Part shown: positions 1 to 64,000 of the stretch, one piece after another
Layout of the letters: every line of letters starts with the position of its first letter
Numbering within the stretch: position 1 is the first letter of the stretch
Source of the DNA: Deltaproteobacteria bacterium
Lineage (GTDB): Bacteria; Desulfobacterota; Deferrimicrobia; Deferrimicrobiales; Deferrimicrobiaceae
DNA length: 64,000 nt
Assembly: GCA_016220005.1 (NCBI GenBank)
Contig: JACRIV010000014.1
Coordinates: forward strand, 695 to 64,694
Direction of reading: 5' to 3'
The notes under the pieces: model-generated
Databases searched by the model: none
What the model saw: only the letters and a program-made list of their open reading frames with translations
Told to the model about the DNA's origin: nothing
Program-made: the position numbers and the translations under genes

Positions 1-232
1 AGTCTTCTCAGACCAGCAGAGCGCAGTCCCTCTCTTCCTCGGTTCCACGGAGGAGGTCGTTGTGCGGCGGGTGCCCCGACCCCGCCTCCCCGGGCGGGAG
101 AGGGAGCCGGCGATTGCCGCGCTCGGAGATTCTCTGCTGCTGAGCCGTCCTCCCCCCGCATCTCCCTTGTCCGCGTGAAACAGATGTCAACGGGTGTCCA
201 ACACGAACACGACGACAAAGGAGAACGAGTTG

Positions 233-484
233 ATGAAGAGCATTCGGTGGGCAGTGACGGTTGTTGCGATCGCGACGTTCCTGGCGATTCCCGTGATCTC
301 CCTGGCGGGGGATGCACCCGCGGAAGCTCCGAAGGCGGAGGCTGCGGCCCCGGCGCCCGCGGAAGCTCCGAAGGCGGAGGCTGTGGCCCCGGCGCCCGCG
401 GAAGCTCCGAAGGCGGAGGCTGCGGCCCCGGCGCCCGCGGAAGCTCCGAAGGCGGAAGCTCCGGCTGAGGCGCCTGCGAAATAG
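233..484 (+). CDS. small secreted low-complexity protein with AEAPKAEAAAPAP repeats (signal peptide MKSIRWAVTVVAIATFLAIPVISLA)
   Basis: ATG at 233 preceded by AAGGAGA. N-terminal hydrophobic signal. The body is encoded by 39-bp tandem repeats. The ORF-track start at 194 is probably too long. Confidence 0.5.
   Translation: MKSIRWAVTVVAIATFLAIPVISLAGDAPAEAPKAEAAAPAPAEAPKAEAVAPAPAEAPKAEAAAPAPAEAPKAEAPAEAPAK
320..470 (+). repeat. 39-bp tandem repeat x about 3.8 (gcggaagctccgaaggcggaggctgcggccccggcgccc)
   Basis: Units begin at 320, 359, 398 and 437 (the last degenerate). They are in frame and encode a 13-aa AEAPKAEAAAPAP unit. Confidence 0.8.
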
Positions 485-714
485 CCGGGTCATGGAGGGG
501 GGGCGGGGAGCCCCGCGTCCCCGCGCCCCCTCACCCCTTTGCCGGTAGACGCCCGATCGGCTCCGCCGCGGCCCGGGGAGGGGGTTTCGCGGATTTTCCC
601 TCCGAACATTGACTAATACTCCTTGCTGATGTCTATTGGATTACTGGTCGTCCCGCGGGGCCTTCGTCCTGCCGGGATGCCCGGCAGCGCGATTCCAAAT
701 GAGAGGCGAGCGCC

Positions 715-3261
715 ATGCGCGTCAGGCATTTCCACGTCCGGCCGAACATCCCCGAAGAGCTTGAGCCTCTCGTGGATCTGGCGAGGAACCTGTGGTTCTC
801 CTGGAACTGGGAGGCCGTCCAGCTCTTCATCCGCCTGGACCCTGCCCTCTGGGAAAAGTCCTATCAGAACCCGGTCCTGATGCTCGGCACCCTTTCCCAG
901 GCCGACCTCAATGCCGCGGCCCGGGACGAGAGCTTCGTCGCCAACGTCCGCCGGGTTCACGAGAACTTCATGAACTACCTCAAGGCCCCGGGGTGGTTCC
1001 GGGAATCCCACGGCGGCGAAAAGGATTTCCTCGCGGCGTACTTCTCCTGCGAGTTCGGGATCGACGAAGGGCTTCCGATCTATTCGGGGGGGCTGGGCGT
1101 CCTCTCGGGGGACCACCTCAAATCGGCGTCCGACCTGGGACTGCCGCTGGTCGGCGTAGGACTCCTGTACCAGAAGGGGTATTTCCGCCAGGTCCTGAAC
1201 CTCGACGGGTGGCAGCAGGAGCTCTATCCGGACAATGACTGGTTCAACATGCCGGTGACCCTGGAACGCGCTCCCGACGGCAGGGTGCTCACGATCGACG
1301 TTCCGGTCGGAGGCGAGACCGTCAAGGCGAGGATCTGGCGTGTCCAGATCGGCAAGACGCCCCTCTACCTGCTCGACAGCAACGTCAAGGAGAACGCCCC
1401 CCGGATGCGCGAGATCACCACGACCCTCTACGGCGGGGACCGGGACATGCGGATCCGGCAGGAGATCCTCCTGGGGATCGGCGGGGTCCGGGCTTTGCGC
1501 GCGCTGGGGCTGTCCCCGACGGTGTATCACATGAACGAGGGCCATTCCGCGTTCCTGGCGCTCGAGCGGATCCGGACACTCATGGCGGAGCACGGGATCT
1601 CCTTTGCCGAGGCGCGGGAGCAGGTCTTCGCCTCGAACGTCTTCACCACCCATACCCCCGTGCCTGCGGGGAACGAAGTCTTCGGCCAGGAGCTCGTCCG
1701 GAAATACGTTCAGCCCATGGCGGAGGAACTGGGCCTGCCGTGGCAGGAGTTGCTGGGACTGGGGCAGGTGGGGACGGCCAAATCGCACGACTTCGGCATG
1801 ACGGTCCTTGCCCTGCGGACCGCCGCCTTCGCGAACGGGGTGGCCCGGCTCCACGCCGAAACGTCGAGGAAGATGTGGCGCGAGCTCTGGCCCACGCTTC
1901 CCGAGGCCGAGATCCCGATCCGCAGCATCACAAACGGGATCCACACCAGGACCTGGCTGAGCCACGAGGTGGGGGAGCTTTTCAGCCGCTACATGGGCCC
2001 ACGGTTCGTCGAGAAGCCCGGCGACCACTCGGTCTGGGACCGCGTGGACGCCATCCCCGCCGGGGAACTGTGGCGGATCCACCAGGAGCGCAGGGAGCGG
2101 CTCGTCTTCTTCGCCCGGAAACGCCTCAAGGCTCAGCTCCAGCGTCAGGGGGCGGGCGCCGGCTCGCTCCGCGGCGCGGAAGAGGTGCTCAACCCCGAGG
2201 CGCTGACCATCGGCTTCTCGCGGCGCTTCGCCACTTACAAGCGCGCGGGCCTGCTCTTCCGGCAGCCGGAGCGGCTGATCCGGATGCTCAGCCACGCGGA
2301 GCGCCCTATGCAGATCATCTTCGCCGGAAAGGCCCACCCGCAGGACCACCCGGCGAAGGAGATCATCAAGTCGGTCATCCACTTCGCCACGGACCCCCGC
2401 ATCCGTCATCGCCTGGTGTTCCTCGAGGATTACGACATCAACGTGGCGCGCTACATGGTCCAGGGCGTCGACGTCTGGCTCAACACCCCCAGGCGCCCCC
2501 TCGAAGCGTCGGGCACGAGCGGGATGAAGGCGGCGGCGAACGGCGCGCTCAACGTCTCCGTACTGGACGGCTGGTGGTGCGAGGGGTACGCGCTGGACAC
2601 CGGGTGGGCGGTCGGCAGCGGCGAGGTGTATAACGACCCGGAGGAGCAGGATTACATCGAGTGCGAAGCGCTCTTCAACCTGCTGGAGCAGGAGATCGTC
2701 CCCCTGTTCTACGATCGCGACAAGGGGGGGCTGCCGCGCGAGTGGATCGCCATGATGAAGTCCTCGATGCGGAAACTGGGGGCGTACTTCAACACGCACC
2801 GGATGGTCCAGGAATACGCGGAGAGCTGCTACCTGCCGGCGCACCGCGCCGGAGCAAGGCTTGCGGAAGGAGGGTTCGCGGGCGCGAAGGCCCTGGCGTC
2901 CTGGCGGTCGCGGGTGGCCGAGAGCTGGTCGCGTCTTTCGATCCGCGTCGAGGAGGTCCGGAAGCAAAAGGAGGTTCCCGTCGGTTCTGCCGTGGGGGTC
3001 ACGGTGCGCGCGGACCTGGGGCCGCTCGCGGCGGAGGATGTTTCCGTGGAGATCTATTACGGCCCGCTCGACACGTCGGGGGAGATCCGGGACGGGGGGA
3101 TCGTCCGGGCGCGGCACGACGGCCGGGACGGGAACGGGGACCTGTTCCGCGCGGAGATTCCGTGCAAGGTCACCGGGCGCTACGGATACACGGCGCGGGT
3201 CGTGCCGCGGCACGCCGACCTGGTGAACCCTTTCACTCCGCTGCTGCTCACCTGGGAGTAG
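715..3261 (+). CDS. glgP: alpha-glucan (glycogen/maltodextrin) phosphorylase, GT35, with DUF3417 N-terminus
   Basis: 848 aa. N-terminal WFSWNWE motif, the pyridoxal-phosphate region (TSGMKAAANGALNVSVLDGWW) and overall GT35 architecture. Confidence 0.85.
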   Translation: MRVRHFHVRPNIPEELEPLVDLARNLWFSWNWEAVQLFIRLDPALWEKSYQNPVLMLGTLSQADLNAAARDESFVANVRRVHENFMNYLKAPGWFRESHGGEKDFLAAYFSCEFGIDEGLPIYSGGLGVLSGDHLKSASDLGLPLVGVGLLYQKGYFRQVLNLDGWQQELYPDNDWFNMPVTLERAPDGRVLTIDVPVGGETVKARIWRVQIGKTPLYLLDSNVKENAPRMREITTTLYGGDRDMRIRQEILLGIGGVRALRALGLSPTVYHMNEGHSAFLALERIRTLMAEHGISFAEAREQVFASNVFTTHTPVPAGNEVFGQELVRKYVQPMAEELGLPWQELLGLGQVGTAKSHDFGMTVLALRTAAFANGVARLHAETSRKMWRELWPTLPEAEIPIRSITNGIHTRTWLSHEVGELFSRYMGPRFVEKPGDHSVWDRVDAIPAGELWRIHQERRERLVFFARKRLKAQLQRQGAGAGSLRGAEEVLNPEALTIGFSRRFATYKRAGLLFRQPERLIRMLSHAERPMQIIFAGKAHPQDHPAKEIIKSVIHFATDPRIRHRLVFLEDYDINVARYMVQGVDVWLNTPRRPLEASGTSGMKAAANGALNVSVLDGWWCEGYALDTGWAVGSGEVYNDPEEQDYIECEALFNLLEQEIVPLFYDRDKGGLPREWIAMMKSSMRKLGAYFNTHRMVQEYAESCYLPAHRAGARLAEGGFAGAKALASWRSRVAESWSRLSIRVEEVRKQKEVPVGSAVGVTVRADLGPLAAEDVSVEIYYGPLDTSGEIRDGGIVRARHDGRDGNGDLFRAEIPCKVTGRYGYTARVVPRHADLVNPFTPLLLTWE

Positions 3262-4486
3262 CCGGCGTCCGGACCGGACCCCTTGGCCGGCTTGGTGGTT
3301 TCGGGGGCTTTACGGTCGAGACGAGGAGCGACGCGAGGAGCGCGAGCAGGGCGGCGATGAGGAACGCCGTGGTGTAGCTCTTCGTCGCGTCGTACAGCCA
3401 GCCCCCCAGCATCGGGCCGATGATCCCCGCCGTGCCCCAGGCCGTCACCACGAGGCCGTAGTTGTTGCCGATGTTGCTGACCCCGAAGAAGTCGGCCGTC
3501 GCGGAGGGGAAGACCGCGAGCTGTGACCCGTAGCAATAACCGATCAGGAACACCGATACGAAGAGGAAGGGGCGCGTCGAGACATCCGGCTCGAAGAAGA
3601 GCAGGACCGCCGTCAGCCCCATGACGAGCGCGAGCGTCCTCGTCCGGCCGATGTGATCGGACAGCCATCCCGAACCGATCCGCCCGCAGCCGTTCCCCAC
3701 GGCAAGGACTCCCACCGAGAGGGCGGCGTCCGGGCGGGAAAAGCCGGCCCCCTGGGCGAAGGCCGCGAGGTGGCCGATGACCATCAGTCCCGCGGTGGTT
3801 CCCAGAGCGTACGCCGGCCACATTCTGCAGAAAGCCCGTGTGCGCAGCATCTCCCCCGGAGCGAAATCGTGGAGAGTCCGGAAGGCACCGTCTCCCGGCG
3901 GGGGCGGGGTCCATCCTTCCGGCGACCATCCTTCCGGGGGGTTCCGCACGAAAAAGGAACCGGCGATGGTGACGAAGAAAAAGCCCATCCCCAGAAGCGC
4001 GAAGGTGTCCCTCCAGCCGTAAAGGTCGATGAGAAGCCCCGCCAGCGGCGCGATCAGCGCCCCCCCCGCCCCGTAGCCCATCACCATGAGGCCCGTCACC
4101 AGCCCGCGCCGGTCGGGGAACCATTTCATTCCGACGGCGAGCGGGCAGGTGTATCCGACGCCGCTGGCGAAGCCGACCAGGACGCCGTAGAAGACGTACA
4201 ACCACAAGAGGGAGTGGGTGTACCGTGAGAGGAAGATCCCCGCCGAGAAGAGGAGCGCGCCGGTGAGGGCCACGGGAGCCGGTCCCTTCCGGTCCTGCCA
4301 TCTTCCCCCGATGAGCACTCCCGTCGCGATGCACGCGATGGAGAGGGTGAAGGCGACCGACACCTCCGCCCGCGTCCAGCCGAACTCCTTCTGGAGGGGG
4401 GCGAGAAAGACGCTCCAGGCGTACGCGGCGCCGAAGCAGAGGTTCATCGCCACTCCCCCCGCGACGCGGAACCAGCGGTTCATCAT
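3248..4486 (-). CDS. MFS transporter, oxalate/formate antiporter (OFA) family
   Basis: 412 aa with 12 predicted TM segments. N-terminal MNLCFGAAYAWSVF motif typical of the OFA family. Convergent with glgP and overlaps it by 14 nt. Confidence 0.7.
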   Translation of the reverse strand: MMNRWFRVAGGVAMNLCFGAAYAWSVFLAPLQKEFGWTRAEVSVAFTLSIACIATGVLIGGRWQDRKGPAPVALTGALLFSAGIFLSRYTHSLLWLYVFYGVLVGFASGVGYTCPLAVGMKWFPDRRGLVTGLMVMGYGAGGALIAPLAGLLIDLYGWRDTFALLGMGFFFVTIAGSFFVRNPPEGWSPEGWTPPPPGDGAFRTLHDFAPGEMLRTRAFCRMWPAYALGTTAGLMVIGHLAAFAQGAGFSRPDAALSVGVLAVGNGCGRIGSGWLSDHIGRTRTLALVMGLTAVLLFFEPDVSTRPFLFVSVFLIGYCYGSQLAVFPSATADFFGVSNIGNNYGLVVTAWGTAGIIGPMLGGWLYDATKSYTTAFLIAALLALLASLLVSTVKPPKPPSRPRGPVRTPATPR

Positions 4487-4487
4487 C

Positions 4488-5258
4488 TCAGGCGTCCCGT
4501 TTCGGGCGGGGGGATCCTTGGTAGATTTCGGCGCAGCGCTCCGGGGACATCCCCAGCCGATGGGCCAGGCGCAGCCCCCACATGAGGAGGATCGTCCGCG
4601 CCGGGCCCTGCGCCTCCCACCGCCTTGCGGACGTGGTGATCGGCACGGGGAGGAGAACGGTCTCCCCTCGGGCGGTCAGGAGCCGGGACAGCGCCACGTC
4701 TTCCATGAGCGGAATCTCCGGGTAGGCCCCCATCGCTTCGAAGACCTCCCTCCGGACGAAGATCCCCTGGTCGCCCGTGTAGGCCCGGAAAAGCCGTGCG
4801 CGGAGGTTGATCATCCTGCCCGTCAGCCGGAGCATCGCCGTCCTGTAGATCGATGCCCCGGCGGAGAGGCTCAGGCGCACGCGGAACGCTCCGCCGAGGC
4901 AGCCTCCGTTCCGCATGGCCATGCGGACCGCATCGATGGAGCCGTGCGGAAGCTCCGTGTCCGCGTGGAGAAAGAGAAGGACGGCCCCGGAGGCGCGGCG
5001 GGCTCCGGCGTTCATCTGCATCGCCCTTCCCGCGGCGGACGCAAGCGCGGCGTCCGCAAGGCGGCAGGCGGTTTCCAGCGTGCCGTCCGTGCTGCCCCCG
5101 TCGACGACGACCACCTCGTCCGCCCCGGCTTCGCGGGCGGACCGTATCACCTTCGGCAGGGACGCCTCCTCGTCGAGCGCGGGGATGACCACCGAGACCG
5201 TCGGGCCTTGCCTCACCGGGGACATTCCCATGGGGGACATTCCTATCTCGAGTTTCAT
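4488..5258 (-). CDS. family 2 glycosyltransferase (TIGR04283-like)
   Basis: VSVVIPALDEE...VVVDGGSTDGT...MEDVALS motifs. The start is ambiguous among four in-frame ATGs (5258, 5240, 5231, 5225) that lie within short direct repeats. Confidence 0.65.
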   Translation of the reverse strand: MKLEIGMSPMGMSPVRQGPTVSVVIPALDEEASLPKVIRSAREAGADEVVVVDGGSTDGTLETACRLADAALASAAGRAMQMNAGARRASGAVLLFLHADTELPHGSIDAVRMAMRNGGCLGGAFRVRLSLSAGASIYRTAMLRLTGRMINLRARLFRAYTGDQGIFVRREVFEAMGAYPEIPLMEDVALSRLLTARGETVLLPVPITTSARRWEAQGPARTILLMWGLRLAHRLGMSPERCAEIYQGSPRPKRDA

Positions 5259-5330
5259 GTTGAGGAGTGTCCCCCCCCGCGTTGAGGAGTGTCCCCCGCC
5301 TTGGGAGAGGAGTGTCCCCGCCCATCCGCC
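5215..5330. repeat. cluster of short direct repeats: ggggacattcc x2 and gaggagtgtcccc x3
   Basis: Read directly from the sequence at the DedA/GT2 gene junction. The repeats encode the DedA C-terminal tail and the GT2 MSPMGMSP N-terminus. Confidence 0.7.
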
Positions 5331-6067
5331 GGCGTGGCCCCGGCGGGGCGATCCTTCCGGATACGCCGGACGATGCCGGGGAGGAAGAAGGAAAAGGCGA
5401 GTAGCGCCGCGGGAAAGAGGATGTTGAACTGGAACAGGTCCGCGGGGCCCCGGAAGGAAGCCACGATCTCCTTCAGGTTGCCGACGAAGAAGGAGACGAT
5501 GGCGACGGCCGGGGCGATCCCCAGGATAGTCCCCCAGAAATAGTCGGAGAAACGGATGCGGGTGGCGCCGGCGGCGTAGTTCAGGACGATGAAGGGGAAC
5601 CAGAGGATGCGCAGGTAGAAGACGACCGCAAACCCGTGTTCCTCCGCCTTCCGGTCGAGATCGGCGAGCTTTCCGACCAGGAATCCTTCCGCGAAGCCGC
5701 GGAGGAAATAGCGTCCGAGGAGAAAGGAGATCGATGCGCCGGCCACGGCCCCGAGGATGTTGTAGGCCGCTCCGAGATACTTTCCGAAGATGAGCGCCCC
5801 CGCCGCGGTGAACGGCGTGGCGGGCAGCGCGAGGACCCCGAGTCCATAGAACAGGACGAAAGCGCCGGGCCCGAACACGCCGGCGGCCTGTACGTAGAAG
5901 TCGATCCGCGCGACCAGTTCCTTCCTCCCCTCCTGCGACAGGCAGAGACTTCCCACGGGCGTGAGGAAGAGCAGGTATCCGACGGTGCCGGCGAAAACGA
6001 AAAAGGCGGCGAACTTCAGGATGTTCTCTATCTTGATCGTCAATCGGCGCTCCGCATCATCACCCAT
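5255..6067 (-). CDS. DedA/TVP38/TMEM64 family membrane protein
   Basis: 270 aa multi-TM protein with the conserved FGKYLGAAYNILGAVAGASISFLLGRY region. Its stop overlaps the GT2 start by 4 nt, placing it in an operon with the GT2 and MFS genes. Confidence 0.65.
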   Translation of the reverse strand: MGDDAERRLTIKIENILKFAAFFVFAGTVGYLLFLTPVGSLCLSQEGRKELVARIDFYVQAAGVFGPGAFVLFYGLGVLALPATPFTAAGALIFGKYLGAAYNILGAVAGASISFLLGRYFLRGFAEGFLVGKLADLDRKAEEHGFAVVFYLRILWFPFIVLNYAAGATRIRFSDYFWGTILGIAPAVAIVSFFVGNLKEIVASFRGPADLFQFNILFPAALLAFSFFLPGIVRRIRKDRPAGATPADGRGHSSPKAGDTPQRGGGHSST

Positions 6068-6206
6068 TCATATTAAGGGAGAGGGGTGCCGAAGGGAAGG
6101 CATGGGTGTCTGCCGGATTGCCCGCGGCCCCCCAGTACCATGTTGAATGCGTGTCCCCCTCCACTTACAATGAACTGATTCACATATCCGGGAGGGGGGG
6201 ACAAAG

Positions 6207-6866
6207 ATGCGAAGAGGGCGGTTTGCGAAGGCGGTGGCGCTCCTGCTCGTCGTTTCGGCGGGGTGGCTCGTAACGGGCTGCTTCGGGAAGTTCCAGCTCA
6301 CTCGCAAGGTATACGAGATCAACAAGACGTCGGTGGACGATCCGTATGTACGAAGCGCCCTCACGTGGGTCCTCGTGATCGTGCCCGTTTATGGATTCTC
6401 CGCCTTCCTGGATCTGGTCCTTTTCAACGTGATCGAGTTCTGGTCGGGGGAGAACCCGGTCGCGAGCGCGCCATCGACGAAGGTGTACGTCATGGGAGAG
6501 GACAGAGTGCAGTTGACGATCGCCCGGGAGGACGGGGCGACCGTGGCCACGCTCGACAGGTACCGGGGCGGATCGCTCGTCTCCACGCTCCGGGTCCGCG
6601 ACGGGGGCGGCGCGGTGACCGCTTCCGTGACCGAAGACGGCGTGGAGACCAAGCGGATCACCGCAATCCGACTGCCCGACGGCTCGGTAGAGGTGGCGAC
6701 CCTTGCGGCTCCCTCGCCACGGATCGAGCGGCTCTACCCGGCCGCCGTGGAAACCTATCTGGCGCGGGTCGCCCGTATCGCGGGCGAGGCCAGGGCAGCC
6801 CGGGCGGCAAGGATGGGCGCGCCCCGTCTCGCTCCACCGGCCCGGGTCCCGGCGTTCCAGGGATAG
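6207..6866 (+). CDS. lipoprotein (lipobox LVTGC), possibly DUF3332-like
   Basis: Signal peptide plus LVTGC lipobox. The N-terminal conserved block KVYEINKTSVDDPYVRSALTWVLVIVPVYGFSAFLDLVLFNVIEFWSGENP is followed by an Ala/Arg-rich tail. Confidence 0.45.
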   Translation: MRRGRFAKAVALLLVVSAGWLVTGCFGKFQLTRKVYEINKTSVDDPYVRSALTWVLVIVPVYGFSAFLDLVLFNVIEFWSGENPVASAPSTKVYVMGEDRVQLTIAREDGATVATLDRYRGGSLVSTLRVRDGGGAVTASVTEDGVETKRITAIRLPDGSVEVATLAAPSPRIERLYPAAVETYLARVARIAGEARAARAARMGAPRLAPPARVPAFQG

Positions 6867-6985
6867 GAACAGGCCGCCCGCACGGCCCGCGCAGCAAAGG
6901 ACAGGAGGTCGAGGCTGCCGGATTACCAGTAGGCCTCGGCCTCCGGCGGCTGACGTCCGGGGGCCGGGTTTTTCTGGAGGACGAT

Positions 6986-8428
6986 ATGCGGTTTCCCAGG
7001 CTTTCTCTCGTGGACCGTGGGCTCCAGTTCAAGCTCACGATGGTGATGCTGATCCTTCTGGCCTGTTCCATGGGGTCGGTGTTTCTTCCTTATTACCTGG
7101 GGCGCGAAAGCCTCAAGCGCGACCTCGAGGAGAGCTTCCTCGAGCTCTCCAACGCCATCCGGGTGAGCATCGACCAGCTCACCGCCCCCGCCGCGTCCGA
7201 GAAGGACCGGCTGCACGACTACGTGGAATCGCTGAAAAAGACCGGGATCCGCGAGGTGTCGATCGTCGGCGAGGACATGGGTATCATCGACAGCACCGAC
7301 CCGAAGAAGATCGGCAAGCTGTCGCGGATCAAGCTTCCGCCCGAGAAGCTCATCATCAACGCGACCTTCGGCGAGGAGACGCCGGGCAAGATGGCGAGGG
7401 ACCTCGTCATACCGGTGACGCTGGGCGGGGACACGATGGGGTACATCCACGTCCGCATGCGGATCGACGACTTCACGGAGACGATCCGGAGGAACCTGTA
7501 CCTCCGTTTCTTCAGCACGCTGCTCGTCTTCTCCCTGGGGCTCGTCCTGGCGGTCAGCATCTCTTCCCACTACGTCCGGCCGGTGGAGGAGCTGGCCCAC
7601 GCCGCCGAGAAGGTGGCGGCGGGGGACCTTTCCCAGGAGCTTCCGGTCCGCGGCAAGGACGAGGTGGGGCGGCTGACCCGGTCGTTCAACGAGATGATCG
7701 CGAAGCTGCGGCAGAACCGGGAGCTCGAGGAGAAGGTCCGGGAGACGCAGTACTTGACGCAGCTCGGCCGCCTGTCGTCAGGCGTCGCCCACGAGATCCG
7801 CAACCCCCTGAACTTCATCGGGCTGGCGGTCGACCACCTCGACGCGCTGACCGAGGGCAGGAAGCCGGAGGCCGCGCAGGAGAAGGCGCAGATCATCGCG
7901 CGGATCAAGGAGGAGATCCAGAGGCTGAACGAGCTGGTCGCCAACTTCATCACGTACGGACGGCCTCCGGCGCCGGACAGGGCTCCCGTGCGGATCCCGG
8001 AGATCGTCGAGAGCGTGCTGCGGATGGCGGACAACCGGATGCGGACGCAGCGGATCGTGTGCCGGCGCGAATTCCGGATCGGGCCGGCGGTCATGGTGGA
8101 TCCCGACATGATCCGGCGCGCCGTGCTGAACATCGTGGGGAACGCGATCGACGCGATGCCCAACGGCGGCGAGTTGGACATCTCGGGGGGTCCGCGGGAG
8201 GGCGGCGGGTACGACCTCGTGATCGGCGATACCGGAATGGGGATCGCCGAGGAGAACCGCGAGAAGATCTTCGAGCCGTACTTCACCACCAAGCAGTCGG
8301 GCCTGGGGCTGGGGCTCGTCCTCACCCGGAAGATCGTGGAGGCGCACGGCGGGGAAATCATGGTAGATTCGCAGCCGGGGAAAGGGACGCGGATACAGGT
8401 CCTTCTCCCGGGAGTGCAGACGGAGTGA
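6986..8428 (+). CDS. sensor histidine kinase (TM-HAMP-HisKA-HATPase_c), NtrB-like
   Basis: Internal ATG at 6986 with AGGA upstream. H-box GVAHEIRNPLNFI and N/G boxes VGNAIDAM, DTGMGI, GLGLGL. The ORF-track start at 6263 is a high-GC frame extension. Confidence 0.8.
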   Translation: MRFPRLSLVDRGLQFKLTMVMLILLACSMGSVFLPYYLGRESLKRDLEESFLELSNAIRVSIDQLTAPAASEKDRLHDYVESLKKTGIREVSIVGEDMGIIDSTDPKKIGKLSRIKLPPEKLIINATFGEETPGKMARDLVIPVTLGGDTMGYIHVRMRIDDFTETIRRNLYLRFFSTLLVFSLGLVLAVSISSHYVRPVEELAHAAEKVAAGDLSQELPVRGKDEVGRLTRSFNEMIAKLRQNRELEEKVRETQYLTQLGRLSSGVAHEIRNPLNFIGLAVDHLDALTEGRKPEAAQEKAQIIARIKEEIQRLNELVANFITYGRPPAPDRAPVRIPEIVESVLRMADNRMRTQRIVCRREFRIGPAVMVDPDMIRRAVLNIVGNAIDAMPNGGELDISGGPREGGGYDLVIGDTGMGIAEENREKIFEPYFTTKQSGLGLGLVLTRKIVEAHGGEIMVDSQPGKGTRIQVLLPGVQTE

Positions 8429-8432
8429 GGGG

Positions 8433-9806
8433 ATGAAGGGGACGATCCTCGTCGTCGACGACGAGCGGAACCAGCGGGAGATCCTGGGCTCCATCCTGCG
8501 GAGCGAGGGGCACAACCCCGTTCTCGCGGGAAGTGGGGAAGAGGCGCTGCGCGCACTCGAGCGGGAAGCGGTCGACCTCGTGCTGACCGACCTCGTGATG
8601 CCCGGGATGACGGGGGAGGAACTGATCGATGCGGTCCATGCCAGGAACCCGGGCCTTCCGATCCTCCTCACCAGCGCGTACGGGACGATCCAGACCGCCG
8701 TCGACGCGATCAAGAAGGGAGCCTATTACTATTTCGAGAAACCGGTGGACCGCGCCCGCCTCCTCATCATCATCGAGCGCGCGCTCGAGACCCTTCGCCT
8801 GCGGGAGTCGCACCGCGTTCTCTCGGAGAAGCTGTTCCCCGGGGCGCCCCAGATCGTAGGGGAGCATTCAGGGATCCGGGAGATCAAGAGGATCCTGCCC
8901 CGTGTGGCGAAAAGCGAGGCCACCGTCCTGCTCTGCGGCGAGAGCGGCACCGGGAAGGAGGTGATCGCCCGGAACATCCACTCGATGAGCGAGCGCTCCC
9001 ACGCCCCCTTCCTGGCGGTCAACTGCGCCTCCCTTCCGGAAAACCTCATCGAGAGCGAGCTGTTCGGGCACGAGCGGGGGGCCTTCACCGGCGCCCACCG
9101 GCGGGAGATCGGCCTTTTCGAGGCGGCGGAGGGCGGGACGCTCTTCCTCGATGAAATCACCGAGGTGAAGCGGGAAATCCAGGCGAAGCTCCTCCGGGCC
9201 CTCCAGGATCGGGAGATCCGCCGCGTCGGGGGGAAGGAAAATATCACGGTAAACGCCCGGATCATCGCGGCGACGAACCGGGACCTGGAGGAGGCCGTCA
9301 AGGCCGGACGGTTTGGAGCCGACCTGTTCTACCGCCTGAACATCCTGAAGCTGACCCTGCCGCCCCTGCGGGAGCGGATCTCGGACATCCCGGCGCTCGC
9401 GGAGCATTTCCTGTCCCGGCACGGGGAGAAGGGGGTTCCGCCCGTCAGGGAGATCACGAAGGAGGCGATGCGCCTGATGATGTGCTACCCCTGGCCCGGG
9501 AACATCCGGGAGCTTTCCTCGGCGATCGAACGGGCGGTGGTCCTGGCCGAGGAAGCGAAGATCACGCCGGCGGAGCTTCCTCCCGAAGTCCGGGGCGAAA
9601 GGAATCCCTCTCCCACGGAGCAGTCTTTGTATCCTATATATGAGCTGCCCCACATGGGGGTCGATTTCGAGAAACTGGAGGAGAGCCTTCTGCGCCAGGC
9701 GATGGAGTTGTCAGGCGGGATAAATACCCGCGGGGCCGAGCTTCTCCGGATGAGCTACAAGACCTACGTCTACCGCTTGAAGAAGTTCGGGATCATCCCC
9801 CCCTGA
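8433..9806 (+). CDS. sigma-54-dependent response regulator, NtrC family (REC-AAA+-Fis HTH)
   Basis: REC domain with the phospho-acceptor Asp. AAA+ motifs GESGTGKE, GAFTGA and ESELFGHE. C-terminal HTH. Begins 5 nt after the kinase stop. Confidence 0.9.
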   Translation: MKGTILVVDDERNQREILGSILRSEGHNPVLAGSGEEALRALEREAVDLVLTDLVMPGMTGEELIDAVHARNPGLPILLTSAYGTIQTAVDAIKKGAYYYFEKPVDRARLLIIIERALETLRLRESHRVLSEKLFPGAPQIVGEHSGIREIKRILPRVAKSEATVLLCGESGTGKEVIARNIHSMSERSHAPFLAVNCASLPENLIESELFGHERGAFTGAHRREIGLFEAAEGGTLFLDEITEVKREIQAKLLRALQDREIRRVGGKENITVNARIIAATNRDLEEAVKAGRFGADLFYRLNILKLTLPPLRERISDIPALAEHFLSRHGEKGVPPVREITKEAMRLMMCYPWPGNIRELSSAIERAVVLAEEAKITPAELPPEVRGERNPSPTEQSLYPIYELPHMGVDFEKLEESLLRQAMELSGGINTRGAELLRMSYKTYVYRLKKFGIIPP

Positions 9807-9984
9807 CCCCCTCCCCATTTGGGGAAATCGATACCCAAAAGGGGCAAGCCGCCTGCGTTTCACCTCGGTGGGGCAATTGATAACTAATTGATTCAATTAT
9901 TCTATTTATGGCAGATGGGGTTGGCATCAATTTTGAGTTAATAATCTGCACGCACCATAAACTCTCCGTATAGGAGGAAGGAAG

Positions 9985-10443
9985 ATGAAGAAGCTGTTCG
10001 CGTTGTTCGTGGCAGTGGCGTTCGCCCTGTCGCTCGCGACGATGGCGGTCGCGGCCGAGGAGAAGAAGGCGGCGCCGGCGCCGGCGGCTCCGGCGAAGGC
10101 CGAGCCCGCGAAGAAGGAAGCGGCTCCCGCGAAAAAGGAAGCGGTCAAGAAGCCCAAGGCGCAGGTTGTCACCGGCACGATCGAGGCGCTCGATGCCGCC
10201 GCCGGGACGCTGACCGTCAAGGGGAAGAAGGAGCCCGTGAGCCTGAAGGCCGGCGAGAAAGTGAAGCTGGACGCGTTCAAGGTGGGTGACAAGGTTACGG
10301 TTACCTACTCCGAAGGCGTCGCCACCAAGATCGTCGCGGCGAAGAAGGCCGCCAAGAAGGAAGCCGCCCCGAAGAAGGAAGCCGCCCCGAAGAAGGAGGC
10401 AGCCCCCGCTCCCGCCCCCGTGAAGCCGGCGGAAAAGAAGTAA
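9985..10443 (+). CDS. small secreted Lys/Ala/Pro-rich protein with a central beta-rich domain
   Basis: Signal peptide MKKLFALFVAVAFALSLATMAVAA. KKEAAP repeats at both ends. Strong RBS AGGAGGAAGG. Confidence 0.55.
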   Translation: MKKLFALFVAVAFALSLATMAVAAEEKKAAPAPAAPAKAEPAKKEAAPAKKEAVKKPKAQVVTGTIEALDAAAGTLTVKGKKEPVSLKAGEKVKLDAFKVGDKVTVTYSEGVATKIVAAKKAAKKEAAPKKEAAPKKEAAPAPAPVKPAEKK

Positions 10444-10493
10444 CATCGAAAACGAAGAAGGACCGCCCCGCCCCACAAGGGCTGAGGCGCCTC

Positions 10494-10529
10494 GGGCAGG
10501 GGGACACAATCCCCCTGCCCATTTTCTTG
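10494..10529 (+). terminator. rho-independent terminator
   Basis: GGGCAGGGGGA-cacaat-CCCCCTGCCC hairpin followed by ATTTTCTT. Confidence 0.6.
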
Positions 10530-10613
10530 GTGCGCAAAGCCCAGTGCATTGACTTTTCCCGATGCCTTTGATAGACATTCTTCTTGCTTTATCCCCCAAC
10601 ACGCGAGGACCCT

Positions 10614-11738
10614 ATGAGCCGAAAGATCAACTTCAACGCCGGACCCGCCGCCCTTCCTCTCCCCGCTCTGGAGCGGGCTCGCGACGAGTTCCTCGACTTC
10701 GCCGGGAGCGGCATGTCGGTGATGGAGCACAGCCACCGCGGCAAGGAATACGAGGCGGTTCACGACGAGGCCATCGCCCTTGTCCGGGAGCTCCTCGGCG
10801 TCCCGTCGAGCTACGAGGTCCTGCTGCTCCAGGGAGGGGCCACGTCGCTGTTCGCCTTGGTGCCCATGAACCTCCTCGAGAAGGGCAAGACCGCCCAGTA
10901 CCTCGTCACCGGCGCCTGGGGCGAGAAGGCGCTCGGCGAAGCGAAGATCGTCTCGGCGATGTTCGGCGCGAACGTGACGGTCCAGAACATCGGCGCCGGC
11001 GAAGGCAAGGAGAAGAGCTACACACGGGTGCCGGCGCCCTCCGAGGTGAAGGTCGACCCCGGGGCCGCCTACCTGCACATCACCTCCAACGAAACCATCC
11101 ACGGGGTGGAATTCGACGTCGACGACTCCCGCGCCTTCCCCGACACAGGCAGAGTGCCTCTCGTCGCCGACATGTCGAGCGACTTCTTCTGGCGGCCCTT
11201 CGACATTACGAAGTTCGGCCTGGTCTACGCCGGCGCCCAGAAGAACATCGGCCCGTCGGGCGTGGTGGTCGCGGCGGTTTCGAAAGAGCTCGTGGAGAAG
11301 GGGAGGAAGGACATTCCCAAGATCTTCCAGTTCCGCACCCACGCAGAGAACAAGTCGCTCTACAACACCCCTCCCACCTTCGGTGTCTACATGGTCCGGA
11401 ACGTCCTTGCCTGGCTTAAGGCTGCGGGCGGCCTCGCCAAGGTCGAGGAGGTGAACCGGAAGAAGGCGGCACGCCTCTATGGCGTCATCGACAAGAACCC
11501 TCGGTTCTTCCGGTCGCCGGTGGAGAAGGAGAGCCGGTCGGTGATGAACGTGGTCTTCCGCCTTCCCAGCCCGGAGCTCGAGGAGCGGTTCATCGCCGAG
11601 GCCAAGAAGCGCGGCATGGTGGGTCTCAAGGGACACCGCTCCGTGGGCGGAATCCGAGTTTCCGCATACAACGCCGTCTCCTACGAGTGGGTGGATACTC
11701 TCGCCGGGTTCATGGAGGAGTTTGCGGGCACGAAGTGA
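10614..11738 (+). CDS. serC: phosphoserine aminotransferase
   Basis: Begins [15 protein letters not shown], the canonical SerC N-terminus. PLP-dependent class V fold. The ORF-track start at 10584 is 10 codons too long. Confidence 0.85.
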
Positions 11739-11744
11739 GAATAG

Positions 11745-14654
<2,910 letters not shown>

Positions 14655-14694
14655 CATACGCGGCTGTTGGCCGTTACCATAACACACTTCGGAA

Positions 14695-14770
14695 GAGCCC
14701 ATAGCTCAGTAGGTAGAGCATCTGACTTTTAATCAGAGGGTCGCAGGTTCGATTCCTGCTGGGCTCACCA
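14695..14770 (+). tRNA. tRNA-Lys (anticodon TTT)
   Basis: Acceptor GAGCCCA/TGGGCTC. D-arm GCTCAGTAGGTAGAGC. Anticodon loop CTTTTAA. T-arm GGTTCGATTCC. Encoded CCA. Confidence 0.85.
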
Positions 14771-14778
14771 GCGCACGC

Positions 14779-14856
14779 GTCCCCATCGTCTAGTCCGGCC
14801 AAGGACACCGCCCTTTCACGGCGGCGACGGGGGTTCAAATCCCCCTGGGGACGCCA
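14779..14856 (+). tRNA. tRNA-Glu (anticodon TTC)
   Basis: Acceptor GTCCCCA/TGGGGAC. Anticodon loop CTTTCAC. T-arm GGGGGTTCAAATCCCCC. Encoded CCA. Confidence 0.85.
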
Positions 14857-14863
14857 TTCCTTC

Positions 14864-14963
14864 GTTGCCGTCCCGAGGGGGATTTGAACGCGAGCCCGCG
14901 CCGACCGGACGCCACTCCAGTTGCCGTCCCCAGGGGGATTTGAACCCGAAGCAGGCGCCACTC
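14864..14963. repeat. two tandem degenerate copies (56 and 44 nt) carrying an inverted copy of the tRNA-Glu T-arm/3' acceptor
   Basis: gttgccgtccc[g/c]agggggatttgaac is the reverse complement of the gggttcaaatccccctggggacg portion of the adjacent tRNA-Glu. Both copies end in gcgccactc. No complete cloverleaf could be drawn. Confidence 0.6.
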
Positions 14964-15028
14964 TTTTTCCCCGCCTCCGAACTCCTTTCCTTGCATTTTA
15001 GGTTGGCTCGACTAAAAATAGTACGGTT

Positions 15029-16846
15029 ATGGATTTTCTCCGCCCGGAAAACCTTCTCCGATACGGCTACAAGGACTGCCTTCTCTGCGAGGTCGAGCGA
15101 AAGGGAGAGGAGAAAAGATGCCGGCGCTGTTCCGGCAGGGTGAACCAGCGCGACCGGCTGCTCTGGGAGATCAACCGGGGGAGGATCCGCCGCATCTCCG
15201 GAAGGCTGTCCCTGATCTATCCCGGTTTCGGCCATTTCTACAGCGGCAGGATCCTCCAGGGGATATTCTGGGCCATGCTCATCCCCCTGAGCGTCGGGCT
15301 GGTCCTGAGCGTCTGGCAGGGCCCGACGATCGGCCATGCCGTCCTCCTCCTCGGCTTCGGCATGATCTATTACCTCTCCTGGCTCGACGCCCGCCGGGGG
15401 TTCCGTGTGACCCTCGCCCCCTGCCAGGAGGCCTGTCCGTCCCACCTGAACGTCCCCGACTATATCGCCCTCGTGCGCGAGGGGCGCCCGCTGGAGGCGC
15501 TCGCCCTGGTCCACGACAGGCTTCCGTTCGCCGCCTTCTGCGGGAGGGCGTGCCCGCACCCCTGCGAGCAGAAATGCGTCCGCAACGAATACGACGCCCC
15601 CATCTCCATCATGGCGATCAAGCGATATGCGGCCGATCTGGGTTACGAGGCGCTGGTGGCCCCCTCCTCCGAGGTGGGGGACGGGGTCCCCGCGCCCCGC
15701 GTGGCGGTCATCGGGGCGGGCCCGGCGGGGCTGTCTGCGGCGAACACGCTCGCGCGTCTCGGTTGTCGCGCGACGGTATTCGACGCGAACGAGGAGCCCG
15801 GCGGAATGATGCGTTACTCCGTCGCGGAATTCCGTTTTCCCTACGAGGCGGGGCTCTCGGACGCCAGGACGATCCTCGCCCGGGGGGTCCATTTCCGGGG
15901 CGGGAAACGGTTCGGGCGGGATTTCACCTTCGCCGACCTCGCGGAAGAAGGGTTCGACGCCGTGCTGGTCGCCGTCGGCACGAATGACGCGGTCCGCCTT
16001 CCCGGCGTGGGGGGAGGGGACGAAGGGTTCATCGATGCCCTGATGTTCCTTTCCGGCGTGAGGCGCGGCAAGCTGTACCATCTCCGCGGCAGGCTCGTGG
16101 TCATCGGCGGCGGGAACGTCGCCATTGACGTGGCGAGGGTAGCGGTCCGGCTCGGGGCGGAGGACGTGACGATCGCTTGCCTGGAGTCCAGGGAGACGAT
16201 GCCGGCCTTCCGCTGGGAGGTCGAGGATGCGCTCGCCGAGGGGGTGAAGCTTCTGCCGGGCACGGCGGTGAAGAAGTTCCTGCTCCGGGAGGGGCGTGTT
16301 TCGGGATTCGAGGCGCTCGAAGTGGAGAGGATCGAGTTCGACGCGAAGGGGCGGATCGTCCCCCACACGGTCCTGGGAAGCGAGTTCGAGGTCCGCGCCG
16401 ACACGGTCGTCATGGCCATCGGAAGCCGCGCCGACATGGACTTCATACCGCCGTCCGCATCGCGCAAGCCCCTGGATGCCGCCCACCATGTTTATCGGTT
16501 GATTTTTAGGGAAAAGGAAATTAGAATCCCCGCCTATATGTGCGGCGACTGCGTGCGCGGCCCGGGCACGGTCGTCGAGGCGTCGGCCTCCGGAAGGGCG
16601 GCGGCGTTGAATGTTTTCGAGGATCTCTGCGTCCAAGAGGTCAGGAAAGCGCGGTTCGAGGATAATTACAGGCGCGCGGCCGAGCCGCAGGTCACCGACC
16701 GGCCCGAGTGGCGTTGCCGGCGGCCCGTGCCACGGCTTTCACCGGAAGAGAGCCGGCGGACTTTTCAGGAAGTGGAAAAGAGATTTGCCGAGGAAAGCGT
16801 TCACCACGAAGCGGAACGCTGTGCGCGGTGTAATCTCTGGCTATAA
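15029..16846 (+). CDS. membrane-anchored glutamate synthase small-subunit (GltD)-like NAD(P)H-dependent FAD/Fe-S oxidoreductase
   Basis: N-terminal zinc-ribbon CLLCE...CRRC plus 2 TM helices. GltD-type Fe-S region CQEACPSH...CGRACPHPCEQKC. Two Rossmann motifs VAVIGAGPAGL and VVIGGGNVAIDVA. Confidence 0.7.
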   Translation: MDFLRPENLLRYGYKDCLLCEVERKGEEKRCRRCSGRVNQRDRLLWEINRGRIRRISGRLSLIYPGFGHFYSGRILQGIFWAMLIPLSVGLVLSVWQGPTIGHAVLLLGFGMIYYLSWLDARRGFRVTLAPCQEACPSHLNVPDYIALVREGRPLEALALVHDRLPFAAFCGRACPHPCEQKCVRNEYDAPISIMAIKRYAADLGYEALVAPSSEVGDGVPAPRVAVIGAGPAGLSAANTLARLGCRATVFDANEEPGGMMRYSVAEFRFPYEAGLSDARTILARGVHFRGGKRFGRDFTFADLAEEGFDAVLVAVGTNDAVRLPGVGGGDEGFIDALMFLSGVRRGKLYHLRGRLVVIGGGNVAIDVARVAVRLGAEDVTIACLESRETMPAFRWEVEDALAEGVKLLPGTAVKKFLLREGRVSGFEALEVERIEFDAKGRIVPHTVLGSEFEVRADTVVMAIGSRADMDFIPPSASRKPLDAAHHVYRLIFREKEIRIPAYMCGDCVRGPGTVVEASASGRAAALNVFEDLCVQEVRKARFEDNYRRAAEPQVTDRPEWRCRRPVPRLSPEESRRTFQEVEKRFAEESVHHEAERCARCNLWL

Positions 16847-16872
16847 ACCAACACGGAAGGGGGTGAGTTCGG

Positions 16873-17217
16873 ATGAAGAAGTTCGCAACTTTCCTGGCGA
16901 TCGTCGCGGCGGTACTGTTCTCGGCCGGGCTGGTCATCAGCGCGGAGGCTCCGGAAAAGATCACCATCAAGTTCGTCCAGAAGACCAGGCCTCCGGTGGA
17001 GTTCCCCCACAAGGCCCACATCGCGAGGGCGAAGAACTGTCAGGAGTGCCACCACAAGAACGAGGCCGGCAAAGAGGAGAAGTGCTCCAACTGCCACAAG
17101 GCCAAGACGGAAGGCAAGGTGGTCGAGTTCAAGGAGGCCATGCACACCAAGTGCAAGGACTGCCACAAGAAACACAACGGCCCGACCAAGTGTGACGACT
17201 GCCACAAGAAGAAGTAA
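16873..17217 (+). CDS. periplasmic tetrahaem cytochrome c3-family protein
   Basis: Signal peptide. Four CxxCH motifs (CQECH, CSNCH, CKDCH, CDDCH) in about 90 mature residues. Confidence 0.85.
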   Translation: MKKFATFLAIVAAVLFSAGLVISAEAPEKITIKFVQKTRPPVEFPHKAHIARAKNCQECHHKNEAGKEEKCSNCHKAKTEGKVVEFKEAMHTKCKDCHKKHNGPTKCDDCHKKK

Positions 17218-17251
17218 ACGCTTTGCGAAAGGGATCACGGGAAAGACGGGA

Positions 17252-17283
17252 AAGGGCGGGAACCCCCCGCCCTTTCGTATTTA
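17252..17283 (+). terminator. rho-independent terminator
   Basis: AGGGCGGG-aacc-CCCGCCCT hairpin followed by TTCGTATTT. Confidence 0.6.
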
Positions 17284-17350
17284 GATTGACTACCTGTCCT
17301 CCAATATAGTATACAGTATACGTTTATCCATCATTCGAAGGTGAATCCCC

Positions 17351-18730
17351 ATGGCGGACGATAAGCGCAGTCAATCCCCGATGGACAAAGTGTGGAATCT
17401 CTTCACCTCCCTGAAGCTCGCCATCACCCTGATCATCATCATGGCCGTCGCCTCCATCTTCGGGACGGTCATCGAGCAGAACCAGCCGATCGAAAAGTAC
17501 CGGCAGTTCTACAGCGACGCGACCATCAGGATGCTCGACGCCCTGAACCTCTTCGACATGTACCATTCCTGGTGGTTCCTCCTCCTGCTCGTGCTGTTCA
17601 CCGTGAACCTTTCGTGCTGCACACTCGACCGGCTGCCGCGGGTCGTGAAGGTCGTCCGGAACCCGAAGACGAGACTCGACGACGGTCTCGAGAAGACGCT
17701 CCCCCTGGTGGACCGGTGGAAGAAGAAAGGATCCCTGCAGGCCTGGGCCGAGAAATACGCGGAAGTCGTAGGGGGTGCGGTAGGGAAACCCCTCGTGACG
17801 CAGAACAGCGAGACGCTGCACCTCTATGCCGAAAGAGGCGTCGTCTCCCGCTTCGGCGTCTACGTGACCCATCTCTCCATCATTATTATTTTCATCGGGG
17901 CGATCATCGGCAACGTGTTCGGCTTCAAGGGATACGCCAACATCGTGGAGGGGCAGTCCGTGCGGTCGATCCCGACGCGGGGAGGCTCCCGGCCCGTCGA
18001 CCTGGGGTTCGAGGTGCGGTGCAACCGGTTCGCCGTCAGCTTCTACACGGACCAGTTCGGTAACCCGACGCAGCAACCAAAGGAATACGCCTCCGACCTG
18101 AGCGTCATCGAGAACGGGCGGGAAGTGCTCCGCAAGAAGATCGTCGTCAATGACCCCCTGCAGTACAAGGGGGTCTGGTTTTACCAGTCGAGCTACGGCC
18201 CGGCCGGCGGAGCCTCCGCCCGCGTCAGGGTCAGCAGCGCGAACGGAGGCCCGGTGGCGGATCTTTCGTTCCATGCGGGCCAGCAGGTGGAGATCCCGGG
18301 GTACGGGACCATCACCGGCGTGGATTACCAGCAGGACTACCGGGGGTTCGGCCCCGCCCTTCTGGTGGTCCTTAAGAAACCCGGCGGGCAGGCGACGGAG
18401 TTCTGGCTGCTGCAGGGGCGGCCCGATTCCGACCGGCAGAGACAGGATCCGTACTTTCTCTCCTTCGGGGGCCTGAGCCAGGCCTACTACACCGGTCTCC
18501 AGGTCGCCAGGGACCCCGGCGTGAACGTGGTATGGCTGGGATGCGCCCTCATGGTCCTCGGCATCATCATCGCGTTCTTCATGTCCCATCAGCGCGTATG
18601 GGTCCGCCTGACGCCTGCCGCCGACGGCCGCGTGGAGGTCGTCCTCGCCGGTTCGGCGTCCCGAAACAGGCTTGCTTTCGAAAGGAAATTTGAGAAAATA
18701 CAGGACGATTTGAAGGCGCTCGCGGTTTGA
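17351..18730 (+). CDS. resB: cytochrome c biogenesis protein ResB/Ccs1 (System II)
   Basis: N-terminal TM helices, a large periplasmic domain and a C-terminal TM with the conserved W-rich end. Sits immediately upstream of ccsA. Confidence 0.8.
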   Translation: MADDKRSQSPMDKVWNLFTSLKLAITLIIIMAVASIFGTVIEQNQPIEKYRQFYSDATIRMLDALNLFDMYHSWWFLLLLVLFTVNLSCCTLDRLPRVVKVVRNPKTRLDDGLEKTLPLVDRWKKKGSLQAWAEKYAEVVGGAVGKPLVTQNSETLHLYAERGVVSRFGVYVTHLSIIIIFIGAIIGNVFGFKGYANIVEGQSVRSIPTRGGSRPVDLGFEVRCNRFAVSFYTDQFGNPTQQPKEYASDLSVIENGREVLRKKIVVNDPLQYKGVWFYQSSYGPAGGASARVRVSSANGGPVADLSFHAGQQVEIPGYGTITGVDYQQDYRGFGPALLVVLKKPGGQATEFWLLQGRPDSDRQRQDPYFLSFGGLSQAYYTGLQVARDPGVNVVWLGCALMVLGIIIAFFMSHQRVWVRLTPAADGRVEVVLAGSASRNRLAFERKFEKIQDDLKALAV

Positions 18731-18776
18731 AGGCCCTTTCTTTCATTCCCGCAGTCGCAACAGGAGCAGCATCGCC

Positions 18777-19616
18777 ATGATCAATGTGCGTCTTTTCGAC
18801 TTGACTACCCTCTTGTTCGGCGTGGCCTCGGTGAACTACGTGGCCGCCCTCTACGGGAAGAGAGACACTCTCGCCCGCATCGGCACCTGGATCTGCGTGG
18901 CCGCGGCGGTCGTCTCGACCGCCGCTCTCGGCGTCCGGTGGGCCGAGTCCTACCGGATGGGGATCGGGCGGATCCCGGTCACGAACCTCTACGAGTCGCT
19001 CGTGTTCTTCGCGTGGGCGGTCAACCTCTTCTATCTCGTCGTGGAGTGGAAGTACAAGAACCGCACCTTCGGCGCCTTCGTCATGCCCATCGCCTTCCTG
19101 ACCATGCTGTTCGCCTTCACGAACGAGAGCAGCATCCAGCCGCTCGTGCCCGCCCTCCAGTCCTACTGGCTCCACGCCCACGTGATCACCTGCTTCATCG
19201 GGTACGCGGCCTTCGCCGTGTCTGCCGGCGTGGCGGCGATGTACCTGCTCAAGGCCAGGCGCGAGGAGTCCAAGACCCCGGGCGGGGTGGTCGGCCTCTT
19301 CCCCTCCAGCAAGGCGCTCGACGACCTGGTCTACAAGGCGATCATCTGGGGGTTCCCGTTCCTGACCGCCGGGATCATCACGGGGGCGGCTTGGGCGAAC
19401 TACGCATGGGGGACGTACTGGTCGTGGGACCCCAAGGAGACCTGGTCGCTCATCGTCTGGCTCGTGTACGCGGCGTTCCTTCACGCCCGGATCACCCGCG
19501 GCTGGCACGGCAAGCGGGCCGCGATCCTGTCGATCGCCGGCTTCCTGGCGACGGTGATGTGTTACCTCGGGGTCAACCTGGTGCTCTCCGGGCTGCATTC
19601 CTACGGCGGCTCGTAA
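18777..19616 (+). CDS. ccsA: cytochrome c-type biogenesis protein CcsA/ResC (haem export/lyase, System II)
   Basis: Multi-TM protein with the WWD-type Trp-rich motif AAWANYAWGTYWSWDPKETWS and conserved His residues. Confidence 0.85.
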   Translation: MINVRLFDLTTLLFGVASVNYVAALYGKRDTLARIGTWICVAAAVVSTAALGVRWAESYRMGIGRIPVTNLYESLVFFAWAVNLFYLVVEWKYKNRTFGAFVMPIAFLTMLFAFTNESSIQPLVPALQSYWLHAHVITCFIGYAAFAVSAGVAAMYLLKARREESKTPGGVVGLFPSSKALDDLVYKAIIWGFPFLTAGIITGAAWANYAWGTYWSWDPKETWSLIVWLVYAAFLHARITRGWHGKRAAILSIAGFLATVMCYLGVNLVLSGLHSYGGS

Positions 19617-19670
19617 TACGCGGGTGACATAGAGACGTTCACTACTACGGTACGGGCAGGGAGGTGCCGC

Positions 19671-20969
19671 ATGCGAAAGTCTGTCGGTTCCATCGGGGTG
19701 GCCGTACTGGTACTCGGGATTTCGGGTTTTCTCCGCGGTGAATCCCTTGCGGCGGATGCCTGCGTGACGGCGGAATGTCACGCGACGATGGGAAAAGCCG
19801 CCTTCGTGCATGGCCCCGTCGGGGTGATGCAATGCGCCGTGTGCCACCTGGAGGCGAAGAAGGGGCACCCGACGAAGAAGGGACCGGACTTCAAGCTGGC
19901 GGCGACAGGCAAGGCCCTCTGCGAGAAGTGCCACCAGCCGGTGGACAGGTTCGAGTACAAGCATACCCCCGTGAAGAAGGGGGAGTGCCTCGGCTGCCAC
20001 GACCCACACCAGTCTTCCGCGGCCAAACAGCTGAAGAAGGCCAAGACGTCGGAGCTGTGCCACACCTGCCACAAGAACACGCAGCAGGCGAAGAAGTTCC
20101 TCCACGGCCCCGTGGCCACCGGCGACTGCAACGTATGCCACAACCCCCACTCCTCCCCGAATCCCAAGCAGCTCGTCGCGCGGGGTAACGACGCCTGTTT
20201 CCTCTGCCACGAGGACCGCAAGGCCGAGTTCACCCGGAAGTACCCGCACAAGCCGGCCCAGGAGTCGTGCCTGAAATGCCACGACCCCCACAATGCGGAC
20301 CATCCCTTCATGCTGGCGAGCGAGGGGACAGGGCTTTGCCTCGGCTGCCACAAGAAGATGGAGGAGCACCTAAAGACCGCGGCCGTCAAGCACGGGGCCC
20401 TCCAGAAGGGGACGTGCACCACCTGCCACACCCCTCATTCGTCCGACTACCCGAGGCAGTTGAAGACGCACACCAAGGACATCTGCTACACCTGCCACAA
20501 GGATATGGGCGCCAAGGTCCGCGCGGCGAAGAGACTGCACGGTCCCGTCCAGCAGAACGACTGCTACGCATGCCACGATCCCCACGGGAGCAGGAACCCG
20601 TTGATCCTCAAGAAATACTTCCCGTCGGAGTTCTACAAGCCGTACGCGACGGAGAATTACGCGATGTGCTTCGACTGCCACAACAAGGACATCGCGCTGG
20701 ACAAGATCACGACGAAGCTTACGAACTTCCGCAACGGCGACACGAACATGCATTTCCTCCACGTGAACAAGGAGAAGGGGCGCTCCTGCAAGGCGTGCCA
20801 CGAAGTCCACGCAGGGAACCAGGACAAGCACATCCGCAAGGAAGTGCCGTTCGGCAAGGCATGGATGCTGCCCGTCACCTACACGAAAACCCAGAACGGG
20901 GGCACCTGCGTCGTCGGCTGCCACAAGCCGAAGACCTACGACCGCGTCAGCCCCGTGAAGTACGAATAG
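19671..20969 (+). CDS. multihaem cytochrome c with at least 13 CxxCH sites; repeated c7-like modules
   Basis: Signal peptide. 13 canonical CxxCH plus one CX4CH and one CX3CH site. Recurrent H-G-P-V...C..CH.PH spacing as in polymeric c7-domain cytochromes. Confidence 0.85.
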   Translation: MRKSVGSIGVAVLVLGISGFLRGESLAADACVTAECHATMGKAAFVHGPVGVMQCAVCHLEAKKGHPTKKGPDFKLAATGKALCEKCHQPVDRFEYKHTPVKKGECLGCHDPHQSSAAKQLKKAKTSELCHTCHKNTQQAKKFLHGPVATGDCNVCHNPHSSPNPKQLVARGNDACFLCHEDRKAEFTRKYPHKPAQESCLKCHDPHNADHPFMLASEGTGLCLGCHKKMEEHLKTAAVKHGALQKGTCTTCHTPHSSDYPRQLKTHTKDICYTCHKDMGAKVRAAKRLHGPVQQNDCYACHDPHGSRNPLILKKYFPSEFYKPYATENYAMCFDCHNKDIALDKITTKLTNFRNGDTNMHFLHVNKEKGRSCKACHEVHAGNQDKHIRKEVPFGKAWMLPVTYTKTQNGGTCVVGCHKPKTYDRVSPVKYE

Positions 20970-20979
20970 GAGGGGGGGT

Positions 20980-21990
20980 ATGAGCAGGTCCCGTCGTCGC
21001 GTCCCGTTGTTTGTATTCACCTTCCTCGCGGCGGTGTGTTTCTCGACGGTCCCGGGGACAGGGTCGGCGTTCCGGAACGTCAAGGAAGGCGCCCCGGCGA
21101 TCCCCTTCACCCTCAAGGACTTCGAGGGGAAGGATTTCGAGTTCAAGCCCGACTCGGGCAGGGTCACGATCCTGTCGTTCGTGAAGCTCGCGCAGGACCG
21201 GTCGAAGGACCAGCTCAGAGATCTCGTAGCCTTGCAGGGCGAGCTCGGGCCCAAGGGGGTGGACTTCCTCATCGTCTCGAGCTATACGGACACGCCCGAG
21301 GACGCCAAGAAGGTCGCCGCGGAGATGAACGTCAAGTTCCCGATCCTCCTGGACAAGGACCAGAGGGTCTACGGGGACTACGGGCTGTTCATCCTCCCCT
21401 CCACGGGCATCGTCGGGAAGGACGGGAAGTTCGCCTTCGAGCACTCCAGCCACGGGCGCGACTTCAAGGACGTGGTGGGGGGGAAAGCCAAGGTGCTCGC
21501 CGGGCTGATGACGGAAGAGGAGTACAAGAAGCTGGTCACGCCGGTCGAAGCGGTCCGGAAGAGCAAGGAGGAGAACGAAGCCGAGCGCTTGCTGGCTCTC
21601 GGGCGGACGCTGTTCAAGCGCGGCATGCCCGACAAGGCGGCCGATAAGTTCGCCAAGGCGGTGGAGCTCGACCCGAAGAACCCGGGGGGGCGCATCGCCT
21701 ACGGAGAGTCCCTGGTGGCGTTGAAGAAGTACGACGAGGCGCTCGTCCAGTTTCAGAAGGCGAAAGAGCTTTCTCCCGCGAGCAAGGATGCGCAGTTGGG
21801 CATCGGGACCGTGCATTTGGAGAAGGGCGAGCACGACAAGGCGATCCGGGAGATCTCCGAGGCGGCGATGCTCAACCCCAAGCCCGAGAAGGCGAATTTC
21901 TGGCTCGGGGTCGCCTACGAGAAAAAGGGAGATCTCCCGAATGCGGTGAAGTACTACCGAAAGGCCGTCGAGAAGCTCATCAAGGAGTAG
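20980..21990 (+). CDS. Cys-less thioredoxin-fold (TlpA/redoxin-like) domain fused to TPR repeats
   Basis: The N-terminal half aligns with the TlpA fold (bacterial thiol-disulfide oxidoreductase), but the WCxxC position reads SFVKLAQDRS with no cysteine. The C-terminal half carries TPR-like repeats. Confidence 0.6.
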   Translation: MSRSRRRVPLFVFTFLAAVCFSTVPGTGSAFRNVKEGAPAIPFTLKDFEGKDFEFKPDSGRVTILSFVKLAQDRSKDQLRDLVALQGELGPKGVDFLIVSSYTDTPEDAKKVAAEMNVKFPILLDKDQRVYGDYGLFILPSTGIVGKDGKFAFEHSSHGRDFKDVVGGKAKVLAGLMTEEEYKKLVTPVEAVRKSKEENEAERLLALGRTLFKRGMPDKAADKFAKAVELDPKNPGGRIAYGESLVALKKYDEALVQFQKAKELSPASKDAQLGIGTVHLEKGEHDKAIREISEAAMLNPKPEKANFWLGVAYEKKGDLPNAVKYYRKAVEKLIKE

Positions 21991-22007
21991 CCGGAGGAGC
22001 GGAAATC

Positions 22008-22727
22008 ATGGCGGCGATCCGTCCGAGATCCCGGTTCTTCCTGGTCTTCCTGGCCGTCGCGGCGGGGGGGATTCTCCTCCCCGCTTTTCCCGTATCCGGT
22101 GATCCCGGCAAGTCCCCCCTGGCGGTCCTTGCCCCGGGCGATGGCGCCCTGGTGTCGGCAGGGCGTGTTCTCGTCATCGGGAGAACGGCCGGGGAAGGGA
22201 TCGTGCGGGTGGAGATCGACGTGAACGGCAAGGGGAAGCAGTCCGTCCCGGTCGCCGGCGGGGGGTTTTCGGCTTCGGTCCCCATTGCCGCCGGCAGGAA
22301 CGTCATGCGGGTGAGCGCAGGGAAGGCGTCGGTCACGACCATTGTCTCCGCGGCGGCGAACCTCTCCGCATCGGGCAAGGGGGCATACGTCTACCACGAG
22401 GGGGTGGAGAAGTGCGCCGAATGCCACGGAGCGGGGAGGAAGGGATATGCCGTCGCTTCCCCGAAAGATTCCCTCTGCTACAGGTGCCACGACCGGGTGG
22501 ACGGAAAGAAGCATCTGCACGGCCCGATGGGGAGCGGAGACTGCACGGCGTGCCACGATCCGCACGGTTCGTCCCACAAGTCGCTGACGGTGGCGCGGCC
22601 CGACTCGCTGTGCGTCACGTGCCACGATCAGAGAAGTTCCGAAGGCCATATGAATAAGTCCAGGGGGAAGGCGTGCACGTCTTGTCACGACCCGCACTCG
22701 TCGGACCGATCATTCCTCCAGAAGTAG
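22008..22727 (+). CDS. pentahaem cytochrome c with an N-terminal beta-rich domain
   Basis: Signal peptide and five CxxCH motifs (CAECH, CYRCH, CTACH, CVTCH, CTSCH). Confidence 0.8.
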   Translation: MAAIRPRSRFFLVFLAVAAGGILLPAFPVSGDPGKSPLAVLAPGDGALVSAGRVLVIGRTAGEGIVRVEIDVNGKGKQSVPVAGGGFSASVPIAAGRNVMRVSAGKASVTTIVSAAANLSASGKGAYVYHEGVEKCAECHGAGRKGYAVASPKDSLCYRCHDRVDGKKHLHGPMGSGDCTACHDPHGSSHKSLTVARPDSLCVTCHDQRSSEGHMNKSRGKACTSCHDPHSSDRSFLQK

Positions 22728-22758
22728 TTGTCCGGGGGGAATGACTTTCAGGGGGGAG

Positions 22759-23892
22759 ATGATGGGAAGGAAGGGGAAGGCGGCGAAGGCCCTTGCCTCG
22801 CTTCTGCTTTTTGTCATCGGGTTGTATGCCGCCCCGAAGGCCGCCGCCGCGTTCAAGAACGTCCAGGGGGGGATGGAGGCGCCCGCTTTTCGCCTGAAGG
22901 ACGCGGCAGGCAACGAGGTTTCCCTCGACGCGTTCAGGAAGGAGAAGGCCGTGCTCGTCGTCTTCTGGGCGACGTGGAGCGGCCGGTCGCTTGCGGAGCT
23001 CAAGGACGTCCAGAAACTGCTCGCGGAGATGGAAGCGAAAGGCCTGAAGGCGGTCGCCGTCAACGTGGAGCACGAGCACATGACGGACGAGGACTTGCGG
23101 GCAATCAAGGATAAGGTCGGGGAGCTCAAGCTGACATACCCCGTCGTGTTCGACTCCGGCCTGGAGACGTTCCGCAGCTACGGAGTGGTTGCGGTCCCCT
23201 CCACGGCCATCCTGGGCGAGGGAGGGGTGGTCCGCAGCGCGGTCAACGGCTACCCGACCTTCGTCCTCGCCGAGATCAGGGAACAGGTGGAGGTGCTGCT
23301 GGGCATAAGGAAACCGGAGACCGCCGTGGCGGCGAAGGCGGACACGGCGCATAAGCCGACCCGGCAGGCGCTCCTGAACTACAACCTCGGGCGCAGGCTT
23401 TACGCTTCCGGAATGGCCGACAAGGCCGAGCCGAAGCTCAAGACCGCGGTCGGCGCGGACCCGAACTGGGCGGCTCCCCACGTGCTCCTGGGGGACATCT
23501 ATCTCGCGAAGGCGAGGAAGGACCCGAAGAAGGCCGAGGAGGCGAAGAAGGAGTTCGAGGCCGCCATTGCCGCGGACAAGGGAAACGTGGTGGCGAGGAC
23601 CGGTCTGGCCCGGGTATACTGGAACGCGGGCGCGGCCGCCGACGCCGAGAAGGAAGTCGGCGAGGCGCTTTCGATCAGCGGCTCGTATCCTCCGGCCCTG
23701 ATGCTCAAGGCCGCTGTTCTGGCCAGGAAGGGAAATCTCCCCGAGGCGGACAACCTGATCCGCAGCGCACTCGAGCTTTCCGGGAGGGACCCCGAGGCGC
23801 ATGCCCTGGCAGGACGCGTCTACGAGGAGGCGGGGGAGCTTCAGAAAGCCGCGGGAATGTACCGGAAGGCGTGGCAATTGATCGGGGAGTGA
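22759..23892 (+). CDS. Cys-less TlpA-like thioredoxin-fold domain (WATWSGRS in place of WCxxC) fused to TPR repeats; paralogue of 20980-21990
   Basis: VLVVFWATWSGRSLAELKDV matches the TlpA active-site context with both Cys replaced by Ser. C-terminal TPR repeats. Start chosen at an internal ATG with GGGGGGAGA upstream (ORF track 22741). Confidence 0.6.
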   Translation: MMGRKGKAAKALASLLLFVIGLYAAPKAAAAFKNVQGGMEAPAFRLKDAAGNEVSLDAFRKEKAVLVVFWATWSGRSLAELKDVQKLLAEMEAKGLKAVAVNVEHEHMTDEDLRAIKDKVGELKLTYPVVFDSGLETFRSYGVVAVPSTAILGEGGVVRSAVNGYPTFVLAEIREQVEVLLGIRKPETAVAAKADTAHKPTRQALLNYNLGRRLYASGMADKAEPKLKTAVGADPNWAAPHVLLGDIYLAKARKDPKKAEEAKKEFEAAIAADKGNVVARTGLARVYWNAGAAADAEKEVGEALSISGSYPPALMLKAAVLARKGNLPEADNLIRSALELSGRDPEAHALAGRVYEEAGELQKAAGMYRKAWQLIGE

Positions 23893-23912
23893 CGGGGGGC
23901 GGCACGGCAGAA

Positions 23913-24029
23913 ATGAGGACACGATTCATCGCGTTTCTGATTACCGCCGCGGCGGCCGGCACAGTGCTCGTGTACGGGATATACCGCGAGGAGATCGGCG
24001 AAGTCCTGTTCAACGCCGCGATGCTTTGA
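23913..24029 (+). CDS. possible 38-aa single-TM small protein (MRTRFIAFLITAAAAGTVLVYGIYREEIGEVLFNAAML)
   Basis: An intact ATG-to-TGA ORF with a hydrophobic core in the 165-nt gap before the NapH-like gene. Weak RBS. Below the ORF-track size cutoff. Confidence 0.25.
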   Translation: MRTRFIAFLITAAAAGTVLVYGIYREEIGEVLFNAAML

Positions 24030-24057
24030 CTGTCCTGCATCGGGGTCGGGTGATCCC

Positions 24058-24948
24058 GTGGCATTCCTGAAACGGCGGATCTTCCAGACGCTGGGGACCG
24101 TTCTGCCCAACTCCTACGTCCAGGGGTTTTCCCTTTCCCTGGCACACGGCGCGCTGAAAATCTCCCCGGCCCTGTACCAGGGATCGCTGAAGAGCATCTG
24201 CACGCCCCTCCTGAACTGTTACGCCTGCCCCTCGGCGCTCTTTTCCTGCCCCATCGGGACGCTGCAGCATTTCATGGTGACGGGGAACGTCCCCTATTAC
24301 GCGGCGGGCACGCTCTCTCTGGTGGGCGCTTCGGTGGGGCGCATGACGTGCGGCACCCTCTGCCCGTTCGGGTTCCTCCAGGACCTCCTCTACAAGTTCC
24401 GGAGCTGGAAGGTTTCGATCCCGGTCTGGACCCGCCACTTCCGGTATGCCGTCCTGGCCATCCTCGTCTTCCTGATCCCTTATCTCACCCACGAGAACTG
24501 GTTCTCCAAGCTCTGCCCCATGGGGACGCTGATCGGGGGGCTCACGTGGGTCACCCTCGAGCTGAACGTCCGGGCGATGATCCGTTACCTCTTCTGGGTG
24601 AAGATTTCCATCCTGCTCTTCTTCGTCACCACGTCGCTCCTGGTCAAGCGCCCCTTCTGCCGCGTCGTCTGCCCGCTGGGTGCGATCTTCTCCCTGTTCA
24701 ACAAGTCCAGTTTCATCCAGTTGGCATGGAACCCGGACACCTGCACCCGGTGCGGCAAGTGCCAGAAGATCTGCCCCGTGGACATCCGCCCGGACCGGAA
24801 CCAGACCAACCCGGATTGCCTCCGCTGCCTGGACTGCACGCGCTGCCCCAGCCTGAAGCTGACGACCGTCCTCCACAGGAACCCGTTCGCAATGCCGTCT
24901 CCGGCGGGCAAGGGAGCGGAGGGCGTCGAGGAGGTCCTTGCCCGTTGA
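24058..24948 (+). CDS. NapH/MauN/NosR-type membrane-bound polyferredoxin (4Fe-4S)
   Basis: GTG start. TM helices with CX3CP motifs (CGTLCP, CRVVCP). Two C-terminal ferredoxin clusters CTRCGKCQKICP and CLRCLDCTRCP. Confidence 0.75.
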   Translation: MAFLKRRIFQTLGTVLPNSYVQGFSLSLAHGALKISPALYQGSLKSICTPLLNCYACPSALFSCPIGTLQHFMVTGNVPYYAAGTLSLVGASVGRMTCGTLCPFGFLQDLLYKFRSWKVSIPVWTRHFRYAVLAILVFLIPYLTHENWFSKLCPMGTLIGGLTWVTLELNVRAMIRYLFWVKISILLFFVTTSLLVKRPFCRVVCPLGAIFSLFNKSSFIQLAWNPDTCTRCGKCQKICPVDIRPDRNQTNPDCLRCLDCTRCPSLKLTTVLHRNPFAMPSPAGKGAEGVEEVLAR

Positions 24949-25889
24949 CCGTCCGCAATCGACTCCCGCTCCTCCCGCTCCTCCTGCTCCTCCTCCTCAC
25001 GACTCCGACCGGCGCCGCCGAGGAGCCCCTCGTCCTCTTTCCTCCGGACCTTACCCTGGCCACGGAGGGGAAGATCAAGATCTTCGCCTACGTCCCCGGC
25101 GGGAAGACCCCGCTCTCCGTCTCGGTGAACGGAATCGCGAGGGATCCGTTGAAGGGGGAGGCGTTCCGGAGCGGGGAAGCGGAGCTGTCCCCCGGGATGA
25201 ATCTCCTCGACGTGGGAGGGAAATACCTTCGCGTCTTCCTGATCCCCGGCACGAAAATGGAGCAGTTTCGCATGCCCACGGAAAAAGAGGACGCCCCGCT
25301 CGTCTACCGATCCTTCCGCCTGCACCCCGCGCTGGATGACGGCTGCGCGGGGTGCCACACCCTCGAGGGCGGAAAGCTCAAGGCGATAGACCAGAAAGAG
25401 GCGTGCTACGCCTGCCACGACAATTTCGAGAAGGAGGAGGAGGGGAAGAAGAAATACGTGCACAGCCCCGTGGCCGCCGGGGAGTGCACGGGGTGCCACG
25501 ACCCGCATTTTTCCAGCCGTACCAAGCTTCAAAAGCTCGAAAAGGGGTGTATGGAGTGCCACGATCCCTTCCCGACGGAAGGGGTCGTCCACTATCCCGT
25601 CGGGAACGGGGAGTGCACGGCGTGCCACAGCCCGCACGCGGGGCCGGCCCCGAAGCAGCTCGTCCGCGCCGGCAACGCCCTTTGCCTGGGATGTCACGAG
25701 CACGCCCATATCCAGCACCGGTCCGCGACGGTACTGAAAAATCCGGAAATCACCCAGATTCCCCCCGACATTCCGAGAGAGAAAGACCAGTTGTCCTGCC
25801 TTGCGTGCCATCGGCCCCACCAGTCCGGCGAGCGGCGTCTTTTCCGCAGGAATCAGGGTGAGCTATGCAAGACCTGCCATCTGGTCTAG
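24945..25889 (+). CDS. octahaem cytochrome c
   Basis: Probable TTG start overlapping the upstream stop. Signal peptide. Eight CxxCH motifs. The coding frame is confirmed through the stop at 25889. Confidence 0.7.
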   Translation: MTVRNRLPLLPLLLLLLLTTPTGAAEEPLVLFPPDLTLATEGKIKIFAYVPGGKTPLSVSVNGIARDPLKGEAFRSGEAELSPGMNLLDVGGKYLRVFLIPGTKMEQFRMPTEKEDAPLVYRSFRLHPALDDGCAGCHTLEGGKLKAIDQKEACYACHDNFEKEEEGKKKYVHSPVAAGECTGCHDPHFSSRTKLQKLEKGCMECHDPFPTEGVVHYPVGNGECTACHSPHAGPAPKQLVRAGNALCLGCHEHAHIQHRSATVLKNPEITQIPPDIPREKDQLSCLACHRPHQSGERRLFRRNQGELCKTCHLV

Positions 25890-25918
25890 CGTCCCCCTGA
25901 AAGGGGAATGACAGCCGA

Positions 25919-27415
25919 ATGCGATTTGTTCCCCGTTCCCTGTTCTTCAAGATGTCCCTGTCAATCAGCCTCGTGCTGGCGGTCATCTTCGGGGCGTCCT
26001 CCTACATCACCTTCCGGATCCAGTCCGAACAGGCGCTCGACGCCACCCGCAGCCAGGCGATCCTGCTCACGAGGGCGTTGAAGAACACGATCCGCATCGG
26101 GATGGAGACGGGACACATCGAGTCCCTGATGTCGATCTTCCACACCGTGGGGGCGCTGCCGGGCGTGGAGAAGCTGCGGGTCTTCGACGAGGAGGGCCGG
26201 ATCCTCTACTCGGCGAAGCTGTCGGAAATCGGGAAGCTCACCGACGAGCTCGACTACGCGGTCTACCGGAGCCCCGAGCGGAGCACCCCGTTCCAGAGCG
26301 CCAATACGGGCCACCGCTCGTTCTGCATGGTGGAGCCGGTCGAGAACGAACCGCGGTGCCAGCGATGTCACCGCAGGGAGATCGAGACCCTCGGTGTCCT
26401 CGACGTCTGCCTGTCCATGGAGGAAACCGAGAAAAAGATCGAGTTCAACCGGCTCCTCATGCTCTCCTTCACGGGGCTGGCGATCGTCCTCACCTCGGGC
26501 ATGACCAGCATCCTCCTGAAGCGGTTCGTCTCCAATCCCGTCGCGAAGCTCGTGGGCACGATGGAATCGGTGGAGGCCGGGAAGCTGGACGGGAGGGTGG
26601 ATATCCGCAGCGGCGACGAGCTCGGCCGCCTCGGGAACAGCTTCAACGAGATGATCCGCAAGCTCTCCGAGGCCCAGGCCGAGATCGAGAAGTTCCACCA
26701 CCGGCAGCTGGCACGGGCGGACCGGCTGGCGTCCCTGGGCGAGATGGCCGCCGGGATCGCCCACGAGATCAAGAACCCCCTCGCCGGCATCTACGGCGCG
26801 GCGCAGGTCCTCTCCAAGGAGTTCCCCGAGGGGGACCCCAAGCGCGAGATCCTGGACGAGATGATGGCGCTCATGAAGCGGCTCGACAACACCATCAGGG
26901 ATCTCCTGAACTTCTCCCGGTACACGGAGCCGCAGTTCTCGGAGGCCAGCTTGAACGACGTGATCGACAAGGTCCTGTTCCTCGTGAAGCAGATCCCCGA
27001 AGGGAAGCGGGCGACCATCACCCGGGAGTTCGACCCCGCGATGCCGGAGATCGAGATGGACCAGGAACAGATCAAGCAGGTCTTCCTGAACCTGGTGCTC
27101 AACGCCCTCCAGGCGAAGCCGGGAGGCTGCTCCCTCACCATCCGCACCTATTCGGAAGTCCCGGCGGACGTGCCCGACGTCAAGCATAACGCCCGCTTCG
27201 TGACGGCCTCGGTGACCGACGACGGCCCGGGGATTCCCGCCGACAAGATCGGGAAGATCTTCCAGCCGTTTTTCACCACGAAGGAAGCCGGAACGGGCCT
27301 GGGCCTCTCGATGACCCGGAAGATCCTCGATCTCCACGACGGGTGGATCACCGCTTCCAGCGAGGTGGGGAAAGGGGCCACCTTCCGGGTCTTCCTCCCC
27401 AAGGTCAAGCTGTGA
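25919..27415 (+). CDS. sensor histidine kinase with a haem c-binding (CxxCH) periplasmic sensor domain
   Basis: TM1 (residues about 10-32), a periplasmic domain containing CQRCH, TM2, HAMP, H-box GIAHEIKNPLAGI, and HATPase_c (DDGPGI, GTGLGL). Confidence 0.8.
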   Translation: MRFVPRSLFFKMSLSISLVLAVIFGASSYITFRIQSEQALDATRSQAILLTRALKNTIRIGMETGHIESLMSIFHTVGALPGVEKLRVFDEEGRILYSAKLSEIGKLTDELDYAVYRSPERSTPFQSANTGHRSFCMVEPVENEPRCQRCHRREIETLGVLDVCLSMEETEKKIEFNRLLMLSFTGLAIVLTSGMTSILLKRFVSNPVAKLVGTMESVEAGKLDGRVDIRSGDELGRLGNSFNEMIRKLSEAQAEIEKFHHRQLARADRLASLGEMAAGIAHEIKNPLAGIYGAAQVLSKEFPEGDPKREILDEMMALMKRLDNTIRDLLNFSRYTEPQFSEASLNDVIDKVLFLVKQIPEGKRATITREFDPAMPEIEMDQEQIKQVFLNLVLNALQAKPGGCSLTIRTYSEVPADVPDVKHNARFVTASVTDDGPGIPADKIGKIFQPFFTTKEAGTGLGLSMTRKILDLHDGWITASSEVGKGATFRVFLPKVKL

Positions 27416-27519
27416 CGGAGTGAAACTTCTCCCGGGTGCATTCCGTATACATATCGTGGGCCCTACCCCGGGTGTTCGGTTATAATCGATAAGATTATCT
27501 TAAAGGACCCCCCCAGAAG

Positions 27520-28971
27520 ATGGCGCGTTCCAAGATACTGGTGGTGGACGACGAGCGGATGATCCGCTGGTCCATCCAGCAGGCGCTCTCCAAGGACGGG
27601 CACGCCGTGGCGACGGTGGAGACCGGCGAGGAGGCGGTCGCCCAAGCCACCGACGACACCCCCGACCTCGTCCTGCTGGACATCACCCTTCCCGGAATCG
27701 ACGGGATCGAGGTCCTGCGCCGCCTGAAGGCCCACGAACCCGCCATCACGGTGGTCATGGTCACCGCGACCGAGGAGCTGAAGACCGCCGTCGAGGCGAT
27801 GCGCCTGGGGGCGTATGACTACGTCAGCAAGCCGTTCGACATCGACCGCCTCCGGGTCATCGTCCAGAATGCCCTGGACCGGCACGAGCTGAGCCAGGAA
27901 GTGGAGTTCCACCGGAAGGAATCCGTAAAGAAATACGGTTTCCACCGGATCATCGGGGTCAGCCGCAAGTTGAAGGACGTGGTGGAGATCGCCCGGAAGG
28001 TGGCGAAGTCCGAGGCGGCGACCGTCCTCCTCCAGGGGGAGAGCGGCACCGGAAAGGACCTGCTCGCCCAGGCGATCCACTACGAAAGCAGCCGGGCCAC
28101 CCGCCCCTTCATCCCCATCAACTGCACCGCGCTCCCGGAGGAGCTTCTCGAGTCGGAGCTGATGGGCCACGAGAAGGGCGCCTTCACCGACGCCAAGACG
28201 ACCAAGAAGGGGCTCTTCGAGGTGGCGGTCGGCGGAACGATCTTCCTGGACGAAATCGGCGACATGAAGCCGGGGCTCCAGGCCAAGCTGCTGCGGTTCA
28301 TCGAGGGCAAGGCGTTCCGCCGCGTGGGGGGCCACCGGGACATCTCGGTGGACGTCCGGATCATCGCGGCGACGAACAGCAACCTGGCGGCACTCGTCAA
28401 GAGCGGACAGTTCCGGGAGGACCTCTTTTTCCGGCTGAACGTGATCCCGATCCACATCCCTCCCTTGCGGGAGCGGAGGGAGGACATCCTGCCGCTGGCG
28501 GGACACTACCTTGCCGAGTTTTCCAGCGACTTCAAGCGGGACCTCCGCCGGTTCTCGGAGAGGGCGAAGAGACAAATGCTCTCGCACGACTGGCCGGGGA
28601 ACGTCCGGGAGTTGAGGAACGTAATCGAGCGGGCGATCATCCTGGGCGCCGAGGGGCAGGTGGACACCCTCGACCTGCCGGTTGCGGAGAGCCGGCTGGA
28701 CTGGGGTGCGTACACCGCCGGATCCCCGGACAGTGCAGGGGGAGAGGCCTCGGCGGAACCGGTTGGAGATTCTCCTGCCGGCCCGCCGGAGGGACCAGGC
28801 GCCGTGTTCATTCTTCCCCCCATGGGGATTGTGTTGGAGGACGTGGAGAGGGACTTCATCCGGCAGGCGCTGGAGATGACCCAGGGGAACCAGACAAAGG
28901 CCGCGGAATCACTCGGATTGACGCGGGATGCCTTACGGTACAGGATGAAAAAATACGGTTTCTTGCAATAG
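27520..28971 (+). CDS. sigma-54-dependent response regulator, NtrC family
   Basis: REC domain. AAA+ motifs GESGTGKD, GAFTDA and ESELMGHE. C-terminal Fis-type HTH. Confidence 0.9.
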   Translation: MARSKILVVDDERMIRWSIQQALSKDGHAVATVETGEEAVAQATDDTPDLVLLDITLPGIDGIEVLRRLKAHEPAITVVMVTATEELKTAVEAMRLGAYDYVSKPFDIDRLRVIVQNALDRHELSQEVEFHRKESVKKYGFHRIIGVSRKLKDVVEIARKVAKSEAATVLLQGESGTGKDLLAQAIHYESSRATRPFIPINCTALPEELLESELMGHEKGAFTDAKTTKKGLFEVAVGGTIFLDEIGDMKPGLQAKLLRFIEGKAFRRVGGHRDISVDVRIIAATNSNLAALVKSGQFREDLFFRLNVIPIHIPPLRERREDILPLAGHYLAEFSSDFKRDLRRFSERAKRQMLSHDWPGNVRELRNVIERAIILGAEGQVDTLDLPVAESRLDWGAYTAGSPDSAGGEASAEPVGDSPAGPPEGPGAVFILPPMGIVLEDVERDFIRQALEMTQGNQTKAAESLGLTRDALRYRMKKYGFLQ

Positions 28972-29100
28972 CGGCGATTCACTTCACGCATGCTCAACTG
29001 GGCATTTTCCCTCAAGGCGGGTGATATGGCCGCACGGTAAAAACGAGGCTAAGGCCTCTATTAAAAAAGGTATTCCAAGAAGATAAGGGAAACGCGAATG

Positions 29101-29117
29101 TTGGCACCGAAAATGCT
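29101..29117 (+). promoter_or_regulatory. sigma-54 (-24/-12) promoter: TTGGCACCGAAAATGCT
   Basis: TGGCAC at 29102-29107 and GC at 29115-29116 with the canonical spacing. Lies 130 nt downstream of the sigma-54 activator gene and upstream of the NHL-protein/14-haem cytochrome operon. Confidence 0.6.
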
Positions 29118-29184
29118 CAATTACCGGAGGGGGCAGATGGAAAGGGAAACGTGTGGCAGTTCACGCAGTGCAGGGGGTATGAAG

Positions 29185-30771
29185 ATGTTTTCAAACGGAA
29201 AGGACAGAATGGGCAACTTCTGGAAAAGAGGAATTTTCATCGTTTTTCTGACAGCGATTCTGTTTACATCCGTCGCCGGAGTGGGCCTGGCGGAACTCCC
29301 CCCTCCGACCTGGATGCCGGGGTTCCCGATCATGGCCGGGCCGCAGCTGATGCTGATGTGGTCGCCGGTCGCCGGGGCGGTCAAGTACAAGGTGTTCGTG
29401 AACGGCAAGATGGTCGCCGAAACCGCGGTTTTTCAGCATTTCATGCCGGCGCCCGAGGAGGCCGGTGAGTACAAGGTCAAGGTCGTCGCCGTGGACGCGT
29501 CGGGCAAGGACAGCCCGCCGTCGAGGGAGTGGGTGACGAAGGTGTTCAAGCTCGCCCCCCCCGCAACCGTGTACGATCGGGCCACCGAGAAGTCCGTCAA
29601 CCTCCGCTGGGAGGTGGTCCCGTCCGCGATGGTCTATAACGTTTACAAGCGGGTTGGGAAGGCGACCGAGTACAAGCTGCTGGCCTCCGTGCAGGATACC
29701 TCCTACACCGACTCCGACGTGAAGAAGGACGTGGAGATGCGCTATGCGATTTCCGCCAAAGACGCCTCGGGGAAGGAAAGCGCAAAGTCGAAAGATGTCG
29801 TCGCCATGATCAAGACCGAGGTCATTTCCAAGGCCGCCTATCAGGATCTCATTCCGATCACGAGCAAGGTTCTCATGGTGATGCGGGGCGGGACCCTGCC
29901 CGACGGGCGGGTCGACACGGTGAAGAACCCCGGGGGGGTCACGGAGGTCGAAGGACAGCTTTTCGTCCCTGACGCAACCCGCGGCATCGTCCACGTGTTC
30001 GACCGGGCTTCCGGGGAGTACAAGGGCGCCATCGGCAAGCAGGGGAACGGCCCGGGCCAATTGAACCGGCCGATCGGCATCTCCCATGACCGGGACGGCA
30101 ACCTCCTCGTCTGCGACGCCTTCATGGCCAAGATCGTCCGGCTGAAGCCGTCCGGCGAATTCGTCGACGAATTCCCGTTGCCGCGGTACGTCAACGCGAA
30201 GCTGGACATCAATCTGCAGGCCGGGCCCTCCGACATCCGGCAGCTGTCCACCGGCGAGTTCCTGGTGGTGGACAACGCCAACAGCCGGATCATGCTCCTC
30301 GATCCCTCGGGGAAATACGTCAAAGACATCGCATTCACGGATGCGAAGGGGGCGACCGGGTTTGCCAGGCCCACCTCCATCGACGTCGACTCCAAGGACC
30401 ATCTCTACATCGCCGATGCGCTCAACGGCCGCATCGTGGTAGCGGAAAAGAGCGGCAAGGTCCTGCTCTCCATCGGGCAGCCGGGGGATATCGTCGGGGA
30501 ATTCGGCGGGCTTCTGGGCGTCTGTGCCATCGAGGACATGAAATGGGTGATCGGGGTCGACTCCAAGCACGCCAACCTCCAGATCTTCAGCGCGGAAACG
30601 GGGAAATACCTGTATTCGGTGGCATCCGAGGACAAGAAGGTCGCACTCCTCCTGTCGATCCCGCAGCGTGCGACGCGACTTTCCGACACGACGATCGCGG
30701 TGTCGGAGGCGTTGATCGACTCGAAGGGCGGGGGGATCAAGATCATCTCGATCGACAAGCAGGTGAAGTGA
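29185..30771 (+). CDS. secreted NHL-repeat beta-propeller protein with N-terminal Ig/FN3-like domains
   Basis: Signal peptide. NHL-like blades (GPGQLNRPIGISHDRDGNLLVCD, SRIMLLDPSGKYV, HLYIADALNGRIVV). The start was moved downstream of the sigma-54 promoter to the ATG at 29185, which has an AGGGGG RBS. Confidence 0.6.
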   Translation: MFSNGKDRMGNFWKRGIFIVFLTAILFTSVAGVGLAELPPPTWMPGFPIMAGPQLMLMWSPVAGAVKYKVFVNGKMVAETAVFQHFMPAPEEAGEYKVKVVAVDASGKDSPPSREWVTKVFKLAPPATVYDRATEKSVNLRWEVVPSAMVYNVYKRVGKATEYKLLASVQDTSYTDSDVKKDVEMRYAISAKDASGKESAKSKDVVAMIKTEVISKAAYQDLIPITSKVLMVMRGGTLPDGRVDTVKNPGGVTEVEGQLFVPDATRGIVHVFDRASGEYKGAIGKQGNGPGQLNRPIGISHDRDGNLLVCDAFMAKIVRLKPSGEFVDEFPLPRYVNAKLDINLQAGPSDIRQLSTGEFLVVDNANSRIMLLDPSGKYVKDIAFTDAKGATGFARPTSIDVDSKDHLYIADALNGRIVVAEKSGKVLLSIGQPGDIVGEFGGLLGVCAIEDMKWVIGVDSKHANLQIFSAETGKYLYSVASEDKKVALLLSIPQRATRLSDTTIAVSEALIDSKGGGIKIISIDKQVK

Positions 30772-30876
30772 TACTCCATCCGGAAAGGAGGGATGAGCGC
30801 GCCGTCCACGTTATTGAAGTGGCTTGTTTAAGGCTCGCATGGAACGCATGAGCGCAACACAAAAAAGGAGGAAAGG

Positions 30877-33099
30877 ATGAGAAAGACGCTTCTGTTCTTG
30901 CTCGCGGCCGCAATGGTCGTGCTTTTCTCGCTTCCCGCCTCCGCCGCGATTGTCGGCAGCAAGCACGACATGACCGGCTTGACGGGAATCACCTGGGCGG
31001 GCACGCAGGGTACCGCGGGCGCCTGCTCCTTCTGTCACATCCCGCACAAGGCGACCGGTGCGAAGGCATGGTCCGGTGCGCCGGGCGGTACCCTGGGCGT
31101 CATCGGCACGATCGGGCAGTTGTGCTATGACTGCCACAACCCCACCGGGAAGTTCCAGACCAGCCCGACCGTCGTCCAGATCAACGTGTTCGACACGCCG
31201 ACCTACCACGGTCTGACCAGCGGCAGCCTGCCGACGGGCGACACGATGGTCGGCTCGGGCCTGCCGTACGTCAACGCCGCGGCTGACAACATCACCCCCG
31301 GCCTGATGGAGTGCTCCACCTGCCACGACCCGCACAACACCGCGGCGGGTTCGGACCCGTTCCTCCAGGGGGCCAATACCGTCAACAACATCTGCCAGAA
31401 GTGCCATCAGGGCCGCGGCGACGTCGCCGTGGCGACCGCGCAGGGTTTCGGCGCGGCCGGCAACCCCGGGACCCACCCCGTGAACGTGTTGGCCAACGCT
31501 GCCAGTGCGACCAAGCCGACGACCGTTCCGGCAACGATGAGCCAGGCATACCGGGGCTCGGTGGTGTCCATCACCGGGGCTACGCCGAGAACCAATGCCT
31601 GGCAGGCCGGCGGACACCTCAACAACGGCCTTACTACGGGAACCGTCGTCTGCGTTACCTGCCATTCGATCCACGGCAGACAGGACGCGGCCCAGACCAC
31701 CGTCGTGGTCTTTACCGACAACACCGACGCGGGCGCCGCCAGGAAGACGCTGCTGTCGGTCGTCGACTCGAACAACGCCTCCAGCCTGTGCCAGGGGTGC
31801 CACGGGACCAACCCGGGCAACGCGGCCAACTTCACCCACCCGGTGAACGTGGCCACTCCCGACACCACGATCTTCAGCACCACGACCTCCCCTTATCAGT
31901 TGGGGCTGGGGACCGGGAACGCCAAGGCGCTCTGCCGCTCCTGCCACGGCGTCCACCCCGCCTCGACCGGCCGCGTAGCGACGGCGCAGACCCCGCTCCT
32001 GTACTCGGCGCTGGAAGGGGCGACGCCGTTCTGCAGCCAGTGCCATCCCGGCTCGGCGACGTTTATCGGAAACCACCACCCGGCCAACGTGCCGTGGTCC
32101 TCGGGAGTGGCGGGGATTGCGGCCAACGCTACCGCCCTCGGCCTGAACAACTCCGCCTGGGCGACCACGAACAACATCCAGTGCTACAACTGCCATGCCG
32201 GCCACAACGATCTCGACAACACCTCGAAGCTCCGCATCGCCAAGACGGCGGGCGTCTGGGGAAGCACGGCGAACACGCTTACCACGACCGGGTTCAGAGG
32301 GGCCTGGACCGCACAGTGCGTGGGGTGCCACTCGGGATACCCCGCGTTCTACACGGCGAACCAGGACGGCCTCCGTTCCCAGGGCAGCCACTTCGTGGGC
32401 AACGTTTCGACCGCGACCCCGAACCTCATGGACTACGTGTTCGCGGGGACCTGGCCGGCCAGCACCACGGCGTGGTCCTACTATGAAGGCACGACCACGG
32501 CTCCCAGGGTGGCCTGCCAGTCCTGCCATACCCTCATGAACAACGGCCTCCCGCGCACGGCCACGCAGCCCCTGCTGCTGGGGAACTACAGCGACAACCT
32601 GGAGGCCCAGGCGATCGGCACCGGGAACGGCCCTGGCTTGTGCCGCAGGTGCCACATCCCGACCCAGGACAAGTCGGCGTCAGCCGCCAACACCTGGTTC
32701 ACCGGGTACCAGACGACCGACACGCGTACTACGCTCATCCAAGCGACCCACCCTCTGGAGAAGATCCAGTCGGGCGCGGCCACGAACATCGCGACGTATC
32801 CGATCGCAGCCGGCGCCTATGTGACGTATCACACCGCCCCAGGGACCAACACGAACAACGTGAACTGCGAATCGTGCCACAGCGCCCACGGGACCTACGT
32901 GGGAATGGGCGGCTACATCCTGAAGGCCGCGTCCGGCGGGGCCGGAGGCACGAACTACTCCGGGAACTTCTCTCCGTCAGCCTCACCGACCAACTGGACG
33001 ACGATCCAGGGGCTGACCCGGGCGAGCTGGTTCCCGACTACGAAGGACGAGACCGGGTTCTGCAACCTGTGCCACGGTCAAGGCACGAAGGCGAAGTGA
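30877..33099 (+). CDS. large secreted 14-haem cytochrome c, Thr/Gly/Asn/Ala-rich
   Basis: Signal peptide. 14 canonical CxxCH motifs spread over 740 aa. Low-complexity T/G/N-rich linkers. Strong RBS AAGGAGGAAAGG. Confidence 0.85.
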   Translation: MRKTLLFLLAAAMVVLFSLPASAAIVGSKHDMTGLTGITWAGTQGTAGACSFCHIPHKATGAKAWSGAPGGTLGVIGTIGQLCYDCHNPTGKFQTSPTVVQINVFDTPTYHGLTSGSLPTGDTMVGSGLPYVNAAADNITPGLMECSTCHDPHNTAAGSDPFLQGANTVNNICQKCHQGRGDVAVATAQGFGAAGNPGTHPVNVLANAASATKPTTVPATMSQAYRGSVVSITGATPRTNAWQAGGHLNNGLTTGTVVCVTCHSIHGRQDAAQTTVVVFTDNTDAGAARKTLLSVVDSNNASSLCQGCHGTNPGNAANFTHPVNVATPDTTIFSTTTSPYQLGLGTGNAKALCRSCHGVHPASTGRVATAQTPLLYSALEGATPFCSQCHPGSATFIGNHHPANVPWSSGVAGIAANATALGLNNSAWATTNNIQCYNCHAGHNDLDNTSKLRIAKTAGVWGSTANTLTTTGFRGAWTAQCVGCHSGYPAFYTANQDGLRSQGSHFVGNVSTATPNLMDYVFAGTWPASTTAWSYYEGTTTAPRVACQSCHTLMNNGLPRTATQPLLLGNYSDNLEAQAIGTGNGPGLCRRCHIPTQDKSASAANTWFTGYQTTDTRTTLIQATHPLEKIQSGAATNIATYPIAAGAYVTYHTAPGTNTNNVNCESCHSAHGTYVGMGGYILKAASGGAGGTNYSGNFSPSASPTNWTTIQGLTRASWFPTTKDETGFCNLCHGQGTKAK

Positions 33100-33136
33100 C
33101 GCTTCGCTGGACTGTAATCTGACGTACCTGTAAAAT

Positions 33137-33178
33137 GGTGCCGGCCCCTGGGATTTAAGGGGCCGGCACCTGCTTCTT
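33137..33178 (+). terminator. rho-independent terminator
   Basis: 13-bp perfect stem GGTGCCGGCCCCT/AGGGGCCGGCACC followed by TGCTTCTT. Confidence 0.7.
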
Positions 33179-33206
33179 ACACCTACGCCCAAGGAGGATA
33201 AAAAGT

Positions 33207-33713
33207 ATGCGTGGATGGAAGATCCCGGTCGCAGCGGCTGCGCTGCTGGCTTGCTTCGCCACGGGCGCCCCGGCGATCGAGGTGGGCAAACCCGCGGTTC
33301 CCTTCACCCTGACGAATCCGGTGACCCAGATGGAAGTGTCGCTCCCGGCCGCCCTCGAGAAGAACCCGGCGCTGATCGTCTTCTTCAATACGTCGTGCGC
33401 GGCGTGCGAGGCGGAGCTGGTCGCCGCCAAGAACTACCTGCACAACAATCCCAACGCCTTCAAGCTGTTCGCAATCGCCATCGACTCGACGTCCGACGCC
33501 CGTGCCCGCGTGAGCAAGTTCATCGAGGACAAGGGCCTCGGCGTGGCCATCGTGCTCCTCGACCCGAAGTTCGAGGTGGCCGAGAAGTACGGGTTCAACT
33601 TCACACCGGCCGCCGTGGGCATCGACAAGGAAGGGAAAGTGAAGTTCGTCGTCAACGGCTTCTCGAGGACGGAGTCGAAAGTGTTTACAGGGAACCTCGA
33701 ATCCCTCAAGTAG
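33207..33713 (+). CDS. TlpA/ResA-like periplasmic thiol-disulfide oxidoreductase (CAAC)
   Basis: Signal peptide. Thioredoxin-fold motif LIVFFNTSCAACEAEL. RBS AAGGAGGA. Confidence 0.75.
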   Translation: MRGWKIPVAAAALLACFATGAPAIEVGKPAVPFTLTNPVTQMEVSLPAALEKNPALIVFFNTSCAACEAELVAAKNYLHNNPNAFKLFAIAIDSTSDARARVSKFIEDKGLGVAIVLLDPKFEVAEKYGFNFTPAAVGIDKEGKVKFVVNGFSRTESKVFTGNLESLK

Positions 33714-33851
33714 ATTCGCAGGCGCCCGTTTCGACTCGCGAGGGGGAATTGCCTTGTAGTGGGCTCCGGCCGGCGGCGACGGGCCGGAGCCCTTTTCGCG
33801 ACCCCTTCGAAGCGGCTTCCCGGACATCTTCCGTGAGAAGGGCAGGATCGA

Positions 33852-35570
33852 ATGTTTTTCCGCGATGATTCAAAGACCCGAGCCTTGTGTATCCCGTTGC
33901 TGCTCTGGCTTATGTGCGCCGGCTGCCGTGACGGAGAGCGGAACCCCCCGCAGCAGGGCGGTGCGAAAACCGCCGCGGAGAACGCCGCGGCGGGGAGAAC
34001 GGCCGACCTTTCGCCGCAGACCGCGGCGCGGGTGGGCGGTCTCGACGTGACGTTGAGCGACCTGAGAGGGGAGGCGGCCGACAGCAAATACGACGCGTAC
34101 AAGGCGGGATCCCCCGAGATGTCGGCCTTGAGAGCCCTGGACAAGCTGATCACGGACCGCTTGCTTTACCAGGAAGCCGCCGAGAAGAAGGCGTACGAAA
34201 ACTCCCCGATCGAACGGGAGTTGCGGGTCACGCAGGAAGTCTGGCTGGCCTCCCTCTATGTCAACGAGGTACTGCGCAGGCAGGTCAAGGTGAGCGAAGA
34301 GGAGATGAAGCCCTTCCTTCCCGACAAGTGGGACTCGGTGGAGATCTCCATGCTGGTGGCCGACGACGAGGCCGCCGCGAGGAAAGCGGTCTCCGCCGTC
34401 CGGGAGGGGAAGTCCACCTTCGAGGAGGAGGCGAAGAAGGGAGCGGGCACCATCGCCCCGAAAAAGGGACGCGTCGGCTGGATCCTGCGGAACACGGCGT
34501 TCTTCACGGACAAACGCCATGTCGACAGGATCTTCTCCCTGAAGCCGGGGGAGATGACGGACCCTTTCCTTGGGCCGCTGGGATGGACGGTGGTCCGGGT
34601 CGACAATCGCCGCGGGCTCTCCAAATTGGAGATCGAAGAGATCAAGAATACATCGCGGGAGGGCCTGTACAACAGGAAGTTCGACGAGCTCCTGAACCGG
34701 GACGCCGCCCTGCACAAGTGGACGCAGTACGCCGACAATACCGTTGCCAAGTCGCCTGGCGCAGTCGTCCTGGAGGGGCTGGGCCGGGTCTACACCAAGG
34801 CGGACTTCGACACGTTCGTCAAGATCCACCTCCAGTCGGGACACCTGATCCAGCAGCCCGAGACTCCCAGGGAGATCCTCCGCAACTTCGCGCGGCACAT
34901 GTCGTGGGCGGAGGAGGCGGGGCGGGCAGGGCACGACAGGCGCACCGAATTCATCGAGAGAATGAGGAGTTTCCGGATCGCGAGGACCGCGCAGGCCGTG
35001 GAGGCGAAGATCAAGGAATCCGTGAAACCCGATAAGGATGAGCTTCTCGCTTACTACAAGAAGAACAAGAACCGGTTCCGGGAGGAGGATTCCCTCTGGC
35101 TCCTGATCCTTTCCGCCGGCGGCCAGTCCCAGGCCCGCGAGTTCCGGAAGCGGGCGGAGGCCGGCGAGGACTTCAAGTCGCTCATCCGGCAGGCGGGGAG
35201 CGACGCGCCCGACGCCCGCGGGGCGGAGGAAGTCGGCCCGCTGACCCGGAAGATGTTTCCCCCGGACCTGGCCGCCATCCTCTTCTCCCTCCGCGAAGGC
35301 GACGTCTCCCAGGTCATCCCGCTGGCGGGGCAATACATCGTGGCCAAATGCACGCGGTTCAAGGGGGGTAAGACGAAGAGCTTCGAAGCCGTTCGAAAGG
35401 AAGTCCTTAACGCCTACCGGAACGACAACTACATGCCCTTGCTCGAAAAAAAGGTGGCGGAGCTGAAGGCGCGCTACCCCGTCCGGATGAACGAAAAGGC
35501 TGTCGAGATCGTCGCAAACGAGATCAGGGAGGAGGCGGCGAAACGTGGAGGCAAGCCGAAATACCACTGA
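33852..35570 (+). CDS. SurA/PpiD-like periplasmic chaperone with two parvulin (PpiC) domains; lipoprotein
   Basis: Lipobox LMCAGC. SurA-N-like region. Parvulin signatures GRVGWILRN...PFLGPLGWTVVRV and GQYIVAKCTRF. Confidence 0.65.
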   Translation: MFFRDDSKTRALCIPLLLWLMCAGCRDGERNPPQQGGAKTAAENAAAGRTADLSPQTAARVGGLDVTLSDLRGEAADSKYDAYKAGSPEMSALRALDKLITDRLLYQEAAEKKAYENSPIERELRVTQEVWLASLYVNEVLRRQVKVSEEEMKPFLPDKWDSVEISMLVADDEAAARKAVSAVREGKSTFEEEAKKGAGTIAPKKGRVGWILRNTAFFTDKRHVDRIFSLKPGEMTDPFLGPLGWTVVRVDNRRGLSKLEIEEIKNTSREGLYNRKFDELLNRDAALHKWTQYADNTVAKSPGAVVLEGLGRVYTKADFDTFVKIHLQSGHLIQQPETPREILRNFARHMSWAEEAGRAGHDRRTEFIERMRSFRIARTAQAVEAKIKESVKPDKDELLAYYKKNKNRFREEDSLWLLILSAGGQSQAREFRKRAEAGEDFKSLIRQAGSDAPDARGAEEVGPLTRKMFPPDLAAILFSLREGDVSQVIPLAGQYIVAKCTRFKGGKTKSFEAVRKEVLNAYRNDNYMPLLEKKVAELKARYPVRMNEKAVEIVANEIREEAAKRGGKPKYH

Positions 35571-35580
35571 GCTGGACCGC

Positions 35581-36165
35581 ATGACGGGTGGGGGGGCCAG
35601 AAAGGGAATGCCGTGCGGGGCGGCGGTGATTGCCATGGCCGCCGCCTTGGCGCTGACGGCCGGCCTGATGGGGCCGCCCCGGGCGTGCGCCACCTCCCCC
35701 GAGAAGGACGGCAAGATGGTGGGGAAGGCTTCACCGCGGTTCACGGCCGTTGATCTTGACGGCAAGACGAGAAGTTTCGAAGAGGTGAAGAACGGTTCGC
35801 ACGCCGTGGTGGTCAACTTCTGGGGGTTGCGCTGCTCGGCCTGCATCCAGGAGATGCCTTACCTGGACGACATTTACAGGAAATTCGCCAAGGAAGGCCT
35901 GTTCGTCTTCGGGGTGAACGTGGACGGGATGGACAGGGACGCCATCCGGAAGAAGATGAAACAGATGAGTCTCGCCCCCAGCTACTGCATCGTCGAGGAC
36001 CCGGATATGAAGCTCGCGGACCTTTTCAACATGAGGGCCGCCCCCCTGACCTACGTCATCGATGCAAAGGGCATCATACGGTTCCAGCACGAAGGGTTCG
36101 AGGAAGGCGACGAGAAGGAGCTGGAGAAGGCGGTCGACTCCGTCCTCCGCGGCAAGGCGGATTGA
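35581..36165 (+). CDS. TlpA family thiol-disulfide oxidoreductase (CSAC)
   Basis: Signal/anchor peptide. AVVVNFWGLRCSACIQEMPYL. Start chosen at the ATG at 35581 (ORF track 35545). Confidence 0.75.
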   Translation: MTGGGARKGMPCGAAVIAMAAALALTAGLMGPPRACATSPEKDGKMVGKASPRFTAVDLDGKTRSFEEVKNGSHAVVVNFWGLRCSACIQEMPYLDDIYRKFAKEGLFVFGVNVDGMDRDAIRKKMKQMSLAPSYCIVEDPDMKLADLFNMRAAPLTYVIDAKGIIRFQHEGFEEGDEKELEKAVDSVLRGKAD

Positions 36166-36202
36166 GGGAAGAGTACGGCTTCCTTTTGCAGGAGAGCGGG
36201 AC

Positions 36203-37357
36203 ATGGGAAAGATGACGCCAGGTGAAAACCGGGCACGCCGCGGTGCGAATGTTCTCCTGAAGTCGTTCGTCCTGGCGGTTTTCCTGACCGCCGTGATCGC
36301 CGGGACCCGGTCGTTTTCCGGGGAAACCGCCGGAAGCCCGTACCAGGGTTCCGAGAAGTGCGCCCCCTGCCATCAAATCCAGTACAAGGGGTGGGTGAAG
36401 ACCTTCCACAGCACGGTGGTGCAGGACGCCAGGAAGAACCCTTCCGCCATCATGGCGGACATGAACGCCCCCGACCTGCCCTTCAAGAAGGAAGACATCG
36501 ACCTCACGATCGGCGGCCACTGGGACCAGCGGTACCTCACCAGGATCGGGGACGATTACTACATCCTGCCGAGGCTATGGTCGGTCCAGAGCGGGAAATG
36601 GCGCCCCTACAGCACCTATGGGTGGCAGAAGCGCCCCTACTCGAAGTATTGCGTCGGGTGCCACTCCGTCGGCTTCGACCCGAAGACCAGGAGGTTCAAG
36701 GAGCATTCCGTGGGCTGCGAATCGTGTCACGGCCCCGGGGCGGAACACGTCGCCAATCCCGCCAGGGAGAACATCGTGAACCCCAAACGGCTCCCCGAGG
36801 ACCGGTCGGAGGATATCTGCGCCTCCTGCCACGTCAGGGGGAAGGACATCTCGGGCGAATACTTCTTCCCCATCGGGTGGAAGCCGGGGAATGACCTCGC
36901 GAAATTCCTCGTTCCCATCGAGAAAGACGAGGGAGAGAGCGACCACAACGCCATCCACCGTCTCTGGGACAAGTGGCGGGCGGACCGGGAGGCCCAGGCA
37001 AGGTCCCGTTGCGAGGTGTGCGGCATCCATCAGAACGTGAAGCCCCAGGGGCAGCAGATAAGCGTGGACGCGATCTGCATGAGCTGCCACGAATACGGGG
37101 AAAAGATGTCGAGCCACACGCACCACAAGGCCGACACGAAGATCGGCTGCGTGGACTGCCACCGGCAGAAGAACCCGGAATCGAATGAAAACAAGGAGAA
37201 CAACGTCCACTCTTACGGATACTTCCTGATCCACCCGCAGGGGTGCTGGGACAAGGAGATCTACAAGCAGTGCGGGAGCTGTCATTCGGGAAAGACAGGG
37301 CAGTGGGCATATGATATCTTTAAAAGTTGGGAAAAAACGGTGATCGTGGACCATTAA
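36203..37357 (+). CDS. heptahaem cytochrome c (c554-like N-terminal signature)
   Basis: Signal peptide. Seven CxxCH motifs plus one CxxCG. Begins EKCAPCHQIQYKGWVKTFH. Start ATG at 36203 after GCAGGAGAG. Confidence 0.8.
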   Translation: MGKMTPGENRARRGANVLLKSFVLAVFLTAVIAGTRSFSGETAGSPYQGSEKCAPCHQIQYKGWVKTFHSTVVQDARKNPSAIMADMNAPDLPFKKEDIDLTIGGHWDQRYLTRIGDDYYILPRLWSVQSGKWRPYSTYGWQKRPYSKYCVGCHSVGFDPKTRRFKEHSVGCESCHGPGAEHVANPARENIVNPKRLPEDRSEDICASCHVRGKDISGEYFFPIGWKPGNDLAKFLVPIEKDEGESDHNAIHRLWDKWRADREAQARSRCEVCGIHQNVKPQGQQISVDAICMSCHEYGEKMSSHTHHKADTKIGCVDCHRQKNPESNENKENNVHSYGYFLIHPQGCWDKEIYKQCGSCHSGKTGQWAYDIFKSWEKTVIVDH

Positions 37358-37359
37358 CC

Positions 37360-37935
37360 ATGACCAACGGGGGCGCGGTGATGAGGGGTGCGTCGCAGCT
37401 GTTCGTGCTTTTCCTTCTGATCGGTATGGTTCCGACGGGAACTCTCCCTGCGTTCGCGCAGGACACGGCGATGCGGCTGAAGATCGGCGAGAAGGCGCCC
37501 GACTTCAAGCTGAAGGACGTGATGACGGGCAAGGTGGTCAGCCTTCACGAGTTCACGGGCAAGAAGGTGGTGATGCTCGAGTTCTGGGCCACCTGGTGCG
37601 ACATCTGCAAGCGGGAGATGCCCAACCTCGTCAAGCTCCACACCGGGTGGAAAGACAGGGGCTTCGAGCTCCTCTCGATCGTCCTCCCCTCCGGCAACGT
37701 CGACGACATCCGCAAGATCGTGAAGGATAAAAGGATCACCTACGCCGTCCTCCTGGACGCCGACCTTTCCGTGGCGACGAAATCCTTCGGGCTTGCCGGC
37801 CCCATCCCGCTGAAGGTGGTCATCGACCACAAGGGCGTCATCCGCTACACGCACGTGGGCGACTATCCCCCGGGGGAGGATGAGCTGCCCTTCGTCCTCG
37901 AAGACCTCATCAAGGAAATGGGGAAGGGGAAGTGA
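37360..37935 (+). CDS. TlpA family thiol-disulfide oxidoreductase (WCDIC)
   Basis: VVMLEFWATWCDICKREMPNL. Signal peptide. Start chosen at the ATG at 37360, just after the cytochrome stop. Confidence 0.75.
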   Translation: MTNGGAVMRGASQLFVLFLLIGMVPTGTLPAFAQDTAMRLKIGEKAPDFKLKDVMTGKVVSLHEFTGKKVVMLEFWATWCDICKREMPNLVKLHTGWKDRGFELLSIVLPSGNVDDIRKIVKDKRITYAVLLDADLSVATKSFGLAGPIPLKVVIDHKGVIRYTHVGDYPPGEDELPFVLEDLIKEMGKGK

Positions 37936-38471
37936 GCCGCTGCGCCGTGCGCGTGACACCCTTCCGTCGGCGGGGGGTGGCCCTTCTTCTCTCCCTCTGC
38001 TTCCTGGGCATCGCCGCGACCGCCCTTCCCGCGGACAAGACCGTCGAGGTGGGGCATGCGGTCCCGGACTTCTCCCTGTCCGGCCTGGAGGGGCCGAAGG
38101 TGTCTTTCAGGAAGGACATCCTGGGCAAGGCGCCCCTCACCCTCCTGTTCTTCATGACCACCGCGTGCAGCGCGTGCTACGAGGAGCTCCAGGAGATCAA
38201 CGAGTTCGTCGGGGAAAACCCCGGCAAGGTCGACGTCTGGTGCATCGCGGTGGACCTGCGGGGGGCGCAGACCGTGGGTCCGTTCCGGCAGGCGAACAAG
38301 TTCCGGGTGAAGTACCTGATCGACCCGAAGTTCTCTCTCCCCAGGACATTTGGTTTCAACTATACCCCGTCCCTCGCCTTTGTCGATTCGAAGGGCGTGC
38401 TGCTTCACAAGAAGGGCGGCTACACGCCCAATGAACGCCTCTCCGACCTGATCCGGACGTTCCTCAAGTAA
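37932..38471 (+). CDS. thioredoxin-like protein (CSAC)
   Basis: GTG start overlapping the upstream stop (GTGA). LTLLFFMTTACSACYEEL. Signal peptide. Confidence 0.65.
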   Translation: MSRCAVRVTPFRRRGVALLLSLCFLGIAATALPADKTVEVGHAVPDFSLSGLEGPKVSFRKDILGKAPLTLLFFMTTACSACYEELQEINEFVGENPGKVDVWCIAVDLRGAQTVGPFRQANKFRVKYLIDPKFSLPRTFGFNYTPSLAFVDSKGVLLHKKGGYTPNERLSDLIRTFLK

Positions 38472-38480
38472 AGGATCTCG

Positions 38481-39674
38481 ATGCCTGCCTGGAAAAGGGT
38501 TTACCTGCTTGTCGCAATCGGCCTGCTCCTCCCGCCGGGCGCGTGGGGGTTCGGCCCCGGCGCGAAGGGATACGCGGGCTCCGAGAAGTGCCGGAAGTGC
38601 CACGAGGAGATCTACATCCAGTGGAAGCGGACCCCGCACGCCAACATGCTTCGGGACGCGAAGAAGAACCCGGACGCAATGGCGGCGAAGGATTTCTCCG
38701 GCGTTCCCTTCAAGAAAGAGGACGTCTGGTGGACGATCGGGAGCCACTGGATCCAGAAGTACCTGACTTTCATCGACAATGACTACTATGTTCTCCCGAA
38801 GTACTGGAACCTCGTCAACAACGACTGGGAGCCGTACTCGATCTTCAATTGGAGGGAGCGGCCCTACACGATCTACTGCGACGGGTGCCATACTACCGGG
38901 TTCGATCCCGAGACGAAGTCGTTCCACGAACCGTCCATCGGCTGCGAGGCGTGTCACGGCCCCGGCGAGAAGCACGCCGCGACCGGCGCGGCGGCGGACA
39001 TCGTGAACCCCGAGAAGCTCTCGAAGGAGCGGTGGGACATGGTGTGCGAGGCGTGCCACACGGACGGGAAGGACACGAAGGCCGGCGGCCAGTTCCCATT
39101 CCCCGCGCGTTACCGGCCCGGGGAGGACCTCACGAAATATTTCACCGATTTCTTCGCTCCCAAGCCCAAGTCGAAGAAATGGTACTGGGGGACGATGGAC
39201 TACAAGGAACGGCACCGGATGTTCCTGTTCTGGCAGTCCAAGTTCTATTCGACCGCGCGCGCGTGCGACGTGTGCGGATTCGATCGGGGGATCACGGTCA
39301 AGGATGAGCGATACATGAGCCGGGACGAGTATTGCGGCACGTGCCACGGGAAGATCTACAAGTTCGCCTCGGTCCACTCGCACCACGATTCGAGGACGGT
39401 CCGCTGCATCGACTGCCACACGCCGCAGGGGACCTCCGGGGGGCAGCGGTACAGCATCCACGACCACAAGTTCGACTTCTCGGGGCCGGAGCTTCCGTGC
39501 GTCGAGTGCCACGAGGAGAAGGATATCCGAGGGAAAAAGGCGGAAAACCACGACTTCCACTTTTCCCGTGTCAAGACGCCTGGAAGCCTGACCCTGGAGC
39601 AGGCGTGCGCCAGGTGCCATCCGGACAAGGGGATCCCCGAGATCCTGAAGGACTGGAAGCCCGGAGCGAAGTAG
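38481..39674 (+). CDS. octahaem cytochrome c, paralogue of 36203-37357
   Basis: Signal peptide. Eight CxxCH motifs plus one CxxCG. Begins EKCRKCHEEIYIQWKRTPH. Colinear with its paralogue. Confidence 0.8.
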   Translation: MPAWKRVYLLVAIGLLLPPGAWGFGPGAKGYAGSEKCRKCHEEIYIQWKRTPHANMLRDAKKNPDAMAAKDFSGVPFKKEDVWWTIGSHWIQKYLTFIDNDYYVLPKYWNLVNNDWEPYSIFNWRERPYTIYCDGCHTTGFDPETKSFHEPSIGCEACHGPGEKHAATGAAADIVNPEKLSKERWDMVCEACHTDGKDTKAGGQFPFPARYRPGEDLTKYFTDFFAPKPKSKKWYWGTMDYKERHRMFLFWQSKFYSTARACDVCGFDRGITVKDERYMSRDEYCGTCHGKIYKFASVHSHHDSRTVRCIDCHTPQGTSGGQRYSIHDHKFDFSGPELPCVECHEEKDIRGKKAENHDFHFSRVKTPGSLTLEQACARCHPDKGIPEILKDWKPGAK

Positions 39675-39677
39675 CCC

Positions 39678-41585
39678 ATGGCTCTTTCCGCCGCAGAGAC
39701 CTTCGGCAATCTCGCGAAGAACAGCCGCCTGCAGAACGCGCTGATCGCCCTGTTCTTCCTGGGCATCTCGGCCCTGTTTTTCAACAAGATCTTCACCAGC
39801 GACTATGGCATTCACCTGTCCATCGGCAAGCACTTCATCGAAACCGGCAAGGTTCCCGACAAGGAATTCATGAACTACCCGCTTCTGAATCAACCAATGA
39901 ACTACGAGGAACTCGGTTTCCAGGCCATTCTCTACACGGTCTATCGCGTGGTGGGATCGGACGGCGTCTCCGTGTTCGTCTGGCTGATGGCCACGCTCTC
40001 CTTTTTCTTCATCTACAAATCGCTGCGGGCAAGGGACATCAACCCCTATATCGCCCTGTTCACCATGCTGATTTTCGCGATGCCGTTCCGGATTCGCCTG
40101 CAGCCCAGGCCGGAGATCATCGCCTACTTCTTCACCTCGTACCTGATCTACGGATGTTCGCTTTTCTACTACAAGGGAAACCGGAAAATCCTCTACACGT
40201 TCCCGCTGGTTTTCCTGTTGTGGGCCAACATCCACCCCTCGACGCTGGCCGGGATCGGGGCTGTGGGCGCATTCGGGACGCAAAGCCTCGTGGTGATCTA
40301 CCGGGACAAATTCGCCAAGGCTTCCCTGAAAAACAACCTGTTCGTCCCGCTGGGGATTTTCGTTCTCTGCGTTCTCGCCACGTTCCTGAGCAAGCACGGG
40401 GTTGAAAGCGTGTTGACCCCCGTGAGGCTAATGGTCAACCCCAACCAAATGACCGGTATCTCGGAGATGACCTCCGTGAAGAATTCCGGCTTTTACGAAT
40501 TCTATAAATACATTCTCGCGGTAAGCGTGGTGTTCGGAGCGCTTGGCCTCATTGCCTGGAAATTGAAGATCCACGACATCATCATGGCCGTGTACGGCTT
40601 GAAGCTGCCCCTTCAGGTGGCCCGCGGCATGGCGTTCATGTCGGTCTTCGCCATTCCGATGGTCGCGCAGTCCTTCGACGGGTTCCTGCGGCGGATCCGG
40701 ACCTACCTGAGCCGGCGCGAGGAGGCTTCGCTCAAGGCCGGGATGAAGGCGGTGAAGGAGAAGGAGCCTTCCCGGAAGAAACAGGGGAAAAAGGTACATC
40801 CGGCCGCAGAGCAGAAACCGACCCCCGCCTCGCCTGCGCCTCTGCCCGCCCTCCGGTATTTCCGGCTGCCGATCGTCCTTGCCTGGCTGGTCTTCCTCGG
40901 GGCGACGGGCTACGGGGCCTACTACATCCGCGTGGGCACGGCGGACATCGTCGAGAACGGGATCGGCCTGACGGAGCACAAGTTCTCGCTGAAGTCCGGC
41001 GAGTTCCTGAGGAATCTTGACATCAAGGGGAACATGTTCAACTTCTTCGACCTGGGGGGGTTCGTGGAGTGGCAGGTCTACCCCCGGAAATTGACCTTCA
41101 TCGACGGTCGGGCAGGCAACCCCACGTTGTTCATGGAGCACCAGGCGATCACGTCGGGCATGGGGGACATGGAAAGCACGTTCCGGAAGTACAACATCAC
41201 CTATGTCATCACAAAGACGGTCGACTCCGCGGGGATGGTGCTGCCCCTGATCAATTACCTCGCGATGAGCCCGAGCTGGGAGCTCGTGTTCGCCGACGGG
41301 CTTGCGGTCGTTTTCGTGAAAAACATACCGGAGAACCGGGCGATTATCGACAGGTACAAGATCTCCAAGAATGTCCTCGGCGCCCAGATCGTCAGCGAGA
41401 TGTTGCATTCCACCTACCTGGGGATCAACAGGTTCTTCGTTTATTACACGATCGGGAACATCTACATGAACAGCGGCGATTATGGAAACGCCCGGAAGTT
41501 CTTCGAATTGGCGCGTTCCATCCACGACGACCCGAATTTGGCGGCCCTCGTCAGCCGGCTGGACGGCATGCAAAGAATGCGCTGA
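39678..41585 (+). CDS. GT-C fold membrane glycosyltransferase (PMT/ArnT-like) with a C-terminal periplasmic TPR-like domain
   Basis: About 11 N-terminal TM helices, a KQGKK linker, further TM helices and a soluble C-terminus with a TPR-like motif (NIYMNSGDYGNARKFFELA). Lower GC than the cytochrome island. Confidence 0.5.
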   Translation: MALSAAETFGNLAKNSRLQNALIALFFLGISALFFNKIFTSDYGIHLSIGKHFIETGKVPDKEFMNYPLLNQPMNYEELGFQAILYTVYRVVGSDGVSVFVWLMATLSFFFIYKSLRARDINPYIALFTMLIFAMPFRIRLQPRPEIIAYFFTSYLIYGCSLFYYKGNRKILYTFPLVFLLWANIHPSTLAGIGAVGAFGTQSLVVIYRDKFAKASLKNNLFVPLGIFVLCVLATFLSKHGVESVLTPVRLMVNPNQMTGISEMTSVKNSGFYEFYKYILAVSVVFGALGLIAWKLKIHDIIMAVYGLKLPLQVARGMAFMSVFAIPMVAQSFDGFLRRIRTYLSRREEASLKAGMKAVKEKEPSRKKQGKKVHPAAEQKPTPASPAPLPALRYFRLPIVLAWLVFLGATGYGAYYIRVGTADIVENGIGLTEHKFSLKSGEFLRNLDIKGNMFNFFDLGGFVEWQVYPRKLTFIDGRAGNPTLFMEHQAITSGMGDMESTFRKYNITYVITKTVDSAGMVLPLINYLAMSPSWELVFADGLAVVFVKNIPENRAIIDRYKISKNVLGAQIVSEMLHSTYLGINRFFVYYTIGNIYMNSGDYGNARKFFELARSIHDDPNLAALVSRLDGMQRMR

Positions 41586-41588
41586 TCG

Positions 41589-42623
41589 ATGAAGGGGACC
41601 GGCACCCTTTTCCTATCCGTCGTCATCGTCAACTGGAACGGCAGGCATCTGCTCAAAGAATGCCTCGATTCGATCCTCGCCCAGGGGGATGAGGATCTCG
41701 AGGTCATCGTCGTCGACAACGGATCCCGGGACGGCTCGCCCGATTTCCTGAAATCCCACTATGCCCGAAAGATCCTGCTGATCGAGCTCGCGACGAACGA
41801 AGGGTGGTCGGGCGGGAACAACAAGGGGATCGAGAGCTCCCACGGCGAATACGTCCTGCTTCTGAACAACGACGTCTGCCTGGGAAGCGATTTTTTCCGG
41901 CGTCTCCGCGAAGGGATCTCGATGCATCCCGGCGCGGGGATGTACGCCACGAAAATCCTCAATTACCACGATCGTTCGGTCATCGACAACACCGGGCACG
42001 TCATCTTCTGGGACGGCACGGCACGCGGCAGAGGACGGCGGAGAAAAGACGGGCCGGAATTCGGGAAGGAAGAGGAAGTGCTCTGCCCGAGCGGCGCCGC
42101 CGGCGTCTACAAGAGGGAAATCTTCGAAAATGTCGGCCCGATCGACGACGATTACTTTACCTACGGGGAGGACACCGAGCTGGGCCTCAGGGCGAGGCAG
42201 GCCGGCTACCGGTGCTATTACCTCCCCTCCGCGGTCCTCTACCACAAATACTCCGCATCCGGCGGGCCGTTCACCCCCCGGAAAATCTATTACGTGGAAA
42301 GGAACCGGGTTTGGACCGTCATCAAGCTCTTCCCATGGTACCTTGTCGCCGTTTCCCCCGTGATGACGATGGCGAGGTACGTCTTCGGGCTGTACGGGCT
42401 GGTTTCCGGGAAGGGGGCCTTGGGGAAGCTGCGGGAGAGCTATTCTTCGAGGGAAGCCATCGGCTCCCTCGTGCGTGCCTATGCGGACGCATTGAGGAAG
42501 GTCCGCGTGATGTGGAGGAAACGACGGTCGCTGCGGGAGACGTCAAAGCTCAGCGACGGGGATTTCGTGCGGATGCTGTACCGTTTTTCAGCGGGCATAA
42601 GGGAAGTGAGCTACAACGATTAG
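41589..42623 (+). CDS. family 2 glycosyltransferase (rhamnosyltransferase-like)
   Basis: SVVIVNWNG...VIVVDNGSRDGS...NNDV motifs and YGEDTELGLR (DXD/ED region). Confidence 0.8.
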   Translation: MKGTGTLFLSVVIVNWNGRHLLKECLDSILAQGDEDLEVIVVDNGSRDGSPDFLKSHYARKILLIELATNEGWSGGNNKGIESSHGEYVLLLNNDVCLGSDFFRRLREGISMHPGAGMYATKILNYHDRSVIDNTGHVIFWDGTARGRGRRRKDGPEFGKEEEVLCPSGAAGVYKREIFENVGPIDDDYFTYGEDTELGLRARQAGYRCYYLPSAVLYHKYSASGGPFTPRKIYYVERNRVWTVIKLFPWYLVAVSPVMTMARYVFGLYGLVSGKGALGKLRESYSSREAIGSLVRAYADALRKVRVMWRKRRSLRETSKLSDGDFVRMLYRFSAGIREVSYND

Positions 42624-42655
42624 GACCCGAGGGATCGGGGACGGGTAACCGCGGA

Positions 42656-43570
42656 ATGCCAGGAAACGGCGGAAGACGCGTCATCGGGCCGGCGAAGGAA
42701 AATATTTGCGCGGTCGTCGTCACCTTCAACCCCGACCCCGGTTTTCCGGAGCGCATGGCAGGGATTGCAGGACAGGTGAGCAGGATCGTGGTCGTGGACA
42801 ATTGCTCGGCCCCGCGGGCCAGGGACATGCTGAATGCCACCTGTGTTCGGCCCGATGTCGACCTGATCCTCAATGACGAAAATCTCGGCGTGGCGGCAGC
42901 CTTGAACCAGGGTGTGCGCCGCGCCGGGGAAAGGTCCCTCCGATGGGTCCTCGCCCTGGACCAGGATTCCACGGCGGAGGGATTCCTCGTGGAGACGCTC
43001 ATCGATGCTTTCAACCACTATCCGGGGAAAGAGAGGATCGCCGTCATCGGGTCGAACTACTTCGATGAAAAGAGGGGGAAGCGATTCATCAAGAACGATC
43101 GTGCCGATCCTCCTTGGATCGAGCAGACGACGGCCATCACATCCGGGAGCCTGCTCTCGATCTCGGCGTTCGAACGCTTCGGTCCTTTCCGTGAGGATTT
43201 CTTCATCGACCACGTCGACGACGAATACTGTCTGAGGGCGCTTTCGAAAGGGTTCAAGGTGATCCTGTGCCGCCGGCCCGTGATCCGGCATCCCATCGGG
43301 GCGGCGATGGCAATACCCCTGTTCGGGAAGCCGGTCTGGACTTCCGGCCATTCCGGGATCCGGCGTTATTACATGATCCGGAATTTCGTCGTTTTGGCCC
43401 GGGAATACCTCTTCACACGGCCGGGATGGATCCTTTCGCGTGCTTACCGGCACGCCGCCTTTGCGGTTTTGGCGCTGCTGTTGGAACCCAGCAGGGGGGA
43501 AAAGCTGCGGATGATGGTGAGGGGGATGCGTGACGGGCTTGCCGGGAGGATGGGCAGGCTCCCCGCCTGA
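42656..43570 (+). CDS. family 2 glycosyltransferase
   Basis: ICAVVVTFNPD...VVVDNCS...ALDQD and DHVDDEYCLRA motifs. ATG at 42656. Confidence 0.75.
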   Translation: MPGNGGRRVIGPAKENICAVVVTFNPDPGFPERMAGIAGQVSRIVVVDNCSAPRARDMLNATCVRPDVDLILNDENLGVAAALNQGVRRAGERSLRWVLALDQDSTAEGFLVETLIDAFNHYPGKERIAVIGSNYFDEKRGKRFIKNDRADPPWIEQTTAITSGSLLSISAFERFGPFREDFFIDHVDDEYCLRALSKGFKVILCRRPVIRHPIGAAMAIPLFGKPVWTSGHSGIRRYYMIRNFVVLAREYLFTRPGWILSRAYRHAAFAVLALLLEPSRGEKLRMMVRGMRDGLAGRMGRLPA

Positions 43571-43581
43571 GACCTACAGGT

Positions 43582-44457
43582 TCAGACGTGGTGGCGCCGC
43601 GCGGTCACCTTGGCCTGAAGCGTCGAGAAGGCAAACCGTGCGAGGTGGCTTCTCCGGAGGAGCTCCATGCCGCCTCGGCGTATGACCTTGAGCAGGGATT
43701 TGCGCACAGCCGACATCCGGACGTAATCCTTGTCGATGTATTCGTTGAAGATCCTCCAGCCGTCGCCGAAAAACGCAGGGTCTTTAATGTACTCCCAGGT
43801 CAACTGGCCCTCGTGCCGCCGGAACTTCGAAAGCGGCTCGGGGAGGAAGACGAAATCCCCCTGTTCCAGGAGATGGAACCACATCTCCAGGTCGATGAGC
43901 TGCTTGTACGTCGTTGTGAAGCCCCGCTCCGCGTGGATTTTCCGGAACAGCACGGAAGTCGGCTCGCCGATGAGGTTTCCCTTCAAAAGACATCTCTTGA
44001 TCACGTTGAATCCGTTGTCTTCGACGAAGCGGTCGGAATAGGAGAGCACCTTCAGGGGGCGAAGGCTGTCGTTCACCAACATCCTTGCCGAGCCCGCGAG
44101 GCTTGCGCGGGGATGGGATTCCATCGCCGACACGAGCTTCTCGAGGCACGCCGGCTCAAGGAGGTCGTCGGCGCAAAGGATCTTGATGTAGTCCCCGGCG
44201 GCGTATTTCAAGCACAGGTTGAAGTTGCCGGTCTGGCCGACGTTCCTTTCGTTCCGGTAGTACCTGATCTTTGCGCCGGAGTCGATGTACTTCCGAACGA
44301 TATCGGGCGTCTTGTCGGTGGAGCAGTTGTCCACGACGACCAGTTCGTAGTCGGGGAAGGTCTGCGCAAGCACCGAACCGACGGCGTCCGGCAGGTAGTG
44401 CGCGTAGTTGTAAGTCGGTATGCAGACGCTGACTTTGGGGGGATTGTGATCGACCAT
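43582..44457 (-). CDS. family 2 glycosyltransferase
   Basis: VSVCIPTYNYAHYL...VVVDNCSTDKT...CADD motifs. Start chosen at the internal ATG (MVDHNPPKVS). Confidence 0.75.
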   Translation of the reverse strand: MVDHNPPKVSVCIPTYNYAHYLPDAVGSVLAQTFPDYELVVVDNCSTDKTPDIVRKYIDSGAKIRYYRNERNVGQTGNFNLCLKYAAGDYIKILCADDLLEPACLEKLVSAMESHPRASLAGSARMLVNDSLRPLKVLSYSDRFVEDNGFNVIKRCLLKGNLIGEPTSVLFRKIHAERGFTTTYKQLIDLEMWFHLLEQGDFVFLPEPLSKFRRHEGQLTWEYIKDPAFFGDGWRIFNEYIDKDYVRMSAVRKSLLKVIRRGGMELLRRSHLARFAFSTLQAKVTARRHHV

Positions 44458-44546
44458 GTCGGGTGTCCCGCGGGTGACTCCTATGCTAACATCTTGAAAT
44501 AAGGTGTGGCAATCGCTTTGAATTTGCTGGGTTTCCGGGGAGGCGG

Positions 44547-45572
44547 ATGCGGCAGGAGACGGATGGCCGATTGGGGGTGAACGGGCAACGCGTCTCCGTC
44601 GCCATGTGCACTTACAACGGTGGCGCTTTTTTGCGTGAGCAACTCGACAGTATTGCTTCGCAGACACGGCTCCCGGACGAGACGGTGGTATTCGACGACA
44701 GGTCTTCGGACGCGGACGCTACCGTGGAGATACTGAAAGATTTTGCCGCCAAGGCTCCTTTCCCCGTCCGGGTCACGGTAAACACGCAGAACATCGGCTC
44801 CACGAAAAATTTCGAGCAGGCGATACGAGCCTGTACCGGCGGCATCATCGTTCTTTCCGACCAGGACGATGTCTGGCTTCCGGACAAGCTGGCGCGTATC
44901 GAAGCGGTTTTCTCTTCCTCTCCAAGGATTGGCGTAGTGTTCACCGATGGGGAGGTCGTGGATGATGCCCTTCGCCCTTTGGGCTACCGACTCTGGCAGG
45001 CCTTCGGGTTCACGCGAAAGATGCAGCGGCGGCTGTCGACGGGGGAGGCCACGGAGGTGCTGCTCAAGTATAACGTGGTCACCGGTGCGACGATGGCGTT
45101 CCGGTCCGAATATGTCCCCCTCGTGGTTCCCTTTCCGGAAAGCTGCGTGCACGACTGGTGGATCGCACTCCTGGTTTCCTTCATCGCCGACCTTGCGATG
45201 ATCCCGGAACCTCTCATCAAATACCGCCAGCACTCCGCGAACCAGATCGGGGGAATAAAGCTCGACTGGTCAGGGAAAGTCGGAAGGGCGCGCGGCGTCG
45301 GAGAGGATGTCCTCCGGGAAGTTGCCGACGGATACCGGGCGGCCTACGACAGGCTTTGCTCTCGTGCGTCATCCCTTAAGAGGGAAGAATTGCTGTCCCG
45401 GCTTGCCGAGAAGGTCCGTCACTTCGAGGCCCGCAGCGGACTGCCGGACACGGTATTCGGGCGGTTGCCGGTGACCATCAAGGAATTGGTTTCGCTTCGG
45501 TACCACAGGTATTCTCTGGGCACGAAGAGCTTTTTCAAGGACTTGTTTCTGCACCCGGCCGGCCCGCGATAG
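44547..45572 (+). CDS. family 2 glycosyltransferase (WbbL-type rhamnosyltransferase-like)
   Basis: VSVAMCTYNGGAFL...VVFDDRSSD...SDQDD motifs. RBS GGGGAGG. Confidence 0.75.
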   Translation: MRQETDGRLGVNGQRVSVAMCTYNGGAFLREQLDSIASQTRLPDETVVFDDRSSDADATVEILKDFAAKAPFPVRVTVNTQNIGSTKNFEQAIRACTGGIIVLSDQDDVWLPDKLARIEAVFSSSPRIGVVFTDGEVVDDALRPLGYRLWQAFGFTRKMQRRLSTGEATEVLLKYNVVTGATMAFRSEYVPLVVPFPESCVHDWWIALLVSFIADLAMIPEPLIKYRQHSANQIGGIKLDWSGKVGRARGVGEDVLREVADGYRAAYDRLCSRASSLKREELLSRLAEKVRHFEARSGLPDTVFGRLPVTIKELVSLRYHRYSLGTKSFFKDLFLHPAGPR

Positions 45573-45725
45573 GTTCACATATGGTAAAAATAGTTTTTAA
45601 ATCATGAAGTCGCAAATGGCACATCCCCCTCGAATCCACATCGCAAATGATATCCTCAAAATGAAAGCGTTATCGGGTTTACGTGTTGTTTTCTCTTTAT
45701 GTCGTAGTTCCTTGAGTAGCTTGGG

Positions 45726-46739
45726 TCAATGCTTTTTAAAAACAGATGTGTATGTTCCTCCCCATCCTTCAAGCCGCTGTAAATTTTTAATCACCAAGTG
45801 AAAAACGGGCATATCGATAATCCTTAACGCCATTCTTGACAAACGGGAAATTTGATTTTTTATTTTATAACTCGCAGCAGTGCGGTGTTTATCCGACGCA
45901 CTATCATGAAAGTCCTCTTCAAGGGATTCCTTCTTTATGAGTGAATACAAATATCTGATTGCATGACTGACGGATAAATCCCACCAATTGTATCTGCTGA
46001 AATTAACGCTTCCTTCGTCCCTTGTTGTTACAAGGGCAGTTTCCAATCCTTGAGATTCGGCGACTTTTGTAAGCACCGCCGGGGGAATAAGTGTTAAATG
46101 GCGGGGAGCGTCCAAATGAGCCCAGAAACGATGAAAAATCTTGAATTGAAGAGATTTTGGATTAGGAGTGGCGATAATAAGTATTCCATCTGGATTCAGT
46201 TTTTCGGATGCGGCCTTAATCACAGCCAAGGGATCGGGTAGGTGCTCTATGACGTGCCAGAGAGCGATCACATCGTATAGGGTTGCCTCGTTTAGTCTTG
46301 AACAGATATCCGTGCTATTTATGACACTTACACCAACCACATCGGACAGAAATTTACAGCAACGTTCATCCATTTCCATCGTATCGACATGAAACCCAGC
46401 CCTTTTCGCGAGAAATGCGAATACTCCGTAGGCCGGCCCGATTTCCAGAAGTTTACCATGGGAGGTGTACGTTAATAGGAGATCAAGCTTATATTTTTCC
46501 TGTTCGGCCTTCTGCGCCAATCCATTTATAGTGGGCAAATCATACGCCGGATAATAATCCGGATAAAAACGACTCATATTTTCCGGGATTGGATGGAGGA
46601 AAATCACTCCGCAACTTTTGCAGATGTAATATTTAAACGATTCATGAGAAAGTCTCAGGTTGAAATCGAACGTATCGAAGTAGTGTGTTCCTTCTTTGTT
46701 GCAAAACGGGCAAGGTCTCCGCATATTAAAAACTCTCAT
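45726..46739 (-). CDS. class I SAM-dependent methyltransferase with an N-terminal zinc ribbon (sugar C-/O-methyltransferase-like)
   Basis: CPFCN...CKSCG zinc ribbon. The SAM motif LLEIGPAYGVFAFLAKRAG and ALWHVIEHLPDP. Sits in AT-rich DNA. Confidence 0.65.
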   Translation of the reverse strand: MRVFNMRRPCPFCNKEGTHYFDTFDFNLRLSHESFKYYICKSCGVIFLHPIPENMSRFYPDYYPAYDLPTINGLAQKAEQEKYKLDLLLTYTSHGKLLEIGPAYGVFAFLAKRAGFHVDTMEMDERCCKFLSDVVGVSVINSTDICSRLNEATLYDVIALWHVIEHLPDPLAVIKAASEKLNPDGILIIATPNPKSLQFKIFHRFWAHLDAPRHLTLIPPAVLTKVAESQGLETALVTTRDEGSVNFSRYNWWDLSVSHAIRYLYSLIKKESLEEDFHDSASDKHRTAASYKIKNQISRLSRMALRIIDMPVFHLVIKNLQRLEGWGGTYTSVFKKH

Positions 46740-46747
46740 TGCTGTTG

Positions 46748-47626
46748 TTATCCTTTTATCGCAGACACGCCCCAAGCCGATGCCGACAAGGCCTGTTTCA
46801 TATTTACATTGCCGTTTGAATATCGTCGCGTCTGATTATCGGCGATCAATAAATTTCCTTGATCTCCCTGCCAGAACGTATTGCTTTTATCCCAATCCTC
46901 TTTTTCGTAGCACGTTCCATCCCTACCGACCACCAGCACTTTTAGATTCCTTCTCAATACCTGTTTCGTCAAACTGTTTTTGCCGCTTTCAAATCTGTGG
47001 ACATCATTTTTTGTGCATATTTTGCTTAGTTTTATGCTCATCATAAGATCTCGCGAGATGACAAATCCATTGGTGCGTATGTGGTAATTCGGGAAGGGGT
47101 CGTATTGTGTTCCATATTTCTTTTCAAGAAATCGCCTGATTATATTCGCATGTAAATTTCTGATGGCAATAGGGACGTGAATTACCCTGCCTGCAATGGG
47201 TATGTTTTCTCGAATGGCAGGCATGCCTAACACATTTGTGTAGTGACTTTCCCACGATCCGGTTGCTCCGGCAACACCGACGAAACTTTGTTGTATGACC
47301 TTATACAACTTTAAGAGCCAATCTTTATCTAATATTATGCTGAATGAGTTTAAAAAGCAAAAATATCGATAGTTATATTTATTCGCAACCTTAAAATATG
47401 GAACCAGATCAAATCCAATGTCTGAGACAACATATTTTTTATGAGGGATATTCCTTAATAATTTGGAATAATCAGAAATACTTTTTTTTGAGTGGAATCC
47501 TTTGAATATGAATAAGAGGTCGTGTTCGACTCCCCCTTTGTATTTTAAGTAAGAATCTATAAACCTCTCGAAGGGAGTTAATCCGTTTTTAGCGCGGACC
47601 AAATGGGAAACGCAGATTTCCGCCAT
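46748..47626 (-). CDS. hypothetical protein (no recognisable family), in the AT-rich glycan island
   Basis: 292-aa ORF in roughly 25-30% GC DNA. Intact ATG. Its context between the methyltransferase and Wzx suggests a glycan-modifying enzyme. Confidence 0.4.
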   Translation of the reverse strand: MAEICVSHLVRAKNGLTPFERFIDSYLKYKGGVEHDLLFIFKGFHSKKSISDYSKLLRNIPHKKYVVSDIGFDLVPYFKVANKYNYRYFCFLNSFSIILDKDWLLKLYKVIQQSFVGVAGATGSWESHYTNVLGMPAIRENIPIAGRVIHVPIAIRNLHANIIRRFLEKKYGTQYDPFPNYHIRTNGFVISRDLMMSIKLSKICTKNDVHRFESGKNSLTKQVLRRNLKVLVVGRDGTCYEKEDWDKSNTFWQGDQGNLLIADNQTRRYSNGNVNMKQALSASAWGVSAIKG

Positions 47627-47657
47627 TCTATAGCAATCCTGAAGACTATATTTACAA

Positions 47658-49175
47658 TTATATTACAGTTAGATATCTGCTAAATTCCTGCTTCAGCCAT
47701 TCGCGTGTATGCGAAAACAGGAGAAAAGAGAATAACAGGGAAAGAGTAAATGTCGAAAACACCCAGAGAGTTGAGGAGGATAGGGAAGCATTGCTTGGGA
47801 AAAGCAATCTGGAGAACAGGACAATCACGAATACGGCGATGAGGGGAGAGCCCACATCGGAAAGATACCATTGCCACATCTGGTCCTTGAAGATCCGTGA
47901 GTGCATGAAAGGGATCTCGATCAGAAAATATCCTGCGTTGAGGAGAATCCATATAATCGCTGCGCCGACCGAGCCGTACGTCGTGACCAAGACGATAAGG
48001 AGCGGCACCAATATGATCACGGCGATCAAGTTCTTGTAAAAAGACAATTTTGTCCAGCCGTATGACAGTTGAAGCGTATAGGGGAGGATCATAATAGAGT
48101 TCAACAAGGTTCCGGTAAGAAGAAGGCTCATCAGCAGATGTGTGTTCCGGACCGTCCCTGGATCGTTGATCCACAATAAAAGGATTTCGCGGGAGTAGAA
48201 TATTGCGGTGATAGCCACCGGAAAGACAACAACCGAGAGAAACTGGCATCCCCTGTGATAAAGCGCGGAAAGTTCCAGTTCCTTCCCCTCCGCCACTAGT
48301 TGCGAGAACTTGGGGAACAATGCCGCGAAAACAGGGTGAACCAGGAGATTCAATGCGTTTGCGACGTTGAAGGCCAGGATGTAATACCCGAACATCTCGA
48401 GACTCAGGAGCTTGCTGAGGACGATTTTGTCCAGCTGGGTGAGGATCGTCGCGACAACCGAAATCCCCGTCATGCCGGCGGCAAATTTCCAATGTTTTTC
48501 CAGAAGGGATTTATTGAAAGAGCTTTTCACACCTGTTTCGGGGAGAGAGGACCATAAGCATGCGCCGAGGAGACATGTCTGAGAAACGCTTACGAGAATT
48601 TGCCACTTGAAGTAGGCTTCGATGGTCGGGGAAATGAGCCACAGGACCAACACCGCCCCGACGGCTTGGACGGTCGCCATTCCGGTCCGGACGACATTAA
48701 ACAGCACTTGACGTTGCAATCCCATAAGGCCGCCCGTGTAAAAAGCGGCCGGCCACTCGAATGCAACCACGATCCCCATGACCTCCAGGGCCTTCTCCAC
48801 GGTGCCTACGCTTATGCCTTTGGTATTCAACCATTTTTGCGCGATTTTGGGTGCGCAGGCGAGGATGCCGATTGCAATGAGGATGCCGATTCCCCAATAG
48901 ATGATCTCCATGGTTCGGACGAGTTCCCGCGATTCCTGTTCATTGCCCGGAACCGCGGAGAGGCGCGCCAACTCCCTGCTGACAGTTGAGCTCAGTCCCA
49001 GGTCCAGGATGGAAAGCAGGCCGATCAGGGAGATATAAACTCCAATAAGCCCATACGATTCAATACCGAGAAACTTGATGTAAAGGGGGACGAAGACAAT
49101 GCTGATGATTGCGGTCCATCCCTTGCCCGCGAAGTTGGCGATGATGTTCCGCCGGATGCTGGGAGGGGAGGTCAT
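47658..49175 (-). CDS. wzx: Wzx-type oligosaccharide flippase (MOP superfamily)
   Basis: 505 aa with about 14 TM helices and the typical polysaccharide-biosynthesis-protein topology. Its start overlaps the stop of the reductase gene (ATGA). Confidence 0.7.
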   Translation of the reverse strand: MTSPPSIRRNIIANFAGKGWTAIISIVFVPLYIKFLGIESYGLIGVYISLIGLLSILDLGLSSTVSRELARLSAVPGNEQESRELVRTMEIIYWGIGILIAIGILACAPKIAQKWLNTKGISVGTVEKALEVMGIVVAFEWPAAFYTGGLMGLQRQVLFNVVRTGMATVQAVGAVLVLWLISPTIEAYFKWQILVSVSQTCLLGACLWSSLPETGVKSSFNKSLLEKHWKFAAGMTGISVVATILTQLDKIVLSKLLSLEMFGYYILAFNVANALNLLVHPVFAALFPKFSQLVAEGKELELSALYHRGCQFLSVVVFPVAITAIFYSREILLLWINDPGTVRNTHLLMSLLLTGTLLNSIMILPYTLQLSYGWTKLSFYKNLIAVIILVPLLIVLVTTYGSVGAAIIWILLNAGYFLIEIPFMHSRIFKDQMWQWYLSDVGSPLIAVFVIVLFSRLLFPSNASLSSSTLWVFSTFTLSLLFSFLLFSHTREWLKQEFSRYLTVI

Positions 49176-50023
49176 GCCTTGAGGTATCTCGCAAGGGCGT
49201 CCCGCCAGTGCGGCAGCCTGATTCCCAAAAAGGCGGCCTTCCCGTTGGCAAGTACTGAATAGAGCGGGCGACGCATGGTTCCCGATAATCCCTTCCTGTC
49301 AACAGGCGTCACTTTCACGTCAAGTCCCAGAACCTCGTAAATTGCTTTCGTGAACTCGTACCAGGTGCATTCGCCCTCGTTGACGAGGTGGAAGAGGCCG
49401 GGCGCGGCTCTGCGGTGTTCGATCAGCGCCAGGACGGCCTTCGAAAGATCGTCGGTCGATGTCGGGCAGACGACCTGGTCGCAGCTCATTTCGAGTTCGC
49501 GCATCTTGGCGGCGTCGGCGATCCGATTGTCGACGAAGTTCCCGCCCTTGGAAACCGCGCCGGAACGGCCGTAGAGCCCGCAAGTCCGGATGACGATGGC
49601 GGAGTCCGGGGCGGTTGATAGGGCGGCATGTTCGCCGGCCAGCCTGGAAATGCCGTACATCTGCAAGGGGGCCGGCCGGTCGTCTTCCAGGTAAGGCGTG
49701 CGCTTGTCGCCTCCGAAGACGTAGTCGGAGCTGAAGGTGACGAGGCGGCAACCGGCGTCGCGGCAGATCGCTGCGAGGTCGCGGACGGCGACGCAGTTGA
49801 CCCGGAACGCCGTAAGGGGCTCGACTTCGCACTGGGGGACATTGTGGAATGCCGCCGTGTTGATGACGACGTCCGGCCGGTGATCGCCGATGACGGACTC
49901 GATAGCCCCCCGGGAGGTCACGTCGAGCACTTCTCGCCCCGGAGCGAAGATATCGTGTCCCCCGGCGTTCCGGAGGATGTCGCCGCCCAGCTGGCCCGTC
50001 TTGCCGATGAGGAGAATTTTCAT
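49172..50023 (-). CDS. NDP-4-dehydro-6-deoxyhexose 4-reductase, RmlD (dTDP-4-dehydrorhamnose reductase) family
   Basis: 283 aa. [13 protein letters not shown] Rossmann motif and the YxxxK catalytic motif MYGISRLAGE. The ORF-track start at 50425 is an extension. Confidence 0.8.
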   Translation of the reverse strand: MKILLIGKTGQLGGDILRNAGGHDIFAPGREVLDVTSRGAIESVIGDHRPDVVINTAAFHNVPQCEVEPLTAFRVNCVAVRDLAAICRDAGCRLVTFSSDYVFGGDKRTPYLEDDRPAPLQMYGISRLAGEHAALSTAPDSAIVIRTCGLYGRSGAVSKGGNFVDNRIADAAKMRELEMSCDQVVCPTSTDDLSKAVLALIEHRRAAPGLFHLVNEGECTWYEFTKAIYEVLGLDVKVTPVDRKGLSGTMRRPLYSVLANGKAAFLGIRLPHWRDALARYLKA

Positions 50024-50562
50024 CCGGAAGACTGCTTCCCGAAAAGAGGGTAGGACCGATCTTTCCGGGAGATGACGGGGTTGTCCAGCGGCCACCGGAT
50101 CCCGAACGCAGGGTCGTCCCAACGGACGCCGCTTGCATGCTCGGGGGAGTAGAACTCGAACATCTGGTAGAAGACTTCGGTGTCGTCGGAAAGCGTCTGA
50201 AAGCCGTGCGCGAACCCCTCGGGGATGTAGAACATCTTTAGATTGCTTTCCGTCAGTTCCAGTGCTGTCCACCTGCAATATGTGGGGGAGTTGGAGCGAA
50301 GGTCCACGATGACGTCGTAAATTGACCCGCGGGCGCACCGCACCAGCTTGGCTTCGGCTTTCGGCGGCAGTTGGAAGTGCATCCCGCGCAAGGTGCCTTT
50401 CTTCCTGTTGAAGGAAACGTTGCACTGCGCCACGTCGAACTTGAGGCCGTATTGTGCGAACTCCTTCCGGCAGAAGCTGCGGGCAAAATACCCCCGCTCA
50501 TCCTCCATCGGCTGGAGATCGATGACATACGCGCCTTTCAGCGCCGTTTCCGTGAAGATCAC
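50020..50562 (-). CDS. NDP-4-dehydro-6-deoxyhexose 3,5-epimerase, RmlC cupin family
   Basis: 180 aa. [13 protein letters not shown]...RGMHFQ...EGFAHGF motifs. GTG start forming a GTGA overlap with the upstream stop. Confidence 0.75.
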
Positions 50563-51794
50563 TCGACGACCCGGACTTCCGGAATGGGGAGGATGAATTT
50601 TCCGCCCCTTTCGCGGTAAGCCTTCTGTTGCTCCAAGATCTCCTCCGCGAAGTTCCACGCCAGGATCAGCACGTAGTCGGGCATGTCCGCAAGGAGCCTG
50701 TCGGGGGGATGGACGGGCAGGTGCATGCCGGGTGTGAAGAGGTTCTGCTTGTAAGGGCTCTTGTCGACCGTGTATGCGACGAGGTCCGTCGAAATGCCGC
50801 AGTAGTTGAGAAGGGTGTTCCCCTTCGCCGGGGCGCCGTACGCCGCGACGCGCATCCCGGAGGACTTGAGCTCCTTGAGCAGTCGAATGAGATCGGACTT
50901 GATCTTTGCGGTCCTCCGGGCGAATTCGACGTAGGTCTCTTTCGCGTGGAGCCCCTTCCTTGCCTCCTCTTCCAAGTGCCGCGGGACCGTGCCGGCGACC
51001 GGTCGGGATTTCTGGTGGGAAATGTAATAAATGATCGACCCGCCGTGGATCGGTACGTGCTCCAGATCGAAGAGCTCCATCCCGTACAGGTTAAAGAGAT
51101 AGGACATCGCCCGGACGGAGAGGTAAGAATAATGTTCGTGATAGACCGTGTCGAATTCGGTTTTCTCCACAAAGTCCACCAGGTATGGGGCTTCGATGGC
51201 GAGGACCCCGCTGGGCGCGAGGAGGTGTTTCAGCCCCTTTACGAAATCGTGGATTTCGGGGACGTGCGCGAAGACATGGCGCGCGAGGATGACATCGGCG
51301 GGGCCGAATCGCTCCTTGATGGTCCGGGAGGTTTTTTCGTTGAAGAAGTCGACGAAAGTGTCGATGCCGGACTCGATGGCGACCCGGGCGATGTTTGCGG
51401 CGGGTTCCACACCCAGGACTTTCACTCCGGTCTTCTTGAAATAATGCAGGACGGTCCCGTCGTTGCTGGCGATCTCGACGACGCGGGAATTTTCGTTCAG
51501 GCCGAATCGTTCCTTGAAAGAGGCCGCGAGATAGTCGGAATGCCTGTGGACCAGATCCGACGTGGCGGAAAAATAGATGTAATCGGAGAAGAGCGCTTCC
51601 GGTGGCACGACGTACCCGATCTGGACGAGCCCGCACTCCTCGCAGAGGTACAGGTCCAGCGGGTATTTCGGCTCATTCCCTTTTTTCAGGGATTCCTCGG
51701 TGAGGAAGCTGTTCGCCAGCGCCATCGTGCCGAAGTCAATGATCTTGCAGATGGATTCTTTGCCGCAGAATCTGCAGCGCACGGGCGGTCTCAT
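50559..51794 (-). CDS. TylCIII/NovU-type sugar C-methyltransferase (zinc-ribbon + class I methyltransferase + C-methyltransferase C-terminal domain)
   Basis: CRFCGKES...CEECG zinc ribbon. SAM motif [12 protein letters not shown]. Length (411 aa) and the C-terminal domain are characteristic of deoxysugar C-methyltransferases. Confidence 0.65.
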
Positions 51795-51800
51795 TCTTGA

Positions 51801-52919
51801 TCAGGAAATTTGGCCCAACGGGCTGTTCTCGTATTGCCCGATCTGGCGGAGGCAGACTTCCCGAAGGTCCCCTTTCTCCTTGTAGGCCCTCGTCCAGGCG
51901 ACCACCCGGTCGATGGCGTCCTCGAGGTTCCAACGGGGGGACCAGCCCAGCCGGGTTCTTGCCTTGGAGCAATCCAGCTTGAGGAAGTGCGTCTCGTGGG
52001 GATGCTCTCCCTTGTCGACCTCGTAGGAAGCGCCGGGACCCCAAGCCTTGCAGAACCGGCGGACGATCCATTCCACCGGCTGGGCGCCGTGGTCTTCCGG
52101 GCCGAAATTCCATCCCTCGGCGTAGGCCGGCCCGTCCTCGACCAGTCTCTGCGCCAGGGTGAGGTACCCGCTCAACGGCTCCAGCACGTGCTGCCACGGT
52201 CGGACGGCGCGGGGGTTGCGGACCCGGATCTTTTCCTGCTTCAGGATGGCCCGGACGCAGTCCGGGACCAGCCGGTCCTGCGCCCAGTCGCCGCCGCCGA
52301 TGACGTTGCCGGCCCTTGCCGAAGCGACCCCGACGCCGTGGGTTTTGTAGTCACGGGGGTTGAAAAAGGAGCTCCGGTAGGCGGAGGTGACCAGCTCCGA
52401 GCACGCCTTGCTGCTGGAGTAGGGGTCGTACCCGCCGAGCGGCTCGTTTTCCCGGTATCCCATGACCGATTCCCGGTTCTCGTAGCATTTGTCCGTCGTG
52501 ACGTTGACGACGGCCCTCACGCTTGCGCACTTGCGGACGGCTTCGAACAGGTTGACGGTGCCCATGACGTTCGTGGAATACGTTTCCACCGGGTCCCGGT
52601 ACGACTCCCTTACGAGGGGCTGGGCCGCCATGTGAATGACGACGTCCGGCCGGCTGTCCGCCATCGACCTCGATAGCTTGTCGCCGTCCCGGATGTCGGA
52701 AACGACTGACTTCACGAGCGTGTCGACGCCGCACAGCTCGTAGAGGCTCGGTTGTGTCGGCGGTTCCAGCGCATACCCCGTGACTTCCGCTCCCAGGCGG
52801 TGCAACCAGAGGGAGAGCCACGCCCCCTTGAACCCGGTGTGCCCGGTCAGGAAGACCCTCCTGTTCTTCCAGAATCCTTTCAATCCCACACTTTCCACGG
52901 CGCTTTTCCGGCGCGCCAC
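51801..52919 (-). CDS. rfbG: CDP-glucose 4,6-dehydratase
   Basis: FWKNRRVFLTGHTGFKGAWLSLWL, YDPYSSSKAC (YxxxK) and the overall RfbG/DdhB architecture. Probable GTG start. Confidence 0.8.
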   Translation of the reverse strand: MARRKSAVESVGLKGFWKNRRVFLTGHTGFKGAWLSLWLHRLGAEVTGYALEPPTQPSLYELCGVDTLVKSVVSDIRDGDKLSRSMADSRPDVVIHMAAQPLVRESYRDPVETYSTNVMGTVNLFEAVRKCASVRAVVNVTTDKCYENRESVMGYRENEPLGGYDPYSSSKACSELVTSAYRSSFFNPRDYKTHGVGVASARAGNVIGGGDWAQDRLVPDCVRAILKQEKIRVRNPRAVRPWQHVLEPLSGYLTLAQRLVEDGPAYAEGWNFGPEDHGAQPVEWIVRRFCKAWGPGASYEVDKGEHPHETHFLKLDCSKARTRLGWSPRWNLEDAIDRVVAWTRAYKEKGDLREVCLRQIGQYENSPLGQIS

Positions 52920-53656
52920 GACGCCTCGAGCTGGTTCTTGTCCCGCATCGTGTCCATCGGCTGCCAGAAGCCGCGGTGCCTGTAGGCGACGAGCTCCCCG
53001 TTCTTCGCCAGGTGCTCAAGCGGCTCATTCTCGAAGACGGTATTGTCGCCTTCGAGGTAGTCGAAGATTCCGGGCTCGAGGACGAAGAAGCCGGCGTTGA
53101 TCCATCCCCCGTCGCCCTTCGGCTTCTCCCGGAACCCCAGGACCCGGTCGTTCTCCCCCAGGTCCAGCGCTCCGAACCGGCCGCCCGGCTGTGCGGCGCT
53201 GATCGTTGCCAGCCTGCCGTGGGACCGGTGATAGGACACAAGGTCCTTGATGTTGATGTCCGACACGCCGTCTCCGTAGGTGAGCATGAACGGCCGGTTG
53301 TCCGTGTATTGCCGGATCCTCTTGACCCTGCCGCCCGTCATGGTGTCGTTACCGGTGTTCACCAGGGTAACTTTCCATGGCTCGGCGGTGTGGGTATGGA
53401 TCTCCCGCTCGGTCGGCTTCCGGAAGTCGAAGGTGACGTCGGACTCGTGCAGGAAGTAGTGCGCGAAATATTCCTTGATGACGTATCCCTTATACCCGAG
53501 GCAGATGATGAAATCGTCGAACCCGTAATGCGAGTACAGCTTCATGATGTGCCAGAGGATCGGCTTCTCCACGATCTCGATCATCGGCTTCGGCTTGAGA
53601 TGCGATTCCTCGCTGATCCTGGTGCCGAACCCTCCGGCCAGAATGACCACCTTCAT
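52880..53656 (-). CDS. rfbF: glucose-1-phosphate cytidylyltransferase
   Basis: MKVVILAGGFGTRISEESHLKPKPM and the RfbF/DdhA-type C-terminus ...RGFWQPMDTMRDKNQLEASW. Confidence 0.85.
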   Translation of the reverse strand: MKVVILAGGFGTRISEESHLKPKPMIEIVEKPILWHIMKLYSHYGFDDFIICLGYKGYVIKEYFAHYFLHESDVTFDFRKPTEREIHTHTAEPWKVTLVNTGNDTMTGGRVKRIRQYTDNRPFMLTYGDGVSDINIKDLVSYHRSHGRLATISAAQPGGRFGALDLGENDRVLGFREKPKGDGGWINAGFFVLEPGIFDYLEGDNTVFENEPLEHLAKNGELVAYRHRGFWQPMDTMRDKNQLEASWRAGKAPWKVWD

Positions 53657-54000
53657 TTCGGATCGCCCTCCTTCACCTCTTCCTTCAGCAGCGCCAGCTC
53701 CTGGGCCATCCTCTTGTTCATCTGGTGGAGCTTCGAGATCGCGATCGAAAAGTGGATCAGGATGAGCATGATGAAGAGGATGCCGACGAGGAACAAAAGG
53801 GAGGGGGGGTAGGCGATCCCGACGATGCGCGACAGGCGGATCAGCCAATCCTGCTTCACCGACAGGACGAGGATCACCATGCTCCCGCAGAGCCACAGGA
53901 TCGAGTACTCCTCCCGGAGGCGGCGCCGCCGGACCATCTCGAGAATGTAGACGAGGAGGGCGGCGGACATGCACACCGAGAGAAGGGTCACCCTGCTCAA
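53653..54000 (-). CDS. DUF2304 family small membrane protein (partner of a polyprenol-phosphate glycosyltransferase)
   Basis: 115 aa, 3-4 TM helices. ATGA/TTGA overlaps with both neighbours. Typically found paired with a DPM1-like GT2. Confidence 0.5.
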   Translation of the reverse strand: MSRVTLLSVCMSAALLVYILEMVRRRRLREEYSILWLCGSMVILVLSVKQDWLIRLSRIVGIAYPPSLLFLVGILFIMLILIHFSIAISKLHQMNKRMAQELALLKEEVKEGDPK

Positions 54001-54704
54001 CCGAATCTCCTAATGGCGTTAATGAGGAAAGAGAGCGTCACCTTAACCATATAATATATCGCCCCGAACGTCGTTATGGAGGATTTTCCCTCGACGCGGG
54101 CGTACATCCGGACCGGGACCTCCGCCGTTCCGGCCCCGAGGCGGTGCATCAGGATGTAGGCGTCCACCTCCGGGTAGTCGGAAGGGTAGTGGCGCGAATA
54201 GAACTCGATCAGCCGGCGGTTGATGGCGAAGAAGCCGGACGTGGGGTCGGTCACGCGGTAACCGGTGAAGAGGTTCACCAGGGACCGGAAGAACCGGATG
54301 CCGAAGATGCGGGGGATCGACCCGCGGTATCCCGCCTCCCCAAGGAACCTGGAGCCGATCGCCGCATCGGCCTTGCCCGCCAAGATGGGCTCGAGCACCC
54401 GGGGGATGTCCTCGATCTCGTGCTGCCCGTCGCCGTCGATCCGTACGAGCGCCTCGTAGCCCCGGTCGCGGGCGAACAGGAACGCCGTCTGTGCGGCGCC
54501 GCCGATGCCCAGGTTGCAGGGAAGGTCCAGTACGGTGGCCCCGGCCGACCTTGCCGCGGCAGAGGTCGCGTCCGTAGACCCGTCGTTGACCACGAGGACG
54601 TCGTAGGGGAATCTCCGCCTGAGGGCGGAGACGATCTGCCCGATCGTCTGCTCCTCCTGGAACGCGGGGATGGCGATCAGGACGCGATGCGGGGGTCTGT
54701 CCAT
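53997..54704 (-). CDS. polyprenol-phosphate sugar synthase, GT2 (DPM1/GtrB/ArnC-like)
   Basis: VLIAIPAFQEE...VLVVNDGSTD...DGDGQH motifs, 235 aa. Start at the internal ATG (ORF track 54893). Confidence 0.75.
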   Translation of the reverse strand: MDRPPHRVLIAIPAFQEEQTIGQIVSALRRRFPYDVLVVNDGSTDATSAAARSAGATVLDLPCNLGIGGAAQTAFLFARDRGYEALVRIDGDGQHEIEDIPRVLEPILAGKADAAIGSRFLGEAGYRGSIPRIFGIRFFRSLVNLFTGYRVTDPTSGFFAINRRLIEFYSRHYPSDYPEVDAYILMHRLGAGTAEVPVRMYARVEGKSSITTFGAIYYMVKVTLSFLINAIRRFG

Positions 54705-54738
54705 CTCTCGAAGGGTCCCGGGGATCGCCCGGGGCCTC

Positions 54739-55317
54739 CTACTGCACGACCTTTTCGATCTCCTTCTTGAGCTGGGGAGGCGCCACGGTGCCGACCGCAG
54801 AGAACGCGACAACCCCTTTCTTGTCGATGAGGAAGAGAGCGGGAGTCCCCGCGACCCCGTAAGGGTCTGCGACCATGAAGGAGTCTCCCACAAGCTCGTC
54901 GAACACGATCCGGAACGCGATTTTCTCGTTCACGACGAACTTGTCGATCGCCTTTTTCAACTCCTTGCCGTCGAGGTTCACGCCGACGACGTGGAGCCCC
55001 TTCCCGTAATATTGCTTCGTCATATCGTTGATCAGCGGGATCTCCTCCCGGCACGGGCCGCAGAAGAACGACCAGAAGAAAAGCAGGACCGCCTCCTTGC
55101 CGCCGCGGTCCTTGAGGCGGAACTCCTTGTCGGCGAGATCCCTGACCGCGAAGTCGGGCGCCGTGCTGCCGACCTTCAGGGTCTCTATCCCCTTGACCGT
55201 CGGGATCTTGGTGTAGGAACTTCCCTTGCTCTCCTGCGCCGCCGACCACCCGCTGGAAACAGCGACGGTTACGGCAACGGTGATCGCGACGATAGAAACG
55301 GCCATCCCGCTTTTCAT
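54739..55317 (-). CDS. TlpA-like periplasmic thioredoxin (CGPC)
   Basis: Signal peptide. AVLLFFWSFFCGPCREEIPLI. The 474-aa ORF-track entry is a frame extension over the next gene. Confidence 0.75.
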   Translation of the reverse strand: MKSGMAVSIVAITVAVTVAVSSGWSAAQESKGSSYTKIPTVKGIETLKVGSTAPDFAVRDLADKEFRLKDRGGKEAVLLFFWSFFCGPCREEIPLINDMTKQYYGKGLHVVGVNLDGKELKKAIDKFVVNEKIAFRIVFDELVGDSFMVADPYGVAGTPALFLIDKKGVVAFSAVGTVAPPQLKKEIEKVVQ

Positions 55318-55328
55318 GGCGCCCTCGC

Positions 55329-55874
55329 TCACTTCCTGATTTCCTTCACGGCCTGTGTGACGACGTCGCGCAGGTGCTTCTCGTCGCCCTGCTTGTAGCC
55401 CACGTGGTAGAACCGGATCTTCCCGTTGACGTCGATGAGGAGCGTCGTCGGCAGGACCATCGCGTTGAAGGAGGTGGCGACCTGCCGGTTCTTGTCGATG
55501 ATCACCGGGAAATTGATCTTGGTCTCCATCCCCTGCATGAACTTCACGACGCGATGGGTGCCGAACGAGTCGAGGTTGACGCCGACGACGACGAGCCCCT
55601 TGTCCTTGAACTCGTTGAAGATATCGATCAGCTTCGGCATTTCCTCGATGCAGGATGCGCAGTAGATCGACCAGAAGTCGAGGATGACGACCTTTTTCCC
55701 CTTCAGCTTGGAGTACTCGATCGGCTGGTTTTCGATCGTGTGGCCGTTGAACATCGGCGCCGCGTCGCCTTCCTTGATCCCCCCGCCCCCTCCAAAAAAC
55801 GCCCCCGCCGGCCGTGCGATCGCCAGGATCGCCAGCGCGGCAAACACGAAACGGATCGGGGATCTGCGATTCAT
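55329..55874 (-). CDS. TlpA-like periplasmic thioredoxin (CASC)
   Basis: Signal peptide. VVILDFWSIYCASCIEEMPKL. Confidence 0.75.
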   Translation of the reverse strand: MNRRSPIRFVFAALAILAIARPAGAFFGGGGGIKEGDAAPMFNGHTIENQPIEYSKLKGKKVVILDFWSIYCASCIEEMPKLIDIFNEFKDKGLVVVGVNLDSFGTHRVVKFMQGMETKINFPVIIDKNRQVATSFNAMVLPTTLLIDVNGKIRFYHVGYKQGDEKHLRDVVTQAVKEIRK

Positions 55875-56179
55875 TTCGGGACATCCTCCGAGAGTAATTT
55901 TTCAACTTATACCACAGGCTTCTCGTAAAACGAAACAGGAAACGTCCGGCTTCGCAAGGCAGGACGGTCCGCTTGACGAATTCTTTACGACCGCTGTAAC
56001 ATATCGGCGAAACGCGGGTATTCTTTGGTGGATGGATACGGTTTCTCCAAAACCTCCAGGAGGTCTTCGATGAAGAAGATCCGCTTCGCGGCTCCCAAGG
56101 TGGTCGGCTCTTCCAGCGTTCACCCCTGCTGACCGGTTGCCGGGCAGAAATCGCCAACCCCATTTATCCTCCCCGGGAG

Positions 56180-57703
56180 ATGAGGATGAAACTCACAAAA
56201 CGGCGCCGGAACCTTGCGTTCTTCGTTGTCGCGCTGCTCACCGGCATCATCGCCCCCGCCGCCCTGGCCGATCCTTTCGTGGACATCTCCGGGACTTCCG
56301 GGCTGGCGCTCAACGGGCGAAACAAGGGTGTCGCAATCGCCGACGTCGACGGCGACGGCCTTCTCGACATTTTTATCTCCAACAAGGGAGGCCCCAGTCA
56401 CCTTTACCTGAACAACGGCGACGGCACTTTCCGCGATGTTACGGAAGAAGCCGGCCTCGAAGAGACCGGCTATGCGATGGGATCGGTTTTCGGAGACGTG
56501 GCCAACCACGGGAAGCCCGACCTCTACGTGGCCAAGGGCGGCCGGTACGAAATCGAGTCCAACCGGTTGTATTACAACGTCAGCACCCCGGGCCACCCGA
56601 AATTCATCGACATCACCGAGTCCGCCGGGGTGGGGATCAAGACGTTCACCTACGGCGCGGCGATGTTCGACTACAACAAAGACGGGAAGCTTGACATCTA
56701 CTGCGCCAACTACGGCGTCGGGCAGCGCAATATCCTCTTCAAGAACGTCTCCACCGGCCATCGCCCGGAGGACGTGAAGTTCGTGGACGCGTCGGACGAG
56801 GCCGGCGTCGGCTCCGCCGCCTGGGCGTGGAGCGCGGTCGCCTTCGACTTCGACGGCGACGGCTGGGACGATCTTTACGTATCGAACGGCCAGTACCCCG
56901 GCGAGGGCAGGAACATCCTCTACAAGAACCTGGGAAACGGCAAGTTCAAGGACGTGACGGACGAGGCCGGCGTCGCAAATAACGCTTGGGCGCTCGGCAC
57001 CGGGGTGGGCGACATCAACAACGACGGCTGGCTGGACATGTACGTTTCCAACTATGTCGGCGGGAACAAGCTGTTCCTCAATCCGGGCAACGGGAAGTTC
57101 AAGGACATCAGCAAGTCCTCGGGCACGGCCCGCGACGGATGGGGGAAGGGCACGGCCTTCGGCGACACCGACCACAAGGGGTTCCAGCACATCTTCGAGG
57201 GCGACTGCAAGTTTTCAAAACAGTTCTACCACAACAACGGGGATCTGACGTTCACCGACATCATCGACAGGTATCCTTCCATGAAGTTAGAGACGATCCG
57301 CACCAAGGGGGTCGCCTTCTTCGACATGGACAACGACGGAGACCTGGACCTGATCGTGATGAACTGGGAGGTCGGACCCCGTCTGTTCCGAAACGACCAG
57401 AATGACAAGAACTGGATCAAGGTGAAGGTCGAAGGGACGACCTACGACGACCCGGCGTACCAATACCGGTCTACCCGCGACGCGGTAGGCGCCAAAGTGC
57501 GGCTCTACAGGAACGGGAAAATGATCGCGTTCCGCCAGGTGATGACGGCCAACGGTTTCTGCTCCTGCCCCCCGCTGGAGGTCCATTTCGGCGCCGACGC
57601 GAACTACAGGTATGACATCGAGGTCACGTTTCCGAGCGGGATCAAGGTCGTCAAGAAAAACGTATCCACGGGCGTGTTCCATCATATCCGGGAGGACGAG
57701 TAG
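56180..57703 (+). CDS. secreted FG-GAP repeat / ASPIC-UnbV (CRTAC1-like) protein
   Basis: Signal peptide. Repeated DxDGDGxxD Ca-binding FG-GAP motifs (DVDGDGLLDIF, DFDGDGWDDLY, DINNDGWLDMY, DMDNDGDLDLIV). C-terminal UnbV/ASPIC-like segment. Confidence 0.6.
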   Translation: MRMKLTKRRRNLAFFVVALLTGIIAPAALADPFVDISGTSGLALNGRNKGVAIADVDGDGLLDIFISNKGGPSHLYLNNGDGTFRDVTEEAGLEETGYAMGSVFGDVANHGKPDLYVAKGGRYEIESNRLYYNVSTPGHPKFIDITESAGVGIKTFTYGAAMFDYNKDGKLDIYCANYGVGQRNILFKNVSTGHRPEDVKFVDASDEAGVGSAAWAWSAVAFDFDGDGWDDLYVSNGQYPGEGRNILYKNLGNGKFKDVTDEAGVANNAWALGTGVGDINNDGWLDMYVSNYVGGNKLFLNPGNGKFKDISKSSGTARDGWGKGTAFGDTDHKGFQHIFEGDCKFSKQFYHNNGDLTFTDIIDRYPSMKLETIRTKGVAFFDMDNDGDLDLIVMNWEVGPRLFRNDQNDKNWIKVKVEGTTYDDPAYQYRSTRDAVGAKVRLYRNGKMIAFRQVMTANGFCSCPPLEVHFGADANYRYDIEVTFPSGIKVVKKNVSTGVFHHIREDE

Positions 57704-57786
57704 CGGAGACCCTGCGTGCGATCTTCCCCGCCCCGCTGCACGCCCGGATGCGGCGGGGCTTTTTTTCTTGCTCTCCGAGGTAGCCG

Positions 57787-59202
57787 ATGACACGCCATAG
57801 CCGTTTCCTTTCCCCGCTCCTTCTGCTCGGCGTGATCGTTTCCCCTGCCCTGGGGGCGCCCGTCGAGTGGGACAAGCCGACGATCTCCGGAAACGTCACC
57901 TGGTCAGGGGAGATCGTTCTCCGCCAGAACGTGGTGGTTTCCCCGGGGGCGACGCTGCGCATCCTTCCGGGCACGTCCGTCACGGTGGGGACCGGCAAGG
58001 GGATCGGGCTTACCGTTCTGGGCCGCCTTCTCGTCGAGGGGGAGGAAAGGGCGAAGGTCACGTTCCTGCCGGAAAAGCCGAGATGGACGAAGGTGTTGTG
58101 GGGGGGGATCAGGCTTTTGGGCGGGCCGCGGGCGGGGCACTTGCTTTCCGGTTTCCGGATCGAGGGGGCGCAGGAGGGGATTACCCTCACGGAGACGTCC
58201 GCACGAATCGCAAACGGGGTCTTCGCCGCGTGCGAAACGGGAGTCCGCGGGAACCAGAAGTCGCAGGCCGCGGTGGACAACTGTCTCTTCGAGGGGAACG
58301 ACGCCGGTGCGGTCATCTCCCTGGGGGGGGAGGGGATCTTCCGGCGGTGCCGCCTGGTCAACATCGAGGGGTACGGCATCGTCGCGGACAAGGGAGCGGT
58401 CCTGAAGATGTCCGGTTGCTCGTTCTCCCGGGGGAAAACCGGAGTCTTCTCCCTGACGGACTCTCCCTTCAGAGTGGAGAACAGCACGTTCCTCTCGCTG
58501 GAAAAGGGAATCGTCGTCCGCCAGGCGGGCAGGGATTCGGTGATTTCCCGCTGTTCGTTCGAAAACAACGGTACCGCGATCCTGGCGGTCCAGTTCTGCG
58601 CCGTCGAGGTTGCCGATTCCGTGTTCCGCGAGAACCTGACTGCCCTGGACGTACAGGAATTCTCGGCCCCGAAGATCCACCACAACCGGTTCGAGGCGAA
58701 CCAGTCGGCGGTCAATCTGCTCCGGAAGTCGCACGCCGTGATCGAACACGACGTTTTCGTCCATAACCGGAACGCGGTGGTCGTCAACTACTCCTCGTAC
58801 CCGAAGATTTTCGGGAACAACTTCGATCGGAACGACATGAACGTCCGGCTGGAGAAATTCCAGTCCGGGGATTGGGAGGAGCGCGTGGGCTCGCAGGGGC
58901 TCATCGGCGCCGAGGTGGTCAGGCGTGGCTCCCGGAACGTGGAGTTGGCGACTCAAAAGATCCCGTTGCCCAAACGTATCGACGCCAAGGGGAATTACTG
59001 GGGACCGGACGCCGACCGCGATCCCGTCAAGGGGACGCTCGGGAAGATCTGGGACGGGAGGAAGTTCGGGCCGGTCCGTTACGAAGGGTTCGGCGACGCG
59101 GAGTACGACATCGATGTAATAGACTTCTCGGAAGAGGTTCTTTCGCCGGTCCCGGAAGCCGGGCCCCGGGGCGGAGCGATCGGCACAGGAGAGACCCGAT
59201 GA
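57787..59202 (+). CDS. secreted right-handed parallel beta-helix repeat protein (NosD/pectate-lyase-like fold)
   Basis: Signal peptide. Repeated beta-helix rungs (NxxxxGIxL/ NNGTAIL / NRNAVVVN). Confidence 0.55.
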   Translation: MTRHSRFLSPLLLLGVIVSPALGAPVEWDKPTISGNVTWSGEIVLRQNVVVSPGATLRILPGTSVTVGTGKGIGLTVLGRLLVEGEERAKVTFLPEKPRWTKVLWGGIRLLGGPRAGHLLSGFRIEGAQEGITLTETSARIANGVFAACETGVRGNQKSQAAVDNCLFEGNDAGAVISLGGEGIFRRCRLVNIEGYGIVADKGAVLKMSGCSFSRGKTGVFSLTDSPFRVENSTFLSLEKGIVVRQAGRDSVISRCSFENNGTAILAVQFCAVEVADSVFRENLTALDVQEFSAPKIHHNRFEANQSAVNLLRKSHAVIEHDVFVHNRNAVVVNYSSYPKIFGNNFDRNDMNVRLEKFQSGDWEERVGSQGLIGAEVVRRGSRNVELATQKIPLPKRIDAKGNYWGPDADRDPVKGTLGKIWDGRKFGPVRYEGFGDAEYDIDVIDFSEEVLSPVPEAGPRGGAIGTGETR

Positions 59203-60182
59203 GGCACAGCGTGAGAGCGGCGGCAGGTCTCTTTGCAGGGACGGCGTGTTTCCTTTTCCTTTCTTCCTGCGGATCCGCAACGCGGAGCGCGGGAATGAAA
59301 GCTCCCGATGCAGGTCTTCACACGGTGTTTCCGGGGACGCCGCCGAGCAGGGAGGCGCAGGCGGCGATCGAGGAGGCAAAGTCGGGGGACCCGGCGAAGA
59401 TCCGGGCCCTTCTGCCCTACTTCCTCACGGAGGACAATGAGCGGCTCGTCCGGTTCGTGGTGACCCTGAAGGGAAAAGCGGTCCCTCCGCTGCTCGAGGC
59501 GCTGGACGACCCCGAACCCTGGAAGGCGGAGCTGGCCGCGGGATTGCTGGGGGAGCTCCGGGCCAGGGAGGCGGTCCCGAAGCTCACGACGTTCCTTCAG
59601 AGCGGCAGGCCGCGACGATACGTGGCGGCTTGGGCGTTGGGCGAAATCAAAGATCCCGCCTCCATCCCCGTGCTGATCGCTTCCTTGTCGGACAGGACCG
59701 AAGGAGTGGTAAAGGCGTCGACGCGGGCCCTGATCAACATCGGGAGGAAAGGAACCGCACCGCTGATCGCCGCCCTGCCGTCTTCGTCCGGACGTCCCCG
59801 GAAGGCGATGCTGCGCGCGCTGGAGGATATCGAGGACACCCGCGCCGAGGGCGTCATCCTGGAGGTGCTGAACGCCGAAAAGGACCCGGTCATCCAGGCC
59901 GCCGCGGCGCGCGCCCTGGGCAAGTGCGGAACGGCGAAATCCTTCGCCCCCCTGGAGCGCTGGCTGGAGGAGGGCGATGTCATGGTGCGGGTGGAGTGCG
60001 CCTGGTCGCTGGGGATTCTCGTGGCCAGGCCCGCCGAGCCCGCACTGCGCAGGACGCTGGAGTATTCGGACGTGAACGTAAGGGAATGGTCGGCGCGGGC
60101 GCTCGAGAACATCACCGGGAACCGTGTTTTCTACCGCGACGCCTCGGGGAAGATGATCCTTCCCTACAACCTGTACCGGTAG
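59199..60182 (+). CDS. HEAT/PBS-lyase-like repeat lipoprotein
   Basis: Lipobox LSSCGS. Repeated (V)R..AA.ALG.IGD...P.L HEAT-like units. ATGA overlap with the upstream stop. Confidence 0.5.
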   Translation: MRHSVRAAAGLFAGTACFLFLSSCGSATRSAGMKAPDAGLHTVFPGTPPSREAQAAIEEAKSGDPAKIRALLPYFLTEDNERLVRFVVTLKGKAVPPLLEALDDPEPWKAELAAGLLGELRAREAVPKLTTFLQSGRPRRYVAAWALGEIKDPASIPVLIASLSDRTEGVVKASTRALINIGRKGTAPLIAALPSSSGRPRKAMLRALEDIEDTRAEGVILEVLNAEKDPVIQAAAARALGKCGTAKSFAPLERWLEEGDVMVRVECAWSLGILVARPAEPALRRTLEYSDVNVREWSARALENITGNRVFYRDASGKMILPYNLYR

Positions 60183-60191
60183 GGGACCGCG

Positions 60192-61157
60192 TTGCAGAAC
60201 GACCTTCGGATTATCGCGTCGCTCTTTCTCGATCAGGCGAAGGCCCTGTGGCCTTTTTACCTGGCCGGGATCGTGTTTGCGGCCGTCATCAAGACGCTCA
60301 TGTGGGACCGGCGCATCCGCGCCTCGCTGGTCCATCACGAGAGGGCATCGATCTTCGTGGCCACCTGCGCCGGTCTTGTGTCCCCCCTTTGCTCCTGCGG
60401 GATCCTGCCGGTGGTGATCGCGCTGTCCGCGGCGGGGGTCCCGCTTCCTCCCGTGCTGGCGCTGCTCATTACCTCCCCGCTGATGGGGCCGGACGCCTTC
60501 CTGATCACCGTCGGGCAGCTCGGCTGGACCTATGCGTTGTGGAAAATGGGGATCGCCGCGGTAGTGGGACTGGCAACGGGATTCGCGGCCTTGTCGCTTT
60601 CCCGGCGCGGGATTCTACGGGGCACGAGCTTCAAGGTCGAGAGGATGTACGGGGAGGGAGGCGCCGTCCGGCCGGGGTTCGAGGAGATCGTGAAGGCGGG
60701 ATGCTTCTCTCACGCCGGCGAGCCGGGCGGGGTCGTCGACCGCGAGAACCGGGGTCTTTTCTTTCTCGAGCGTCTGCGGGACATGGGGCTCCTGGTCGGG
60801 AAATTCCTCGCGGCGGCGCTGCTCCTCCAGGCCGTCATCACCTATTACGTCCCCGCCAACGCCGTCGAGCCGTTTCTCGGCAGGAAATCGGCGCTCTCCG
60901 TGCTGTTTGCGACCCTGATCGCCATCCCCCTGCCGCTGTCCCAGGTGGTGGCGCCGTCCGTCATCAAGGGGTTCCTCTCCGCCGGGATGAGCCCCGGGGC
61001 GGCGATGGCGATGTTAGTGGGAGGGCCGGTGACCAGCATCCCGGCGCTCTCGGTTCTCCTCGGCGTCTACGACCGCCGGGCGTTTGCTCTTTACCTGGGG
61101 ATCGGGGTGACAGCGGCATTCACCGCCGGAACCCTGTTCCAGTCCTTTTATGGATGA
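60192..61157 (+). CDS. DUF318/YraQ-type permease
   Basis: 8-TM protein with the conserved CSCGILPV motif typical of this family. TTG start (uncertain). Confidence 0.5.
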   Translation: MQNDLRIIASLFLDQAKALWPFYLAGIVFAAVIKTLMWDRRIRASLVHHERASIFVATCAGLVSPLCSCGILPVVIALSAAGVPLPPVLALLITSPLMGPDAFLITVGQLGWTYALWKMGIAAVVGLATGFAALSLSRRGILRGTSFKVERMYGEGGAVRPGFEEIVKAGCFSHAGEPGGVVDRENRGLFFLERLRDMGLLVGKFLAAALLLQAVITYYVPANAVEPFLGRKSALSVLFATLIAIPLPLSQVVAPSVIKGFLSAGMSPGAAMAMLVGGPVTSIPALSVLLGVYDRRAFALYLGIGVTAAFTAGTLFQSFYG

Positions 61158-61199
61158 GATTCCGGGGAAGACCCCGACAAGGGGAAGGAGGTTCTGCGG

Positions 61200-62012
61200 A
61201 TGAGAGGGCGTGCGCCGCTTCGTCCTGTTCGTTTCCTCGTTTTCATGGCAATCGCCACGGTCCTGGCTGCAGGGATAACGCTTTTTCCGGGATGTGCAAC
61301 CCCGAAGGGCGCCGGGAAGACGGATGGCGCCGTCGGATCGGCCGGAACCGCGCCCTCGAGCGGGGTGGAGGGGACCGTGTTCGTTCCTGCCGAAGGCGTC
61401 TACATCTATGTCTACAGGAAGGGGGCGGACCCTCACGGCCCTGCCGACGTGATCCTGCACGCGCCGACGCCCGCGGAGGGCAATTTCGCCATCGACCTTC
61501 CGCCGGGGGATTACGTCCTGGTGGCCCGCCGCCGCGCCAACCTGGAGAACAGCGGGCCGATGTCCGCCGGCGACTTGCGCAGCGTCCCCGTCCCCGTTCA
61601 GGTGCGCGAGGGGCGGAAGGTCTCCCTGAACCTGCTGATGAACGCCAAGGAGGACACGGAAGTCCGGTCCTTCACCACTCCCAAGGAATGGACGACCGCC
61701 GTCGCCGGGAAAGTTAGCGATCCCGACGGCAACCCCATCGAGGGGGCCCGGGTCCACGTCTACACTTATGTCCAGATGTCCGAGCGGCCCAAGTACGTGA
61801 GCGAGAGGACCGGCCCCGACGGGAAGTATCTCGTCTTCCTCCCGAAAGGGGGGACCTATTATCTCGCCGCGCGAAACCGCTTCGGAGGGCCCCCGCGGAT
61901 CGGCGACTTGTATGGCCGGTACGAGGAGGGATCGATCAACCCGACCGGCGTGGTGATCCGGGACGGCGAGAGGCGCGAGGGGATCGACATCACCGTCTTC
62001 AAGGTGTGGTAG
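61200..62012 (+). CDS. putative lipoprotein with two carboxypeptidase-regulatory-like (CarboxypepD_reg) beta-sandwich repeats
   Basis: Signal peptide with a Cys. Repeated G.V...G.P..GA.V.........T...G.Y.L.L..G.Y.L.A modules. Confidence 0.5.
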   Translation: MRGRAPLRPVRFLVFMAIATVLAAGITLFPGCATPKGAGKTDGAVGSAGTAPSSGVEGTVFVPAEGVYIYVYRKGADPHGPADVILHAPTPAEGNFAIDLPPGDYVLVARRRANLENSGPMSAGDLRSVPVPVQVREGRKVSLNLLMNAKEDTEVRSFTTPKEWTTAVAGKVSDPDGNPIEGARVHVYTYVQMSERPKYVSERTGPDGKYLVFLPKGGTYYLAARNRFGGPPRIGDLYGRYEEGSINPTGVVIRDGERREGIDITVFKVW

Positions 62013-62018
62013 CAGCGA

Positions 62019-63161
62019 TTGCCCAGGACCATTCCGCGCACGGATCGATCCGCCGGCATCCTCCTTTTCTGCTGGCTTCTTTTGGCGATGCCGGCCTGTT
62101 CCCTGAAACACCCTCCGGCCGCCGGCAACTTCCCGGAGAAATCCGGACCTGGCGAGGGAACCGGCATCGCCGTACGGGTGACGTACCGCGAAGCGCCGCA
62201 GGCCGGCGCCAGGGTGGAATGGCGGCGCCAGCCGGTGGAGGAGAAGGAGTCTCCCGCCGAGCTCGGCATGACGGATGGGGGGGGGAACGCGGCGTTCGAT
62301 CTTCCCGCCGGCCGGTATTTCCTCGTCGTTCAGTGGCGCGGCGACGGCAATTACGAACGTCCCATCGCCCGGGGGGACCGGTTCACCTATTTCGGCGGCA
62401 ACCCCGTGTACGCGGAACGGGGTTCCTTCCGTGAGTTGTTCATCGGCCTGGAGGAGTTCGTCGAAGCGGAGCCTCCGACGACCGCGCCGCAGGGTGGAAC
62501 CGGCGTTTCCGGCCGGGTGATCGCCGGCGGGGCCCCGGTTGGGAGCGCTTACGTGGGCGCCTATCTGCGGACGGATACGGCCTTCAGGGACCTGGGGTTC
62601 GCCGCTTCCGCGCCCACGGGGGAGGACGGCGGCTTCCTTCTCGATCTCCCGCCCGGAAAATATTACCTGGTCGCGAGAAAGAGGGCGGGAGGCGGGGTAG
62701 CGGGTCCGCTTCGGAAGGGAGACCGGTTCGGGTACTACGCCGCGAACCCGGTGAGCGTAACCCCCGGACACTACACTCCGGTGGTGATTTCAGCGACCTC
62801 CCTCAAACTGCGCAACGCCCCGGCCTACTCCGGGGAGTACAAGGCCGCTTCCTCGATCGAGGGGCGGATATTGGATCCGGCCGGCAAGCCGAAAAGGGGG
62901 GTGTACGCCGCGCTCTACGACAACCCCGACCTCCTGAACAGGCCGATTTTCCTCTCGGACGTGACGGGGGAAGACGGTCGGTACCGCCTCCCCGTTCCCG
63001 TCCCGGGGACCTATTATCTCGGCGCGCGCAGCGGCTACGGCGGCTCCCCGGCTCCCGGCGACCTCTACGGGCGGTATGAGGGGAACCCGGAACATGCCGT
63101 GACCATCAAGGAAAGGGACCACCTGACCGGCGTCGACATCGTTGTGAACGAGGTGTGGTAA
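62019..63161 (+). CDS. paralogous putative lipoprotein with three CarboxypepD_reg-like repeats
   Basis: TTG start. Three modules homologous to the upstream gene and the same C-terminal end (GVDI.V..VW). Confidence 0.5.
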   Translation: MPRTIPRTDRSAGILLFCWLLLAMPACSLKHPPAAGNFPEKSGPGEGTGIAVRVTYREAPQAGARVEWRRQPVEEKESPAELGMTDGGGNAAFDLPAGRYFLVVQWRGDGNYERPIARGDRFTYFGGNPVYAERGSFRELFIGLEEFVEAEPPTTAPQGGTGVSGRVIAGGAPVGSAYVGAYLRTDTAFRDLGFAASAPTGEDGGFLLDLPPGKYYLVARKRAGGGVAGPLRKGDRFGYYAANPVSVTPGHYTPVVISATSLKLRNAPAYSGEYKAASSIEGRILDPAGKPKRGVYAALYDNPDLLNRPIFLSDVTGEDGRYRLPVPVPGTYYLGARSGYGGSPAPGDLYGRYEGNPEHAVTIKERDHLTGVDIVVNEVW

Positions 63162-64000
63162 GATGCCGGTTTTCCTGGCAGCCGCCGGGACCTTGGCGTA
63201 CGAGGTCCTTCTTACACGCGTCTTCTCCGTCGTGATGTGGTACCACTTCGCCTCGCTGGCGATCGCCATCGCGATGTTCGGCCTTGCGGTGGGAGGGCTA
63301 CTTCCCTACCTGCTCCTGCGATGGCGAGGCGCCCCCGGGGGGCCTGCGGAGCTGCCTCCCTCCGCCGGGGTGTGGTTCTCCTCCGTATCGCTCCTTTTCT
63401 CCATCGCCCCGTACCTCGTGCTCCTTCTTTTGTCGCGGTACCCTCTGTGGGGGGGGAGGCTCCTGGAAGTCTTTCACCAACCGTACTTCGAGCCGTTCCG
63501 CGCCGGCGCGGGTCACTTGCCCCCCGGGGGGGATGCGCTGCAGATCGGCCTCCTGCTGCTGTTTTTCTCTCTTCCCTTCGCCGGGGCGGGGGCGGTATTC
63601 GCCGTTGCCTTCTCCGCACAAGGAAAGGAAGGGAAGACGTACCTCGCGGTGATGGGAGGTTCCGCGGCGGGGGTTGCCGCCTATCTTGCCGCGATGCGGG
63701 GCGGCTCGGGCCCCGCCGCGTTTCTCTTCCTTTCGACCCTGTTCTCCCTTTCCGCGGCGGCGTTCGCCGCCAGGAAAGGGGGCGTACCGGTTCTCGGGTG
63801 TTTTTTCATCTTTCTTTCGGCACTGCTCTTCCTCGCTGGAGTACTGGAGAGCAGGTATCGGTTTGCCGAGATCCGGTTCGTGCGCGGGCGATACGAGCCG
63901 GGGATCCTTTGGGCGCGTTGGGACGCCGTTTCCCGTGTGGCGGTCTACCCCGTCTCCGACGAGGAATCGGCCAAAGCTTGGGGGATGAGCCCGGCGTACG
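63162..64000 (+). CDS. polytopic membrane protein, 5' partial (possibly spermidine-synthase-like family N-terminal membrane domain)
   Basis: Continuous ORF from the ATG at 63162 to the window end. LAYEVLLTRVFSVVMWYHFASLAIAIAMFGLAVGG motif and several TM helices. Absent from the ORF track because it has no stop within the window. Confidence 0.4.

Follow-up and report, generated by a model that had tools for sequence, protein, structure and literature searches.

The locus analysed here encodes what we take, with a probability of about 0.7, to be a periplasm-sensing two-component system of the Geobacter haem c PAS-like family, which lies inside a conserved cytochrome and maturation cluster and would drive an operon for an NHL-repeat protein and a 14-haem cytochrome via sigma-54. 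It adds a well-supported example to a sensor family known from Geobacter and is not a new kind of system. All positions refer to a DNA stretch of 64,000 nucleotides, which is called the window. The kinase has the domain order TM1, haem c PAS-like periplasmic domain, TM2, HAMP, HisKA and HATPase_c, and its features are:

25919..27415, + strand: sensor histidine kinase, 498 aa (open reading frame; Pfam; orthologues)
25952..26014, + strand: predicted TM1, about aa 12-32 (Kyte-Doolittle windows above 1.4)
26015..26452, + strand: predicted periplasmic sensor domain, aa 33-178, with PAS-like/PDC fold, GSU0935/GSU0582 family, Pfam PF21563 (Pfam; profile to 3B42; AF2; Foldseek)
26102..26104, + strand: codon of Met62, predicted distal axial haem ligand (aligns with GSU0935 Met60)
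26357..26371, + strand: CQRCH, aa 147-151, predicted covalent haem c attachment site with His151 as predicted proximal ligand (sole CxxCH in the kinase; conservation; aligns with CQSCH of 3B42/3B47)
26453..26518, + strand: predicted TM2, about aa 179-200, then KRF and HAMP (hydropathy; HAMP at aa 200-250)
26762..26764, + strand: codon of His282 in the H-box AHEIKNPL, predicted autophosphorylation site (HisKA match; motif position)

Pfam locates HAMP at residues 200-250, HisKA at 273-336 (57.1 bits) and HATPase_c at 381-495 (89 bits). The H-box histidine within HisKA, combined with HATPase_c, identifies a class I transmembrane histidine kinase, and the kinase core matches that of ZraS in the PDB (E=1.4e-38). 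Orthologous kinases with 74-89% identity are present in six MAG loci. Hydropathy reveals two transmembrane segments, the first of which is preceded by a positively charged N-terminus (MRFVPRSLFFK), and the loop between them comprises 146 residues (aa 33-178), with HAMP next. As predicted from hydropathy and charge distribution, this loop must be periplasmic, because HAMP, HisKA and HATPase_c need cytoplasmic ATP. The sequence-only reading had placed a CxxCH between TM1 and TM2, and this placement holds: CQRCH is predicted to lie in the periplasmic loop and outside both helices, and not in the cytoplasm or within the membrane.

CQRCH is the only CxxCH in the entire 498-residue protein; in composition-preserving shuffles of the loop such a motif appears by chance in 0.2%. 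The motif is kept in 5/5 intact orthologues. Among the more distant sequences, Cys147 is found in 84 of 85 aligned relatives, Met62 in 82 and His151 in 81, while a second cysteine at the column of Cys150 is seen in just 51/85 because the di-haem subfamily has Cx4CH there. The four residues predicted to bind haem (Met62, both cysteines and His151) can be regarded as near-invariant across the 85 relatives. The family-profile alignment sets Met62 against the methionine of DGYMMKG in 3B42, which is chain residue 26 and corresponds to Met60 because His144 is chain residue 110; Met60 is the distal haem ligand of GSU0935, for which the ligand identities have been reported (PMC8396549). In addition, VENEPRCQRCH aligns with PFPNEQRCQSCH of 3B42, and the CxxCH occupies the conserved position after the P-I-x-N-E strand.

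The same earlier reading likened the loop to the haem c sensor domains of Geobacter on account of its motif, and the likeness now extends beyond the bare motif to homology. PF21563 matches with 29.3 bits (cut-off 27), phmmer connects the single kinase sequence to 3B42 (E=5.6e-5), and a family profile covers nearly the whole domain of both 3B42 (E=1.8e-15) and 3B47 (E=1.8e-12) in the PDB. The search for the sensor-domain family retrieved 427 representative clusters at E<=1e-3. The AF2 model of the domain (pLDDT 90.2, pTM 0.83) consists of helices 2-35 and 39-49, five strands and a C-terminal helix, and the packing of N-terminal helices on a five-stranded sheet corresponds to a PAS-like/PDC fold. 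Its best Foldseek match is 3b42_B (E=2e-7), and the next matches are all PDC folds, namely WalK (TM 0.70-0.74), CitA, DcuS and DctB. The superposition on 3B42 is itself poor (rmsd 13.5 A), which is expected because a monomer model is compared with a helix-swapped crystal dimer. HAMP is present in 82 and HisKA in 58 of the 87 full-length relatives sampled, and the kinase thus shows the commonest architecture. Its sensor belongs to the mono-haem type, whereas the members of a large sister subfamily carry a further CxxCH together with a Cx4CH.

Upstream of the kinase, two further segments belong to the same cluster:

17351..19616, + strand: ResB (CcsB) and CcsA, System II cytochrome c maturation (Pfam ResB 358.7 bits, Cytochrom_C_asm 193.7 bits)
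19671..25889, + strand: conserved upstream module (Pfam; CxxCH counts; synteny)

The module contains, in this order, a 13-15-haem cytochrome, a TlpA-like thioredoxin-TPR protein, a 5-haem cytochrome, a second TlpA-TPR protein, a NapH-like Fer4_5 membrane protein and an 8-haem cytochrome, with 29 nt between its end and the start of the kinase gene. The order is identical in the related loci L001-L006, L024, L025 and L027. The resB and ccsA genes are located 7 kb upstream of the kinase in the same co-directional cluster, and their products could attach haem to the periplasmic CxxCH. Alternatively, the motif might bind a metal or act as a redox-active dithiol in an ordinary ligand-binding PDC/sCache domain, since PDC folds mostly bind small molecules without a cofactor and the fold matches CitA, DcuS, DctB and Tlp3. 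This is extremely unlikely, because two homologous crystal structures have covalent haem c at the aligned CxxCH, the distal methionine is co-conserved, and the motif is exposed to the periplasm, the compartment in which ResB/CcsA work. It is very probable that a haem is covalently attached to the kinase's outward-facing sensor domain.

The well-studied relatives GSU0935 and GSU0582 (PDB 3B42 and 3B47; PF21563, Mcp40H-20_sensor) resemble the kinase domain in HMM family and fold, in the position of the sensor between TM1 and TM2 ahead of HAMP, in its length of about 135-146 residues (PMC8396549, PMC3460858), and in the NE..C..CH haem site with a distal methionine on the N-terminal helix. Sequence identity is only about 26-27%, and the output differs: GSU0935 and GSU0582 signal through an MCP domain to CheA, whereas the protein described here has a HisKA/HATPase kinase that leads to a sigma-54 transcription factor. 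Haem binding, potentials and ligand binding have been measured for the Geobacter domains, while haem binding by the kinase is predicted. They originate from Geobacter sulfurreducens, the window from an uncultured lineage; its host is an uncultured Deltaproteobacteria/Desulfobacterota-like bacterium. Other Geobacter haem c two-component sensors follow the same concept of a CxxCH-containing periplasmic sensor on a signal-transduction protein, and ten haem c periplasmic sensor domains were reported for G. sulfurreducens (Londer et al. 2006, via PMC3460858), among them the di-haem GSU0591/GSU0599 (PMC3831638).

The output side of the proposed system follows directly downstream:

27520..28971, + strand: NtrC/AtoC-type response regulator, 483 aa (Pfam; NCBIfam; motif positions)
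29102..29117, + strand: predicted -24/-12 promoter element TGGCACCGAAAATGCT, read as TGGCAC-CGAAA-ATGCT (consensus match; conserved counterparts)
29137..30771, + strand: secreted NHL-repeat/six-bladed beta-propeller protein (Pfam DUF5128 and NHL; start-codon comparison)
30877..33099, + strand: c-type cytochrome of 740 aa with signal peptide and 14 CxxCH (Pfam; motif count)
33137..33170, + strand: strong hairpin of 13 bp, 11 of them G-C, closing the NHL-cytochrome transcription unit

The regulator comprises REC (Response_reg, 113 bits), Sigma54_activat (227 bits), AAA_lid_14 and HTH_8 (56.8 bits) domains, and the proposal that it is an NtrC-type enhancer-binding protein (EBP) is borne out by these Pfam domains and by NCBIfam similarity, which is closest to the AtoC/NtrC/ZraR models but below equivalog cut-offs. 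The expected layout of receiver aspartate, AAA+ domain and C-terminal Fis-type HTH is present, with Asp54 in REC, Walker A GESGTGK at 173 and Walker B FLDEIG at 242. The sigma-54 contact loop at 220 reads GAFTDA instead of GAFTGA, as it does in all orthologues including L024. This departure counts as a point against the preferred circuit, but the variant is a tolerated natural one and is listed with those that should remain active in D. vulgaris EBPs (PMC4641369). A second sigma-54 regulator gene is located at 8433-9806, and the presence of two EBP genes in the window implies a genome in which sigma-54 is used; rpoN was not found within the window.

The pair resembles NtrB/NtrC, AtoS/AtoC and ZraS/ZraR in several respects: the kinase core is closest to AtoS/ZraS, the regulator to the AtoC/NtrC/ZraR models, and both REC, AAA+ and Fis-type HTH and a -24/-12 target promoter recur. 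It differs in an unrelated sensor domain and in the GAFTDA contact motif, and it is not an orthologue of these systems, because the scores are far below equivalog cut-offs.

A sigma-54 promoter had been proposed 130 nt past the regulator stop, and the element that begins there has one mismatch to TGGCAC-N5-TTGCW. Its GG (29103-4) and GC (29115-6) doublets are exactly 10 nt apart, and the gene that follows is encoded in the same direction. Window-wide statistics alone are not significant, since 0.97 matches with at most one mismatch are expected and at least one occurs in 63/100 shuffles. The case for the element comes from its position and its counterparts in all five related loci that allowed the comparison: L003 TGGTACGAAACATGCT, L006 TGGCATCAAACATGCT, L005 CGGCATATTGTTTGCA, L024 TGGCACAATTATTGCT and L002 TGGCATATGAGTTGCA. 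In the window, L003, L005, L006 and L024, the gap between regulator and target contains a GG-N10-GC site with at most two mismatches; the L024 element is a perfect consensus (0 mismatches), though the L024 sensor is just 38% identical. In L002, the NHL gene is upstream of the promoter and the element stands before the homologue of the 740-aa cytochrome (cyt740); across related loci, the cyt740-type cytochrome is what is conserved beside the promoter. In L029, a sigma-54 site directly follows the regulator.

The element might still be a chance match, with transcripts of the downstream genes either running on from the regulator gene or starting at a sigma-70 promoter. The window-wide expectation would allow this, and the spacing is awkward: the -12 GC is only 20 nt ahead of the conserved in-frame ATG 29137, and a canonical start site would therefore fall inside the Shine-Dalgarno sequence of this ATG. 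Comparison with L003/L006 leaves ATG 29137 or ATG 29185 as the start of the NHL gene. Chance is nevertheless highly improbable as an explanation. With a background of about 3-4.5e-5 sigma-54-like sites per strand position, only about 0.005-0.01 sites are expected per intergenic region, yet the site recurs in the window and in all five loci, and no sigma-70-like site was found in 28972-29136.

The second gene behind the element agrees with the earlier count of 14 haems, with exactly 14 CxxCH in 740 residues, and its cytochrome is the predicted main regulated product; no sequence relative of it was found among solved structures. The regulator most likely turns on this adjoining NHL/14-haem cytochrome gene pair, as judged from gene order and promoter conservation. 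The link between kinase-regulator pair and target is not universal, because L027 and L025 differ. In L027, unrelated housekeeping genes come after the pair where the target operon would be expected, and no sigma-54 site was found there; in L025, no regulator was found after the kinase. Sigma-54 regulators also partner more distant kinases of the same subfamily (L027, L028, L029).

These differences bear on a further explanation, in which the main targets of kinase and regulator are the upstream cytochrome/maturation module or genes at a distance, while another EBP, such as the regulator encoded at 8433-9806, serves the 29102 promoter. The widest conserved association is indeed with the upstream module (multihaem cytochrome, TlpA-TPR, Fer4_5, kinase), which is retained in L024, L025 and L027. 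A conserved upstream activator site was not found either: the five upstream intergenic regions share no 8-mer, even with one mismatch, and no common inverted repeat, and contain only a weak G-rich GGGG(G)AT half-site about 75-100 nt upstream. We consider such a distribution of targets unlikely, because 29102-29117 is the only intergenic sigma-54-like site at <=3 mismatches on the + strand of the cluster between 14 and 42.7 kb, and because a site just downstream of the regulator gene recurs in five or six loci, plus L029. Moreover, two-component EBPs commonly act on adjacent operons, as listed in the D. vulgaris regulome table (PMC4641369).

In the preferred circuit, the kinase would insert with its N-terminus inside via two TM helices, and ResB/CcsA would attach one haem c to Cys147/Cys150, with His151 as proximal ligand. 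When the haem is reduced, or when a small ligand such as NO or CO binds or leaves, the distal position would switch between water and Met62, as in GSU0935/GSU0582, for which a redox-linked change from His/H2O to His/Met and binding of NO and CO are documented (PMC8396549; PMC3460858). Met62 is predicted to sit on the long N-terminal helix, a continuation of TM1, and the resulting movement could pass through TM2 and HAMP and alter autophosphorylation at His282. Phosphotransfer to Asp54 of the regulator would then promote AAA+ oligomerisation and ATP-dependent opening of the sigma-54 closed complex at 29102-29117, and the NHL-propeller and 14-haem cytochrome genes would be switched on, up to the hairpin at 33137-33170.

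By analogy with the Geobacter proteins, the kinase would respond to redox state rather than to NO/CO. The haem may instead sense a gas or small ligand (NO, CO, possibly O2 or sulfide) that displaces Met62. GSU0582 and GSU0935 bind NO whether oxidised or reduced, and CO when ferrous, displacing Met60 (PMC8396549; PMC3460858), and an unrelated Cache_heme c family has been characterised as NO-binding in two reports (PMC12889525; 10.64898/2026.05.25.727664). Against this, the surroundings are all cytochromes and maturation factors, no NO/CO-detoxifying or metabolising genes were found nearby, and the Geobacter literature leans to redox-range sensing, with midpoints of -156 and -251 mV (PMC8396549). 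Sequence alone cannot separate both readings, but we regard a gas or small-ligand sensor as a possible, rather doubtful, alternative to redox sensing.

In its parts list alone, the cluster resembles the Uet-type and other extracellular-electron-transfer clusters (Tenderiales/Gallionella), which combine multihaem cytochromes, NHL-repeat proteins and peptidyl-prolyl isomerases (PMC10734462): the window has a doubled-CXXCH multihaem cytochrome, a small c3/c7-type cytochrome, an NHL propeller and a PPIase. Unlike in the Uet comparison set, no porin gene was identified in the window, and ResB/CcsA, several TlpA-like thioredoxins and the embedded kinase-regulator pair go beyond the Uet parts. Between related loci, the regulators are 75-89% identical but their target genes only 25-30%. 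A tentative extension, to which we give little credence at present, is that the redox level of the sensor haem is set by electrons passed directly between it and the haems of the co-encoded periplasmic multihaem cytochromes, and not by a diffusible signal. The kinase might then gauge a backed-up extracellular electron-transfer chain and use sigma-54 to switch on the fast-evolving, probably cell-surface cytochrome/propeller module when acceptors change, and the pair might be the dedicated controller of a conserved, undescribed electron-transfer/cytochrome-assembly island in uncultured subsurface Deltaproteobacteria-like bacteria.

Haem c periplasmic sensors have been known since 2006, and only two chemoreceptor domains have been studied biochemically; our literature search found no paper that characterises a kinase member of the family or its regulon. 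The locus leaves the known working of haem c sensors and sigma-54 activators unchanged. It offers a compact, testable circuit that would run from the sensor haem through the kinase and the sigma-54 activator to a conserved promoter and its two-gene operon, which includes the gene for the 14-haem cytochrome. The maturation machinery and candidate redox partners are encoded beside it, and its regulon prediction is unusually clear. If confirmed, it would provide the first input-output map for the haem c sensor family and a point of entry to the regulation of a multihaem cytochrome cluster from an uncultured lineage that occurs in subsurface and groundwater metagenomes.

The sensor kinase and the response regulator that follows it are encoded by open reading frames with a strong third-position GC bias, and the kinase sits within a run of roughly 25 kb of plus-strand genes. 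The features considered here are:

16873-41585, +, co-directional cluster of cytochrome, maturation and thioredoxin-fold genes
17351-19616, +, ResB and CcsA, System II cytochrome c maturation proteins
25919-27415, +, sensor kinase, 498 aa
27520-28971, +, response regulator, 483 aa
29102-29117, +, -24/-12 element TGGCACCGAAAATGCT, one mismatch to TGGCAC-N5-TTGCW
29137 or 29185 to 30771, +, NHL/six-bladed propeller gene, after the promoter element
30877-33099, +, secreted cytochrome of 740 aa with 14 CxxCH motifs, after the propeller gene
33137-33170, GC-rich 13-bp hairpin that closes the NHL/cytochrome unit

Hydropathy analysis revealed two hydrophobic segments in the kinase (aa 12-32 and 179-200), and its sole CxxCH motif, CQRCH at aa 147-151, lies between them, as the sequence-only reading had proposed. 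HAMP (200-250), HisKA (273-336) and HATPase_c (381-495) domains follow the second segment (Pfam). Because the kinase core must be cytoplasmic and exactly two transmembrane segments are present, the 146-residue loop should be periplasmic; the positive charge at the N-terminus (MRFVPRSLFFK) and the KRF after TM2 fit the positive-inside rule. A CxxCH occurred in the loop by chance in 0.2% of shuffles. With ResB and CcsA in the same cluster, the machinery for a periplasmic CxxCH is encoded a few kilobases upstream.

The family of haem-c sensors was defined in 2006-2008 and now has a Pfam entry. Sequence comparison and structural modelling assign the loop to this Geobacter family on grounds that go beyond the motif. 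PF21563 (Mcp40H-20_sensor) matches aa 82-168 with 29.3 bits against a gathering score of 27, and phmmer with the loop alone as query retrieved the sensors of the Geobacter sulfurreducens chemoreceptors GSU0935 (3B42, E=5.6e-5) and GSU0582 (3B47), with 'NE.RCQ.CH' aligned. HMMER, run exhaustively against 1.84 billion representatives, returned 427 clusters at E<=1e-3. The sequence set in hand comprised 155 relatives, 149 from this search and six fragments from a separate one; CxxCH is present in 148, and most of the seven exceptions are short fragments. When 85 relatives at 20-45% identity were aligned, Met62 (82/85), Cys147 (84/85) and His151 (81/85) were near-invariant, as were Asn143, Gly93 and Gly159. 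A profile of 40 mono-haem members matched 3B42 (E=1.8e-15) and 3B47 (E=1.8e-12) over nearly the whole domain. In the alignment to 3B42, chain residues 26 and 110 pair with the invariant Met and the His of the CxxCH, respectively. In GSU0935, the haem is ligated by Met60 on the distal and His144 on the proximal side (PMC8396549). Since the Met and the CxxCH His align with these ligands, all four haem-binding residues are present in the kinase sensor.

An AlphaFold2 model of the sensor, built from a 40-sequence alignment (pLDDT 90.2, pTM 0.83), had 3b42_B as its best PDB match (E=2e-7), followed by the PDC/sCache sensors of WalK, KinD, DctB, CitA and DcuS. The model superposes on 3B42 with a large rmsd, as is to be expected when a monomer is compared with a helix-swapped crystal dimer (PMC3460858). 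In every comparison that sequence and fold can address, the kinase thus grouped with the haem-c sensor family; the proposed Geobacter-type sensor domain holds as family membership, and haem binding is highly probable.

HAMP was found in 82 and HisKA in 58 of the 87 full-length relatives, others carrying cyclase or HD outputs. Two word-indexed searches for named relatives from cultured organisms yielded metagenomic fragments only. In a large sister subfamily the sensor domain is extended by an insertion that holds a second CxxCH, located around aa 113-125, and many of its members have Cx4CH (e.g., CSTAACH) at the canonical haem site, a pattern that points to di-haem sensors of the GSU0591/GSU0599 kind. 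Tandem arrays of three haem sensor domains occur in other relatives, which are 440-770 aa long. The relatives behind these di-haem and tandem observations are P0017, P0030, P0035, P0040 and others, and P0019, P0021, P0022 and P0025.

The regulator consists of REC, Sigma54_activat, AAA_lid_14 and HTH_8 domains (Pfam) with Asp54, a Walker A motif at 173 and a Walker B motif at 242, in agreement with the NtrC-type enhancer-binding partner that had been predicted. Among NCBIfam models it most resembles AtoC, NtrC and ZraR, in each case with a score far under the equivalog cut-off. The sigma-54 contact loop (aa 220-225) reads GAFTDA, not GAFTGA, in the window and in every orthologue examined, down to the distant locus L024. 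GAFTDA is among the natural variants that are expected to retain activity in Desulfovibrio vulgaris (PMC4641369). A second two-component pair is encoded at 6263-9806 (+), where a HAMP-HisKA-HATPase kinase of 721 aa, which lacks CxxCH and has an extensive N-terminal region, precedes a sigma-54 response regulator with a canonical GAFTGA.

Six MAG loci, annotated as Deltaproteobacteria, delta proteobacterium or (uncultured) bacterium, encode orthologues of the kinase (74-89% identical), and their common gene order runs cytochrome, TlpA-TPR, Fer4_5, cytochrome, kinase, regulator, propeller, cytochrome. L024, although far more distant, keeps the full order from ResB to PPIase. L025 and L027 retain the upstream module, in the order also seen in L024, and the kinase; L027 is devoid of the downstream target and L025 of a regulator after the kinase. 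In L028 and L029, more distant members of the subfamily, the kinases are again paired with sigma-54 regulators, and in L029 a sigma-54 site directly follows the regulator gene. L006 was excluded from the orthologue sensor alignment because its kinase gene is frameshifted. Straight translation of this gene (L006 10001-11495) gives eight stops/frameshifts, the neighbouring genes being intact, and the breaks are probably a long-read assembly error rather than signs of a pseudogene.

The -24/-12 element begins 130 nt past the regulator stop. On whole-window statistics 0.97 such elements are expected by chance, so its occurrence as such is unremarkable. It is, however, credible on three other grounds. 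First, it is the only intergenic sigma-54-like site on the plus strand of the whole cluster, even at three mismatches; with the same limit, the other intergenic gaps of the cluster contained no site for autoregulation or control of the upstream module. Second, the background of about 3-4.5e-5 per position corresponds to about 0.01 expected sites per intergenic region. Third, GG-N10-GC recurs with correct spacing and at most two mismatches at the equivalent position in every checkable related locus:

L003, TGGTACGAAACATGCT
L006, TGGCATCAAACATGCT
L005, CGGCATATTGTTTGCA
L024, TGGCACAATTATTGCT, perfect consensus; the sensor domain of this locus is only 38% identical to that of the window
L002, TGGCATATGAGTTGCA, directly before an 8-haem homologue of the window cytochrome

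The anticipated promoter downstream of the regulator therefore stands as a conserved sequence element with counterparts in five loci, and it is quite probably real. rpoN is not encoded within the 64-kb window.

Searches for a conserved activator site gave no inverted repeat common to the orthologous upstream regions, and five of these regions shared no 8-mer with one mismatch allowed. The palindrome GGGGGAT(T/A)TCCCCC is shared by L003 and L006, where it precedes the -24 element by some 90-95 nt, and the window contains only GGGCATTTTCCC at a similar distance; as sequence resemblances, these offer a weak lead toward an activator site rather than a site. Comparison of the leaders (window 29102-29190, L003 13242-13330, L006 13170-13260) placed the -12 GC exactly 20 nt before an in-frame GGAGGGGGCAG-ATG, at 29137 in the window, that is conserved in the three loci. 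The 16 codons after this ATG (MGTVMCV.SR..GGAN in L003/L006) differ between L003 and L006 mostly synonymously, a pattern that suggests coding sequence and hence that the NHL gene probably starts at 29137; ATG 29185 is the alternative start. With a start at 29137, a transcript from a canonical sigma-54 start site would have hardly any 5' leader, and the GGAGG before this ATG would straddle the expected transcription start, which implies either a very short leader or an atypical transcription start. A small conserved hairpin (29149-29166) lies within the same stretch. An Rfam scan detected no leader RNA near 29.1 kb and, elsewhere, only two tRNAs. Within 14695-14949, tRNA-Lys(UUU) and tRNA-Glu(UUC) are directly followed by two 30-nt direct repeats (14864-14893 and 14920-14949, 93% identical, 56 nt apart), whose GGGGGATTTGAAC core is similar to the T-arm of a tRNA read on the opposite strand. 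The repeats could be remnants of tRNAs or the scar of an old integration.

Downstream of the element, the expected NHL protein and 14-haem cytochrome were confirmed as a six-bladed propeller and a protein with 14 counted CxxCH motifs. By sequence, the cytochrome had no match at E<=1 among solved cytochromes, nanowire formers included, except a spurious one. Compared with L003, L005, L006 and L002, the propeller and cytochrome (window 29137-33099) are only 25-35% identical, against 74-89% for the kinase/regulator and 55-86% for the upstream neighbours of the same loci. L002 has a different arrangement, namely regulator, PPIase, propeller, hairpin, promoter and 8-haem cytochrome, which points to the cytochrome as the constant target. 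Together, the low identity and this rearrangement suggest that a conserved controller governs a target that evolves quickly and is probably exposed at the surface.

Among the products of the surrounding cluster are seven c-type cytochromes, whose haem motifs number from 4 to about 15, and six thioredoxin-fold proteins of the TlpA/ResA type, of which two are TPR fusions; a NapH-like Fer4_5 membrane protein and a PPIase are also encoded. Before the kinase lie a 4-haem c3-type cytochrome, ResB, CcsA, a 13-15-haem 'doubled CXXCH' cytochrome, the two TlpA-thioredoxin-TPR fusions, 5- and 8-haem cytochromes and the Fer4_5 protein; after the kinase unit follow the four other thioredoxin-fold proteins, the double-rotamase PPIase, 7- and 8-haem cytochromes and a 635-aa TPR membrane protein. 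The cluster has the look of an island given over to cytochrome assembly and electron transfer, and no named system could be matched to it. Uet-type electron-transfer clusters (PMC10734462) have a similar parts list (multihaem cytochromes, NHL, PPIase). Further downstream, at 45726-49175 (- strand), the GC content falls to 42% versus 64% for the window; the methyltransferase, unassigned ORF and Wzx-type polysaccharide flippase encoded there, inside a glycosyltransferase and sugar-nucleotide cluster, are typical of a horizontally exchanged O-antigen/EPS cassette.

In GSU0582 and GSU0935, the ferric haem is high-spin with His/water and the ferrous haem low-spin with His/Met ligation; the Met can be displaced by NO and CO, and midpoints of -156 and -251 mV have been measured (PMC8396549, PMC3460858). 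By homology, the predicted haem of the kinase would switch ligands in the same way. In the kinase, Met62 is located at the end of a long helix that continues from TM1, so that a redox- or ligand-driven change at the distal haem site should move the TM helices. HAMP would convert this movement into altered phosphorylation of His282 and then Asp54. Once phosphorylated, the regulator would form oligomers and open the closed complex of sigma-54 at 29102. We estimate the probability that the kinase's partner regulator acts at this promoter at roughly 0.7. As the physiological signal, the redox state is slightly favoured over a gas ligand.

Ten haem-c sensor domains have been reported for G. sulfurreducens, in chemotaxis and two-component proteins (PMC3460858). 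Our literature search found neither a published kinase of this family with a mapped regulon nor any characterised haem-c kinase that works with a sigma-54 regulator. PcrS/PcrR of perchlorate reducers was considered as a characterised counterpart and ruled out, because its sensor is unrelated and of unknown cofactor. The kind of system is thus already known, and what the locus adds is a haem-c family kinase with a clear and conserved output prediction.

Follow-up and report, generated by a model that had tools for sequence, protein, structure and literature searches.

An NHL beta-propeller gene and the gene for a 740-aa, 14-haem cytochrome directly 3' of it are probably expressed through a two-component, sigma-54-dependent switch, and the cytochrome appears to be an OmcE-derived protein of the extracellular type. 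Both reading frames (29098-30771, 557 aa from the ORF-track start; 30877-33099, 740 aa) are as previously listed and lie within the window, the whole 64-kb stretch of DNA that was analysed (Table 1). By profile comparison, the first four haems of the cytochrome are homologous to OmcE, a known nanowire subunit. From the sequences, their conservation and their homologies we infer the regulation, localisation and electron-transfer role of the unit, which would be a long variant, widespread but uncharacterised, of an electron-export system already known.

Table 1. Features of the window (positions in the 64-kb stretch) and -24/-12 sites of related loci
Feature	Position	Strand	Basis or description
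ResB/CcsB and CcsA (System II cytochrome c maturation)	17351..19616	+	Head of locus; Pfam E 7e-107 and 4e-57
Sensor histidine kinase	25919..27415	+	Pfam domains; two TM, periplasmic domain, HAMP, HisKA, HATPase
NtrC-type sigma-54 enhancer-binding response regulator	27520..28971	+	Receiver, AAA+ sigma-54 interaction domain, Fis-type HTH; Pfam E 1e-67
Candidate upstream activator site (CTGGGCATTTTCCCTCA region)	28999..29014	+	About 100 bp 5' of the -24 element
Predicted sigma-54 promoter, TTGGCAC (-24) cgaaaa TGCT (-12)	29101..29117	+	Motif match and conservation across related loci
Predicted transcript leader	29128..29184	+	Transcription start probably near 29127-29129
Secreted/anchored NHL protein	29185..30771	+	N-terminal hydrophobic helix, two Ig/Fn3-like beta-sandwich domains, six-bladed NHL beta-propeller
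14-haem c-type cytochrome, 740 aa	30877..33099	+	14 CXXCH; Sec signal peptide (..PASA/AIVGSKHD)
OmcE-like tetrahaem module	30877..31407	+	aa 1-177, haems 1-4; distal His H30, H57, H111, H153
GC-rich hairpin and weak U-tract	33137..33178	+	Terminator-like or transcript-stabilising
ResA/TlpA-like thiol-disulfide oxidoreductase	33207-33713	+	Pfam/NCBIfam
Parvulin-type PPIase, 572 aa	33852-35570	+	Pfam/NCBIfam
-24/-12 site, L001			GTGGCATTAAATATGCT; scores only 9/13
-24/-12 site, L002			TTGGCACTGAAAATGCT
-24/-12 site, L008/L009			TTGGCATCAAACATGCT
-24/-12 site, L020			TTGGCATTGAATGTGCT
-24/-12 site, L019			ATGGCATCGAAAATGCA; scores only 9/13
-24/-12 site, L012			ATGGTATGAGACTTGCT
-24/-12 site, L013			CTGGTATGATATGTGCA
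-24/-12 site, L018			TTGGAACGAAACTTGCG
-24/-12 site, L010			TTGGCACGAAAAATGAA

Insight into the promoter begins with the motif itself. The preliminary description had read TGGCAC-N7-TGC with correct -24/-12 spacing; the motif and its spacing stand, but the spacer is N6. Read directly from the + strand, TGGCACcgaaaaTGC (29102-29116) is TGGCAC-N6-TGC with the canonical GG-N10-GC arrangement (10 nt between GG at 29103-4 and GC at 29115-6), and the 17-mer TTGGCACCGAAAATGCT agrees with YTGGCACG-N4-TTGCW at 11 of the 13 specified positions. At the scale of the 64-kb window, the bare -24/-12 motif is no better than chance: an exact TGGCAY-N6-TGC is expected 0.44 times and occurs at least once in 37% of shuffles, and 3.5 matches to the promoter 17-mer with at most two mismatches are expected, with 1 found. 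(Inside the 250 nt upstream of the NHL gene, a score of at least 11/13 has a shuffle p of 0.007.) This chance-level count, and the fact that the genes from 17351 to 45572 are all on the same strand and closely spaced, would fit a fortuitous TGGCAC-N6-TGC: transcription would come from the upstream cytochrome, kinase and regulator genes by read-through, or start at a sigma-70-type promoter that escaped recognition, and the activator would have its target somewhere else.

That reading is very improbable in the light of the related loci, and the promoter is credible because it is this comparison, not motif statistics, that gives real support. Every related locus recovered has a -24/-12 element at the equivalent position, 3' of a sigma-54 activator gene and 5' of an NHL gene, and this holds for lineages with unalignable intergenic DNA as well; combining the sites by Fisher's method across five lineages that cannot be aligned with one another yields p = 1.6e-5. 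(L013 is an exception in that its site is 5' of a PPIase gene, which itself precedes the NHL gene, and in the L010/L011 site GA replaces GC at -12.) The element is also one of the few invariant blocks in A5, an alignment of seven loci. The gene directly 5' of the site is always that of the activator (in the window, L001, L002, L008, L009, L010/11, L013, L018, L019 and L020), and a 17-mer scan of the 64-kb window revealed no second site of equal quality. The window contains no rpoN gene.

The position of the promoter bears directly on the start of the NHL gene. The ATG at 29098, the ORF-track start, overlaps the -24 element and therefore cannot be the start; the earlier proposal of 29137 or 29185 instead is thus sound, both being downstream of the predicted transcription start. 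The most likely start is 29185, whose Shine-Dalgarno sequence (GGGGG/GGAGG-N7) is kept in seven loci, and the alternative is the ATG at 29137, which has GGAGG-N5 and lies within the leader. A codon-position test of 29137-29184 gives an ambiguous pattern, with 2, 9 and 8 variable sites in the first, second and third position, and the NCBI annotation starts the gene at 29209 (520 aa). The leader also contains a conserved inverted repeat (CGTG..CACGCA, 29150-29167; alignments A5/A6) that folds only as a weak 4-bp hairpin (-2.4 kcal/mol).

The sigma-54 promoter is apparently controlled by the neighbouring, putatively haem-containing kinase and its response regulator. The periplasmic domain of the kinase has one CXXCH (CQRCH, aa 147-151), and this sensor domain matches about 88 residues of PDB 3B42, a methyl-accepting chemotaxis protein, with the CXXCH aligned (E 6e-5); we take 3B42 to be the haem-c sensor domain of Geobacter GSU0582. 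The kinase also matches Pfam Mcp40H-20_sensor. Its L001/L002 orthologues are 79-85% identical with the CXXCH invariant, and the activator is 78-80% identical to those of L001, L002 and L019 with an invariant HTH; thus, kinase and activator are 78-85% identical between loci in which their targets are just 45-48% identical. The activator contains a Walker A sequence, GESGTGK, and an L1 loop, GAFTDA, which is a natural functional variant (PMC4641369). The candidate activator site has invariant columns TGGGnnnTnTnnCnC in the seven loci of A5, and L002, L008 and L009 have near-palindromes, GGGGGAT(n)ATCCCCC, at the corresponding place, suggesting where the activator may bind.

At the 3' end of the unit, a stem of 13 bp, 11 of them G-C (33137-33170), is followed by TGCTTCTT. 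What had been called a very strong terminator is indeed a strong hairpin, but its U-tract is poor. Hairpins of similar strength and unrelated sequence are present 3' of the cytochrome gene in L001, L002, L005, L008, L010 and L012, that is, in 7/7 loci checked, and such a stable structure at this exact position argues for a functional 3' end. In addition, the NHL gene is always directly 5' of a multihaem cytochrome gene (the pair is present twice in the Nitrospirota locus L006), and the spacer between the two has no sigma-54-like site in any locus examined. These features favor the discrete sigma-54 unit proposed at the outset, whereas the weak U-tract, which is absent altogether in L002, and the synteny further downstream weaken it. 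Read-through past the hairpin is possible because the TlpA-like, PPIase and other downstream genes are syntenic elsewhere; in particular, the order TlpA-like then PPIase is repeated after the cytochrome gene in L001, L002, L005 and L010. The promoter could then be real and the unit not discrete, with the hairpin serving as an attenuator or stabilising 3' stem-loop and the transcript reaching about 39.7 kb or beyond. The PPIase gene sits inside the sigma-54 unit of L013, and the search for promoters of the genes downstream of the cytochrome gave no convincing candidate. However, given the hairpin in all seven loci, good U-tracts in L005 and L012 and a second terminator-like hairpin 3' of the TlpA gene, such a long transcript is the less likely reading; were it correct, the switch would govern all the genes for maturation and export (TlpA-like, PPIase, redoxin and cytochrome genes).

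The cytochrome has exactly 14 CXXCH, as originally counted, and 30 His in total. Its composition is T 13.8%, A 12.6%, G 11.5%, S 6.9% and N 6.9%. The earlier claim of long low-complexity spacers was overstated, since the spacers between CXXCH are 22-81 aa long and contain invariant His, and, the signal peptide aside, no more than four short stretches have reduced entropy. The 14 CXXCH and 15 non-motif His are invariant in seven homologues. Among the best 150 sequence clusters, 106 fall in the 640-920 aa range; 84 of these 106 have exactly 14 CXXCH, so at least 84 clusters share the architecture. The AF2 model of the cytochrome has a pLDDT of 35.7.

A search of the PDB with the single cytochrome sequence found nothing, and the OmcE match needs the family profile. 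With this profile, the OmcE filament (7TFS) is matched at E 1.4e-14 and the D. soudanensis OmcE (9YUQ) at E 2e-13; OmcS scores 0.02, and nothing else scores better than 0.03. All four CXXCH of the module align to both structures, as do the KHD, PH and CHxxH histidines, and H111 aligns in the 9YUQ alignment. The suggested resemblance to filamentous cytochromes thus gains support at the level of homology, because the N-terminal tetrahaem module is related to a nanowire subunit. The module recurs inside the cytochrome (hhalign probability 91-97%, scores that CXXCH-rich profiles may inflate).

The protein might instead be a non-polymerising periplasmic or envelope-spanning carrier, its OmcE-like module reflecting shared ancestry of paired-CXXCH units only. 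This is a possible though less probable reading, consistent with the plain Sec signal peptide without a lipobox, the absence of any recognised large beta-barrel or porin gene in the 64-kb window, the ten haems located where OmcE ends and contacts its neighbour, and the repetition of the module in giant 24-48-haem proteins. However, charged residues make up just 8.4% of the cytochrome, with Thr at the high level given above, versus 20-28% charged in the six other, presumably periplasmic, cytochromes of the locus. Moreover, the protein ends 7 aa past its last CXXCH, as OmcE and OmcS end directly after theirs, and the last CXXCH likewise adjoins the C-terminus in 100 of the 106 relatives of 640-920 aa among the best 150 clusters. 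The very low charge, the high Thr and the omcE-like neighbourhood, where resB/ccsB lie upstream and glycosyltransferase and sugar genes follow, suggest that the protein resides on the outer surface or outside it and takes part in extracellular electron transfer.

The NHL protein matches Pfam NHL/DUF5128 and, by sequence, the NHL domains of TRIM71, TRIM2 and Thin in the PDB (E 1e-22). Its AF2 model (mean pLDDT 76.9; propeller >90) gives a Foldseek TM of about 0.85 to the TRIM2/3 NHL, with Lin41 filamin-NHL as the best match. Most likely, the propeller is a partner of the cytochrome for folding, anchoring or assembly.

In the mechanism proposed for the sigma-54 switch, the membrane kinase would use its single periplasmic c-type haem to sense either a haem ligand or the redox state of the periplasm, and would phosphorylate the adjacent NtrC-type activator. 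Bound to the conserved site about 100 bp upstream, the activator would use its GAFTDA loop to open the sigma-54 closed complex at TTGGCAC-N6-TGCT, with transcription starting near 29128. One transcript would then carry the NHL gene and, 105 nt later, the cytochrome gene, which would have no promoter of its own; most transcripts would end or gain stability at the GC-rich hairpin, and some might read through into the TlpA-like and PPIase genes. The cytochrome would be exported by Sec and matured by the CcsBA and TlpA-like reductases of the locus. Its OmcE-homologous module would be followed by ten bis-His haems in repeated, related units, the whole forming a long linear haem chain of roughly 12 nm, a length scaled from the OmcE rise of 34 A per four haems.

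Parts of this arrangement have counterparts in known systems. The kinase domain aligns, including its CXXCH, with the periplasmic c-haem PAS-like sensors GSU0582 and GSU0935 (3B42, 3B47), but its output goes to a HAMP-HisKA kinase, not to a chemoreceptor, and its haem binding is putative. The PilS/PilR-pilA system of Geobacter is a sigma-54 two-component switch for a surface structure; there, too, kinase, NtrC-type activator, -24/-12 promoter, structural gene and strong hairpin follow in order. The switch in the window differs in sensing through a periplasmic haem-c domain instead of a PilS-type membrane sensor, in having a propeller protein and a cytochrome as targets, and in its activator loop, GAFTDA. 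The predicted RpoN regulon of G. sulfurreducens is a further counterpart: the window site agrees with the Geobacter consensus TTGGCACGGTTTTTGCT at 12/17 positions. RpoN promoters are predicted upstream of omcE itself (GSU0618, adjoining the NHL gene GSU0617) and of GSU2884/GSU2885. In a comparison of described gene content, the Uet cluster of Ca. Tenderia electrophaga and the occ/D. ferrophilus type share a multihaem cytochrome, six-bladed NHL proteins, a peptidylprolyl isomerase, CcsA/CcsB and TPR proteins with the window, in which the undecahaem UetJ, tetrahaem UetA, trihaem c7, cupredoxin and porin UetC of Uet were not identified.

By gene content, the locus most closely resembles published omcE clusters (GSU0615-0618, 7TFS; DSOUD_2954, 9YUQ). 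These have resB/ccsB, multihaem cytochromes, beta-propeller proteins and OmcE, and continue with GT2/4/39 genes, methyltransferases, exporters, TPR proteins and regulators; in the window, resB/ccsB and multihaem cytochromes likewise come first, and GT2 genes, methyltransferases, a flippase, sugar-nucleotide enzymes and TPR proteins lie downstream. The cytochrome gene directly follows the NHL gene, as GSU0618 follows GSU0617. The published clusters differ in featuring a large beta-barrel/porin gene, for which no counterpart was recognised in the window, and a lipobox-bearing NHL protein, whereas the window propeller lacks a lipobox and has two extra Ig-like domains, and the window adds six TlpA-like reductases, a PPIase and a dedicated haem-sensor two-component system. 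Residues 1-177 of the cytochrome align end to end with OmcE, sharing the signal peptide, the xKHD motif, four CXXCH and four distal His. However, OmcE has about 220 aa and 4 haems, and where it ends at the next subunit, the 14-haem protein of the window runs on covalently through ten more.

The NHL beta-propeller gene and the 14-haem cytochrome gene behind it are preceded by a sigma-54 element of the -24/-12 type, which is intergenic, correctly oriented and placed within a 213-nt gap after the gene for a sigma-54 activator. The preliminary description read this element as TGGCAC-N7-TGC; its motif and its -24/-12 spacing hold, but the spacer is 6 nt rather than 7. The + strand reads TGGCACcgaaaaTGC at 29102-29116, with the GG (29103-4) and the GC (29115-6) 10 nt apart, the canonical sigma-54 spacing. 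When scored against the consensus YTGGCACG-N4-TTGCW, a check proposed at the outset, the 17-mer TTGGCACCGAAAATGCT agrees at 11 of 13 specified positions; it agrees at 12 of 17 positions, counted by hand, with the Geobacter sulfurreducens RpoN consensus TTGGCACGGTTTTTGCT. The bare exact core is unremarkable in 64 kb (expectation 0.44 per window; at least one in 37% of shuffles). For the 17-mer with up to two mismatches 3.5 sites are expected in the window, and the single site found is the promoter; a score this high within 250 nt upstream of the NHL gene has a shuffle p of 0.007. No rpoN gene was seen among the scanned ORFs of the window.

Features of the locus, in window positions (strand where noted)
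Position	Strand	Feature
6263-9806	+	second pair: HAMP-HisKA-HATPase kinase (721 aa) and NtrC-type sigma-54 response regulator (457 aa)
17.3-25.9 kb		ResB/CcsB, CcsA, 13-haem DmsE/MtrA-like cytochrome, two TlpA-TPR fusions, small cytochrome, NapH-like ferredoxin, 8-haem cytochrome
19671-20969	+	432-aa cytochrome, 13 CXXCH, related to DmsE/MtrA-type decahaems
20980-23892; 33207-33713; 35545-36165; 37327-38471		six AhpC/TSA-Redoxin (ResA/TlpA-like) genes
25919-27415		HAMP-HisKA-HATPase kinase; TM segments aa 6-34 and 179-200
27520-28971		activator: receiver, AAA+ sigma-54 interaction domain, Fis-type HTH
28999-29014		candidate upstream activator site
29101-29117	+	sigma-54 promoter
about 29127-29129		predicted transcription start, 11-13 nt downstream of the GC
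29150-29167		leader inverted repeat, CGTG..CACGCA
29185-30771		NHL beta-propeller gene (favoured start)
30877-33099		740-aa 14-haem cytochrome gene
33137-33170		hairpin 3' of the cytochrome gene
33.2-45.6 kb		four TlpA-like reductases, PPIase, two cytochromes, 635-aa multi-TM and TPR protein, three GT2 genes
~33760-33795		second hairpin; coordinates estimated from the folded 33714-33851 segment
39678-41585	+	635-aa protein, at least 5 hydrophobic segments, C-terminal TPR
45.7-55 kb	-	methyltransferases, flippase, RmlD, dehydratase, nucleotidyltransferase, GT2
54739-56163	-	seventh thiol-disulfide oxidoreductase
56180-59202	+	FG-GAP/ASPIC repeat protein (507 aa) and NosD-like right-handed beta-helix protein (471 aa)

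Related loci in other MAGs and metagenomes, located through proteins homologous to the cytochrome or to the NHL protein, have made it possible to follow the element across lineages. In all of those recovered, the order is sigma-54 activator gene, -24/-12 element, NHL gene. (The GTDB representative genomes contributed one distant locus only, where the apparent cytochrome length of 218 aa is meaningless because the gene is cut by masked N's.) In A5, a seven-locus alignment of the promoter region, the invariant columns are TGGCA..AA..TGC, a TGGGnnnTnTnnCnC block and parts of the leader. The combined per-locus shuffle p is 1.6e-5 for five lineages whose intergenic DNA cannot be aligned, and 1.3e-6 over all eleven loci, the close ones among which are not independent. 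On these sequence comparisons the promoter is real with high probability, and it would be expected to be active. The TGGGnnnTnTnnCnC block, ~100 bp upstream of the promoter, is a candidate upstream activator site; palindromes lie at this position in L002, L008 and L009, and no IHF consensus is evident by eye between the candidate site and the promoter.

The sigma-54 site in related loci
Locus	Site	Remark
L001	GTGGCATTAAATATGCT	
L002	TTGGCACTGAAAATGCT	
L008/L009	TTGGCATCAAACATGCT	
L020	TTGGCATTGAATGTGCT	
L019	ATGGCATCGAAAATGCA	
L012	ATGGTATGAGACTTGCT	
L018	TTGGAACGAAACTTGCG	
L010/L011	TTGGCACGAAAAATGAA	-12 has GA, not GC
L013	CTGGTATGATATGTGCA	PPIase gene inserted between site and NHL gene

The activator encoded just upstream (Pfam Sigma54_activat, E 1e-67) has the Walker A sequence GESGTGK, and its GAFTGA-type loop reads GAFTDA, which is invariant in 4 orthologues and is listed as one of the natural loop variants that still permit activation in Desulfovibrio vulgaris (PMC4641369). 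Its partner kinase carries, between the two TM segments, a 145-residue periplasmic domain with one CXXCH (CQRCH), which is invariant in the L001 and L002 orthologues. This domain matches Pfam Mcp40H-20_sensor and, with the CXXCH aligned, the PDB entries 3B42 (E 6e-5) and 3B47 (E 0.05). Their depositors name these entries only as methyl-accepting chemotaxis proteins; going by the abstracts, we take them to be the periplasmic c-haem sensor domains of the G. sulfurreducens chemoreceptors GSU0582 and GSU0935. Most simply read, the kinase is a periplasmic, haem-based sensor with putative haem attachment that would feed a sigma-54 switch, its signal being perhaps redox state or a haem ligand. Between loci the identity is 78-85% for the kinase and regulator and no more than 45-48% for the NHL protein and cytochrome, so that the regulators (25919-28971) are far better conserved than their apparent targets (29185-33099). 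The second kinase and regulator pair lies ~18 kb upstream, and no good -24/-12 site was found near it.

The ORF-track start of the NHL gene, 29098, is unusable because it overlaps the -24 element. This agrees with the preliminary description, which had placed the true start at 29137 or 29185; both lie downstream of the predicted transcription start, as does a third in-frame candidate, 29209. The ATG at 29137, preceded by GGAGG-N5, recurs in L002, L008 and L009, but with it the leader would shrink to ~10 nt, and L001 and L020 lack a start codon at the corresponding place. The ATG at 29185 has an SD-like AGGGGG at N7 and lies 69 nt from the -12 C, a workable promoter-start codon distance; its equivalent is GTG in L001, L002, L008, L009 and L020 and ATG in L012. 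The ATG at 29209 is NCBI's own call and gives 520 aa. When the variable sites in 29137-29184 are sorted by codon position, the counts for positions 1, 2 and 3 are 2, 9 and 8, an ambiguous result. The start at 29185, with a 57-nt leader, is favoured, and 29137 is the second candidate. Stable RNA structure in the conserved leader has been ruled out, since only a 4-bp hairpin of -2.4 kcal/mol is obtained. The leader inverted repeat, at ~+25 to +40 of the predicted transcript, likewise forms no stable RNA hairpin; it takes the form TGCGT-N6-ACGCA in L002 and L008, and its CACGCA is invariant in 7 loci. This repeat could be an operator for another regulator.

The NHL protein consists of an N-terminal hydrophobic helix, two beta-sandwich (Ig/Fn3-like) domains and a six-bladed NHL propeller (Pfam NHL/DUF5128; PDB matches at E 1e-22), and it lacks a lipobox Cys. 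In the AF2 model (mean pLDDT 76.9, above 90 in the propeller) the six blades are predicted to close into a propeller, for which Foldseek gives a TM of ~0.85 to TRIM2/3 NHL domains and, as the top match, the Lin41 filamin-NHL.

Co-transcription of the two genes is the simplest reading, because the 105-nt spacer between them has a good RBS, no strong hairpin and, in six loci, no conserved sigma-54-like site. A second sigma-54 site before the cytochrome gene, as predicted for Geobacter omcE, has been rejected: the best candidate reaches 8/13 in the window, and none is present in five other loci. The unit was said at first to end in a very strong terminator. A stable hairpin of 13 bp (11 G-C) is indeed present, and comparably stable hairpins of unrelated sequence stand 3' of the orthologous gene in L001, L002, L005, L008, L010 and L012, so that the hairpin is conserved in position in 7 loci; its U-tract, however, is weak, the tail being TGCTTCTT. 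(L005 and L012 have a good tract, L002 none.) The comparison supports the view that the hairpin marks a functional 3' end, although termination there may be less than complete, given the synteny of the TlpA-like, PPIase, redoxin and cytochrome genes beyond it. Between the TlpA-like and PPIase genes stands a further strong, GC-rich hairpin, which has a TTTT tail (GGGCTCCGGCCGG..CCGGAGCCC-TTTTCG).

The cytochrome has a Sec signal peptide, 14 CXXCH and 30 His. Seven homologues keep all 14 CXXCH and 15 other His without exception, so many that each haem could have bis-His ligation. The protein is rich in Thr, Ala, Gly, Ser and Asn, and charged residues make up 8.4%, versus 20-28% in the six other cytochromes of the locus; the long low-complexity spacers first ascribed to it did not materialise, in that neither true low-complexity nor repeat spacers were found. 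Enrichment in N-glycosylation sequons was considered and dismissed (11 N-X-S/T observed, 10.0 expected). Beyond the generic paired-CXXCH domain no curated family was found for it. Structure prediction, which the preliminary description had recommended, gave an unusable AF2 model (22-sequence alignment, mean pLDDT 35.7).

The likeness to filamentous cytochromes that was originally suggested has found a concrete basis in homology between a tetrahaem module of this protein and OmcE, the tetrahaem nanowire subunit. The single cytochrome sequence retrieved nothing relevant from the PDB, and OmcE is seen with the family profile only, which matches 7TFS, the G. sulfurreducens filament (E 1.4e-14), and 9YUQ, the Desulfuromonas soudanensis homologue (E 2e-13). 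The 9YUQ alignment spans the tetrahaem protein end to end, and the 7TFS match consists of two stretches at both ends of OmcE. Aligned with OmcE are the signal peptide, xKHD, CxxCH-x-PH, LCxxCHD, GLP, ECxxCHxxH-PFL and the final LCxxCH; C50, C83, C146 and C173 together with H30, H57, H111 (aligned in the 9YUQ alignment) and H153 are aligned and invariant, in the order and spacing of OmcE. The match is specific rather than CXXCH noise, because with the same profile OmcS scores 0.02 and no other PDB cytochrome better than 0.03. Profile-profile comparison within the family finds the OmcE-like module again in haems 5-8, 9-12 and 11-14 (probability 91-97%). OmcE itself, in contrast, is a single tetrahaem domain of ~200-230 aa that ends just after haem 4, whereas the window cytochrome has 740 aa and 14 haems, and departs from the OmcE type in running on for 560 aa beyond haem 4.

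Word-indexed searches, with 13 and 40 matches, had made the family appear very rare; this was overturned by an exhaustive HMM search of 1.84 billion cluster representatives, which found 241 clusters below 1e-30. Among the best 150 clusters, the length is 640-920 aa in 106 and there are exactly 14 CXXCH in 84; the last CXXCH lies at most 10 aa from the C-terminus in 100 of the 106 (7 aa in the window protein). The family is widespread, with at least 84 sequence clusters of exactly 14 haems, and no description of it was found in the literature. The OmcE-like module is also found in tandem in giant proteins of 1000-2658 aa with 24-48 CXXCH (P0070, P0118, P0159 and others from this search), which match it (profile positions ~24-180) 7 to 14 times. 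OmcE-like modules are accordingly a reusable unit, of which giant proteins with 24-48 haems carry up to about a dozen copies.

A broader scheme can be drawn, though as a whole it is rather unlikely to be correct. The 14-haem family would be a new class of cytochrome-wire block, ~3.5 fused OmcE modules that either polymerise head to tail (N-terminal His with C-terminal last haem) like OmcE and OmcS or act as a pre-assembled ~12 nm segment; its assembly or anchoring would fall to the NHL propeller as a dedicated partner; and the periplasmic c-haem kinase would read electron back-pressure, giving redox-regulated synthesis via sigma-54.

In the wider locus, the six TlpA-like genes of the table, interleaved with cytochrome genes and including two TPR fusions, amount to an unusually heavy investment in apocytochrome reduction. 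MtrA-type cytochromes normally sit inside a porin. No porin gene adjoins the 13-haem cytochrome gene, and no large beta-barrel or porin gene was recognised in the window, including the ORFs of 17-46 kb, although Pfam-less barrels could escape such a search. The gene for the 635-aa protein stands just before the glycosyltransferase genes, a position conserved in L001 (629 aa) and L002 (636 aa); the protein has no Pfam or NCBIfam match. A GT-C-type glycosyltransferase with the Thr-rich cytochrome as its substrate is one idea for its role, no more than that, and a GT-C/GT39-type assignment failed to gain a family match even at E 5. Beyond the sugar cluster lie the FG-GAP/ASPIC and NosD-like genes, and a 695-aa ORF at 59630-61717 has been discarded as an Arg-rich wrong-frame artefact. 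In L006, from the Nitrospirota MAG GCA_049801375.1, the module is duplicated (1993-14372: NHL 555 aa, cytochrome 902 aa, PPIase, NHL 540 aa, cytochromes of 703 and 746 aa) and is preceded by a PMT_2/TMEM260-type glycosyltransferase gene.

Taken together, the unit is best described as a bicistronic one, controlled by a putative haem sensor and sigma-54, with genes for an NHL propeller and an OmcE-derived cytochrome of 14 haems, within an omcE-like, putative electron-export locus of an uncultured 'Deltaproteobacteria' MAG. Surface localisation and a part in electron transfer are predicted for the cytochrome, which may also polymerise. The observation of the preliminary description is confirmed, and locus comparison and the OmcE profile match support its interpretation. 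According to reviews, little is known of the regulation and assembly of cytochrome nanowires. The locus offers a compact, conserved and testable five-part circuit (putative haem-bearing periplasmic kinase, sigma-54 activator, one promoter, propeller protein, OmcE-derived cytochrome). A response of the sensor to redox state, if there is one, would open a direct way to learn how these structures are switched on.

The Uet, occ and D. ferrophilus clusters likewise combine NHL, PPIase, multihaem cytochrome and CcsAB. The Uet cluster comprises the undecahaem UetJ, the tetrahaem UetA, trihaem c7 proteins, the porin UetC, a PPIase, an NHL protein and CcsAB; in a comparison by gene content, the window has a PPIase, an NHL protein and CcsAB, and no c7-type trihaem, cupredoxin or porin was identified in it. 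A 2025 preprint places omcE clusters beside resB/ccsB. Besides OmcE itself, these clusters by its account encode multihaem cytochromes, beta-propeller lipoproteins and a large beta-barrel; GT2/4/39 genes, methyltransferases, exporters, TPR proteins and regulators often come next. The window resembles them in its beta-propeller gene, resB/ccsB, multihaem cytochromes and glycosylation cluster, but the barrel is missing, the propeller is not a lipoprotein, the subunit has 14 haems, and reductases, a PPIase and a two-component system are added. An RpoN promoter, TTGGCGTGCTGTTGCA, has been predicted ~80 nt upstream of omcE (GSU0618), beside the NHL gene GSU0617, and another for GSU2884/GSU2885, where a multihaem cytochrome is paired with an NHL protein (Leang et al. 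2009). There is precedent for the class of promoter, for the pairing of NHL and cytochrome genes and for the OmcE module; the fused 14-haem architecture and the dedicated haem-sensor switch are, as far as found, undescribed. Should members of the family build wires, or long conduits at the surface, the OmcE paradigm would extend to much larger subunits and to uncultured lineages.

Follow-up and report, generated by a model that had tools for sequence, protein, structure and literature searches.

Gene content and organisation of the cassette

In the window, which is the whole 64,000-nucleotide stretch analysed, forward-strand genes for four TlpA-like redoxins (Tlps), a PPIase and two exported multihaem cytochromes follow one another: Tlp1 (33207-33713, active site CAAC), a SurA/PrsA-like PPIase with two parvulin/rotamase domains (33852-35570; Pfam Rotamase_2 99 bits, Rotamase 56 bits), Tlp2 (35581-36165, CSAC), the heptahaem cytochrome cytA (36203-37357), Tlp3 (37360-37935, CDIC), Tlp4 (37932-38471, CSAC) and the octahaem cytochrome cytB (38481-39674). 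The next gene on this strand encodes a polytopic membrane protein with a C-terminal TPR region (39678-41585), for which only TPR matches were obtained in Pfam and the PDB; homologues of 33-37% identity come immediately after cytB in L001, L002, L004, L005, L006 and L009, and it is the last conserved cassette gene in the window group, being followed by GT2 glycosyltransferases. The first gene of the same forward-strand row encodes a 740-aa cytochrome with 14 CxxCH motifs (30877-33099), for which no solved homologue was found by sequence, and a strong stem-loop comes after it at 33137-33170. From the PPIase to the membrane protein, successive genes are separated by 10, 37, 2, -4, 9 and 3 nt, and no terminator-like site was found inside the cassette, which supports a single tightly packed operon for the Tlp/PPIase/cytochrome set. 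The first-pass annotation had placed TlpA-like CxxC genes before each cytochrome (35581; 37360 and 37932), in agreement with these gene positions, and the GTGA overlap through which it coupled one pair at 37932 is real, joining Tlp3 and Tlp4 (GTG 37932-37934, TGA 37933-37935). The PPIase gene, also within the interval, was absent from that annotation.

All four Tlps pass the Pfam AhpC-TSA/Redoxin cut-offs, have N-terminal signal-like segments and find their best solved relatives among ResA, DsbE/CcmG, TlpA, StoA and Etrx. Tlp1 (CAAC at nt 33396-33407; AhpC-TSA 48 bits, Redoxin 43 bits) appears to be an exported TlpA/ResA-like protein of thioredoxin fold without the W-C..C..E.P signature, and it groups with Tlp4 (31% identity, E 4e-15), a Tlp1-type redoxin with the motif MTTACSACYEEL (CSAC at nt 38166-38177). 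The TlpA/ResA signature W-C-x-x-C-x-x-E-x-P is carried by Tlp2 and Tlp3, in the form W-C-x-x-C-[KRI]-x-E-x-P. Judged from its sequence, Tlp2 (motif WGLRCSACIQEMP; CSAC at nt 35833-35844; AhpC-TSA 72 bits; best PDB match ResA 4NMU, E 1e-16) is a predicted ResA/DsbE-like thiol:disulfide oxidoreductase and the redoxin associated with cytA. Tlp3 (motif WATWCDICKREMP; CDIC at nt 37597-37608; AhpC-TSA 82 bits, Redoxin 77 bits; PDB relatives 3KCM, ResA, DsbE and TlpA) is likewise a predicted TlpA/ResA-like oxidoreductase and the conserved partner of cytB-type genes; the NCBI call for the same MAG starts it at 37381, and an identical protein is named there 'TlpA family protein disulfide reductase'. 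Such a reductase function would be expected of the Tlps from their family membership. The likeness to ResA, CcmG (DsbE), TlpA and StoA extends to the fold, the CxxC active site and the export signals, but all NCBIfam equivalog scores fall below cut-off (e.g. ResA 89 vs 170), the CxxC dipeptides contain no Pro (CDIC, CSAC, CAAC), and the many cognate paralogues are found with one cytochrome gene each and no CcdA/DsbD nearby.

The 64 kb contain 8 redoxin-fold genes, 6 of them with CxxC. A tandem pair of TlpA-like genes on the reverse strand (55329-55874, WSIYCASC; 54739-55317, WSFFCGPC) belongs to orthogroups (bootstraps 83 and 65) that accompany the cassette in further lineages, with orthologous pairs in L001, L093 (directly after cytB) and L094. 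Upstream on the forward strand, ResB/CcsB (17351-18730; Pfam ResB 359 bits) and ResC/CcsA (18777-19616; Pfam Cytochrom_C_asm 194 bits) constitute a System II cytochrome c synthase, by which the cassette haems would be attached. The window also encodes CcmH/CycH-type TPR proteins with a fused redoxin domain that lacks CxxC.

The two cytochromes and the age of their duplication

The cytochromes had been described in the first-pass annotation as clear paralogues, and its statements on their sequences all hold: cytA and cytB share 37% identity over 357 aa (BLASTP, 242 bits, E 2e-81), whereas neither exceeds 31 bits against any of the window's five further multihaem cytochromes, which disposes of the possibility that the two are no closer to each other than to unrelated multihaem proteins. 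The recount again gave 7 and 8 CxxCH motifs, with the common N-terminal EKCxxCH...W..T.H signature and a colinear haem order in which cytA lacks the last haem of cytB. At the DNA level, the cytA and cytB halves of the cassette have in common one 391-nt stretch of 66% identity and nothing else detectable, and long repeats are absent.

By sequence and predicted fold, both proteins belong to the OcwA/MccA/c554/NrfA superfamily of multihaem cytochromes, with a predicted location in the periplasm. Among solved structures, the nonahaem, cell-surface OcwA of Thermincola potens (6I5B) is closest to them, and together with OmhA (6QVM) it represents the closest known cytochromes. OcwA leads both the sequence searches (phmmer E 3e-17 and 8e-19; profile E 2e-29) and the Foldseek search with the cytB model (E 6e-15); the cytB motifs correspond colinearly to OcwA haems 1-4 and 6-9, and in both proteins a beta-sheet domain lies between haem 1 and haem 2. 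The AF2 models reached pLDDT 85 and pTM 0.83 for cytB (residues 263-266 below 50) and pLDDT 75 for cytA (residues 268-297 below 50). Where OcwA has the catalytic H282 at haem 2, the cassette cytochromes have an invariant Arg, which belongs to an R-H-R pocket that is conserved and positively charged and lies over this haem. They also differ from OcwA in lacking its C-terminal three-helix bundle, the cassette protein ending 17 residues past the last haem motif, and in that the host belongs to a Gram-negative-type lineage. The earlier label 'c554-like' suits the N-terminal four-haem module, which matches Pfam PF13435 (c554) above cut-off, but not the whole protein, which is OcwA-like and scores 34 vs a cut-off of 400 with the NCBIfam c554 model. 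MccA and cytochrome c554 belong to 'clade 3' of the NrfA/HAO/c554 superfamily and have lost the equivalent of OcwA haem 5 (bioRxiv 10.1101/2022.02.24.481543). The cassette cytochromes fall in the same clade and match the MccA fold weakly; however, in sequence they resemble MccA only marginally (E 0.09 and 1e-3), they have no CX15CH motif and, unlike MccA and c554, they retain an orphan CxxC.

The arrangement had been attributed to tandem duplication of a reductase-cytochrome unit, of which the paralogy of the cytochromes stands, while neither a recent date nor co-duplication of the redoxins is supported. The cytA-type and cytB-type proteins form separate clades (NJ bootstrap 98 and 100), each including the window group, L012, L093 and L094/L098, lineages that are only about 50-58% identical. 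Since each clade has members from all of them, the cytochrome duplication predates these lineages and is ancient; the separate clades rule out a tandem duplication of recent date with later divergence inside this genome. Among the four Tlps, Tlp2 and Tlp3 match each other best (29% identity, E 1e-18), but the phylogeny of the TlpA paralogues in a wider redoxin set recovered them as sisters in 1/100 bootstraps. The Tlp2 and Tlp3 orthogroups received bootstraps of 60 and 92, respectively, and the Tlp4 clade 100; the position of Tlp4 between Tlp3 and cytB is peculiar to the close relatives of the window (L001-L006, L009).

The orphan CxxC at the haem-5 position

The internal CxxCG pseudo-site previously noticed in both proteins (cytA CEVCG, aa 270-274, nt 37010-37024; cytB CDVCG, aa 262-266, nt 39264-39278) aligns exactly with the haem-5 motif of OcwA, an alignment that shows its homology to a haem motif. 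At this position 78 distant relatives have CxxCH, whereas all aligned members of the cytA/cytB clade keep both Cys and vary in the following residue (G/E/Q/I/T/N/M/K/D/L/A), and Tyr-Ser takes the place of the distal His-His found at OcwA haem 5. The fifth-haem motif, that of the NrfA-type catalytic haem, has lost its proximal His, as well as the His-His pair overlying the haem, and has retained both Cys. AF2 modelled the CxxCG segment of cytA and of cytB as coil at pLDDT below 50 and placed every CxxCH motif in a confident helix. Haems 2 and 5 of OcwA form opposite, solvent-exposed ends of the haem chain (PMC6703420).

These features have been considered in terms of a haem-to-thiol relay, the main rival to the preferred reading given below but a rather unlikely one, in which haem 5 would be replaced by a redox-active CxxC disulfide exchanging electrons with the cognate Tlps. 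Electrons passing through the 7-8 haems would reduce the disulfide, which would reduce the cognate Tlp, or else the Tlps would feed thiol-derived electrons into the haem chain. The conserved Cys pair with a free following residue, the replaced distal histidines, the exposed chain end and the coil shared by both models all agree with it; however, low pLDDT is weak evidence, the His accounting (two lost, two gained) is compatible with a haem still attached at the orphan site, and the target of reduced Tlps is not encoded in the cassette. A precedent for electron flow from a c-type cytochrome to a TlpA/CcmG-type thioredoxin in the periplasm comes from dsbD mutants of Shewanella, where NapB is reported to reduce CcmG (PMC8782879). 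In that case, the transfer was a suppressor effect of overproducing a dihaem protein, with no CxxC relay, and, unlike the pairing in the cassette, involved neither gene linkage nor a dedicated partner.

Far less probable is that the orphan CxxC, possibly with the conserved H327/H329, would bind a metal such as Cu(I), with the TlpA-like proteins keeping its Cys reduced for metallation, as TlpA does for ScoI/CoxB, in an MccA-like haem-metal enzyme. TlpA acts in CuA assembly, in line with such a role, and the 'HDH' motif co-varies with the CxxC-not-His state, but cytA has HSY in its place and the occurrence of H329 follows that of the last haem. The structural relative MccA does hold Cu(I) by two Cys (PMC6703420; bioRxiv 10.1101/2022.02.24.481543), although at haem 2 and not at the haem-5 position, and a copper chaperone gene is absent from the cassette.

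Redoxin-cytochrome pairing and its possible roles

Several uncultured lineages share the paired redoxin-cytochrome arrangement. In 5/8 subfamily lineages (L012, L093, L094, L096, L098), the gene immediately before cytB encodes a Tlp3-type redoxin, and the two genes overlap or nearly abut in otherwise unrelated neighbourhoods, the L012 cassette being located among housekeeping genes, and Tlp2-type orthologues precede cytA-type genes in L012 and L093; conserved synteny and tight gene spacing are thus shown. PPIase genes accompany the cassette elsewhere too (a 552-aa double-rotamase gene in L096, a 311-aa one in L101). A redoxin was found beside 12/16 orphan-CxxC clusters vs 0/40 OcwA-like CxxCH-type clusters whose flanks were examined (Fisher 3e-9), or about 6/13 vs 0/40 when counted by locus lineage. 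No adjacent Tlp was found in three lineages with the same cytochrome, namely L007/L008 and L095, which keep CEVCG, and L010, the sole cytB-clade member without CxxC. The 10-11-haem sister subclade retains the orphan CxxC but lacks a Tlp in 4/5 loci, where the coupled partner is a 2-TM HAMP-like protein. Neither a haem lyase nor CcdA/DsbD was found in the window cassette or in those of L012, L093, L094, L096 and L098.

The haem-to-thiol relay gains from this adjacency, from the joint lack of CxxC and Tlp in L010 and from five independent cassette contexts without CcdA/DsbD or haem lyase. Against it stand the Tlp-less loci with CEVCG, the sister subclade and the finding of no Trx-cytochrome fusion among 271 family proteins; moreover, the adjacency correlation is confounded by lineage, because the same lineage pairs redoxins with cytochromes that have no orphan CxxC.

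Alternatively, the Tlps could serve in thiol repair or antioxidant defence of the envelope at large (as Etrx-, ScsC- or peroxiredoxin-like proteins), sharing only its regulation with a respiratory cytochrome island and having no specific interaction with cytA or cytB, which is considered improbable. The AhpC/TSA-Redoxin families in Pfam, the 'peroxiredoxin' annotation of Tlp orthologues at JGI, the presence of Etrx1/2 among the closest solved relatives, the many Tlp paralogues per island and the absence of a Tlp beside some cytochrome homologues would fit such a role. However, the active sites are CxxC of the TlpA/ResA kind rather than peroxiredoxin sites, the surroundings contain no gene for an Msr or peroxiredoxin target, and the same orthogroup occurs immediately upstream of the same cytochrome type, with start/stop overlaps, across lineages and neighbourhoods.

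The preferred reading, to which about an even chance is given, is that the Tlps are dedicated periplasmic thiol reductants maturing their cognate cytochromes. After Sec export of the apocytochromes, the Tlps would act as dedicated reductants or holdases, keeping the 8-9 cysteine pairs of the cognate apocytochrome reduced, the orphan CxxC included, for haem attachment by ResB/ResC; the PPIase and the CxxC-less redoxin-TPR proteins would be folding helpers, and the mature cytochromes would carry electrons in the periplasm or act there as reductases. In which direction and for what purpose Tlps and cytochromes interact, whether the orphan CxxC still holds a haem and what the substrate would be are matters of inference. 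Dedicated maturation is favoured by the ResA/DsbE/TlpA-like assignment of all four Tlps (Pfam, NCBIfam and PDB sequence search), by the ResB/ResC and TPR-redoxin genes of the same window, by the Tlp3-cytB adjacency and by the extension of the own-redoxin pattern to the 14-haem cytochrome, which has no orphan CxxC and is followed by Tlp1 and the PPIase here, its homologues in L096 and L003 likewise adjoining a Tlp1-type redoxin and a PPIase. Counting against this reading, a single CcmG/ResA normally serves every cytochrome of a cell. Together, the many redoxins within 64 kb and the cognate Tlp orthogroups, which evolve about as slowly as the cytochromes, make a specific partnership look likelier than generic maturation.

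The MccB PPIase and CcsA1 form one dedicated maturation set for a cytochrome with an atypical haem site. In SirEFH (with the TlpA-like SirH) and NrfEFG, which offer a precedent in favour of dedicated maturation, a multihaem cytochrome with one non-CxxCH site is likewise found beside a dedicated TlpA-like thiol reductant and a PPIase (PMC6976685). All of these sets differ from the cassette in being centred on a specialised haem lyase, and the atypical site of the cassette is a putative haem site. To our knowledge, dedicated maturation systems for atypical sites always include such a lyase. Dedicated maturation is therefore weakened by its absence, and by that of a CcdA/DsbD to feed the Tlps, from the cassettes of five lineages, as well as by the redoxin-free CxxCH-type clusters with equal haem numbers and by the lineages whose cytochrome has no adjacent Tlp.

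The region is best read as an operon module that is old and conserved and belongs to an uncultured Deltaproteobacteria/Deferrimicrobia-like lineage. If the haem-to-thiol relay were true, the cassette would represent a cytochrome-driven periplasmic thiol-redox system independent of CcdA/DsbD.

Gene order and the age of the cytochrome duplication

The window has a GC content of 61-66%, and the cassette belongs to an extended run of + strand genes. This run encodes an NHL/beta-propeller protein (29098-30771), a 740-aa cytochrome with 14 CxxCH motifs (30877-33099), the redoxin Tlp1 (33207-33713), a double-parvulin PPIase (33852-35570), Tlp2 (35581-36165), the cytochrome cytA (36203-37357), Tlp3 (37360-37935), Tlp4 (37932-38471), the cytochrome cytB (38481-39674), a 635-aa membrane protein with TPR (39678-41585) and, from 41589, GT2 glycosyltransferases. 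Counted from the PPIase gene through that for the membrane protein, the successive gaps are 10, 37, 2, –4, 9 and 3 nt, and no terminator-like sites were found inside the cassette. The GTGA overlap that the first-pass annotation had reported at 37932 is present at 37932-37935, where it joins Tlp3 and Tlp4. Between the 14-haem cytochrome gene and Tlp1 lies a strong stem-loop (33137-33170; 13 bp, 11 of them G-C, with a tail that is not T-rich), which could be an attenuator or RNA-stability element that keeps the large cytochrome in marked excess over the accessory genes downstream of it. The 635-aa protein is polytopic, with a C-terminal TPR and no Pfam family, and a search for its solved homologues returned TPR matches only. 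Throughout the window's group of relatives it is found directly 3′ of cytB and followed by GT2 genes, while in the metagenome locus L093 PMT_2 (GT-C) and GT2 genes (37-2285) lie beside the cassette; these neighbours hint that glycosylation is tied to the cassette module.

The sequence facts of the first-pass annotation all held on checking, thus confirming its observation of two paralogous cytochromes. cytA carries seven CxxCH motifs plus CEVCG and cytB eight plus CDVCG, and the two proteins align colinearly over 357 residues with 37% identity (E 2e-81), whereas neither scored above 31 bits against the window's five other multihaem cytochromes. The paralogy of the cytochromes is solid, but the tandem duplication of a reductase-cytochrome unit proposed at that time needs correction. 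When the two halves were compared at the DNA level, a single 391-nt stretch was still found to match, with 66% identity. In neighbour-joining trees, the cytB-type clade was recovered with a bootstrap of 100 and the core cytA-type clade with 98, and each of these clades spans several lineages. A recent tandem duplication is thereby rejected, and the duplication is ancient. In a tree of the TlpA paralogues, Tlp2 and Tlp3 were exclusive sisters in only 1 of 100 bootstrap replicates, so that co-duplication of redoxin and cytochrome is unsupported and the duplication of a whole unit unproven.

Six or seven further MAG contigs (L001-L006 and L009), of which L001-L006 come from groundwater sites (NC_groundwater, DeMMO and Rifle-type samples), repeat the order Tlp2-cytA-Tlp3-Tlp4-cytB-membrane protein; in them, Tlp3, Tlp4, cytA and cytB are conserved at 64-80% protein identity and Tlp2 and the membrane protein far less so, at about 33-47%. 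Adjacent cytA-type and cytB-type genes were also found in the more distant loci L012, L093 and L094/L098, whose cytB-type proteins are 52-58% identical to cytB. Proteins identical to cytB and Tlp3 are on record in an NCBI groundwater MAG labelled Deltaproteobacteria, and the relatives are labelled Deferrimicrobiaceae or Deferrisomatales. In L009, a contig of isolate MFD05942, cytA, Tlp3, Tlp4 and cytB are split into several frames (7600-11200), a pattern more suggestive of assembly frameshifts than of pseudogenes.

An OcwA-type fold with a degenerate haem-5 motif

The best solved sequence relative of the two cytochromes is 6I5B (phmmer E 3e-17 and 8e-19; profile E 2e-29), which is OcwA of Thermincola potens (PMC6703420). 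When the AlphaFold2 model of cytB (pLDDT 85, pTM 0.83) was searched with Foldseek, OcwA was retrieved first (E 6e-15, probability 1.0), followed by OmhA (6QVM), with MccA as a weak match. Both the sequence and the fold similarity to OcwA are significant, and its haem motifs are colinear with those of cytA and cytB, with cytB corresponding motif by motif to OcwA haems 1-4 and 6-9. However, the OcwA C-terminal three-helix bundle is absent from cytB, which ends 17 residues past its last haem motif and whose model shows at the C-terminus only two short helices (372-379 and 385-390).

The label c554-like given in the first-pass annotation seems apt for a domain but not for the identity of the proteins. 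The tetrahaem c554 domain PF13435 scores 42 bits, above its cut-off of 20.8, whereas with NCBIfam NF043010, whose cut-off is 400, the scores are 34 and 16 bits; judged from these profiles, the domain appears to be a shared module and the cytochromes not to be orthologues of cytochrome c554 (Nitrosomonas CycA). The CxxCK catalytic haem of the pentahaem nitrite reductase NrfA is absent, the NCBIfam NrfA score is 15.6 against a cut-off of 595, and NrfA chains match only the haem 6-8 region (E 1e-4 to 1e-9). The octahaem sulfite reductase MccA is marked by a CX15CH haem 8, a Cu-binding Cys pair and a catalytic Lys/Arg/Tyr set, and cytA and cytB do not match this description: CX15CH is absent, all Cys residues fall within CxxC motifs, and the similarity to MccA is marginal. 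A selenoprotein chemistry of the MccSep/ExtKL kind was rejected, as only a marginal N-terminal match was obtained (E 0.005).

OcwA has two five-coordinate sites exposed to solvent, haems 2 and 5, one at either end of the chain, and haem 5 is the NrfA-type catalytic haem (PMC6703420). In the profile alignment, what had been described as a CxxCG pseudo-site (CEVCG at aa 270 of cytA, CDVCG at aa 262 of cytB) falls exactly on the OcwA haem-5 motif CLKCH. OcwA has nine CxxCH motifs, including the haem-5 proximal His, in contrast to the eight of cytB and seven of cytA. Extending the earlier description, the orphan CxxC is the degenerate haem-5 motif of OcwA-type cytochromes.

When 1.84 billion cluster representatives were searched with the profile, 269 proteins were retrieved at E ≤1e-30 and 4158 at E ≤1e-10. 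In the aligned family, the haem-5 column holds CxxCH in 78 OcwA-like sequences with the "HHQ" pocket, while in the cytA/cytB clade the residue after the CxxC is G (110), E (11) or Q/I/T/N/M/K/D/L/A, and no aligned member has lost either Cys. This CxxC-not-His group is separated from the CxxCH-type relatives with a bootstrap of 100. The His-His pairs that OcwA places over its two catalytic haems have not been preserved. At haem 2, H281/H282 align to H245/R246, the catalytic H282 being replaced by an invariant Arg (pocket motif R-H-R in cytB, I-H-R in cytA), and the distal H380/H381 over haem 5 align to Tyr324/Ser325. When His, Met and Cys residues were accounted for across the clade, H266 and H269 were lost and H89 and H327 gained, a balance under which CxxCG may or may not still carry a haem. 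In the AlphaFold2 models of both paralogues, each CxxCH lies within a confident short helix, whereas the CxxCG segment is coil with a pLDDT <50, which is weak evidence.

Two OcwA-like proteins with the "HHQ" pocket, in the metagenome loci L036 (6785-8233, CTTCG) and L056 (1209-2630, CITCG), also carry CxxCG at haem 5 and have no redoxin neighbours. Since these show CxxCG independently, the haem-5 His has been lost more than once. MccA and c554 have lost the haem-5 equivalent entirely (bioRxiv 10.1101/2022.02.24.481543). No description of the CxxCG site was found in the searchable literature, and nothing relevant was found in a 2026 preprint on extracellular electron transfer in peat.

The strict retention of both Cys despite the lost His, together with the dismantled haem-5 pocket, bears on the main rival explanation of the cassette, in which the orphan CxxC, placed where the haem chain ends, would be a redox-active disulfide exchanging electrons with its cognate Tlp. 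Neither feature is explained by a role of the Tlps in cytochrome maturation. The reduction of CcmG by NapB constitutes a partial precedent for such an exchange (PMC8782879), which we nevertheless consider unlikely. That the orphan CxxC is a metal site needing TlpA-like reduction appears very improbable, and an Fe-S cluster there was rejected by inference, since the proteins are Sec-exported c-type cytochromes.

The redoxins and their distribution among cytochrome lineages

The assignment of the four Tlps as TlpA-like was borne out, as all of them score above the Pfam AhpC-TSA/Redoxin thresholds and carry CxxC active sites (CAAC, CSAC, CDIC and CSAC in Tlp1-4, respectively); this TlpA-type site also led to a peroxiredoxin function being rejected. 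The solved structures closest to them are those of ResA, DsbE/CcmG, TlpA, StoA and Etrx, and hydrophobic N-terminal signal-like segments are found on all four. The W-C-x-x-C ... E-x-P signature of TlpA/ResA is present in Tlp2 (WGLRCSACIQEMP) and Tlp3 (WATWCDICKREMP) but not in Tlp1 or Tlp4. However, the Tlps reach only 35-89 bits against the cut-off of 170 of the NCBIfam ResA equivalog model, and they also fall below the cut-offs of the DsbE and TlpA models. Redoxin orthogroups were recovered with bootstraps of 92 for Tlp3, 100 for Tlp4, 60 for Tlp2, 83 for the "WSIYC" type and 65 for the "WSFFC" type. Tlp4, a relative of Tlp1, is an insertion between Tlp3 and cytB that is restricted to the window and its close relatives.

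In order to quantify redoxin adjacency, every ORF in 80 metagenome loci with family members was scanned by redoxin HMMs, and cytochromes were clustered at 62% identity, with a flank of at least 1.5 kb and a redoxin counted within 2.5 kb. A redoxin was found within this distance in 12 of 16 CxxC-not-His clusters versus none of 40 CxxCH clusters (Fisher's exact 3e-9). In five of the eight lineages of the 7/8-haem subfamily, the gene immediately upstream of the cytB-type gene is of the Tlp3 type and often overlaps it, by 1 nt in L012, 11 nt in L094 and 4 nt in L096, and such pairs sit in otherwise unrelated neighbourhoods. Redoxin adjacency is therefore real and specific to the 7/8-haem subfamily. 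No thioredoxin-cytochrome fusion was found among 271 family proteins in a Rosetta-stone search.

The orphan CxxC also occurs in a sister subclade of 10-11-haem cytochromes (L013, L097, L099, L100 and L101), with Tlps nearby in L013 only, and CEVCG is kept in L007/L008 and L095, where no redoxin was found within 6-10 kb. CxxC-bearing relatives without Tlps weaken the case for electron exchange between the orphan CxxC and a cognate Tlp. In addition, the 14-haem cytochrome lacks the orphan CxxC and has its own Tlp1-type redoxin and PPIase in the window, and its homologues adjoin genes of these two types in L096 and L003. Both the 10-11-haem subclade and redoxin-paired cytochromes of this kind weaken a strict link between orphan CxxC and adjacent Tlp, and adjacency may be a habit of the lineage and not tied to the CxxC as such.

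In the 10-11-haem subclade, the orphan CxxC is followed by Q/T/K/E/I, and the cytochrome gene is always preceded, usually with an overlap and in translational coupling, by a gene for a ~190-aa, two-TM HAMP-like protein without Cys motif (L013 5752-6372; L097 1409-1948; L099 671-1252; L100 5417-6004; L101 3202-3780), which could be a membrane anchor or signalling partner. A cytB-clade member, P0072 (L010/L011), has lost the orphan CxxC entirely; its gene stands alone between Fic-domain and PPDK genes, near hyp hydrogenase-maturation genes, and it is the only case seen in which CxxC and redoxin neighbours were lost together.

Elsewhere in the window, a tandem pair of TlpA-like genes of the WSIYCASC and WSFFCGPC types lies on the – strand at 54739-55874, bringing the redoxin-fold genes to eight. 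It is separated from the cassette by ~15 kb of polysaccharide genes, while orthologous pairs adjoin the cassette in L093 and lie near it in L001 and L094. Within the – strand glycosyltransferase/polysaccharide block, a segment at 45700-47700 has a GC content of 0.42 versus about 0.62, holds a methyltransferase gene and an ORF without Pfam match, and was likely acquired horizontally.

Probable cytochrome maturation and possible thiol-disulfide exchange

The window is a cytochrome island, which also holds a sigma-54 two-component pair. Both ResB/CcsB (17351-18730, Pfam 359 bits) and ResC/CcsA (18777-19616, Pfam 194 bits) of System II (ResABC/CcsBA) are present, 17 kb upstream of the cassette; in other lineages they lie outside it. 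In the upstream half of the island (16867-25886), the order is a c3-type tetrahaem cytochrome, ResB/ResC, a 432-aa cytochrome with 13 CxxCH plus CX4CH (aa 31) and CX3CH (aa 413), two redoxin-TPR fusions, a 5-haem cytochrome, a NapH-like Fer4_5 membrane protein and an 8-haem cytochrome. The fusions match the CcmH/CycH TPR family and their redoxin domains lack CxxC (SxxS or none); the order cytochrome, two redoxin-TPR fusions, cytA, Tlp3 and cytB recurs in L094 and L098. The 740-aa cytochrome is Thr/Gly/Ala-rich, with the NHL/beta-propeller gene upstream; no solved homologue was found for it by sequence search, and it is possibly extracellular or on the surface.

In the best-supported explanation, to which we give an even chance, each Tlp would be a cognate periplasmic reductant or holdase for its partner apocytochrome, with the PPIase and TPR proteins as folding helpers; this fits the ResBC neighbourhood, the family assignments and the presence of an own redoxin for each cytochrome. 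The Tlps would hold the cysteines of the partner apocytochrome reduced and ready for haem attachment, and the PPIase and TPR proteins would give further folding help. Dedicated maturation has precedent in SirH/NrfF-type factors (PMC6976685). The function of the Tlp-cytochrome cassette is in either case inferred, and a part for the Tlps in general envelope thiol repair seems quite improbable.

In neither the window nor five cassette contexts was a DsbD/CcdA-family gene seen, and outside this window no haem lyase was found within the cassette. Electron exchange through the orphan CxxC, unlike dedicated maturation, would explain these absences, as well as the slow, partner-like evolution of Tlp3. 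In an extended form that we regard as doubtful, cytA and cytB would be haem wires whose former catalytic end haem has become a redox-active CxxC disulfide, forming with the Tlps a cytochrome-powered periplasmic thiol-disulfide system. Such a system, if true, would represent a respiratory-chain-driven alternative to CcdA/DsbD or, operating in reverse, a route by which thiol-derived electrons enter the respiratory chain.

If dedicated maturation is the correct explanation, the cassette would be a clear case of cytochrome-specific factors, each cytochrome being equipped with its own PPIase and TPR holdase as well as a cognate thiol reductant, in a lineage that is abundant and uncultured in groundwater and soil, and it would aid the annotation of such islands and the heterologous expression of such cytochromes. 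If instead the orphan CxxC exchanges electrons with a Tlp, one-electron haem chains would be coupled to two-electron periplasmic thiol chemistry without a membrane thiol transporter, and the replacement of a haem by a disulfide would be a new outcome in the "grafting and pruning" of multihaem cytochromes. Under either explanation, the orphan CxxC that occupies the haem-5 position of OcwA represents a concrete and directly testable feature.
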